DNA from: an uncultured Anaerolineales bacterium
GTDB lineage: Bacteria > Chloroflexota > Anaerolineae > CG2-30-64-16
Direction: 5' to 3'
Assembly (NCBI GenBank): GCA_964566325.1
Contig: CAZMIS010000003.1
Span: forward strand, 1-33,549
Length of the DNA stretch: 33,549 nt
The position numbers were made by a program, and so were the translations under genes. The notes below the pieces were generated by a model. It was not told the DNA's origin and did not search any database. It saw nothing but the letters and a program-made list of their open reading frames with translations. Below are positions 1 to 33,549 of this stretch, in pieces (the stretch's first letter is position 1; each line of letters begins with the position of its first letter).

Positions 1-1
1 C

Positions 2-1127
2 ACACGCGCCCACCTGGAGGAGGATACCGGCAAGCTCGTGCACGCGGCAAGGGGGCCGCCTGATGGGATCGGGCGCCGCTGAGACGCTGGTCGATCTGAA
101 CCGCGCCGGCGTGCCGCTCCTGGAGATCGTGACCGAGCCGGACATGCGCTCTCCGGACGAGGCGGTGGCCTACCTGACCGGCCTGCAGCGCGTCCTGCGC
201 TATCTCCGCGTGAGCAGCGCGGACATGGAGAAGGGCGCGATGCGCTGCGAGGCCAACGTCAGCGTGCGGCCGGCCGGGGAAACTGCGTTCGGCACCAAGG
301 TCGAGATCAAGAACCTGAACAGCTTTCGGTCGGTGAAGCTGGCCCTGGAATACGAGGTGCGGCGGCAGATCGACGCACTGGAACGCGGCGAGCGCGTGGT
401 GCAGGTCACCATGGGGTGGGACGAGGAGGCCGGGCGCACCGTGCTGCAGCGCAGCAAGGAATCGTCGGACGACTACCGTTACTTCCCCGAGCCGGACCTG
501 CCGCCGCTGCAGGTGGAGCGGGCGTGGGTGGACCAGCTGGCCGCGGGGATGCCCGAGCTGCCCGGACCCAAGCTGGACCGCTTCGTGGGCGAGCTGGGCC
601 TGGACCGCCAGGAGGCGCGCCTCCTGGTCGAGGACCGGCCGGTCGCGGAGTACTTCGAGGCCGCGCTCCTCGCGCTGGGCCGGGAGACCGCACTCCCGCC
701 CCCCGCGGCCGCGAAGACGGTCTCCAACTGGATCACGGGGGAGCTGTTCCGCCTGATGAAGGCGAAGGGCGCGCCCATCACGGCCATCGCCGTCTCGCCC
801 GCGGCGCTGGCTGCGCTCCTCTCGCTGGTTGAGAAGGGCCAGCTCAACCAGAACAGCGCGAAGCGCGTGCTGGGAGAAATGTTCGAAACCGGCCGGCCGG
901 CCGCGGACGTCATGGCCAGGCTCGGCCTGGCCCAGGTCAGCGATGCCGGTGCGCTACGAGCGATCGTCGACAGGGTCCTGGCGGCCAACGACGACCAGGT
1001 CGCCAAGTACCGGGCCGGCAAGGAGAGCGTCTTCAACTGGCTGCTGGGGCAGATCATGCGCGAGACGCGCGGCAAGGGGAACCCGGCCGTAGTGCGCGAG
1101 CTGTTGGAGGCCGCACTGCGCGGGTGA
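2..1127 (+). CDS. gatB: Asp-tRNA(Asn)/Glu-tRNA(Gln) amidotransferase subunit B (GatB), 5' end cut by the window edge; apparent frameshift around nt 44-62
   Basis: ORF 63..1127 encodes ...[24 protein letters not shown]... and a GatB/YqeY-like C-terminal tail. The hallmark upstream motif [13 protein letters not shown] is encoded at 5..43 in a different frame, which stops at 80..82. Confidence 0.9.
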
Positions 1128-1144
1128 TCCGGCGGCGGCCTTTT
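1109..1144 (+). terminator. Possible intrinsic terminator of gatB
   Basis: GGCCGC (1109-1114) can pair with GCGGCC (1135-1140) and is followed by TTTT (1141-1144). The structure spans the gatB stop codon (1125-1127). The stem is short with a large loop. Confidence 0.3.
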
Positions 1145-1203
1145 GTGCACGGTTGCCAGACATGCGGATAATCAGCCAACCGGTTCGCCACCGGTGGCCG
1201 CCC

Positions 1204-1323
1204 GCCCGTAAACGGGCAGGCTACACAGCAACGCCCGGTAAACCGGGCTACTTGCGGCGGCCAGTCTGGTTCAAGCCCCATTCATGGGGCGCCGCTGTGT
1301 AGCCCGGACGTTGACGTCCGGGC
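1204..1323 (+). other. Cluster of four GC-rich hairpins plus an 11-nt long-range complement (candidate structured RNA or REP-like palindromic element)
   Basis: Hairpins are GCCCG-TAAA-CGGGC (1204-1217), GCCCGG-TAAA-CCGGGC (1233-1248), GCCCCA-TTCA-TGGGGC (1275-1290) and GCCCGGACG-TTGA-CGTCCGGGC (1302-1323). GGCTACACAGC (1219-1229) is the exact complement of GCTGTGTAGCC (1294-1304). Confidence 0.35.
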
Positions 1324-1392
1324 GATGATTCGGTCGCAAGATGATCACGGTTAAGTAACAACCGGCGGCGCGCTCGCGAAAGGCGGACAGCG

Positions 1393-1962
1393 ATGATTGC
1401 ACGGCTCTCTGCATGGCTCCACCGCGCGTCGCGCGGCTGGGTGACGCTGGCCGCAGCCATCCTCTTCCTGGTGTTCACGCCCCTGGTGCTGCCCGACCAG
1501 GCGGCCCGGTTCGAGGCGGTCGCAGGCTCGGGCCCCTCGCCCGACCAATCGCTGTTCTACACCCCGGCGGACCTGTACCGCATGGCGGAGTCGTTCGGCG
1601 CGGCCGGCCGCGCGGCGTACGTGCGCGCACGCTGGACCTTCGATGTGGTCTGGCCGTTGGTCTACACGGGGGCGCTTGCGACGGCCATCAGCTGGCTGGC
1701 CCGGAAGGCCTTCGCGTCAGGCAGCAGGGGGAGGCTACTGAACCTCGTCCCGGTGGCCGGCATGGCGTTGGATTTCGGGGAGAACATCTGCGCGTCGCTG
1801 GTGGTCGGCCGCTACCCGGCCGCGACGCCGGTCGTCGACGTGCTGGCGACGGTGTTTACGCCCCTTAAGTGGCTGTTCGTCGGCGGAAGCTTCGTGGTGC
1901 TCGTCCTGGTGGCGGTCATGGCCCTGGCGCAGACGCTCCGCCGCCCCGCGGCGCCGGCCTGA
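1393..1962 (+). CDS. Hypothetical integral membrane protein
   Basis: 189-aa ORF with GC3-rich codons and several hydrophobic segments (WVTLAAAILFLVFTPLVL, VVWPLVYTGALATAISWL, WLFVGGSFVVLVLVAVMALA). No family recognised. Confidence 0.6.
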   Translation: MIARLSAWLHRASRGWVTLAAAILFLVFTPLVLPDQAARFEAVAGSGPSPDQSLFYTPADLYRMAESFGAAGRAAYVRARWTFDVVWPLVYTGALATAISWLARKAFASGSRGRLLNLVPVAGMALDFGENICASLVVGRYPAATPVVDVLATVFTPLKWLFVGGSFVVLVLVAVMALAQTLRRPAAPA

Positions 1963-1986
1963 CGTCGTCCTGCCGGCGCTGCACTA

Positions 1987-2772
1987 TCATCTGGGTGGCA
2001 CGGTGGCCTGCGTCTCCAGGGCGCGATCCCACTCTTCTAGCAGACCCGGCAACTGGGCGAGCGAATCGATGACCGCGTCCGGGATGATCTCTTCGCTCTC
2101 TTCCGCCCGGTACGGCGACCTTATCAGGATTGCGCGCATCCCGATCTTCTGGGGTCCTGCCACGTCCACGTCAAGCTTGTCACCGATGTACACCGCCTCG
2201 GCGGGCGCCACATCGAAGGGGTCGAGCGCCTGGCGGAAGATGCGCTCGTCCGGCTTCACGAATCCGGCGCAGCTCGAATAGACGCGCACGGGCAGGTAGT
2301 CGATCAACCCGAACCGCGTGAGATCCGCGTCATGCATCTCGGGCGCCCACAGCGTGTTCGAAACGAGCGCCAGCTGGCGGCCCTGGTCGACGATCTCCTG
2401 CAAGACGCTCGCCGTGTCTTCCCCCACAGGCTTGACGACGTCCGAAATAGCCTGGTAGTACGCCGCCATGGCCGTGTCGAACACTTTGTCCGGCACGCGA
2501 ATCCCCACCGCCTCCAGCCCTTCGCGGATCACCATCTCGGCCCGGTTGCTGTGAAGGGTGCGCTTGGACTTGGCTTCCAGCGCGGCTGCCATCCGCACGG
2601 TCGCGCGAATCGCCAGGTCAGGGTCGGGCACCTTGACACCGCGCTCCACGACACTCCGGACAAACGCGTGCAGCGCGCGGCTGTTGATGGCCTCGAAGGT
2701 GTGCTCGGGAGGTTGATCGTAGTGCAGCAGTGTGCCGCCCAGGTCGAACAGTACGGCTTGAATGATTGGCAT
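1987..2772 (-). CDS. HAD-superfamily hydrolase (subfamily IA-like)
   Basis: Motif I is VLFDLGGTLL and the C-terminal motif is VYIGDKLDVDVAGPQKIGMRAILI. The ATG overlaps the stop of the upstream gene (TGATG on the minus strand). Confidence 0.85.
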   Translation of the reverse strand: MPIIQAVLFDLGGTLLHYDQPPEHTFEAINSRALHAFVRSVVERGVKVPDPDLAIRATVRMAAALEAKSKRTLHSNRAEMVIREGLEAVGIRVPDKVFDTAMAAYYQAISDVVKPVGEDTASVLQEIVDQGRQLALVSNTLWAPEMHDADLTRFGLIDYLPVRVYSSCAGFVKPDERIFRQALDPFDVAPAEAVYIGDKLDVDVAGPQKIGMRAILIRSPYRAEESEEIIPDAVIDSLAQLPGLLEEWDRALETQATVPPR

Positions 2773-3338
2773 CAGGACTTCTCCATATCACTGCCGCCGG
2801 CCGCGCCGGCGTTCAGGTAGTTCGTAATCTTGCGCAGATTCGTCTGCAGTGGCTCTGCCGTGTCGACCACCAGGCGCGGACCGCTCAGGCGCTCGAGCCG
2901 GGCGCGGGCCTGTTGGTAGACGTCCTGGTCCCGCGAACGCTGATCGGGCGGGCCGGCTGCACGGCGTTCGAGGCGTTCGCGCAACAGCGCCTCGTCCGTG
3001 GTGATACATTCGATCAGCCTGAAGTCGACCTTGACCGAGCGCACCAGGCCCTCGATCGCCTCCTGGAAGGTCCGATAGCCTGCCGGGCTATCGATCACCA
3101 CGCTCAAGCCGAGGGTCAGGTTATCGCGGGCCAGCGGCATGAGCAGCGCATAAGACAACGCCACCGCATAGTCGGTGATGCCCTCCGGCTTCACGTCCCG
3201 GCCCACTGCCAGGACGGTGTCTTTGATCGTCTCCTTGCTGAGATACACCGCGCGTGTCTCCCGCGCCACAAACCGGGCAAGAGTGCTCTTGCCTGTGCCC
3301 GGCGCGCCGGCGAAGACGACGAGAAGCGGATCGGCCAC
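2772..3338 (-). CDS. P-loop NTPase / predicted kinase (AAA_33-like)
   Basis: Walker A VFAGAPGTGKST lies near the N-terminus of a 188-aa protein. The GTG start directly abuts the TAG stop of the DUF554 gene. Confidence 0.8.
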   Translation of the reverse strand: MADPLLVVFAGAPGTGKSTLARFVARETRAVYLSKETIKDTVLAVGRDVKPEGITDYAVALSYALLMPLARDNLTLGLSVVIDSPAGYRTFQEAIEGLVRSVKVDFRLIECITTDEALLRERLERRAAGPPDQRSRDQDVYQQARARLERLSGPRLVVDTAEPLQTNLRKITNYLNAGAAGGSDMEKS

Positions 3339-4064
3339 CTAGAAAGCCACCCCCAACAAGCCCAGGATCAGGACGATCAACGGCGCAATGAACACCGCGG
3401 GCAGCAGATTGGCTGCGCGGATCTTCTTGATGTCGAGCAGCAAGAACGCGATGCTCAGGATCACCACCCCGCCGGTGGCCGTCATCTCGATCACCCACGG
3501 CGTCTCGCCCGTGACGCCGCCCAATGCCGCACCGAACAGGCCTGCGGCCACGCTCAAACCTCCCTGGTAGGCCAAGACGGTGGCAGCAGAAAGAATGACG
3601 CCCGCACCCAGGGATGCGGCCAGGGCCATGGCCGCGAAGCCATCCATCAACGATTTGACGGCGAGCAGGGTGAAGTCTCCCATCAGGCCGTCCTGGATCG
3701 AACCCAGGATCGTCATGGGTCCGACGCAGAAGACCAGGCTGGCGGTGATGAAGCCCTGCGCGAAGGTGCTACGATCGCCGCCAAACAGCCCGCCCAGCCG
3801 CGCCTCGGCCCACTTGCCCAATCGCTCGAGCGCCTCCTCGATGCGCAGCGCCTCGCCCAGGATGCCGCCGATGAGGATGCTGAAGAGCGGAATCAGCACG
3901 TTCTTCGTTCCGATGGCCATGCTGACGCCGATGACCAACGTCATCAGCCCCAGGCCGTGCAACACGGTGAGGCGCATCTTTTCCGGAAGCCGGTTGCCGA
4001 GAAACGTGCCCAACAGCCCACCGACCACGACCGTTGCGACATTGATGAGGGTGCCTGTTATCAT
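3339..4064 (-). CDS. DUF554-family (YdfK/YqgA-like) membrane protein
   Basis: 241 aa, multi-TM. MITGTLINVATVVVGGLLGTFLGNRLPEKMR and LGEALRIEEALERLG match my memory of the DUF554 family. Confidence 0.75.
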   Translation of the reverse strand: MITGTLINVATVVVGGLLGTFLGNRLPEKMRLTVLHGLGLMTLVIGVSMAIGTKNVLIPLFSILIGGILGEALRIEEALERLGKWAEARLGGLFGGDRSTFAQGFITASLVFCVGPMTILGSIQDGLMGDFTLLAVKSLMDGFAAMALAASLGAGVILSAATVLAYQGGLSVAAGLFGAALGGVTGETPWVIEMTATGGVVILSIAFLLLDIKKIRAANLLPAVFIAPLIVLILGLLGVAF

Positions 4065-4258
4065 TGAACGCGACCGCTGCTCCGCTGAAGCACGATTCGC
4101 CCGCGCTCACCTGCGCGATGCGGCTTACCTGCACTTCCAGGCTGTGAGCATAGCAGATTTCTGCACAAGGAGCAAGCATCCGAATAGTCACAAGGGTTGC
4201 ACAAGGTTGACGCGGAAGCAAAACGGGTGTACAAGAAAGTGGATACTTGTGAGCAGGG

Positions 4259-4864
4259 ATGGAAATGCGAGACGCCGTTATTGCCCTGGCCCGACGACAC
4301 GATTTCGAAGAGGCTCACTCGCTGCAAGACGAACGATTGGCTCTCCGCCTGTTCGACGAAACCGCGCGGCTGGGCATGCATCGCCTCGACGAGCCGCCGC
4401 TGGATGGCGAGAAAGCGCTGGCCCCGCGCGAGATCCTTTCATACGCCGCGCTGCTCCACGACATCGGTTATGTCGAGGGCTACGAAGGACATCACAAGAC
4501 CGCATTCCGCCTGGTCACCGCGGAGAAGATTCCGGGGATCTCCAAACAGGACCGGACGCTGATTGCCCTGGTGGCGCGCTATCATCGCGGAGCCACGCCC
4601 GACCCGGAAAAACACGAGACCTTCGCCGCGCTGTCGTCCCAGGAACAGAACAAGGTCGCGCGGCTGGGCGCCATCCTTCGCTTCGCGGACGGCCTCGACC
4701 GGAGCCACACGGCGGCGGTCCAGGACCTGCGCTGCGACCTCAAGGGCAACCGGCTGATCGTCAGGCTCATCCCCGGCGTGAATGACGAATCGGAGCGCCT
4801 GGCCGGCCAGAAGAAGGCCCGCTGGTTCGAGAGCCAGTTCGGCGTCAGGGTCGAGCTCCGGTAG
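4259..4864 (+). CDS. HD-domain protein resembling the C-terminal domain of Ppx/GppA phosphatases (stand-alone)
   Basis: Motifs are ALLHDIGY, VARYHRG and ILRFADGLDRSH. The protein is 201 aa with no N-terminal ASKHA/actin-like domain. Confidence 0.7.
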   Translation: MEMRDAVIALARRHDFEEAHSLQDERLALRLFDETARLGMHRLDEPPLDGEKALAPREILSYAALLHDIGYVEGYEGHHKTAFRLVTAEKIPGISKQDRTLIALVARYHRGATPDPEKHETFAALSSQEQNKVARLGAILRFADGLDRSHTAAVQDLRCDLKGNRLIVRLIPGVNDESERLAGQKKARWFESQFGVRVELR

Positions 4865-4878
4865 GGCGGCTGGCAGGG

Positions 4879-6645
4879 TCAATCGCCGGCGTAGTCCGAG
4901 TAGCCGCCCGCGATCTCGCGCACGGTCCCCTCCTCCAGGACGACCACGCGGTCCACGATCCGGTCCAGGAAGTAGCGATCGTGGGAGATCACCAGCACCG
5001 TGCCGTTGAATTCCTCCAGCGCGCTCTCCAGCACCTCGGACGAGGGAATGTCCAGGTTATTGGTCGGCTCGTCCAGCATCAGAAAGTTCACGTCTGACAG
5101 CATGAGCTTCGCCAGCTGCAGCCGGCTGCGTTCGCCGCCGCTCAGGTGATGCACCTGCTTCTGCGCGGCATAGTAGTCGAAGAGGAAGCGCTGCAGGATG
5201 GCCACCGCGTCGGTCTCGTACATGGGCCTGGTGGCGCGGATCTCCTCCACGAGCGTCCAGTCCCCGTGCAGCGTCTCGTGCTGCTGCGAGTAGTAGCCGA
5301 TCCTGACGCTGGGGCCCAGCTTGATCACACCGCCGTCCGGCTGCTCGAAGAGCGATCGCGCGTCCGCGGCCCCGCCGGCGGGCGGCTGCAATCCGGCCCC
5401 ATCCTCTGCCAGGTGGGACGCGCCCAGGATGCAGCGGAAGAGCACGGACTTGCCCGCACCGTTCGGGCCGACCAGCCCGACGCGTTCGCCATGCCACACC
5501 TGGAACGACGCGCCTTCGAGCACGACGCGCAGGTTGCCGGTCGCCCAATCCTCGAACCATTTGTCGACGCGCTGCACGTCCAACACCTTGTTGCTGCCGC
5601 GCCAGCCGCCCAGCTCCAGCCGCATGCGGCCCTGCTCCTGCGGCCGTTCGATCTTGTCCATCCGCTCGAGCATCTTGTGCCGGTGCCGGGCCTGGCGCGC
5701 GTGGCGCTCGTTCTCCGTGAAGGCGGCTGCCTCCTCGAACCGCTTGATGGCCGCTTCGATCTGCCCGATGCGCTTCTGCTGTGCGCGGTAGAGTTGCTCC
5801 TGGCGCAGCTCGGCCAGCTGCTTGTTGATGGCGTAGTTGGAGTAGGTGCCCGGCCAGACCGTGATCTGCCCGCGCACGAGCTCCGCGATGGTGTCGACGG
5901 TCTGATCCAGCAGGTACCGGTCGTGGGAGACGATGATCACGCTTCCCGCGTAGCCGCGCACCAGCTTCTCGATCCGCGCCTTGCCGTCCAGGTCGAGGTG
6001 GTTGTCGGGCTCGTCGAGGAGAAGCACATCGGGCGCCCAGACCATCAGCCGCGCGAGGCCGACGAGCTTCGCCTGCCCGCCGCTGAGGGTCCGGACCGGC
6101 TGGTCGAAGGTTTCCTCGCCCAGGCCCAGATCGCGCAGCGTGGAGCGCACGCGGTTCTCGTAGGTCAGGCCGCCCGCGGCCTCGTACGCGTGCAGCGCGC
6201 GGGCGTGGTCGTCGAGCACGCGCGCCAGCCGGCGCTCGTTGCCGAACACCGCGGGGTCGCCCATCTGGGCTTCCTTGAGGGTGAGGTCATGGCGCAACCG
6301 CGCGATCTCGGGCGAGCCGGAGAGCGCGGCCTCGAGGATGGTCAGCCCTGCGGCCTCACCGGCGACCTCGGCTTCGCCGGCCAGTGCGTCCGGCGTCACC
6401 TCCTGCGGCAGATACCCGATCGTCAGCCCTCTCAGGCGAAAGATCGTGCCGCCGTCCCCCTGCAACCGGCCAAGGATCAGCTTGAGCAGGGTGCTCTTGC
6501 CGCCGCCGTTGGGCCCAACCAGGCCGATCTTCTGGCCGGCCTGGATCTCCCAGCTGAGGCCGGTGAGCACCGGTTTGTCGAAGTAGGTATGGTGGATATC
6601 GCTCAGGTTGATGATGATGGCTGCCATCGTCGTCTTGCCTCGCAT
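4879..6645 (-). CDS. ABC-F family ATPase (two NBDs, no TMD)
   Basis: Walker A GPNGGGKST and GPNGAGKSV, signatures LSGGQAKL and LSGGERSR, Walker B LLLDEP and LMLDEP, with a charged inter-NBD linker. An alternative ATG lies at 6627. Confidence 0.9.
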   Translation of the reverse strand: MRGKTTMAAIIINLSDIHHTYFDKPVLTGLSWEIQAGQKIGLVGPNGGGKSTLLKLILGRLQGDGGTIFRLRGLTIGYLPQEVTPDALAGEAEVAGEAAGLTILEAALSGSPEIARLRHDLTLKEAQMGDPAVFGNERRLARVLDDHARALHAYEAAGGLTYENRVRSTLRDLGLGEETFDQPVRTLSGGQAKLVGLARLMVWAPDVLLLDEPDNHLDLDGKARIEKLVRGYAGSVIIVSHDRYLLDQTVDTIAELVRGQITVWPGTYSNYAINKQLAELRQEQLYRAQQKRIGQIEAAIKRFEEAAAFTENERHARQARHRHKMLERMDKIERPQEQGRMRLELGGWRGSNKVLDVQRVDKWFEDWATGNLRVVLEGASFQVWHGERVGLVGPNGAGKSVLFRCILGASHLAEDGAGLQPPAGGAADARSLFEQPDGGVIKLGPSVRIGYYSQQHETLHGDWTLVEEIRATRPMYETDAVAILQRFLFDYYAAQKQVHHLSGGERSRLQLAKLMLSDVNFLMLDEPTNNLDIPSSEVLESALEEFNGTVLVISHDRYFLDRIVDRVVVLEEGTVREIAGGYSDYAGD

Positions 6646-6858
6646 GGCCCGCCGGGGGCCGGCACAAAAAGACCGTGGACGAAGCGCCCACGGTCACAAG
6701 TTGACGTAATGTTTCGGTCGTTGGGCGCGCTGAACTAAGACAGCCCTCCCCACGACGCAACGCGAGGCAGATGGACAACGGATCGGCCAATACGCACAAA
6801 CAGCATGTTTGGAGTATACTTGCGCACTGTGGACCTGTCAAACGGAAAGCAACCATCG

Positions 6859-7494
6859 ATGCCAGATGACACTCATGCAGCGGTCGTCGAAGCACTGCGC
6901 GACGCGCTGGCGCGGCCGCTGCCCGGCCTGCCCACCCAGTTGGGCATGGCGCCGCAGCCCAGGCCCGGCACGGAGCGCATCCTGGATCCGCTGCTGAACT
7001 GCAGGCGTGCAGCCGTGCTCGTGCTGCTCTACGCGCGGTCCGGCGAGACGCACCTGGTGCTGACCCGCCGGACGGAGGCGCTGGAGAACCACCGCGGGCA
7101 GATCTCGTTCCCCGGCGGCAGCATGGATCCCGGAGAGGATGCCGTCGCGACCGCCCTGCGCGAGGCGCAGGAAGAGCTGGGCATCGATCCGCGCTCGCTG
7201 GAGATCCTGGGGCAGCTGTCGCCGCTCTACATCCCGCCCACCGACTTCTGCATCTATCCCGTGGTGGCCCACACGTCCGGGGCGCCTGCGTTCGTGCCGA
7301 GCGAGCACGAGGTCGCAGAGGTGCTGGAGGCGCCGCTGCGTCACCTGCTGGCCCCGGCCACCCGCTGCGAGGAGACGTGGGACCTGCGCGGGGAGCCCGT
7401 GCGCGTGCCCTACTACGCCGTGGGCAAGCACAAGGTGTGGGGCGCCACGGCCATGGTGCTGTGTGAGCTGTTGGCCCTGCTGGGCGAAGGGTGA
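6859..7494 (+). CDS. NUDIX hydrolase, CoA-pyrophosphatase type
   Basis: Nudix box GGSMDPGEDAVATALREAQEELGI is preceded by LTRRTEALENHRGQISFPGG. The start is uncertain: the ORF opens at ATG 6805 and I prefer ATG 6859. Confidence 0.8.
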   Translation: MPDDTHAAVVEALRDALARPLPGLPTQLGMAPQPRPGTERILDPLLNCRRAAVLVLLYARSGETHLVLTRRTEALENHRGQISFPGGSMDPGEDAVATALREAQEELGIDPRSLEILGQLSPLYIPPTDFCIYPVVAHTSGAPAFVPSEHEVAEVLEAPLRHLLAPATRCEETWDLRGEPVRVPYYAVGKHKVWGATAMVLCELLALLGEG

Positions 7495-7504
7495 GCGCGG
7501 CGCG

Positions 7505-7513
7505 TGTTATAAT
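7505..7513 (+). promoter_or_regulatory. Extended -10 promoter element TGTTATAAT upstream of the aldo/keto reductase gene
   Basis: TGnTATAAT lies 45 nt upstream of ATG 7559, and the SD-like GGGAGA lies 7 nt before the ATG. Confidence 0.45.
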
Positions 7514-7558
7514 GGACCTCGCGACGAACGTCGCAACTTCCTCTTTCGGGAGAACCAG

Positions 7559-8725
7559 ATGAAATACCGCACCTTTGGCAGACTCGACTGGCAGCCCTCG
7601 GCACTGGGCTTCGGCGCGATGAGGCTGCCGGTGATCGACGCCGATCCGGGCCGCATCGACGAGGCGAGGGCGACGAAGCTGATCCGCTATGCCATCGACC
7701 ACGGCGTGAACTACGTCGACACGGCCTACCCCTACCACCAGGGCACCTCTGAGGCATTCGTCGGCCGCGCGCTCAAGGACGGATACCGCGAGCGCGTGAA
7801 GGTGGCGACGAAGCAGCCGTGCTGGCTGGTCAAGGAGCCGGCCGATTTCGACCGCCTGCTCGACGAGCAACTGGCACGCCTTGACATCGGGAAGATCGAT
7901 TTCTACCTGCTCCATGCGCTGGACGCGAACCGGTGGCGTGCCATGCGCGACCTCGGCGTGCTCGATTGGGCCGAGCGGGCGATGGCGGACGGCCGGATCG
8001 GGCATCTCGGCTTCTCGTTTCACGACAGCTTCGACGCGTTCAAGGAGATCGTGGACGCGTACGACGGCTGGACGTTCTGCCAGATTCAATACAACTACCT
8101 GGACGTGGAGTACCAGGCCGGCACGCGCGGGCTGAAGTACGCGGCGGACAAAGGGCTGGGCGTGATCGTCATGGAGCCGCTGCGCGGGGGCCTGCTGGCC
8201 GGCCGGGCAGGGCAGCGCCCCGGCCGCGGGCTGCCGCCTTCCATCCAGACCCTGTGGGACGGCGCGGCTCGCCGGCGCACGCCGGCCGAGTGGGCCTTCC
8301 AGTGGGTGTGGAGCCAGCCCGAGGTGTCACTCGTGCTGAGCGGCATGAGCACGCTGGAGCAGGTCAAGGAAAACGTGGTCAGCGCGGGTCGATCGGGCGC
8401 CGGCCTGCTCGGCGACGAAGAGCTTGTGCTGGTGGGCCAGGTGCGCGACGAGTACAAGCGCCTGATGCCGATCCCCTGCACCGACTGCAAGTACTGCCAG
8501 CCGTGCCCCAACGGCGTGAACATCCCCTCGATCTTCAGCTATTACAACGAAGCGATGATGTTCAATGCGCCGGAGTACGGGCGCCACGCGTACGCCAACT
8601 GGCTGTCCGAGGCCGAGCGCGCGGACAACTGCGTCGCCTGCGGCGAATGCGAGGCCCAGTGTCCCCAGCACATCCAGATCATCGAGTGGCTTGAGACCGC
8701 GGGCGAGTACCTGGCGATAAGGTAG
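7559..8725 (+). CDS. Aldo/keto reductase with C-terminal 4Fe-4S binding region
   Basis: N-terminus MKYRTFGRLDWQPSALGFGAMRLP and YVDTAYPYHQGTSE are AKR-like. The C-terminal Cys clusters are CTDCKYCQPCPNGV and CVACGECEAQCPQ. The upstream part of ORF 7139..8725 overlaps the NUDIX gene and is Arg/Pro-rich junk. Confidence 0.85.
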   Translation: MKYRTFGRLDWQPSALGFGAMRLPVIDADPGRIDEARATKLIRYAIDHGVNYVDTAYPYHQGTSEAFVGRALKDGYRERVKVATKQPCWLVKEPADFDRLLDEQLARLDIGKIDFYLLHALDANRWRAMRDLGVLDWAERAMADGRIGHLGFSFHDSFDAFKEIVDAYDGWTFCQIQYNYLDVEYQAGTRGLKYAADKGLGVIVMEPLRGGLLAGRAGQRPGRGLPPSIQTLWDGAARRRTPAEWAFQWVWSQPEVSLVLSGMSTLEQVKENVVSAGRSGAGLLGDEELVLVGQVRDEYKRLMPIPCTDCKYCQPCPNGVNIPSIFSYYNEAMMFNAPEYGRHAYANWLSEAERADNCVACGECEAQCPQHIQIIEWLETAGEYLAIR

Positions 8726-8771
8726 GTTTCGGGAGCAGGACGGCGGCGCTCACCCGCGCGCCGCGCGGCGC

Positions 8772-10217
8772 TCAGCCGGCCAGGGGCAATGAGACGGTGA
8801 ACGTGGCCCCGCGGCCCGGCTCGCTGGCGACGGTGAGCGCACCGCCCTGCAGCTCGATCAGCTCCCTGGCGATCGCCAGGCCCAGGCCTGCGCCACCGCC
8901 GCTGCGCGCGGCATCGCCCCGGTAGAAGCGCTCGAAGATGTGCGGCAGGTCCGCGGCAGGGATGCCGGGGCCATCGTCCGAGACGCTGATGGTCAGGCGG
9001 CCGGCGGTCGACTCGGCACGCACGTCGACCGCGCTGCCCGCAGGCGTGTGCCGCGCGGCGTTGTCCAGCAGGATGAGCAGCACCTGTTTGAGCGCATCGC
9101 GATTGGCCTGGACCGCGACATCGGGCGCGGGCGGACAGCTGACCGCGCATTCCGGCGCCAGGCCGCGCACCTGGCGGCACGCCTCCTCCACCAGGGGCGC
9201 CACCGCGACGTCTTCGGTGACCAGCGCCTGCCCCGCACCCACGCGCGCCAGCACGAGCAACTGGTTCACCAGCCTGATCAGGCGATCCACCTCTTCCACC
9301 GTATCGGCCAGGATTTCGTCCCGCTCGCCAGGCGGCGCCGCCGGCCGGTCGCGGCGCAGCAGCTCGATGTTGCCGCGCACCGTCGTGAGCGGCGTGCGCA
9401 GCTCGTGCGACGCATCGGCCACGAAGCGCTTCTGCGATTCCAGCGACCCCTCGAGCTGGCGGAACGCGGATTCGAGCTCGGCCAGCATGTCGTTGAACGT
9501 CAGCGCCAGCTGCCCCACCTCGTCGCCCCGACCGTCGTAGGCCACCCGTTTGCTGAAGTCGTGCTCCAGGCCGATGCTCCGCGCGGTCCGGGTGATCCGG
9601 TGGATCGGATCCAGCGCGGTGCCTGCGAAGACCCACCCAAGCAGGAACGCCAGCAGGATCGCCAGGGCGCTCCCCGACGCCAGCAGCAGCTGCAGGGCCC
9701 TCAGGGATTGCTGGGATTGGCCGATGGGGAACGCGACCTGCACGATGCGCGTCTCTCCGCCCCTGGCCGCGAAGGAGCGACTGTAGATCATGACCGGCTG
9801 CTCGTCTACCACCGCGGTCTCGGAGTGGCCATTGCCCGCCCGCACCGCCTGCAGTCCTGCGTCGCTCAACGGCAGAGTTGCGCCCCTCAGATCCACCGTG
9901 GTCCCCAAGATCGTGCCGTCTATCGTACGCGTCTGCGTCCAACGGCCGGGCAGCGTGCCGCTCGGCAGGTCCGCATCCCGCGGCGGCCGCGCACCACCGT
10001 CCTCCAGGTCGCGCCGCACGAACTCCTCAGCCTGGCGCACGAGACTGGACTCAACGCCGCCGTACGTCGCACGCGCCTGCACGAAGTAGAGGATGGAACT
10101 GAACGCGACCAGCGTCAGTGCGAGGATCGCGGTGTAGAGCAGCGTCAGGCGCAGGCGGATGGACACGCCGCGACCGGGCGAGCCCGCGCCGTTGGCTTCC
10201 GGACCCATGGGGGTCAT
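8772..10217 (-). CDS. Sensor histidine kinase (2 TM + HAMP + HisKA + HATPase_c)
   Basis: H-box [13 protein letters not shown]-box LLDNAARHTP, and G-boxes DDGPGI and GGAGLGLAI. ATG 10217 overlaps the regulator stop (ATGA). Confidence 0.85.
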   Translation of the reverse strand: MTPMGPEANGAGSPGRGVSIRLRLTLLYTAILALTLVAFSSILYFVQARATYGGVESSLVRQAEEFVRRDLEDGGARPPRDADLPSGTLPGRWTQTRTIDGTILGTTVDLRGATLPLSDAGLQAVRAGNGHSETAVVDEQPVMIYSRSFAARGGETRIVQVAFPIGQSQQSLRALQLLLASGSALAILLAFLLGWVFAGTALDPIHRITRTARSIGLEHDFSKRVAYDGRGDEVGQLALTFNDMLAELESAFRQLEGSLESQKRFVADASHELRTPLTTVRGNIELLRRDRPAAPPGERDEILADTVEEVDRLIRLVNQLLVLARVGAGQALVTEDVAVAPLVEEACRQVRGLAPECAVSCPPAPDVAVQANRDALKQVLLILLDNAARHTPAGSAVDVRAESTAGRLTISVSDDGPGIPAADLPHIFERFYRGDAARSGGGAGLGLAIARELIELQGGALTVASEPGRGATFTVSLPLAG

Positions 10218-10894
10218 GCCTCCTCCCGCAGGGTGTAGCCGACTCCGCGCACGGTCTGAATCAGCCTGGGCTCGCCTCCGGCCTCCGTCTTCTTGCGCAG
10301 GTAACCCACGTAGACCTCCAGGACGTTGTCCTCCCCGCCGAAGTCGTATCCCCACACCTCCTGCAGGATCTGGTCGCGTGTCAGCACCAGGCGCGGGTGA
10401 CGCAGCAGATACCGCAGGAGATCGAACTCCTTGGCCGTGAGCTCGATCTTCCGCTCCCCGCGCCAGACCTCGCGCGTGGCCGGGTCCAGCCGCAGGCCGG
10501 CGTAGCCGATCGCTTCGTCCCTGGCCCTGACCGAAGGCCGCCGCAGAAGCGCATGGATGCGCGCCAGCAGCTCCGCCGGCGCGAACGGCTTCACCAGGTA
10601 GTCGTCCGCGCCTCCCTCCAGCCCAGCCACGCGGTTTTCCACCGCATCACGCGCGGTCAGCATCAGGACGAGGGTCTGATCGCCGGCCGCGCGCAGCCGT
10701 TCGAGCACCGTGAGGCCATCCATGCCGGGCATCATCCAATCCAGCACGATCACATCGGGCCGCCGCGCCTGCACCTCGCTCAGGGCCTCCGCGCCGTTGC
10801 TCGCGCTGTGAACGTGGAAGCCCTCGTAGGCCAGGGTGCGCCCCAGCATCTTCAGAAGCCTGGGGTCATCGTCAACGATGAGTACTGTCGCCAT
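10214..10894 (-). CDS. OmpR/PhoB-family response regulator
   Basis: Receiver motifs VLIVDDDP, LDWMMPGMDG and LVKPF, with the winged-helix end LIQTVRGVGYTL. ATG 10894 was chosen because a -10 element lies inside the longer ORF. Confidence 0.9.
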   Translation of the reverse strand: MATVLIVDDDPRLLKMLGRTLAYEGFHVHSASNGAEALSEVQARRPDVIVLDWMMPGMDGLTVLERLRAAGDQTLVLMLTARDAVENRVAGLEGGADDYLVKPFAPAELLARIHALLRRPSVRARDEAIGYAGLRLDPATREVWRGERKIELTAKEFDLLRYLLRHPRLVLTRDQILQEVWGYDFGGEDNVLEVYVGYLRKKTEAGGEPRLIQTVRGVGYTLREEA

Positions 10895-10931
10895 GTGATG
10901 TCCTGCCTGGAATCCTGGATTGCCCGCATCC

Positions 10932-10940
10932 ATTATAGCA
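10932..10940 (-). promoter_or_regulatory. Extended -10 element TGCTATAAT (minus strand) upstream of the first response regulator
   Basis: The reverse complement of 10932-10940 is TGCTATAAT, about 38 nt upstream of ATG 10894. Confidence 0.45.
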
Positions 10941-11051
10941 CCCTCCGGGCGGTGCTCTCATGCTGATCGTGCGCCCGACAACGAAGTGACCGGCCGTCCG
11001 CAGGCGATCGCTCGACTGCCGGCGATGTCCGCCTCTGGCATCACGCGACTG

Positions 11052-11687
11052 TCAATCGTTGTCGCCCACCTCAAACGGCGGCGTCTCGACAAATGTCGTG
11101 GCCCGCCGGCCCTCGACGTGCGGTTCATCGAAGTACACCCGCAACTCCGCGGTATCGTTCAGCAGGTTCAGCCGGCCGATCTCCACCCGCTTGATCGGCA
11201 ACCCCGTGCGCTGGCGCAGATCCGCCAACATCTCCTCGCGGCGCTGCGGGCTGATCAGGTCGATGCGGTCGTAGCGGATCGACTGCCGGCTCTCGTAGTG
11301 AAACCCCCACTCGTGCTCCAACACGGCCAGCACCGCGGTCACGATCACACTGACCAGGGCCAGCACCAGCAGGTCGCCGCCCTTGATGAGCATCGCATTG
11401 ACCACCGGAAGAGCGATCACGACGAAAAGATAGGTCATCTCGCGGGTCGACATGGTGCTGGTTCGGTAGCGCAGCAGCGAAAAGATCGCGAACAGCCCGA
11501 ACCCGACGCCCAGGCTCAGCTCGGCACTCGTCATGAACGCCATGACGAAGTAAACGATCGTGTTGAAGGCCAGGTAGGTGAAGACGTAGTCTTTGTTGTG
11601 ATTCGCCGGGTAGTAGACGAAGCGCACGATGACGAACGCCACGAGCAGATTCACTGCGAACCCGGCAAGCAAGCTGGTCATGTCCAT
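11052..11687 (-). CDS. DUF4956-family membrane protein
   Basis: N-terminal TM helices, the FSLLRYRTS motif and a C-terminal soluble part. The start lies 3 nt after the VTC gene stop, with an AGAGG SD. Confidence 0.75.
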   Translation of the reverse strand: MDMTSLLAGFAVNLLVAFVIVRFVYYPANHNKDYVFTYLAFNTIVYFVMAFMTSAELSLGVGFGLFAIFSLLRYRTSTMSTREMTYLFVVIALPVVNAMLIKGGDLLVLALVSVIVTAVLAVLEHEWGFHYESRQSIRYDRIDLISPQRREEMLADLRQRTGLPIKRVEIGRLNLLNDTAELRVYFDEPHVEGRRATTFVETPPFEVGDND

Positions 11688-11690
11688 GAT

Positions 11691-12464
11691 TTACCTCTGT
11701 GCGATGCGCGCCACCAGGCGCTGCGTCCCTTTGAATTTGTTGTGCTTGACCTCAGGATAGAGCAGGCTCACCCCCACGCAGTACTTGCTGAACCCCATCT
11801 CACGCACGTGATGCCGGTGCATCAGTTGCATGAACTCCGAGCTGTCGCGGCGGCCCTGGTACTTGACCTCCGCCACCACGATGCCCGGCAACATCTCCAG
11901 GGTGTCCTCCCATTGGAAGGCCAGGTCCACATCCAGGGTGACCCGCTCGGGGCGGACCTTGCTGACTAACGTCACCCGCGTGGCATAGGTCCAGACCTTC
12001 GGGCTCAGCTGGCTCGCCGGATATGGGCATGCCTGGCTCAGGAACGCAGCGGCCTGTCCGTTGAGAGATGAGCCAACATCGGCCACGCGCAGCCGGCTCT
12101 TCACGGTGCGGCTCGGGCCCACCTTGTGCTTCACCTCCAGGAAGGCCAGGTCCGAGTCCAGATACTCGCGGCGGCGCACCTTGTAGCGGTCGCGCACGCC
12201 CGCGTGGTGGCGCCGGTAGAGCGCCATGTCGTCGGTGTCGAAGTAGAGCGTGCGGTTGCGGCTCCACGGCCGGCCGGCTGCCACGAAGGCCTTGTGCGTG
12301 CCGGACAGCTCTGCCAGAACCCCGGCCAGCAGGCTCTGCGGGAAGACGTACTTGACCTCCAGCCGGTCCAGCAACCGCGTCTCGTTCATTTCCGACAGCG
12401 TGATCGGTTCGTAAGCCGCGAGCAGCTCCCACGGCAGCGTCTCAGCATCGTTCAGTTGTGTCAT
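11691..12464 (-). CDS. VTC-domain (polyphosphate-polymerase-like, CYTH/triphosphate-tunnel) protein
   Basis: Strand motifs are RLEVKYVF, RTLYFDTDD, RYKVRRREY, AFLEVKHK and VVAEVKYQG. The protein is 257 aa, with a GAGG SD 6 nt upstream. Confidence 0.75.
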   Translation of the reverse strand: MTQLNDAETLPWELLAAYEPITLSEMNETRLLDRLEVKYVFPQSLLAGVLAELSGTHKAFVAAGRPWSRNRTLYFDTDDMALYRRHHAGVRDRYKVRRREYLDSDLAFLEVKHKVGPSRTVKSRLRVADVGSSLNGQAAAFLSQACPYPASQLSPKVWTYATRVTLVSKVRPERVTLDVDLAFQWEDTLEMLPGIVVAEVKYQGRRDSSEFMQLMHRHHVREMGFSKYCVGVSLLYPEVKHNKFKGTQRLVARIAQR

Positions 12465-12481
12465 CTTTGCCTCGTCGTCTC

Positions 12482-14374
12482 TTACGGCCTGCGGCGGCCG
12501 CCGCCCACACCGGGCGCCATGCCGGGTGCCATACCGGGGCCGCCCCCTGCGCCGGTCACCACGGTCTCGAGCGTATAGCTCGCCACCTGCTGCCCCCCCG
12601 TGTACGTCCCGCCGCTGACCAGGCCGTCGGTCACGGCGCCGGTCGACTTGCCGCCGGTGTAAATCACGTAGGTCCCGCCCTTCACCAGGTCGGGCGAGGA
12701 GACCACGATCGACTGGAATGCCTTGCTGGGTGCAAAGGTCACGACGTCTGCACCGTCCTGGCTCACGATGTGCACCAGCGTCCCCGCGGCCTGCAGCGAT
12801 GAGAAGGTCTGTGCGAGGGAGTACTGCGTCGAGGTCGCACCCGGCGCCTGCGCCATGCCCGCGCTGCCCGCGGCCACCAGGAGCCCACCGGTGACGTTGA
12901 AGCTGCCGCCGTAGTCCAGCGCACCGTTGTTGTTGGACGTGGGGCCATTCACCAACACCGTGCCGCCGGTCATGTCGATGGGCCCGTTGACGTCGAGGCC
13001 GTCGCCGCCCGCGTCCACCGCCACGTACCCGCCGTTGATGTAGAGATGGCTGTTGCCCGTCTCGAAACCGGGCCTGCCCATGCCGCCGCCGGCCGCGGCC
13101 GCGCTGTCCGATCCGTTGATGCCGTCGTCCTGCGACGCCAGGCGGAGCACCCCGTCGTTGATCGTGATCGTTTCGCTCTCGACGCCCTCGTACGACTTCG
13201 TGATGTTCACCGTGCCGCCGTTCAGCGTGAACGCGAGGTTGGCACGCACCCCGTCATCGCCGGTGGCGAGGGTCAGCTCGCCGCCACCGATCGTGACGCT
13301 GTTGTTTGCGTTGAGCGCGTCGTCCCCCGCATCCACCTCCATCTTGCCGCCGGCGATGACGATATCGACGCCGGCCTTGAGACCCTTGCCGCTCTCGGCG
13401 CCCTTGCCGGCCGCGCTGCCGCCGCCTGCGCTCACCGTGATGTCGCCCCCACTGATGTCCAGCCGGGTCTCAGCCTGGATGCCATCCATCGCAGCGGTGA
13501 TGTCGAGCGTCCCGCCCTCGATGACGATGTAGCCCTCGGCCGCGTCTTCGTCGTTGTTCGCCTGGAGCCCGTCGCCCCCCGCGTTGATCGTGATCGTGCC
13601 ATCCTTGATCGCCAGCGAATCGCGGCCCACGATGCCATCGTTCGCCGCGTTCACCGTGATCGCGCCGCCCGTGATCTTCAGGTCGTCCTTGCCGGCAATG
13701 CCATTGTTGTAGTTCGCGTTGACCGTCAGCTCGCCCGCGCCGTTGATGGTCAGGTCGTCGTGGCTGAAGATCGCCGCATCCGGCTCGTCCGTCGCCTCCT
13801 CCCCTGCGCCAGCATCGGGGTAGACGTACGTCTCGCCGTCTGTGACCGTATTCTGCGTGCCTTCCGCCAGGGTCAGCACGACCTTTTCGGCATTGGCCAC
13901 GTAGATCGGTGCGCCGGTGGTGTTGGTGATGTCGGCGCCGTTCAGTTCGAGGACGACGTTCTCCGCGTCCTTCGTGTCGACGACGAGCTGGCCATCGCCC
14001 AGCTTGCCGCTGACGACGTATCGCCCGGCCGCGGTAATGGTCGCCACGCTGCCGTCGACCGATACGCCGCTGCCGTCGACGCGGATCGAGTCGCCGGCCA
14101 GCGTGATCGTCGCTGCCACCGGCTCGGCGTCGCCCGCGCCCGTCTGGAGATCGGCGCTGTCGTAGTCCACCGTCACCGGGGCGGTCGCAGCGACTGCGGC
14201 CGTAGCGACTGCGGTCGTCGCGGCTGCGGCCGTCGCGGCTGCGGTCGTAGCGGCTGCGGCCGTCGCGGCTGCCGCAGCCGGGATGCCGCTCGCCGCCTGT
14301 CCGGCGTTCGAACATGAGGCCGCGCCAACGAGCAGCGTGGCCGATAGAAACAAAGCCATGAAGCGTTTTTTCAT
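12482..14374 (-). CDS. Secreted lipoprotein of the Cthe_2159-like carbohydrate-binding beta-helix family
   Basis: Lipoprotein signal MKKRFMALFLSATLLVGAASC, then an Ala/Thr linker, then repeated turns (LTINGAGELTVNA, LKITGGAITVNAANDGI, IKDGTITINAGGDGL, IEGGTLDITAAMDGI...). An AGGGGAG SD precedes ATG 14374. Confidence 0.8.
   Translation of the reverse strand: MKKRFMALFLSATLLVGAASCSNAGQAASGIPAAAAATAAAATTAAATAAAATTAVATAAVAATAPVTVDYDSADLQTGAGDAEPVAATITLAGDSIRVDGSGVSVDGSVATITAAGRYVVSGKLGDGQLVVDTKDAENVVLELNGADITNTTGAPIYVANAEKVVLTLAEGTQNTVTDGETYVYPDAGAGEEATDEPDAAIFSHDDLTINGAGELTVNANYNNGIAGKDDLKITGGAITVNAANDGIVGRDSLAIKDGTITINAGGDGLQANNDEDAAEGYIVIEGGTLDITAAMDGIQAETRLDISGGDITVSAGGGSAAGKGAESGKGLKAGVDIVIAGGKMEVDAGDDALNANNSVTIGGGELTLATGDDGVRANLAFTLNGGTVNITKSYEGVESETITINDGVLRLASQDDGINGSDSAAAAGGGMGRPGFETGNSHLYINGGYVAVDAGGDGLDVNGPIDMTGGTVLVNGPTSNNNGALDYGGSFNVTGGLLVAAGSAGMAQAPGATSTQYSLAQTFSSLQAAGTLVHIVSQDGADVVTFAPSKAFQSIVVSSPDLVKGGTYVIYTGGKSTGAVTDGLVSGGTYTGGQQVASYTLETVVTGAGGGPGMAPGMAPGVGGGRRRP
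14183..14279 (-). repeat. About 15-bp tandem repeat encoding the Ala/Thr-rich linker of the lipoprotein
   Basis: Plus strand reads ...GCGGCTGCGGCCGTC GCGGCTGCGGTCGTA GCGGCTGCGGCCGTC GCGGCTGCC.... The protein segment is AAAAATAAAATTAAATAAAATTAVATAAVAATA. Confidence 0.6.
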
Positions 14375-14615
14375 CTGAATGAACTCCCCTGTCGCTATGT
14401 CATGGGGGCAGGATGACTCACGGAGCATCTCTCAGCGATCCATCCTGCCTCCTTACGCTTCGATCATCACACGCGATGCTGTGACCAACCCAAAGGAAAC
14501 CTGTGAAGAAGCTGAGAGCTGGGATCATCGGCCGAAGAGGAGGGAGGGCAGGAGGATAGTTCAGATGGTTGACGAAGGGAAAAGGATGGTTCGGGAAGGG
14601 ATTGAGAGGAAATGG

Positions 14616-14651
14616 CAGGGGGCTGCCCGATGCTTCTTGGGCAGCCCCCTG
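14616..14651 (-). terminator. 13-bp perfect hairpin just downstream of rnk (candidate terminator)
   Basis: CAGGGGGCTGCCC (14616-14628) pairs with GGGCAGCCCCCTG (14639-14651) around a 10-nt loop. It lies 5 nt beyond the rnk stop (14657) and is followed on the minus strand by CCATTTCCTCTC. Confidence 0.5.
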
Positions 14652-14656
14652 ATGAT

Positions 14657-15043
14657 CTACGAAACGACCGACACAATCTTCAGCCGCCGGCGGCCCGACG
14701 GCACCTGCCATTCGAACGTGTCGCCGGTGCGGTAGCCGAGGATGGCCGTGCCGATCGGCGCAAGGACCGAGACGCGCATTTCGGCGATGTCGGCCTCTCC
14801 CGGAAAGACGAGCCGGCAGACGATCTCCTCGTCCGTATCCAGGTCAACCAGGTGGGCCTCGGAGTTCATCCGCACGACATCCTTCGGGATGTCGCCGTCT
14901 TCCACGACGATGGCGCGGTCCAGCTCCGCCACCAGGCCCTTGAGCTCCAGCGCCTTGCGCGGATCACCCCGCGTGGCGTCCTCTATCAACTCGCGCAGCC
15001 GCTCCATGTCCTGGGCGGTGATGCGTATCTCACGTGTACTCAT
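14657..15043 (-). CDS. rnk: GreA/GreB-family protein, Rnk-like (regulator of nucleoside diphosphate kinase)
   Basis: 128 aa with a short N-terminal helical part. The C-terminal GreA-type domain reads VSVLAPIGTAILGYRTGDTFEWQVPSG. A GGGGGAAG SD precedes the start. Confidence 0.75.
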   Translation of the reverse strand: MSTREIRITAQDMERLRELIEDATRGDPRKALELKGLVAELDRAIVVEDGDIPKDVVRMNSEAHLVDLDTDEEIVCRLVFPGEADIAEMRVSVLAPIGTAILGYRTGDTFEWQVPSGRRRLKIVSVVS

Positions 15044-15291
15044 TTCGTTTACTTCCCCCTGTGATTAGCACAAACAATGCAGGTCAAGTTTACCCCGCTT
15101 TCATGTCGCTGAGATGAGACTCAGATGACAATTCGATGATCTTTGACGGAAGCTGCTCCAGCCGCCGGCCGCCACGATGAAGAGAGTCATCATACTGTCA
15201 CGGCGGCATCACACGGGCATCACGGGCGCCTGCTAAGCTGACACGTGAATCGTATGGTTCGAAATCCGGCCGACGAAAGGAGATTTGCGCC

Positions 15292-15630
15292 GTGCCGACC
15301 AGCACTGACACATCCAGGCTGACCGATCCGAAATACTGCCTCGATCAGGCTGCCCGGCTGCTGATACGGGTGGACGACCGGAACTGGGACCTGGTGAAGG
15401 ACGAGGCCCGGGAGTTGAACATCCTGCAGGCCAGCATCGCGCACCTGGTATACCTGGACACCGAGCGAACCGAATTCCAGGAGAAGGTAATGGAGATTGT
15501 CTTCACGGCCTACATGATGGGGCGCACCGCTGACGCGCGGATCGCCGGGCCCGCGCCCGAGGCGTTTCTCCAGACGATCGAGGAATTGGACCTGTCCGGG
15601 CTGCCCGAACCGGGGGCCAGGCGACCCTAA
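15292..15630 (+). CDS. Hypothetical protein (112 aa)
   Basis: GTG start 8 nt after AGGAG, with GC3-rich codons. No family recognised. Its stop codon overlaps the stop of the convergent kinase gene. Confidence 0.55.
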   Translation: MPTSTDTSRLTDPKYCLDQAARLLIRVDDRNWDLVKDEARELNILQASIAHLVYLDTERTEFQEKVMEIVFTAYMMGRTADARIAGPAPEAFLQTIEELDLSGLPEPGARRP

Positions 15631-16460
15631 GACGTTAGAATGGGCAGCACGACGGTGAAAGTGCTGCCCACACCGAGCTCGCTCTGCACGCGCACCTGGC
15701 CGCCGTGCGCCTCGGCCACCTGCTTCACGATGGGCAGCCCGAGGCCGGTGCTGCTCTCGTTGCGCGACCGCGCCCGGTCGACGCGATAGAAACGCTCGAA
15801 CAGCCGGGGGACGTGTTCGGCCGGGATACCGATGCCGGTGTCGGCGATCGAGAGCTCCACCTCGGCGCCCAGAGCGCGCGAGACGAGCGTGATGCGGCCG
15901 CCGGCATCGGTATAGCGGAGCGCGTTCTCAACCAGGTTCCACACCATCTGGGTCAGACGATAGCGGTCGCCGAGGACCACGACCGGGTCGTTGCGCTCGA
16001 AGATGTGCTCATGATCCGTCGCGTCCAGGCTCACCGCGCGCAGCCACGCGTCCGCGACGATGTCGTGGAACTGCACAGGCTCCGACTGCAGCCGGTCGTG
16101 TGCGTCTTCTTCCGCGAGGAAGAGCAGGTCGCTGATGAGCCGCGCCATGTGCTCCACTTCCTCGGAAGCCTCACGCGCACACGCCTTCCGTTCTTCCGGC
16201 GGCAGATCCATCTGCAGCAGGTCGAGGTTGCCGCGGATGACCATCAACGGCCCGCGCAGCTCGTGCGACGCGTCGGCGAGGAACTGGCGCTGGCGCCGGA
16301 TGTTGCGCTCCAGGCGCTCGAGCAGCGCGTTCAGCGTGCCGGCCAGCGCGGCCAGCTCGTCGTCGTCCGAGGGCTCATACACCCGCAAGGGCTGTTGACC
16401 GCCGCCTTCACGCTGCATCGTCATCCGCTCCGTCACCTCCTGCGCGCTCGACCGCGTCAT
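15627..16460 (-). CDS. Histidine kinase lacking TM/sensor region (partial HAMP + HisKA + HATPase_c)
   Basis: H-box [13 protein letters not shown]-box [10 protein letters not shown], and G-boxes DTGIGI and STGLGLPIV. The protein is only 277 aa, and its ATG overlaps the regulator stop (ATGA). Confidence 0.85.
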
Positions 16461-17137
16461 TCCTCGCGCAGGCTGTAGCCCACGCCGCGCACCGACTGCA
16501 CGAGCCGCGGCTCGCCGCCAGCCTCGAGCTTCTCACGCAGGCGCATGACGCGTACGTCGATGACGTTCGAGCCGCCCAGGTAGTCGGACCCCCACACTGC
16601 GCTGAAGATCTGATCGCGCGTCAGCACCTGGCGCGGGTGGCGCAGCAAGTACTCCAGCAGGTCGAATTCCTTGGTGGTCAGCTCGACCGGCCGGGCGCCG
16701 CGCGTCACCTCGCGCGTGCGCGGATCAAGGACGAGGTCCGCGAAGCTGAGCGTGTCGCCCTCCAACGGGCGGGCGCGGCGCAGCAGGGCCCGGATGCGCG
16801 CCAGCAGCTCATCGAACGAAAAGGGCTTGATGAGATAGTCGTCCGCGCCGGCATCCAGGCCCGCCACACGGTCCGGCACCCGGTCTTTGGCGGTCAGGAG
16901 CAGGATGGGAAGATTGGGCTCGCCCGCGCGCAGCCGCCGGCAGACCTCCAACCCATCCAGACCGGGCAACATCACGTCCAGCACGACCAGGTCGGGAGGC
17001 CGCTCGCGCGCGATGGCGAGTGCCTGCTCGCCGTCCGGCGCCAGGTCGACGCCGTAGCCGGCAAACGCCAGGCCGCGCCGCATCAGGTTGAGGATCTTCG
17101 GATCGTCGTCCACCGCGAGAATTCGTGCCGGAACCAT
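16457..17137 (-). CDS. OmpR/PhoB-family response regulator
   Basis: Receiver motifs [18 protein letters not shown] and LIKPF, with [12 protein letters not shown] at the C-terminus. A GAGGTGG SD lies 2 nt before ATG 17137. The longer ORF to 17428 is Arg-rich and contains the promoter element. Confidence 0.9.
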
Positions 17138-17222
17138 CGCCACCTCGACTCGTACGCCGGCCGCAGCTGCGCCGGTCGTTCGTAGGGGCCGGCCTGTGTG
17201 CCGGCCCGCTCCCAGTCGCCTC

Positions 17223-17231
17223 ATTATAGCA
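17223..17231 (-). promoter_or_regulatory. Extended -10 element TGCTATAAT (minus strand) upstream of the second response regulator
   Basis: The reverse complement of 17223-17231 is TGCTATAAT, about 86 nt upstream of ATG 17137. Confidence 0.45.
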
Positions 17232-17256
17232 CGGCCGGACCGGCACGAATTCGCCT

Positions 17257-17538
17257 CTAGCCGAGGATGTCGGCCTGGGCGGTCGAGCGGCTGAATGCCG
17301 CGTAACAGTCGGGGCACAGCTTCCGCGTCATGCCCTCCCTCGGATCGGTGAAGATCTGGGGCCGGCCACAGACGCTCATCCCCTCGATAAAGAAGTGGTG
17401 CGCCGAACCGCCCGCGCCGCGCGTCCACTGGCCCGCCTTCAGTTCTTCAGCTGACAGCTTCCGGAAAGTCCGTTCCCGCTTGTTCCCCGTCTTCGCATCA
17501 CGACGCTTGATGGCAACTTCCGCCACGATAGCCTCCAT
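17257..17538 (-). CDS. Small hypothetical protein (93 aa) with basic N-terminus and four Cys/His-type residues
   Basis: GC3-rich codon pattern. VCGRP...CPDC suggests a small zinc-ribbon-like knuckle pair. There is no SD, but a TATCAT -10-like hexamer (17552-17547, minus strand) lies 8 nt upstream of the ATG. Confidence 0.4.
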
Positions 17539-17647
17539 ATGTCACGATGATATGAAACACGAAGAGGCATTGTGCCCCGTGTGGATGACCCTGTCATGAT
17601 CGATCCGTGACAAGTTGGTGAGGAAGCGTGGACGATGTTGTACGCTG

Positions 17648-17656
17648 TGCTATAAT
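17648..17656 (+). promoter_or_regulatory. Extended -10 element TGCTATAAT upstream of the ABC-ATPase remnant
   Basis: TGCTATAAT ends 13 nt upstream of ATG 17670. Confidence 0.4.
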
Positions 17657-17669
17657 CGGGCCAACGGCC

Positions 17670-17931
17670 ATGGACGAACGGAACGATGCCCCGGTCGTCT
17701 CGGCGACCAACCTCACGCGGCGATTCAAAGCGCTCACGGCGGTCGATGGACTGCGGTTGGCGGTGCAGCGCGGGGAGATTTCCGGCCTGATCGGGCCGGA
17801 CGGCGCGCCTGGTGGCCGCGCTGACGCGCCCTACCGCGGGCAGCGCGAGCGTCTTCGGCTTCGACACGGTGCGCCAGGCCGACCTGTCTGTGGGGAAGCA
17901 TGAAATCCGACGAACAAGGTGCGAACGATGA
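17670..17931 (+). pseudogene. Remnant of an ABC transporter ATP-binding gene (N-terminal ~85 codons, Walker A disrupted, frameshifted, truncated)
   Basis: Frame a (17670-17807) reads MDERNDAPVVSATNLTRRFKALTAVDGLRLAVQRGEISGLIGPDGA. The GKT/S of the P-loop is missing and the homology continues in the +1 frame (from 17806): RLVAALTRPTAGSASVFGFDTVRQADL..., stopping at 17929-17931. There is no Q-loop, signature or Walker B. Confidence 0.6.
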
Positions 17932-19301
17932 ATGAAACAACACTGATTCGCAATGGCACGCTGATTCTTCCGCACGGCGAACGGCAGGCCGACCTGCTGC
18001 TGGCCGCGGGGAGCATCGCGGCGATCGGCCCTGCGCTGCCCACCGAGGGCGCAGGCCAGGTCATCGATGCGACGGGCTGCGTCGTGCTGCCCGGGCTGAT
18101 CGATCCGCACACGCACATCGTGCTCGACACGGGCATCTACAAGTCGCCCGACAATTGGGAGGTGGGGACGAGGACGGCCGCGTGCGGCGGCGTGACCACG
18201 GTCATCGACTTCGCGACGCAGTTCCCGGGCCAGGACATGCACCAGGCGCTCCTCGGCCGGGAGGCTGAGATCGGCGGCATGGCGCAGATCGACTACGGCC
18301 TCCACATGATGCTCACGCAGTTGCCCGAGGACGACGCCACACTGGACGGCTGGATGGTCGATCTGCTGGGGCTGGGCATCAACGCGGTCAAGGTCTACAC
18401 CACGTACCGGCCGAACTACTACCAGACGGATGCAGAGCTGCTCCGCGTGCTGCGCTCCGCGGCCGCGTACGACATGGTCGTGATGGTGCATTGCGAAAAT
18501 GACGACCTGGTGACCGCAGCCCGCCAGGCCCTGGAAAAGGCGGGCACGACGAGCCTGGCCTATCACGGCCAGGCCCGGCCGGCCCTGGCCGAGGTGGAGG
18601 CCGCGAATCGCGTGCTCTTCCTGGGCCGTGCCGCGGGCGATCCGCTCATCTACGTCGTACACTGCTCCGCCAGCGGCACGGTGGCGGAGGTGACCCAGGC
18701 CGCGCAGCGCGGGCAGCGCGCCATCGCAGAGACCACGGTCCAGTACCTGACGATCGACGAGTCGATCTACGCAGGGCCGCACCCGGAGTGGGGCATCATG
18801 CAGCCGCCGCTTCGCGCGCCGGAGGAGAAGGCGCGCCTGTGGGACCAGGTCGTGCGGGGCGAGATCTCGACGATCGGCACCGACCACTGCGATTACACGA
18901 TCGTCCAGAAGCGCGAGCACACGGATTTCCGCAAGACGCCGGGCGGCATCCCCGGCCTGGAGACGATGCTCCCGCTGCTGGCGACGCACGGCGTGGCAGC
19001 AGGCCGCATCAGCTGGTCGCGCCTGGCCGGGATAACCAGCGGCAACGCGGCCCGCATCTTCGGGCTGGCTCGCAAGGGCGCGCTGGCCGAGGGTATGGAT
19101 GCGGACGTGGTCGTCTATGATCCGCGCGTCGAGACCGCCATCCGCGCGGACCGGCTGCACAACCTGGCCGGCTACACGCCCTACGAGGGCATGCGCGTCC
19201 AGGGCGCAGTCCGCGACGTCTTCGTGCGCGGCCGCGGCCTCGTGCGCGACGGTGCGTTCCATGCGGCGCCGGGCTGGGGCCGCTACGTGCGGAGTGATTA
19301 G
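17928..19301 (+). CDS. Cyclic amidohydrolase (D-hydantoinase/dihydropyrimidinase-like)
   Basis: Motifs are GLIDPHTHI, GGVTTVIDF, AVKVYTTY, VMVHCEND, YVVHCSA and GTDHC. ATG 17928 is preceded by AAGGTG at a 6-nt spacing; the ORF opens at GTG 17919. Confidence 0.85.
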   Translation: MNETTLIRNGTLILPHGERQADLLLAAGSIAAIGPALPTEGAGQVIDATGCVVLPGLIDPHTHIVLDTGIYKSPDNWEVGTRTAACGGVTTVIDFATQFPGQDMHQALLGREAEIGGMAQIDYGLHMMLTQLPEDDATLDGWMVDLLGLGINAVKVYTTYRPNYYQTDAELLRVLRSAAAYDMVVMVHCENDDLVTAARQALEKAGTTSLAYHGQARPALAEVEAANRVLFLGRAAGDPLIYVVHCSASGTVAEVTQAAQRGQRAIAETTVQYLTIDESIYAGPHPEWGIMQPPLRAPEEKARLWDQVVRGEISTIGTDHCDYTIVQKREHTDFRKTPGGIPGLETMLPLLATHGVAAGRISWSRLAGITSGNAARIFGLARKGALAEGMDADVVVYDPRVETAIRADRLHNLAGYTPYEGMRVQGAVRDVFVRGRGLVRDGAFHAAPGWGRYVRSD

Positions 19302-19379
19302 GCGCCAGGCTGACGCCGGGCGTCGCGCCCGGCCCGATGACGGCAACCTGTAAACAGTCGGGAGGATACCGAAACGGCG

Positions 19380-20495
19380 ATGATGGCTGACACGAAGGTG
19401 ATGTCGGAGGCAGGCGCGCAGCCAGGGCTGAGCCCCCTGCAGCAGATGTGCCGCACGGCAACGGATTACTGGAACGATTCGTGCTCCGTCCAGGAGCTGA
19501 CTTACGGCATCGAGCACGGTGCAGTGGGCGCGACGACCAACCCGCAGATCGTGGTCGCGGTGCTGAAGAAGGAAGGGCATCTCTGGCACGATCGCATCCG
19601 GGAGATCATTGCGGAAAACCCGACGTGGTCCGAGAGCGAGATCACCTGGAAGCTGGTGGAGGAGATGGCGGTCAGGGGCGCCGCGCTGCTCGAGCCGGTC
19701 TATCATCGCTACGGGGGCAGGAAGGGCCGCCTCTCGATCCAGACCAACCCGCAGAACTACCGCAACGCCGAGGCGATTGCCCGGCAGGCCATCCACTTCA
19801 GCACCCTCGCGCCCAACATGCAGGTGAAGGCGCCGGTGACGCGTGCGGGCGTGCAGGCCATCGAAGAAGCGACCTACGCGGGCGTCAGCGTCAATGCCAC
19901 CGTGTGCTTCACCGTGCCCCAGACGATCGCGGTGGGCGAGGCCATCGACCGCGGGCTGGCGCGCCGGGAGGCCGCAGGGCTGGACTGCTCCCACATGTCC
20001 CCGGTCTGCACGCTGATGGTCGGCCGGCTGGATGACTGGCTGAAGGTGGTCGTAAAGCGGGACGGCATCGCCATCGACCCAACCTGCCTGGACTGGGCCG
20101 GCATCGCGGCCTTCAAGAAGACGTATCGTATCTTCTGCGAGCGCGGCTACCGCGCCCGCCCGCTGGTGGCCGCGTACCGGCACCTGGGCCACTGGGCCGA
20201 GGTGATCGGCGGAGAGCTCGTCCAGACGATGCCGTACGAATGGGCGCTGAAGGCGAACGCCTGCGACATCCCGGTGATCAGCCGGATCGACAACCCCGTG
20301 GACCCGGCCATCGTCGGCGAGCTGTACGACAAGCTGCCGGAGTTCCGCCGCGCGTACGACGAGGACGGACTGACGGTCGACGAGTTCGACGGCTACGGCG
20401 CGACCGTGCGCACGCTGCGCGGCTTCATCGCCGCAGTGCACGAGCTGACCGGCATCGTCCGCGACTACATGCTGCCCGACCCGGACGTAAGATAG
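19380..20495 (+). CDS. Transaldolase-family protein
   Basis: Motifs are GATTNPQI, RLSIQTNP, MQVKAPVT (Schiff-base Lys context) and VNATVCFT. The protein is 371 aa. Confidence 0.85.
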   Translation: MMADTKVMSEAGAQPGLSPLQQMCRTATDYWNDSCSVQELTYGIEHGAVGATTNPQIVVAVLKKEGHLWHDRIREIIAENPTWSESEITWKLVEEMAVRGAALLEPVYHRYGGRKGRLSIQTNPQNYRNAEAIARQAIHFSTLAPNMQVKAPVTRAGVQAIEEATYAGVSVNATVCFTVPQTIAVGEAIDRGLARREAAGLDCSHMSPVCTLMVGRLDDWLKVVVKRDGIAIDPTCLDWAGIAAFKKTYRIFCERGYRARPLVAAYRHLGHWAEVIGGELVQTMPYEWALKANACDIPVISRIDNPVDPAIVGELYDKLPEFRRAYDEDGLTVDEFDGYGATVRTLRGFIAAVHELTGIVRDYMLPDPDVR

Positions 20496-20506
20496 CCCTG
20501 CGAGCA

Positions 20507-20535
20507 CAATCAGGTATTGACAAGCCCTGTCCCAT
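20507..20535 (+). promoter_or_regulatory. Consensus sigma-70-type promoter: TTGACA - 17 nt - TATAAT
   Basis: TTGACA at 20507-20512 and TATAAT at 20530-20535, with a spacer of exactly 17 nt. It lies about 100 nt upstream of the LacI-family gene. Confidence 0.7.
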
Positions 20536-20537
20536 GT

Positions 20538-20551
20538 AATATAATCTTGCA
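20538..20551. promoter_or_regulatory. Perfect 14-bp palindrome TGCACACGTGTGCA, candidate LacI-family operator
   Basis: It starts 3 nt after the -10 hexamer, has the central CG typical of LacI/GalR-family operators, and lies immediately upstream of a LacI-family gene. Confidence 0.55.
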
Positions 20552-20632
20552 CACGTGTGCAGCAATTCTTGGCGAACACGGAACTGCTGCGCGATCCTGG
20601 CGATATGCATTCACGCGTGCAGGTGACAGGCC

Positions 20633-21652
20633 TTGTCGAACGTCTCTATCAAGGATATTGCCCGGACTGCGGGCATCTCCCACTCGACTGTCTCCCGAGC
20701 GTTGAACGACAGCCCGCTGGTCAACGCTGAGACGAAGGCACGCATCCGCCGCCTGGCGGACACGTTGGGCTACTCCCCCGACGCGGGCGCGCGCAGCCTG
20801 GTCATGGGCCGCACCCACGCCATCGGTGTCGTCGTGACCACCATCGCGGACCCATTCTCCGCAGAAGTGGTCGAGGGAATCGAGCGCACGGCATACGCGC
20901 ACGGTTACTCCCTGATCCTGGCCGCGTCGAACGACAACCCGGAACGGGAGATCGCCGCGGTCGAGATGCTGCGCTCCAAGCGCGTCGATTCGATCATCGT
21001 CACCTCGTCACGCGTCGGTGCGCTGCACCAGGAACGGCTGCACACCACCGGCGTGCCGGTCATTCTGCTCAACAGCCACAGTCAGCGAGGCCTGCCGAAT
21101 GCCTACTCGGTGCGCGTGGACGATTTCCACGGCGGCCGATTGGCCACCGGGCACCTGATCGGGCTGGGACACCGGCGCATCGCACATGTCGCCGGCCTCG
21201 AGGGGCACAGCGTGAGCGCCGATCGCCTGGCGGGCTACCATCATGCGCTCGTCGCTGCCTGCCTCGACTGCGATCCGGCCTGCGTCGTGCCCGGAAACGG
21301 CCAGCTCAACGGCGGAGAGAGGGCGTTCGAAGCGCTGCTGGCGCTGCCCGACCGACCGACGGCCGTATTTTGCTACAACGACATGACCGCCATTGGGCTC
21401 CTCTCCGCGGCACGACGGGCCGGCATCGCCGTGCCCCGCGATCTGGCCGTGGTCGGGTTCGACAATATTCCACTCGCAGCCCACGTCTGCCCCGCGCTCA
21501 CGACGGTGGCCCAGCCCATGTTCGAGCTGGGCAAGCGCGCGATGGATATGGCGCTTGCGCTCATGGGGTGTCAGGGCGCCGCGCCCTGCGAGGTGACGGA
21601 CGTGGTCCTGCCGGGACAACTGATCATCCGGGATTCTTCTCTTGCCAGCTAA
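20633..21652 (+). CDS. LacI-family transcriptional regulator
   Basis: HTH IKDIARTAGISHSTVSRALN followed by a sugar-binding-type effector domain. The TTG start lies 6 nt after AGGTGA. Confidence 0.9.
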   Translation: MSNVSIKDIARTAGISHSTVSRALNDSPLVNAETKARIRRLADTLGYSPDAGARSLVMGRTHAIGVVVTTIADPFSAEVVEGIERTAYAHGYSLILAASNDNPEREIAAVEMLRSKRVDSIIVTSSRVGALHQERLHTTGVPVILLNSHSQRGLPNAYSVRVDDFHGGRLATGHLIGLGHRRIAHVAGLEGHSVSADRLAGYHHALVAACLDCDPACVVPGNGQLNGGERAFEALLALPDRPTAVFCYNDMTAIGLLSAARRAGIAVPRDLAVVGFDNIPLAAHVCPALTTVAQPMFELGKRAMDMALALMGCQGAAPCEVTDVVLPGQLIIRDSSLAS

Positions 21653-21684
21653 ATCAACGGTCTAATACAGATGGGAGGGCATCC

Positions 21685-22728
21685 ATGGACAAAATGAAGG
21701 CACTCGTGTTTCGCAACGCCGGGAAGCTCGAGCTCACCGAGATCCCCACTCCTAAGGTCACGCAGCCTGATGACGTGCTGCTGCGAGTGAAGGCGGTCGG
21801 GATCTGTGGCACCGATGTCAAGATCCTCGAGGGCAAGCACCACTTCAAGCCGGACACGGTGCTGGGCCACGAATTCTGTGGCGAGGTCATCGAGGTCGGC
21901 ACCCACGTGAAGTACATCAAGGTGGGCGACCGGGTTGCGATCGACAATAATATCCGCTGCGGCTTCTGTTCCTTCTGCCGCATGGGGATGTCCAGCCAGT
22001 GTGTCGAGATCAAGTTCAACGCGCTCGGCGTCATGCGCGACGGCGGATATGCCGAGTACTGCGTCGTGCCGGAGAAGCAGTGCTTCGTCCTGCCGGACGA
22101 GATCGACGACGTGCTGGGCACGCAGGTCGAGACCCTGGCGACGGTCGTCAACGGCATGAACACGCTCCAGATGCTGCCCTACGACTACGTGATGATCATC
22201 GGCTTTGGGCCCATCGGCTACCTCTTTGCCCAGTTCGCCAAGAACATCGCGGCCAAGGTCGCGGTGACCGAGATCGATCCCTTCCGCATCAACGTGGCAA
22301 AGGAATGCGGGCTGACGGTGTGGAACCCGCACGAGGTCGACGTTGTGCAGAAGATCACCGACTTCACCTATGGCCGGAAGGCCGACATCGTGATCGAGGC
22401 GACCGGCAACGCGCTGGCCCAGGCGCTCCAATGCGTGACGCCCGGCGGCAAGGTGCTGCCCTTCGGCATGGATTCGAGCGTGAACATCGACGTCAAGCCG
22501 AACGACATCACGCGGTGGGCCACCAAGGTTCTGGGGCTCTACCTCGGGCAGAACACGATGGTGCCCTCCATCCGCATCTTCCAGGAGAACCGCTTGAACA
22601 TGGGGCCGTTCTTCACCCAGGTGATCCCCCTGGAAGACGGCGTCGAGGCGTTCTGCGACCTGGGCCTGGATCCTGCGACCCTGGCGCATGGCCCCAAGAA
22701 GGCCATGAAGATCGTCATGAAGCCGTGA
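21685..22728 (+). CDS. Zn-dependent alcohol/polyol dehydrogenase (MDR family, sorbitol/idonate dehydrogenase-like)
   Basis: Motifs are GICGTDVKILEG, GHEFCGEV, the structural-Zn cluster CGFCSFCRMGMSSQC, and Rossmann IGFGPIGYL. A GGGAGGG SD precedes ATG 21685. Confidence 0.85.
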   Translation: MDKMKALVFRNAGKLELTEIPTPKVTQPDDVLLRVKAVGICGTDVKILEGKHHFKPDTVLGHEFCGEVIEVGTHVKYIKVGDRVAIDNNIRCGFCSFCRMGMSSQCVEIKFNALGVMRDGGYAEYCVVPEKQCFVLPDEIDDVLGTQVETLATVVNGMNTLQMLPYDYVMIIGFGPIGYLFAQFAKNIAAKVAVTEIDPFRINVAKECGLTVWNPHEVDVVQKITDFTYGRKADIVIEATGNALAQALQCVTPGGKVLPFGMDSSVNIDVKPNDITRWATKVLGLYLGQNTMVPSIRIFQENRLNMGPFFTQVIPLEDGVEAFCDLGLDPATLAHGPKKAMKIVMKP

Positions 22729-22733
22729 ACACG

Positions 22734-23744
22734 ATGAACAAGACGAACATCGCCGTCATCGGCACCGGCCGGATGGGCAGCGTGCACGTCCGGAACCTGG
22801 TGCGCAAGATCCCCGAGGCCAACCTGGTCGCGGTGTGTGATATCCGGCTGGAGGTGGCGCAGGCACTCGCGGACGAGTTGGGCATCGAGCGCGTGGTGCG
22901 CGACTATCATGAACTGCTGGCCGATCCGTCGATCGCCGCGGTGCTGATCGCCACCAGCACGGATACCCATGCGATGATCGTCGCCCACGCGGCCCGGGCA
23001 GGCAAGCACATCTTCTGCGAGAAGCCGTTGGCACTCGACCTGGCGAGCATCGACGCGGCGCTTGCGGCCGTCGACGCAGCCGGCGTCAAGCTCCAGGTGG
23101 GCTTCAACCGTCGCTTCGATGCGGCCCTGCGCCGGGTGCAGGAGACGGTGGCGTCGGGCGAGATCGGCCGGCCGTGCATCCTGCGGATCGCCAGCCGCGA
23201 CCCCGAGCCGCCCTCGACCCAGTATGCCAGGGAGTCCGGCGGCATGTACCTCGACATGACCATCCACGACTTCGACATGGCCCGCTTCCAGGTGGGTGAG
23301 GTGGAAGAGGTGTACGCCATGGGCGGCGTGCTGGTGGCGCCGTGGCTCGGCGAGGCGGGCGACATCGACACCGACATTGTCACCCTGCGTTTCGCCAACG
23401 GTGCACTGGGCGTGATCGACAACAGCCGCCAGGCCGTCTACGGATACGATCAGCGGCTCGAAGTATTCTGCTCGAACGGCATCGCCATGGTGGAGAACGA
23501 GACGGAGCAGTCGGCAGTGACGGGCCTGAAGGACGGCTTCCACTCGGCCAGACTGCCCTATTTCTTCATGCAGCGCTATGCCCAGTGTTACGTGGACGAA
23601 GTATGTGAGTTCATCGCCTGCGTGCGCGACGACAAGCCGACGCCGACGACCGGTTTCGACGGCCGCCAGGCGGTCGTGCTGGGGCATGCTGCGTGGAAGT
23701 CGTACCACGAGAACCGGCCCGTCCGCGTGAGCGAGATCGGATAA
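22734..23744 (+). CDS. Gfo/Idh/MocA-family oxidoreductase (inositol 2-dehydrogenase-like)
   Basis: Rossmann IAVIGTGRMG and FCEKPLALDL (EKP motif). The protein is 336 aa. Confidence 0.85.
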   Translation: MNKTNIAVIGTGRMGSVHVRNLVRKIPEANLVAVCDIRLEVAQALADELGIERVVRDYHELLADPSIAAVLIATSTDTHAMIVAHAARAGKHIFCEKPLALDLASIDAALAAVDAAGVKLQVGFNRRFDAALRRVQETVASGEIGRPCILRIASRDPEPPSTQYARESGGMYLDMTIHDFDMARFQVGEVEEVYAMGGVLVAPWLGEAGDIDTDIVTLRFANGALGVIDNSRQAVYGYDQRLEVFCSNGIAMVENETEQSAVTGLKDGFHSARLPYFFMQRYAQCYVDEVCEFIACVRDDKPTPTTGFDGRQAVVLGHAAWKSYHENRPVRVSEIG

Positions 23745-23811
23745 GGAACACACAGCACTTGCATCGAAGCTCCGATCCGGTGGCAGGTCTTCACACGGAA
23801 GGAGATACAGC

Positions 23812-24600
23812 ATGGCCAATGTCGTTGAGATGTCCCGCATCTGCAAGAGCTTCGGCCCCGTGCAGGCACTGCGGGACGTCGACCTGCACCTGGGCTACGG
23901 GGAAGTGCTTGGCCTGGTGGGCGACAACGCGGCCGGCAAGTCGACCCTGATGAAGGTGCTCACGGGCGCGCACGCGCCGGACTCGGGCGCCATCCGCTTC
24001 GATGGCGCAGAGGTCAGGTGGGCCAGTCCGCATGAATCGCGCCTGGCCGGCATCGAGATGGTCTACCAGGACTTCGCGCTGGCAGGCAACCTGGACATCT
24101 GCTCGAACATCTTCCTGGGTCGGGAGATGGCGAAGCCGTTCCTGGGGCGGGGACCCCAGATGCTCGACGAAAAGTCGATGGAGCAGGCCGCACGCTCCCT
24201 GCTGGACCGGCTCAAGATCGAGATCCGCTCCGTGCGGCTCAGAGTCGAAAACCTGTCTGGCGGGCAGCGCCAGGCCGTCGCCATCGCGCGTGCGACCGCC
24301 TTCCAGGCCAAGGTCGTGATCATGGATGAGCCGACCGCCGCGCTGGCGGTCAAAGAGGTCTCCAAGGTGCTGGAGATCATCCGGGGGCTGAAGGAGCACA
24401 ATATCGCGGTTATCATCATCAGCCATCGTCTGCAGGACATCTTCCAGGTATGCGACCGCATCATGGTTCTCCGGCAGGGCCGGAATGTGGGCGAGCGACT
24501 GGTCGGACAAACGACGATGGACGACATCGTGGGGATGATGGTCGGCGCAAAAGAGGACGGCCAGGTCGACAGCCTCCGCAGCGTCGCCGCGGGCGCGTAG
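23812..24600 (+). CDS. Sugar ABC transporter ATP-binding protein (single NBD)
   Basis: Walker A GDNAAGKST, signature LSGGQRQ and Walker B VIMDEPTAAL. A GGAAGGAG SD precedes the start. Confidence 0.9.
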   Translation: MANVVEMSRICKSFGPVQALRDVDLHLGYGEVLGLVGDNAAGKSTLMKVLTGAHAPDSGAIRFDGAEVRWASPHESRLAGIEMVYQDFALAGNLDICSNIFLGREMAKPFLGRGPQMLDEKSMEQAARSLLDRLKIEIRSVRLRVENLSGGQRQAVAIARATAFQAKVVIMDEPTAALAVKEVSKVLEIIRGLKEHNIAVIIISHRLQDIFQVCDRIMVLRQGRNVGERLVGQTTMDDIVGMMVGAKEDGQVDSLRSVAAGA

Positions 24601-24632
24601 GCATCGCCATCGCTGGCAAGGGAGGGTAACCG

Positions 24633-25649
24633 ATGCCCTGTGACGCACGAGACCCTGTGAAAAAACCGGATCGGTTGACTCGCGCTCTGCTCGACCGTTA
24701 CGGCATTGTAGCAGCGCTGCTGGTCATGATCGTCGCCCTCACCATTTTGAAGCCGGCCTACTTCCCCACGGTGGGCAACCTGACCAACGTGGCGCGGCAG
24801 ATTTCGTTCAACGCGATGCTGGCTCTCGGCCAGTTCATCGTGATCCTGACTGCCGGCATCGACCTGTCTGTCGGCTCCGTCGCGGCGCTGAGCATGGTCA
24901 TGCTAGCCCTGGCGACCCACAGCGGCCTGCCGGACGCACTTTCACTGCTGATCGCGCTCGGCGTGGGGACGCTGGCCGGCCTGCTCAACGGCCTGGGGCT
25001 CACCAAACTGCGCCTGCCGCACCCGTTCATTGCGACGCTGGCCATGCTCAACATCGCGCGCGGGATCACCTACCTGATCTCGGACGGCGTCCCGATCAGC
25101 GGGCTGCCGCCGGGCTTGCGTTGGTTTGGCTCCAGTGATCTTCGGTTGTGGGGGGAGGGCGACAAGCTCGTCGCAATCCCGGTGTCGTTGATCGTCGTGC
25201 TCGTGGCCTACGGCCTGGCGTGGGTGTTCCTGGTGCGTTCGCGCACCGGCCGCCACATCTATGCTGTGGGCGGCAACCCACAGGCCGCGCGCCACGCGGG
25301 CATCAACGTAGATCGCGTTCTCAACATCGTTTACGTGCTGTGCGGGCTGACGGCCGCCATGGGCGGGATACTCCTGGCTGGTCGTACGAACTCGGGCTAT
25401 CCCAATGCAGGCACCGGCGCCGAGCTGGACGCGATCGCCGCCGTCATCATCGGCGGCGCGAGCTTCTTCGGCGGGCGGGGCACCGTCGGGGGCACTTTCG
25501 TCGGGGTGTTGATCATGGGGCTGTTGCGCAACGGCCTGAACCTGATGGACGTGTCCTCGTTCTGGCAGATGGTCGTGATCGGAGTCGTCATTGTCCTGGC
25601 CGTGTTCATCGATGTGCTCAGGCAACGTGCGTCGCAGCAAGCTCGTTGA
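24633..25649 (+). CDS. Sugar ABC transporter permease (RbsC/monosaccharide type)
   Basis: 338 aa, about 9-10 hydrophobic helices. Motifs are GIDLSVGS and FFGGRGTVGGT. An AGGGAGGG SD precedes the start. Confidence 0.9.
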   Translation: MPCDARDPVKKPDRLTRALLDRYGIVAALLVMIVALTILKPAYFPTVGNLTNVARQISFNAMLALGQFIVILTAGIDLSVGSVAALSMVMLALATHSGLPDALSLLIALGVGTLAGLLNGLGLTKLRLPHPFIATLAMLNIARGITYLISDGVPISGLPPGLRWFGSSDLRLWGEGDKLVAIPVSLIVVLVAYGLAWVFLVRSRTGRHIYAVGGNPQAARHAGINVDRVLNIVYVLCGLTAAMGGILLAGRTNSGYPNAGTGAELDAIAAVIIGGASFFGGRGTVGGTFVGVLIMGLLRNGLNLMDVSSFWQMVVIGVVIVLAVFIDVLRQRASQQAR

Positions 25650-25765
25650 ACCCGGCTGCGGACTCTGCTGAAGAAGGGAGGCAATCAGCAAAGAACGTGC
25701 ACGGGAGCTCCGAAGGCAGACAGTTTCTTGCCGATTTCGCCGTTTTCCAGAAAAGGAGAAACACC

Positions 25766-27613
25766 ATGAAACGCAGCCTGTTCTCTGCGATGAGTCTGAC
25801 TCTGGTGATCGCTCTGTTGCTTGCGGGGTGCGCGCCCATCACGACCGCGCCCGCAGCCCCGCAAGCAGCGGCGCCTACCCAGGCGCCGGCGCAGGCCCCG
25901 GCCGCACCGGCTAAGGTCACGCTCCTGCTGAGCATGAAGGGACCGGGCGGGGGCAACCCGTTCTGGGCAGAGGTGGAGCGGGGCGCCGTAGAAACGGCAG
26001 CCGCCAACAACGTGGACATCGTCGTGCTTGCCCCGCCGGCTGAGACCGACGTGGCCACCCAGATCAGCCAGATCGAGGATCAGATCACCAAGAAAGTGAG
26101 CGCCATCATCGTGGCGCCCACCGACGTGGTCGGCCTCAACCCCACCTTCGACAAGGCCAAGGCGGCCAACATCCCCGTCCTCTTCGTCGACACCAAGGGT
26201 GACTGGGCCGACGCCCTCACCTTCATCGGCACCAACAACCGCAACGGCGGCAAGCTCGCCGGCGAGTTCATCTGCAAGCAGCTGGGCAACCAGGGCAAGG
26301 CCGCCCTCATCACCGGCGTGATGAGCCAGCAGACCCACATCGATCGCATCGGCGGCGCTGAGGAGGCGCTCAAGGCCTGCGGCATCACCATCGTCGCCCA
26401 GCAGCCCGCCAACTCCGATCGCGCGCTCGGCCAGACCGTGATGGAGAACATCCTCACCGCCAACCCGGACGTGAACGCGGTCTTCGCCAGCAACGACCTG
26501 ATGGCCCTCGGCGCCATGGAGGCCATCAAGACGGCCAAGAAATCCGGCGTCGTCGTCGTCGGCTTCGACGCCAACCCCGACGCGGTGAAGTCCATCGAAG
26601 CCGGCGAGATGGCGGCCTCGATCGCCCAGAGCCCCTACAACATGGGCAAGTTCGGCGTGGAAGCCGCACTCAAAGCCATCAAGGGCGAGACGATCGAGAC
26701 GAACATCGATACAGGCACAGAAGTAGTTTCGAAGAGCGGCGCTGCCGAAGCGGTCAAGCCCGACAAGGCCTACAAGCTGCTGTTGAGCATGAAGGGTCCC
26801 GGCGGCGGCAACCCGTTCTGGGCGGCCGTCGAGAAGGGCGCCGTAGAAACGGCAGCCGCCATGGGCGTCGAATTGGCGGTCCTGGCCCCGCCGGCTGAGA
26901 CCGACGTGGCCACCCAGATCAGCCAGATCGAGGACCAGATCACCAAGAAGGTGGAGGCCATCATCGTGGCGCCCACCGACGTAGTCGGCCTCAACCCCAC
27001 CTTCGACAAGGCCAAGGCGGCCAACATCCCCGTCCTCTTCGTCGACACCAAGGGTGACTGGGCCGACGCCCTCACCTTCATCGGCACCAACAACCGCAAC
27101 GGCGGCAAGCTCGCCGGCGAGTTCATCTGCAAGCAGCTGGGCAACCAGGGCAAGGCCGCCCTCATCACCGGCGTGATGAGCCAGCAGACCCACATCGATC
27201 GCATCGGCGGCGCTGAGGAGGCGCTCAAGGCCTGCGGCATCACCATCGTCGCCCAGCAGCCCGCCAACTCCGATCGCGCGCTCGGCCAGACCGTGATGGA
27301 GAACATCCTCACCGCCAACCCGGACGTGAACGCGGTCTTCGCCAGCAACGACCTGATGGCCCTCGGCGCCATGGAGGCCATCAAGACGGCCAAGAAGTCC
27401 GGCGTCGTCGTCGTCGGCTTCGACGCCAACCCCGACGCGGCCGCCTCGATCCTGGCCGGTGAGATGACGGCCTCGATCGCCCAGAGCCCCTACAACATGG
27501 GCAAGTTCGGCGTGGAGGCCGCAGTCAAGGTGTTGATGGGAGAGACGATCGAAACGAACATCGACACCGGGACGGAAGTGGTCACGATCGACAACGCCGC
27601 CAACTTCAAGTAA
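25766..27613 (+). CDS. Sugar-binding lipoprotein with two tandem RbsB-type (type I PBP) modules
   Basis: AGGAG SD, signal peptide with lipobox LLAGC, and a Pro/Ala linker. Two about 285-aa modules follow, each starting LLLSMKGPGGGNPFW and ending ETNIDTGTEVV. Confidence 0.9.
   Translation: MKRSLFSAMSLTLVIALLLAGCAPITTAPAAPQAAAPTQAPAQAPAAPAKVTLLLSMKGPGGGNPFWAEVERGAVETAAANNVDIVVLAPPAETDVATQISQIEDQITKKVSAIIVAPTDVVGLNPTFDKAKAANIPVLFVDTKGDWADALTFIGTNNRNGGKLAGEFICKQLGNQGKAALITGVMSQQTHIDRIGGAEEALKACGITIVAQQPANSDRALGQTVMENILTANPDVNAVFASNDLMALGAMEAIKTAKKSGVVVVGFDANPDAVKSIEAGEMAASIAQSPYNMGKFGVEAALKAIKGETIETNIDTGTEVVSKSGAAEAVKPDKAYKLLLSMKGPGGGNPFWAAVEKGAVETAAAMGVELAVLAPPAETDVATQISQIEDQITKKVEAIIVAPTDVVGLNPTFDKAKAANIPVLFVDTKGDWADALTFIGTNNRNGGKLAGEFICKQLGNQGKAALITGVMSQQTHIDRIGGAEEALKACGITIVAQQPANSDRALGQTVMENILTANPDVNAVFASNDLMALGAMEAIKTAKKSGVVVVGFDANPDAAASILAGEMTASIAQSPYNMGKFGVEAAVKVLMGETIETNIDTGTEVVTIDNAANFK
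25925..27583 (+). repeat. In-frame tandem direct repeat, period 855 bp (two copies)
   Basis: Copy 1 is about 25925-26728 and copy 2 about 26780-27583. 26129-26541 is identical to 26984-27396 (413 nt, compared by eye) and the flanks are diverged. Confidence 0.9.
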
Positions 27614-27621
27614 ACCCGAAT

Positions 27622-27686
27622 GCCGGGCAGGGGTCAGGCACTCCCCCTGCCCGGCGCCGAACGACCTCCCCGCCAGCGGGAGGTCG
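27622..27686 (+). terminator. Two consecutive GC-rich hairpins after the binding-protein gene (candidate terminator, no T-tract)
   Basis: GCCGGGCAGGGG (27622-27633) pairs with CCCCTGCCCGGC (27644-27655). CGACCTCCC (27662-27670) pairs with GGGAGGTCG (27678-27686). Confidence 0.45.
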
Positions 27687-27724
27687 ACCGTGAGTGCCAA
27701 AACCCGATATTGGAGTAACGACAC

Positions 27725-28849
27725 ATGTCCGAACAGCCATTGCCCGCCGGATTGCTGCCGACCGAACTGCCTGACCTCTTCTTCGAGGACAACTCAGTCG
27801 GCCGGATGAAGAAAGAAGTCTGGGACGCCAGCGACGCAGAGATCGATGCCATCCTGGCAGAGTACGGCGTGCCGTCGCCGGTGGAATGGGGTAAGCCCGG
27901 TGCTTACATCCAGACTACCACGCGCTGGCAGGTCGAGCAGAACCGGAAGAAGAACGACATCGTATTCATTCCGGTCGGCTGCACCGAGCTGCATGGCCAA
28001 CATCTGCCCAGCGCATCTGATACGCTTTACGTCAGCCAGATCTGCGAGGGCGTGCGGCGCTACACGGCGCGGCGCGGCGCGGCGGTCAACCTGGCGCTGC
28101 CTCCGTTGAACTACGGAGCTCATCCGTACCATCATCTCGGCATGCCCGGCACCGTGATCGTGCGCGAACACGTCGTGCGGGAGATGATGATCGACGTGAT
28201 GTTGGGCCTGTGGAACGATGGCTTCCGCAAGCAGCTGATCGTCAACAATCACGGCCAGCTGTGGGTGCTGGAATCGGCCGTCCAGGAGTTCCAGAAGCGC
28301 TACCAGCTGCCCGGCATCTTCCGCGTCATCGACTGGCACCGCGGGGTGCGCGAGTTCTTCCGCGCGACCGACCGCGGCGGCCGCCTCGACACCAACTTCG
28401 TCCACGCGGACGAGTCGGAAACTTCGCTCGGCCTGCTGCTGCATCCCGAGATGGTGGACATGGCGTACGCGGTCGACACCGAAGGCAAGAGCTACCTGCC
28501 CGACGGCCACTTCGACAAGTCGGTCGATCCGTTCGGGCGCCCGTCGCGCTGGTCGGAGGGAGAGGGTCACTTCGCCATCGAGATCGCGGCCACCCCCGAG
28601 GGTGTCGTGGGCAAGTCGACGCACGGCACGGCCCAGAAGGCCAAGCGCCCCCTTGCGGCGATCCTGAAGTACCTCACGCTGTGGAACGACCACGTGCTCG
28701 AGGCCTTCCCGCCCGGCACGACGCCGCCGGTGGAAGAGGTCACGCTGCGCACGGAAGCGGAGATGGAGCCCTACCTGCGCGAGCCGCTGAGCAAGGGCTG
28801 GAAGCCGGTCTACGCGCTGCCGCGCATCGGCCAGGGGACAGAGGTCTGA
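27725..28849 (+). CDS. Creatininase-fold amidohydrolase family protein (long form, 374 aa)
   Basis: Motifs are FIPVGCTELHGQHLPSASD, NNHGQ and HADESETS. An extra C-terminal region of about 100 aa is present. Confidence 0.8.
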   Translation: MSEQPLPAGLLPTELPDLFFEDNSVGRMKKEVWDASDAEIDAILAEYGVPSPVEWGKPGAYIQTTTRWQVEQNRKKNDIVFIPVGCTELHGQHLPSASDTLYVSQICEGVRRYTARRGAAVNLALPPLNYGAHPYHHLGMPGTVIVREHVVREMMIDVMLGLWNDGFRKQLIVNNHGQLWVLESAVQEFQKRYQLPGIFRVIDWHRGVREFFRATDRGGRLDTNFVHADESETSLGLLLHPEMVDMAYAVDTEGKSYLPDGHFDKSVDPFGRPSRWSEGEGHFAIEIAATPEGVVGKSTHGTAQKAKRPLAAILKYLTLWNDHVLEAFPPGTTPPVEEVTLRTEAEMEPYLREPLSKGWKPVYALPRIGQGTEV

Positions 28850-28878
28850 GGCCAATTACGGGCATAAGGAGAGATGGT

Positions 28879-30075
28879 ATGACGGGCAAAATGATGGGCG
28901 TGACCCTGGTGGCGGACTGGGCGCCGAAGCCGGGCTTCAAGCTGGGCGCGAAGGATATCGAAGGACGCCAGACCTACCTGGGCAGCCTCGTGTGGAAGAA
29001 TCCAAGGATCGAGATGCGGGAGTACGACATTCCGACGCCCGGGCCGGACGAGGTGCTGATCGAGGTGAAGGCGTGCGGTATCTGTGGCTCGGATGTCCAC
29101 ATGGCCCAGGCGGAGCCGGATGGCTACATCTTCTACCCCGGGCTGACGGGCTTCCCTTGCATCCTGGGACACGAATTCTCCGGCGTGGTGGTCGACGCGG
29201 GCAAGAAGGCCTTCGACAAGCGGACCAACAAGCCGTTCAAGGGCGGCGAGCCGGTGACTTCGGAAGAGATGCTCTGGTGTGCGCAATGCCGCCCATGCGC
29301 AGATGGATGGCCCAACCACTGCGAGCGGCTGGACGAGATCGGCTTCAACGTGAACGGCGCGTACGCCAAGTACATGGTGGTGCCCGCGCGAACGGTGTGG
29401 AGCCTGGAGCCGCTGAAGAGGATCTACAAGGGCGACGATCTTTTCATCGCCGGCAGCCTCGTGGAACCCACCACCGTGGCTTACAACGCGGTGATCGAGC
29501 GCGGCGGCGGCATCCGGCCGGGCGATCGCGTGGTCATCCTCGGCGGCGGCCCGATTGGCCTGGCGGCCTGCGCGATCCTGAAGCGCGCCGGCGCGTCCCA
29601 GGTCATCATCTCCGAGCCGCAGAAGGAGCGCACCGACCTGGCCCTGCAGATCGGCGCGGACTATGCCATCAACCCGGTCAAGGAGGACTTTGCCGAGCGC
29701 GTCCTGGAGATCACCGAGGGCATGGGCGCGGACCTCTTCATGGAGGCCACCGGCCTGCCGACGGTCGTCTATCCGGGCATCGAGCGCGTGATCTGGGAAG
29801 GCCGGACGCTCAACAGCCGCGTGGTCGTCACGGCCCGCGCCGATGCCAAGATGCCGGTCACGGGCGAAGTGCTGCAGGTGCGCCGCGCCAGCATCATCGG
29901 CGCACAGGGCCATTCGGGCCACGGCAACTTCCCGCGCGTGATCGAGTGCATGGCCACCGGGATGGACATGACGCGCATCAGCACCAAGAAAGTCACCCTG
30001 GAAGAAGTGCCGGAAAACATCGTCAGGTTGCAGACCGATCGAAGCGAGTGTAAGATCACCTACGTCGCTGGCTAA
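28879..30075 (+). CDS. Zn-dependent dehydrogenase (MDR family, long form, 398 aa; scyllo-inosose 3-dehydrogenase-like)
   Basis: Motifs are GICGSDVHM, GHEFSGVV, CAQCRPCADGWPNHC and GGGPIGLAA. An AAGGAGAG SD precedes ATG 28879. Confidence 0.85.
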   Translation: MTGKMMGVTLVADWAPKPGFKLGAKDIEGRQTYLGSLVWKNPRIEMREYDIPTPGPDEVLIEVKACGICGSDVHMAQAEPDGYIFYPGLTGFPCILGHEFSGVVVDAGKKAFDKRTNKPFKGGEPVTSEEMLWCAQCRPCADGWPNHCERLDEIGFNVNGAYAKYMVVPARTVWSLEPLKRIYKGDDLFIAGSLVEPTTVAYNAVIERGGGIRPGDRVVILGGGPIGLAACAILKRAGASQVIISEPQKERTDLALQIGADYAINPVKEDFAERVLEITEGMGADLFMEATGLPTVVYPGIERVIWEGRTLNSRVVVTARADAKMPVTGEVLQVRRASIIGAQGHSGHGNFPRVIECMATGMDMTRISTKKVTLEEVPENIVRLQTDRSECKITYVAG

Positions 30076-30091
30076 CGGCAGCATTGCGAAG

Positions 30092-30125
30092 GTGGCCCTG
30101 GGCGGCGACCGTTGCGCAGGGCCAC
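30092..30125 (+). other. Intercistronic hairpin (9-bp stem)
   Basis: GTGGCCCTG (30092-30100) pairs with CAGGGCCAC (30117-30125). It lies between the ADH stop and the MBL gene start. Confidence 0.3.
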
Positions 30126-30137
30126 GGCAGAAGCGCG

Positions 30138-30917
30138 ATGAAGATACAATTTCTCGGCACCGGCACCGGCCTGCCCAGCCGTGAGCGAGCGCCGTCAGGG
30201 CTGCTCGTTCGGCTCGGCAGGCCCGAGGGACGTCCGGAGGAGGCGCGAGCTTCCGATGGTCCGTCTTTGCTCGTCGACTGCGGCTCAGGCACCATCGGCC
30301 GCCTGCTGGCCGCGGGGGTCGATCCCACACGGCTCAACGACATCTACTCCACCCACGAACACGGCGATCACGCGGCTGACCTCGTCCCGTTCATGCAGGC
30401 GATGGACCTGGCCGGCCGCTCTGCTGACCTCCACTGGACCGCGCCCGCTGCGATGGCCGGATTCCTGCAAGGCCTGCTCGCACTGCAGCTCTGGGCCACA
30501 CCGAAGACCTATCGTTGGATCCATCACCCTGCGGAGAGCGAGCCGTACTGCGGCGACGGCTGGTCGGTGCGCGCAGCGCGCACGGGCCACACGCGCGACT
30601 CCGTGGGCTATCGCTTCGATGCGGAGGGGCGGTCAGTCGTCATCTCGGGCGACGCGACCGGCCATCCCGACCTGGTGGCGCTGGCCCGCGGGGCCGACAT
30701 GGTGGTGCTGGAGTGCAGCTACCCTGACCAGTCGGGTATACCCGGGCACTTGACGCCCACATCGGCGGGCCGGCTTGCCACTGAAGCCGGCGCCCGCCAC
30801 CTTGTCCTCACGCACTTCTACCCGGTCTGCCGCATGGACGAGATCGCCGCCCAGGCAAACAGGGCATTCGCCGGGAGGCTGACCCTGGCGTATGACGGGC
30901 TGGTGCTCGAGGTCTGA
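30138..30917 (+). CDS. MBL-fold metallo-hydrolase (RNase Z-like)
   Basis: Starts MKIQFLGTGTG and carries the HxHxDH motif as THEHGDH, with later His/Asp ligand contexts (GHTRDS, SGDATGH, LTHF). Confidence 0.8.
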   Translation: MKIQFLGTGTGLPSRERAPSGLLVRLGRPEGRPEEARASDGPSLLVDCGSGTIGRLLAAGVDPTRLNDIYSTHEHGDHAADLVPFMQAMDLAGRSADLHWTAPAAMAGFLQGLLALQLWATPKTYRWIHHPAESEPYCGDGWSVRAARTGHTRDSVGYRFDAEGRSVVISGDATGHPDLVALARGADMVVLECSYPDQSGIPGHLTPTSAGRLATEAGARHLVLTHFYPVCRMDEIAAQANRAFAGRLTLAYDGLVLEV

Positions 30918-30997
30918 CATATCTCAAGGAGGTGCTGTTCGTAACCAACCCTGTCTCTGACGACCGTTCGCCCCTTCGTCTCTTCAAGGAGGAACCG

Positions 30998-32143
30998 ATG
31001 AATCGCAAGTTGTTGATCCCGATCGCATGTCTGTTGGTTCTGGCCACGGTGCTGCAGGGATGTGCACCGGCCAGTCAGCAAGTCACCCTCTCCATCGTCA
31101 CCGCAGGTGACACGAACATGGAGGAACTCCAGCGCAACGTCTTCGGCCCTGAGTTCGTCAAGACCAACCCCAACGTCACGATCAATGTGGTTGGCACAGG
31201 CCCTGGCGACGCAGGCAGCGCCGCGATCCACACCAAGCTCAAGGCGCAGCAGGACGCCGGCACCAAGACCTGGGACATCGACGTCGCCATCGTGCACCAG
31301 AGCATTATGGGACAGATGATCAAGGACGGCCTTCTGCTGAAATACGTGCCCGACACCGGCGCGGCCAGCCTGCTGACCGCCGGTGATGCCAAGAACGCGC
31401 TCGGCACCGACGTGGATGGCTACGTCATCCCCATGTTCCACAGCCAGACCGCCATCGCTTACAACTCAGCGAAGGTGCCCAACCCGCCCGCCACGTACGA
31501 AGAGTTGGTGAGCTGGATCCAGGCCAACCCGAACCGCTTCGGCTACAACGGCGTCAAGGGCGGCATGAGCGGCGTCGCATTCACCGGCGGCTACCTCTAC
31601 TGGAAGACCGGCAAGTACGACCAGTTGACCAAGGGACCCTACGACAAAGCGATCGAGGCTGACTGGATTTCCATGTTCAAAGAACTGAAATCGCTGCCGG
31701 CCACCATCACCACGGGCAACAACGACACGCTGGACAGGCTGAACCGGGGCGAGATCGACATGGGCCCGGTGTGGGTCGACATGCTGGTGCTGTGGAAGAA
31801 CGAAGGCCGCATGGATCCCAACGTGAAGATGAAGCTGATCGAGCCAGGCATGCCCGGCCAGCCCATGTACGTCGTCATCCCTGCGAAGTCGGCCAACGCC
31901 GCAGCAGCGAAGAAGTTCGCCGAGTTCATCACGAGCCCGGAACAGCAAGCCAAGGTCATCGTCGAGAAACAGGGGTGGTACCCCGGCATCGATCCGACGA
32001 AGGTGCTGCCCAACGTCTCCGAAGATGGCAAGCAGAAGCTGTTCGGCGACATCTCGGCTGAGACCCTCAACAAGGCCGGGCTGTCCTTCCCGCTGTCTGA
32101 TTACATGAAGGACTTCCAGGCCGCGTACGAAGAAGCGAAGTAA
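30998..32143 (+). CDS. ABC transporter substrate-binding lipoprotein (family-1 / PotD-Fe3+-like)
   Basis: AAGGAGG SD and signal peptide with lipobox LQGCAP. The 381-aa mature domain is typical of extracellular solute-binding proteins. Confidence 0.8.
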   Translation: MNRKLLIPIACLLVLATVLQGCAPASQQVTLSIVTAGDTNMEELQRNVFGPEFVKTNPNVTINVVGTGPGDAGSAAIHTKLKAQQDAGTKTWDIDVAIVHQSIMGQMIKDGLLLKYVPDTGAASLLTAGDAKNALGTDVDGYVIPMFHSQTAIAYNSAKVPNPPATYEELVSWIQANPNRFGYNGVKGGMSGVAFTGGYLYWKTGKYDQLTKGPYDKAIEADWISMFKELKSLPATITTGNNDTLDRLNRGEIDMGPVWVDMLVLWKNEGRMDPNVKMKLIEPGMPGQPMYVVIPAKSANAAAAKKFAEFITSPEQQAKVIVEKQGWYPGIDPTKVLPNVSEDGKQKLFGDISAETLNKAGLSFPLSDYMKDFQAAYEEAK

Positions 32144-32158
32144 GGAGTCCACTTTCCT

Positions 32159-32195
32159 GTCGCTTGCCTCCGGACCGAATCCGGGGGCAAGCGAC
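32159..32195 (+). other. Strong hairpin (~15 bp stem) between binding-protein and permease genes
   Basis: GTCGCTTGCCTCCGG (32159-32173) pairs with CCGGGGGCAAGCGAC (32181-32195) around the loop ACCGAAT. It is followed by GGTTTGCC. Confidence 0.5.
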
Positions 32196-32222
32196 GGTTT
32201 GCCACGTACTGAGGATGGGGAG

Positions 32223-33044
32223 ATGAAGCGACTCCGAGAATGGGGCTGGGTTCTGGTGGCGGCGCCGTCGCTGGCGGTCGTGGTGGCCCTCTTCTTCGTG
32301 CCCTTCGTCCGGTCGGCGATCACCAGCTTCCAGGACGAGGCCGGGGTATTCACCCTCGACAACTACGCCACCGCGTACCGGCTCTATGCCGCCGACGTGG
32401 TCTACACCATCTTCGTATCCGGCGTCAGCCTGCTGATCGTGCTGATCATCGCCGTGCTGGTGTCGGGCTTCGTCCGCATCTACGGCGGAAAGTGGGTCGA
32501 GTTTCTGTTCAAGATTCCCCTCTTCGTGCCCTTTGTGGTGGTGGGACACGCGATGCGCGTCTTCCTCGCGCCGCATGGCCTGCTCAACTCCACTCTGGCG
32601 CAGGTCGGGCTGGTCAACCTGGACAACCCGCCGTCGATCGCGTTCACGTGGGTCGGCATCTCGGTGGCGCTGGCCTGGAAGAACATGGCGCTGGCAACCC
32701 TGCTGATCCTGGGGGCATTCGAGAGCGTGGGCAATACGTACCTGGAGGCCGCGCGCAACTTCGGCGCAGGCTGGTTCCGCCAGGTCAAGGACGTGCTGCT
32801 GCCCATGTCGCTGACCTCCATCGCGGTGGCTGCCGTGCTGATCTTCACCTCCATGCTGGCCTCCTTCTCGATCCCGATGATGATCGGCACGGGCAAGGGC
32901 GCGCAGATGCTCATGATCGACGTCTACTATCGGATCGTCTACCAGCAGGATTACGGCGTGGCGAATGCGCTCGGCGTGGTCTCCTACATCACGGCCATGG
33001 GTGCTGCGATCTATTACCTGCGATCCGTCACCAAGCGAGGGTAG
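32223..33044 (+). CDS. ABC transporter permease (binding-protein-dependent inner-membrane component)
   Basis: 273 aa, 6 predicted TM segments, with the EAA-like region YLEAARNFGAGWFRQ. Confidence 0.85.
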   Translation: MKRLREWGWVLVAAPSLAVVVALFFVPFVRSAITSFQDEAGVFTLDNYATAYRLYAADVVYTIFVSGVSLLIVLIIAVLVSGFVRIYGGKWVEFLFKIPLFVPFVVVGHAMRVFLAPHGLLNSTLAQVGLVNLDNPPSIAFTWVGISVALAWKNMALATLLILGAFESVGNTYLEAARNFGAGWFRQVKDVLLPMSLTSIAVAAVLIFTSMLASFSIPMMIGTGKGAQMLMIDVYYRIVYQQDYGVANALGVVSYITAMGAAIYYLRSVTKRG

Positions 33045-33047
33045 AGC

Positions 33048-33549
33048 ATGACACGCGTGAAAATCGTTCGCATCATCCTGATCGTGGTCGCAGCGTTCGT
33101 CATCTTCGGCCCGCTTTCCAGCCTGGTCATCTGGTCGGTCGCGGAGAAGTGGTTCTGGCCCAGCGTGCTGCCGCAGGAGGTGGGCCTGTTCTACTGGGGC
33201 AAGGTGTTCCAGGGTCGCATGGTGCAGGCACTGGAGGTCGGCGTACTGATCGCCGTGGTCGTCACCGCGCTCTCGCTGGTGATGACCGTTCCGCTGGGCT
33301 ATGTGCTGGCGCGCTTCAACGTGCCCTTCAAGGCGCTCATCCTGCTCATCTTCATGCTGCCCCAGGCATTTCCGCAGTTGCCGGTCTTCGCCAACGCCAC
33401 CGTCTATCTCTATCGCGCCAACATGGGCGGCAAGGTCTCCGGGGTGATCCTCATCCATATGGTGGGCGCCCTGGTCTACGCGGTGTGGACCATGACCGCG
33501 GTCTTCAAGTCGATTCCGGTCAGCCTGGAAGAGGCCGCGATCAATCTGG
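33048..33549 (+). CDS. Second ABC transporter permease, 3' end beyond the window
   Basis: The ATG lies 3 nt after the previous stop. My translation is MTRVKIVRIILIVVAAFVIFGPL...FKSIPVSLEEAAINL (EAA loop). The frame is open to the window end and is not in the ORF track because no stop is reached. Confidence 0.85.
   Translation, partial: MTRVKIVRIILIVVAAFVIFGPLSSLVIWSVAEKWFWPSVLPQEVGLFYWGKVFQGRMVQALEVGVLIAVVVTALSLVMTVPLGYVLARFNVPFKALILLIFMLPQAFPQLPVFANATVYLYRANMGGKVSGVILIHMVGALVYAVWTMTAVFKSIPVSLEEAAINL

Follow-up and report, generated by a model that had tools for sequence, protein, structure and literature searches.

A tandem RbsB-type binding lipoprotein encoded in an inositol operon of Chloroflexota, with a central tract apparently homogenised by repeated intragenic gene conversion

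Studies of covalently linked substrate-binding domains rest almost wholly on permease-fused importers of amino acids and osmolytes. For example, GlnPQ of Lactococcus lactis carries tandem amino-acid-binding domains of the type II fold (cluster F) that are fused to the permease and differ from each other in specificity (PMC8025302). The IbpA-IatP-IatA system of Caulobacter and Sinorhizobium is a myo-inositol ABC transporter whose binding protein, IbpA, is periplasmic and has a single module (PMC2597717). The IolM/IolN gene type was originally reported from Thermotoga maritima (Rodionova et al. 2013, pmid 23441918, cited in PMC3750489). Gene conversion is known to drive the concerted evolution of tufA/tufB and other bacterial paralogues; the survey concerned lists 26 genes, none of which encodes a binding protein (PMC6053082).

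The window analysed here, a contig of 33,549 nucleotides from an uncultured Anaerolineales bacterium, encodes a lipid-anchored protein in which two RbsB-fold modules stand in series and which binds substrate for a CUT2-type ABC importer. As in GlnPQ, at least two complete binding domains follow one another on a single polypeptide on the outside of the membrane of a cell without free periplasm, and several capture sites lie near one translocator. Unlike those of GlnPQ, the modules are of the sugar/polyol type, have the type I fold (Peripla_BP_4) and reside on a separate lipoprotein rather than on the permease; their pocket-equivalent residues, as predicted by alignment, are the same in both modules, and relatives reach three modules. 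RbsB and its CUT2 relatives provide the best sequence and structure matches, and share the kind of permease and several ligand-contact positions, whereas here each chain has two modules and the ATPase has one nucleotide-binding domain in place of a fused pair. The arrangement also resembles IbpA-IatP-IatA in that an RbsB-like binder and an RbsC-like permease are encoded within an inositol catabolic cluster. However, the binder has two modules and a lipid anchor, its sequence is nearer to ribose-binding proteins than to the IbpA structure 4irx, and the catabolic genes are of the IolM/IolN type rather than those of the IolCDE route. Finally, the modules parallel tufA/tufB in that paralogues within a genome are closer to each other than to their orthologues, synonymous sites included, but the partners are adjacent modules within one reading frame, and conversion would be limited to an internal tract whose boundary is common to several lineages. 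The coordinates of the locus are collected in Table 1.

Table 1. Features of the operon and of the tandem binding-protein gene (positions in the window; all on the + strand as indicated)
Feature	Coordinates	Strand	Basis or remarks
LacI-family regulator, likely operon repressor	20633..21652	+	LacI HTH and Peripla_BP_3; same place in orthologous loci
Zn-dependent alcohol dehydrogenase	21685..22728	+	ADH_N and ADH_zinc_N; every NCBIfam equivalog match below cut-off
IolG, inositol 2-dehydrogenase	22734..23744	+	TIGR04380, 428.8 bits (cut-off 355)
Half-size ABC ATPase, single nucleotide-binding domain, 262 aa	23812..24600	+	One ABC_tran stretch
RbsC-like permease, single gene, 338 aa	24633..25649	+	BPD_transp_2
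Shine-Dalgarno-like AAGGAG	25752..25757	+	8 nt 5' of ATG; sequence reading
Two-module binding lipoprotein, CDS	25766..27613	+	615 aa and stop; ORF, translation
Signal peptide with lipobox LLAG-C, MKRSLFSAMSLTLVIALLLAGC	25766..25831	+	Cys22 at 25829-25831
Ala/Pro/Gln-rich tether from lipid anchor to module 1	25832..25918	+	Residues 23-51; composition, low pLDDT, no modelled secondary structure
Module 1, complete type I periplasmic-binding-protein fold	25919..26731	+	Residues 52-322; AlphaFold2 model, Foldseek
N-flank of module 1, internal-module type	25919..26128	+	Partner in module 2: 26774-26983
Putatively converted core, copy 1	26129..26585	+	Residues 122-273; runs of 413 and 43 identical nt separated by the mismatch at 26542
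C-flank of module 1, internal-module type	26586..26730	+	Partner in module 2: 27441-27585
Inter-module linker, KSGAAEAVKPDKAY	26732..26773	+	Residues 323-336; pLDDT dips to 72-78
Module 2, second complete binding module	26774..27610	+	Residues 337-615; Pfam, AlphaFold2 model, Foldseek
Putatively converted core, copy 2	26984..27440	+	Residues 407-558; base-by-base comparison, dS and bootstrap as for copy 1
IolN, 3-dehydro-scyllo-inosose hydrolase, creatininase fold	27725..28849	+	NF041098, 309.2 bits (cut-off 245); Pfam Creatininase
IolM, scyllo-inosose 3-dehydrogenase	28879..30075	+	NF041097, 518 bits (cut-off 450)

An earlier note, made from the sequence without database searches, had proposed that the gene encodes two complete RbsB-type modules on one lipid-anchored chain, and Pfam, the lipobox and an AlphaFold2 model all agree with this description. 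The 615-residue protein contains two stretches of PF13407 (Peripla_BP_4; 425 bits in total, cut-off 35), and the lipobox residue Cys22 is invariant across 39 aligned homologues. The binding protein has a ribosome-binding site, signal peptide and lipobox of its own, the permease being a separate gene. Both modules are complete in the model (mean pLDDT 88); module 1 alternates strands and helices with block pLDDT mostly of 84-97, residues 1-45 fall below 50, and at a pTM of 0.57 the relative placement of the two modules is not reliable. Foldseek aligns module 1 with ribose-binding proteins over about 275 columns at a target-normalised TM of 0.8-0.9, a range that allose- and glucose-binding proteins also reach. 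Each of the top 50 PDB matches listed covers one module only, with none spanning both. The closest solved structures are ribose-binding proteins (2ioy best, E 3.5e-51), and the known myo-inositol binders 4irx, 4yo7 and 4rxm score below them (E 1.9e-26 for 4irx, the solved IbpA).

The ATPase and permease genes lie directly 5' of the binding-protein gene on the same strand, an order that is kept in relatives. Of the 501 positions of the RbsA model, only 2-249 are covered by the ATPase. With one permease gene and one half-size ATPase gene, the importer is presumably built from a permease homodimer and an ATPase homodimer. Adjoining genes encode IolG, IolM and IolN equivalogs, all of which score above their NCBIfam cut-offs. 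The LacI-regulated operon serves the IolG-IolM-IolN route of inositol breakdown, and this gene context suggests that the ligand is probably myo-inositol rather than ribose, much as the earlier note had guessed. In Roseilinea, a tandem homologue has neighbours with Pfam domains matching IolC (PfkB), IolD (TPP enzyme), IolE (AP_endonuc_2), IolG (GFO_IDH_MocA) and IolR (DeoR). Neither a ribokinase nor RbsD is found among the genes called in the operon (20633-30917). The RbsB equivalog model NF007936 gives 382.8 bits against a cut-off of 337, which is the sum of two stretches to which each module contributes about half. A ribose-specific RbsB identity was rejected, as the score of a single module falls below this cut-off, the ribose contacts N64 and R90 are replaced and there is no ribose-utilisation context. 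In a relative of 95% identity, AP_endonuc_2 genes (putative IolO equivalents) lie downstream, and a gene of the metallo-beta-lactamase fold takes their place here; thus, the pathway may be incomplete on the contig of the window.

The two modules differ at 24 amino acids, all of which avoid the equivalents of the ligand contacts of ribose-binding protein. Contact positions shared with RbsB comprise the NPF motif, D142, R194, N243, D268 and Q288, and the pairs D142/D427, R194/R479, D268/D553 and Q288/Q573 are invariant among the 39 homologues. In the 2ioy alignment, Ala117 and Thr143 occupy the equivalents of N64 and R90 of ribose-binding protein (2DRI numbering). The pocket residues are kept in both modules, and because they are identical the modules most likely share one ligand, probably myo-inositol or a close cyclitol. 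Pocket residues lie partly outside the central tract, in the flanks, and are identical between modules there too. The tract, which had been called a ligand-binding core, is thus indeed central and homogenised but is not specifically ligand-binding. By homology to ribose-binding protein it would comprise mostly the C-lobe, together with one N-lobe beta-alpha unit. This lobe assignment follows the secondary-structure string of the model and the domain borders of ribose-binding protein. Seven of the 24 differences sit in the C-terminal tail; in module 1 this segment leads on to the linker, and in module 2 it closes the polypeptide.

The copies are offset by 855 nucleotides, a spacing also returned by a repeat search that reports only the first 300 nucleotides of the repeat (90% identity). 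Tandem Repeats Finder does not report the 855-nucleotide repeat because its longest period is 500. When each position is compared with the one 855 nucleotides further on, 26129-26541 equals 26984-27396 without mismatch (413 nucleotides), and a lone mismatch at 26542 is followed by another 43 identical nucleotides (26543-26585). Differences cluster at 25920-26029, are few from there to 26128 and cluster once more between 26586 and about 26730. Past about 26731 the copies are unrelated, the linker of copy 1, which has no counterpart in module 2, being set against the C-terminus and stop of copy 2. In total, 59 of the 812 aligned positions are mismatched (30/210 in the N-flank, 1/457 in the core and 28/145 in the C-flank), and the flanks differ by 14-19% between copies. 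Divergence is therefore not evenly spread but forms a mosaic: the longest mismatch-free run is 413, compared with a maximum of 167 in 20000 shuffles of the mismatch positions. The offset, the two identical runs and the single substitution read by eye in the earlier note prove exact to the base; the many flank substitutions that it described are those counted above, and the amino-acid strings that it quoted for them are all present.

The window was compared with four related lineages; the assemblies cited below are L001 and L002 (NCBI), L003 (ENA, 490-kb contig) and L004 (JGI). In neighbour-joining trees the flanks group by module position (last versus internal), whereas the core groups by genome. 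The clade of last modules has bootstrap values of 80% in the N-flank, 92% in the C-flank and 0% in the core, and genome-specific clades have 94-100% in the core and 0-7% in the flanks. Synonymous distances between paralogous cores are 0.009 in the window, 0.067 in L003, 0.166 in L001 and 0.284 in L004, as opposed to 0.37-0.81 for paralogous flanks across lineages (in the window, dS 0.37 and dN 0.10 for the N-flank, and dS 0.71 and dN 0.11 for the C-flank). Core dN between paralogues is approximately 0-0.02. The core is not mutationally cold, since orthologue core dS from the window reaches 0.17 in L001, 0.52-0.58 in L003 and 0.88-0.97 in L004, and core nucleotides differ by up to 20% between orthologues. 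In the N-flank, dN is 0-0.05 between orthologues (at dS up to 0.9) versus about 0.10 between paralogues; the corresponding C-flank ranges, 0.01-0.12 and 0.11-0.25, touch, and the separation is weaker. A low-divergence core between diverged flanks recurs in L001/L002, L003 and L004, and thus the mosaic is not the product of one assembler. Its right boundary, 26586, is common to all four lineages. Where a gene has three modules, the flanks of its two internal modules are 95-97% identical. Within the tract, then, synonymous sites are more alike between paralogues than between orthologues, and the positional orthology of the flanks is preserved, the pattern by which concerted evolution is recognised. 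The synonymous distances rule out a recent duplication. To judge from these alignments, the mosaic is the product of repeated intragenic gene conversion over an old duplication rather than of constraint or recent duplication, a clean but mechanistically ordinary case. An older duplication with a centre homogenised by conversion, as first suspected from the two copies in the window, is now backed by partitioned phylogeny, bootstrap and synonymous distances across the four related lineages.

Several other origins of this pattern were weighed. Orthologous loci carry two modules in two NCBI MAGs, both of which encode a 615-residue form at 95% identity, and three modules on the ENA contig, which has a long-read-style name, and on the JGI contig (892 residues); a 714-kb contig has a 423-nucleotide identical run between its modules. 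A one-module gene occurs on three low-coverage contigs from the same population (1.9-3.9x, 1.5-2.5 kb), which look like short-read collapses and could possibly be a real deletion allele. These contigs lie 1-3 nucleotides from an exact collapse of the gene, with identical flanks, and the window itself is a 33.5-kb MAG contig, as would be expected if a repeat in a one-module genome had been traversed twice or two strains had been joined. However, the 398-nucleotide segment 26586-26983 (C-flank of module 1, linker and N-flank of module 2) is absent from the one-module contigs, and four further assemblies, which come from different projects, have it in the equivalent place. Genes with two and three modules stand on large contigs whose names are of the long-read style, the coverage and length of the one-module contigs are the conditions under which a 413-nucleotide exact repeat collapses, and assemblers are more prone to merge such repeats than to generate them. 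The assembly duplication that the earlier note had kept as an alternative is therefore very improbable, although perfect identity of the core could be due in part to an assembler having merged two slightly different copies into one consensus, and the true copy number could be three, with two near-identical internal modules collapsed. That the duplication is uniformly old and its core identical through extreme purifying selection, with no conversion, deserves almost no credence: many core residues are conserved and core dN between paralogues is close to zero, but synonymous sites match as well (paralogue dS 0.009 in the core versus 0.37-0.71 in the flanks), orthologues do differ in this core (dS 0.17-0.97) and its tree tracks genomes with the high bootstrap values given above. 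Homogenisation might also proceed by cycles of unequal crossing-over, to three modules and back, or by re-duplication in each lineage. Such a course would suit the variation among close relatives (one, two and three modules), the internal modules of three-module genes, which are as alike as a recent whole-module duplication would make them, and the observation that across the family the modules of one protein are always nearer to each other than to those of other clades, a similarity to which repeated independent duplications, and not continuous conversion alone, may have contributed. Yet a crossover within the core predicts modules with hybrid flanks (a last-type N-flank with an internal-type C-flank, or the reverse), none of which is present in the two- and three-module genes examined. 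Moreover, the flanks retain positional orthology and the core alone is homogenised, so that transfer of an internal patch is needed, by conversion or a double crossover. We consider this course improbable.

It is also conceivable, if unlikely, that the modules differ functionally in the manner of SBD1 and SBD2 of GlnPQ, so that they bind different ligands or only one of them docks on the permease, with the flanks encoding the difference. Flank amino-acid differences are kept by position, particularly in the N-flank, where orthologue dN stays well below paralogue dN; the tract boundary coincides in four lineages; and the differing residues would fall mostly in the N-lobe by homology to ribose-binding protein and its domain borders. 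In opposition, every pocket-equivalent residue is the same in both modules, and the seven tail differences are confined to a region at the end of each module. Some relatives, such as the Roseilinea protein, have modules that are 99% identical throughout, and differentiation is thus not needed for the tandem architecture to persist. We are similarly doubtful of a broader proposal, in which lipid-anchored proteins with two or three RbsB-fold modules form a distinct, selected architecture in Chloroflexota, Bacillota and others, with position-specific roles. Flank residues, mostly of the N-lobe, would then set apart a module that docks on the permease homodimer from an outer module for capture or hand-over; selection would have kept these residues apart for long (orthologue dS up to approximately 0.9), and recurrent conversion would keep the remainder of the modules, and hence their ligand specificity, matched. 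If true, this would be a second, independently evolved answer to the problem that GlnPQ solves, using another fold class and serving sugars and cyclitols.

The account that we consider highly probable is that of a two-module lipoprotein of an inositol operon that arose by an old duplication and whose 457-nucleotide core has been converted repeatedly. The duplication would be older than the divergence of four or more related lineages. Afterwards, the central 457 nucleotides would have been overwritten from module to module several times, independently in each lineage and most recently in that of the window, by homologous recombination between the direct repeats in the form of non-reciprocal gene conversion. 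The outer segments of about 210 and 145 nucleotides would have escaped conversion, their position-specific amino acids being kept under purifying selection. The same recombination may alter the number of modules, which would account for relatives with three modules and for one-module forms that exist or are assembled. The tandem layout might benefit the cell, which has no free periplasm, by placing twice as many capture sites on each anchor close to the translocator. Either selection or a barrier of sequence divergence may set the limits of the tract, and this gene, with an unusually clean internal conversion tract for bacteria and a boundary kept across lineages, offers a means of telling the two apart.

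The locus belongs to a large family of sugar/cyclitol-binding lipoproteins whose modules, two or three per chain, have the type I fold. The earlier note did not count such tandem modules as a normal feature of RbsB-like proteins, an impression that the databases contradict: of the 150 best representatives of 50%-identity clusters, 35 have two modules, and Chloroflexota, Bacillota and Fibrobacter sequences contain many tandem RbsB-type proteins. The literature searched yielded no paper on tandem or duplicated ribose-type or Peripla_BP_4 binding proteins, an absence that is not proof, and no solved structure of a tandem RbsB-type protein was found; the architecture is common in databases, yet apparently unstudied. 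Because the summed score of two modules passes the RbsB equivalog threshold, and with the repeat yielding one-module collapses in short-read assemblies, database entries for these proteins may be mis-sized or misnamed as ribose-binding proteins. Among 39 tandem proteins, modules 1 and 2 of the same protein are 71-99% identical, compared with only 35-55% between clades, and genes of Petrocella and Fibrobacter likewise contain internal tracts of 100% identity. The nearest named homologues belong to Chloroflexota, and the best among the matches listed in a genome-collection scan is a 55%-identical Anaerolineae MAG. Matches of 2.5 kb in alphaproteobacterial single-cell genomes (L042 and others) were considered as three-module genes and rejected; these loci carry one single-module gene and a second, distant binding-protein gene past an oxidoreductase.

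The binding lipoprotein gene starts with the ATG at 25766 that was chosen in the earlier note and is preceded by AAGGAG (25752-25757), and its ORF ends at 27613 to give a 615-aa protein with the N-terminus MKRSLFSAMSLTLVIALLLAGC. When each base was compared with that 855 nt downstream, every number previously reported for the two RbsB-fold halves (modules 1 and 2) was reproduced: positions 26129-26541 equal 26984-27396 over 413 nt, a single mismatch occurs at 26542, and 43 identical bases then extend to 26585. Substitutions are dense over 25920-26029 and thinner to 26128; a second dense stretch runs from 26586 to approximately 26730. In total, 59 of 812 alignable positions differ, and the diverged flanks described earlier are evident in their distribution: 30 of 210 in the N-flank (25919-26128) and 28 of 145 in the C-flank (26586-26730), versus only one of 457 in the core (26129-26585). 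Because the longest identical run never exceeded 167 nt in 20000 shuffles of the mismatch positions, the 413-nt run is far from chance and the mosaic is real.

An alignment of 18 modules, taken from the window and from seven related loci, was split at the tract borders of the window. For either flank, the tree places in one clade the last modules of the window, of L001/L002 (loci from two NCBI MAGs), of L003 (a 490-kb ENA contig) and of L004 (a JGI contig), and in another the internal modules that precede them. In trees of the core, all modules of a genome group together. Over 200 bootstrap replicates, the last-module clade received 80% (N-flank), 92% (C-flank) and 0% (core) support, and support for genome-specific clades was 94-100% in core trees and 0-7% in flank trees. 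Nei-Gojobori distances between paralogous modules give dS values of 0.37-0.81 in the flanks, whereas the corresponding core values are 0.009 (window), 0.067 (L003), 0.166 (L001) and 0.284 (L004). Core dS between the window and its orthologues is 0.17 (L001), 0.52-0.58 (L003) and 0.88-0.97 (L004), and thus the core mutates normally but has been reset within genomes at different times. Partitioned trees, bootstrap values and dS all agree with the earlier reading of an older duplication whose core is homogenised by gene conversion; conversion followed a duplication that predates the split of the window, L001/L002, L003 and L004 lineages.

The right tract border at 26586, which coincides with 10 mismatches in 14 nt, is common to all four lineages, and the left border falls within 26101-26128. 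Orthologues show an N-flank dN of 0-0.05 at dS values of up to 0.9, compared with a paralogue dN of approximately 0.10. Separation is weaker in the C-flank (orthologues 0.01-0.12, paralogues 0.11-0.25). The position-specific differences are therefore being maintained, with the clearer signal in the N-flank, and either selection or the mismatch barrier may keep conversion out of the flanks. As a mechanism, recombination between direct repeats is ordinary. Bacteria are well known to undergo concerted evolution through conversion, and a survey of 26 long-lasting cases includes no binding protein (PMC6053082). This gene offers a neat example of a conversion tract with defined borders that is open to testing.

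The alternative raised earlier, that the duplication is an assembly artefact, is contradicted by two- and three-module genes in other assemblies. Two NCBI MAGs carry a 615-aa orthologue (95% identical) in the same gene neighbourhood, on contigs of 72 kb and 200 kb, a 714-kb Chloroflexia contig carries two modules sharing a 423-nt identical run, an intact gene for a three-module protein of 892 aa is present on the JGI contig, and a 92%-identical gene with three modules occurs on the ENA contig (contig_40462). Furthermore, the 398-nt segment 26586-26983 is unique and has positional orthologues elsewhere, so an assembler cannot have invented it. The perfect identity of the core may nevertheless be partly assembler consensus, and the real gene may have three modules. 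A frameshift between 5805 and 6001 interrupts the three-module gene of L003, where the modules are spaced by 847 nt, a number not divisible by three. Fragmentation also affects several of its neighbours and many other genes on this contig, whose name and frameshifts suggest an uncorrected long-read assembly; the split is likely an indel error of long reads rather than pseudogenisation.

The 90%-identity cluster of the protein also includes 330-aa members, equal to 615 minus 285. One of these one-module proteins, P0123, is encoded on three short contigs (L089-L091; 1.5-2.5 kb) of other metagenomes, two of which are SPAdes contigs with coverage of 1.9x and 3.9x. These contigs are 1-3 nt off an exact splice of the module-1 start, core and module-2 end of the window, with identical flanking DNA. 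They probably reflect short-read collapse across the 413-nt repeat, although a true deletion allele is possible. Two other 330-aa proteins, P0131 and P0132, are chimeras of the L001-type allele, and P0129 has a different junction. A 615-aa member of the cluster, P0124, is L001-type through module 1 and most of module 2 but window-type over the last ~90 residues of module 2; either strains recombined at the repeat or the assembly is chimeric.

The protein carries two Peripla_BP_4 stretches (Pfam), and the cysteine of its lipobox, Cys22, is conserved without exception in 39 homologues. An AlphaFold2 model built from the alignment of these homologues (mean pLDDT 88) contains two complete modules of alternating strands and helices (52-322 and 337-615) separated by a 14-residue linker, with residues 1-45 (signal peptide and Ala/Pro tether) disordered; a pTM of 0.57 leaves the relative module orientation undefined. 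The best Foldseek matches in the PDB are ribose-binding proteins, and each of the 50 listed matches aligns over approximately 275-295 columns, or one module (target-normalised TM 0.7-0.9), with none spanning a tandem of this fold.

The modules differ at 24 of 279 residues, seven of them in the C-terminal tail, which in module 1 leads on to the linker and in module 2 forms the end of the polypeptide. Using a 2ioy alignment and the ribose-binding-protein contacts (N13, F15, F16, N64, D89, R90, R141, N190, D215 and Q235), the equivalent positions are the same in both modules, and so neither is the degenerate domain without cleft residues that had been considered earlier. D142/D427, R194/R479, D268/D553 and Q288/Q573 are invariant across the family. 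In both modules, Ala and Thr replace N64 and R90, which counts against ribose as the ligand. By homology to the domain borders of ribose-binding protein, the core comprises one N-lobe beta-alpha unit and most of the C-lobe, and residues that differ between the modules reside mostly in the N-lobe (69, 72, 81-86, 112 and 302-306), as well as in one C-lobe helix (274, 275 and 278).

Coordinates of genes and repeats in the window and related loci
Feature	Locus	Position	Strand	Score (cut-off), bits
Aldo/keto reductase ORF	window	7139-8725		
Cthe_2159 protein gene	window	12482-14428	-	
15/30-nt tandem repeat	window	14181-14272		
LacI-family regulator	window	20633-21652	+	
Zn-dependent dehydrogenase	window	21685-22728	+	
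IolG	window	22734-23744	+	428.8 (355)
Half-size ABC ATPase, 262 aa, one nucleotide-binding domain	window	23812-24600	+	
RbsC-like permease	window	24633-25649	+	
Binding protein	window	25766-27613	+	
IolN, 3-dehydro-scyllo-inosose hydrolase	window	27725-28849	+	309.2 (245)
IolM, scyllo-inosose 3-dehydrogenase	window	28879-30075	+	518 (450)
Metallo-beta-lactamase-fold gene	window	30084-30917		
SBP_bac_1	window	30932-32143		
Permease	window	32199-33044		
Two AP_endonuc_2 genes	L001	10336-12065		
Three-module orthologue	L003	5640-8331		
One-module 330-aa gene	L089	1262-2254		
One-module 330-aa gene	L090	311-1303		
One-module 330-aa gene	L091	174-1166		

CUT2 systems usually employ a fused double ATPase. 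The half-size ATPase aligns to only the first half of the RbsA, XylG and MglA models, and is common to all tandem-binding-protein loci examined. Together, IolM and IolN define a pathway for inositol whose first description was in Thermotoga maritima (Rodionova et al. 2013, pmid 23441918, as cited in PMC3750489). Near a tandem homologue from Candidatus Roseilinea (56% identical), the Pfam domains of neighbouring genes match classical inositol enzymes: PfkB (IolC), TPP enzyme (IolD), AP_endonuc_2 (IolE), GFO_IDH_MocA (IolG) and DeoR (IolR). Since two different inositol pathways lie beside homologous transporters, our best guess from gene context is that the ligand is myo-inositol or a close cyclitol. 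In L001, the 95%-identical relative, the AP_endonuc_2 pair downstream of IolM possibly encodes an IolO-like epimerase/isomerase. In the window its place is taken by a metallo-beta-lactamase-fold gene, after which come the genes of a different ABC system, and thus synteny breaks directly after IolM.

The earlier note did not expect tandem modules as a normal feature of RbsB-like proteins, but when 1.84 billion cluster representatives were searched exhaustively with a single module, two matched stretches were present in 35 of the best 150, indicating that the architecture is common in sequence space. Among the matches listed, tandem proteins are found in Anaerolineae, Chloroflexia, Clostridia, Lachnospiraceae, Fusibacter, Petrocella and Fibrobacter, and the closest Proteobacteria (Pelagibacteraceae, Devosia and Rhodobacteraceae) carry single modules. 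Within each of 39 two-module proteins the modules are 71-99% identical, whereas identity between clades is only 35-55%. Inside a clade, the best match of either module is the module at the same position, 1 with 1 and 2 with 2. Inter-module DNA identity is 73% in Fusibacter genes, internal 100% tracts occur in Petrocella and Fibrobacter genes, and one Anaerolineaceae gene has a 798-nt identical run.

The nearest functional analogue is GlnPQ, in which two tandem binding domains of different specificities are fused to the permease (PMC8025302), whereas the protein of the window has another fold class, is a separate lipoprotein, and carries identical pocket residues in both modules. Its nearest functional homologue, IbpA of the IbpA-IatP-IatA inositol system (PMC2597717), has a single module. 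RbsB/CUT2 is the nearest sequence family, but the protein falls outside RbsB by membership tests, as the NCBIfam equivalog cut-off (NF007936; 382.8 bits versus 337) is reached only by summing the two module stretches. Tandem members could thus be automatically named 'ribose ABC transporter substrate-binding protein RbsB' despite their inositol context. No description of tandem RbsB-type binding proteins was found in the literature searched, and the protein varies a known theme, the multi-module importer receptor, in its fold and attachment.

Four homologues of ~640-660 aa (P0030, P0031, P0186 and P0197) match an RbsB-type module over only about half of their length, which in P0186 and P0197 is the C-terminal half, and two of the four also carry a Bmp/PnrA-family domain (PF02608). 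By their domain matches, these are hetero-tandem proteins joining two different binding-protein families. Elsewhere in the window, approximately six copies of the repeat GCGGCCGTAGCGGCT reside inside a gene for a Cthe_2159 carbohydrate-binding-domain protein, and probably encode a short low-complexity peptide repeat. Another ORF, unrelated to the binding lipoprotein, encodes an aldo/keto reductase domain and, at its C-terminal end, a 4Fe-4S dicluster domain.
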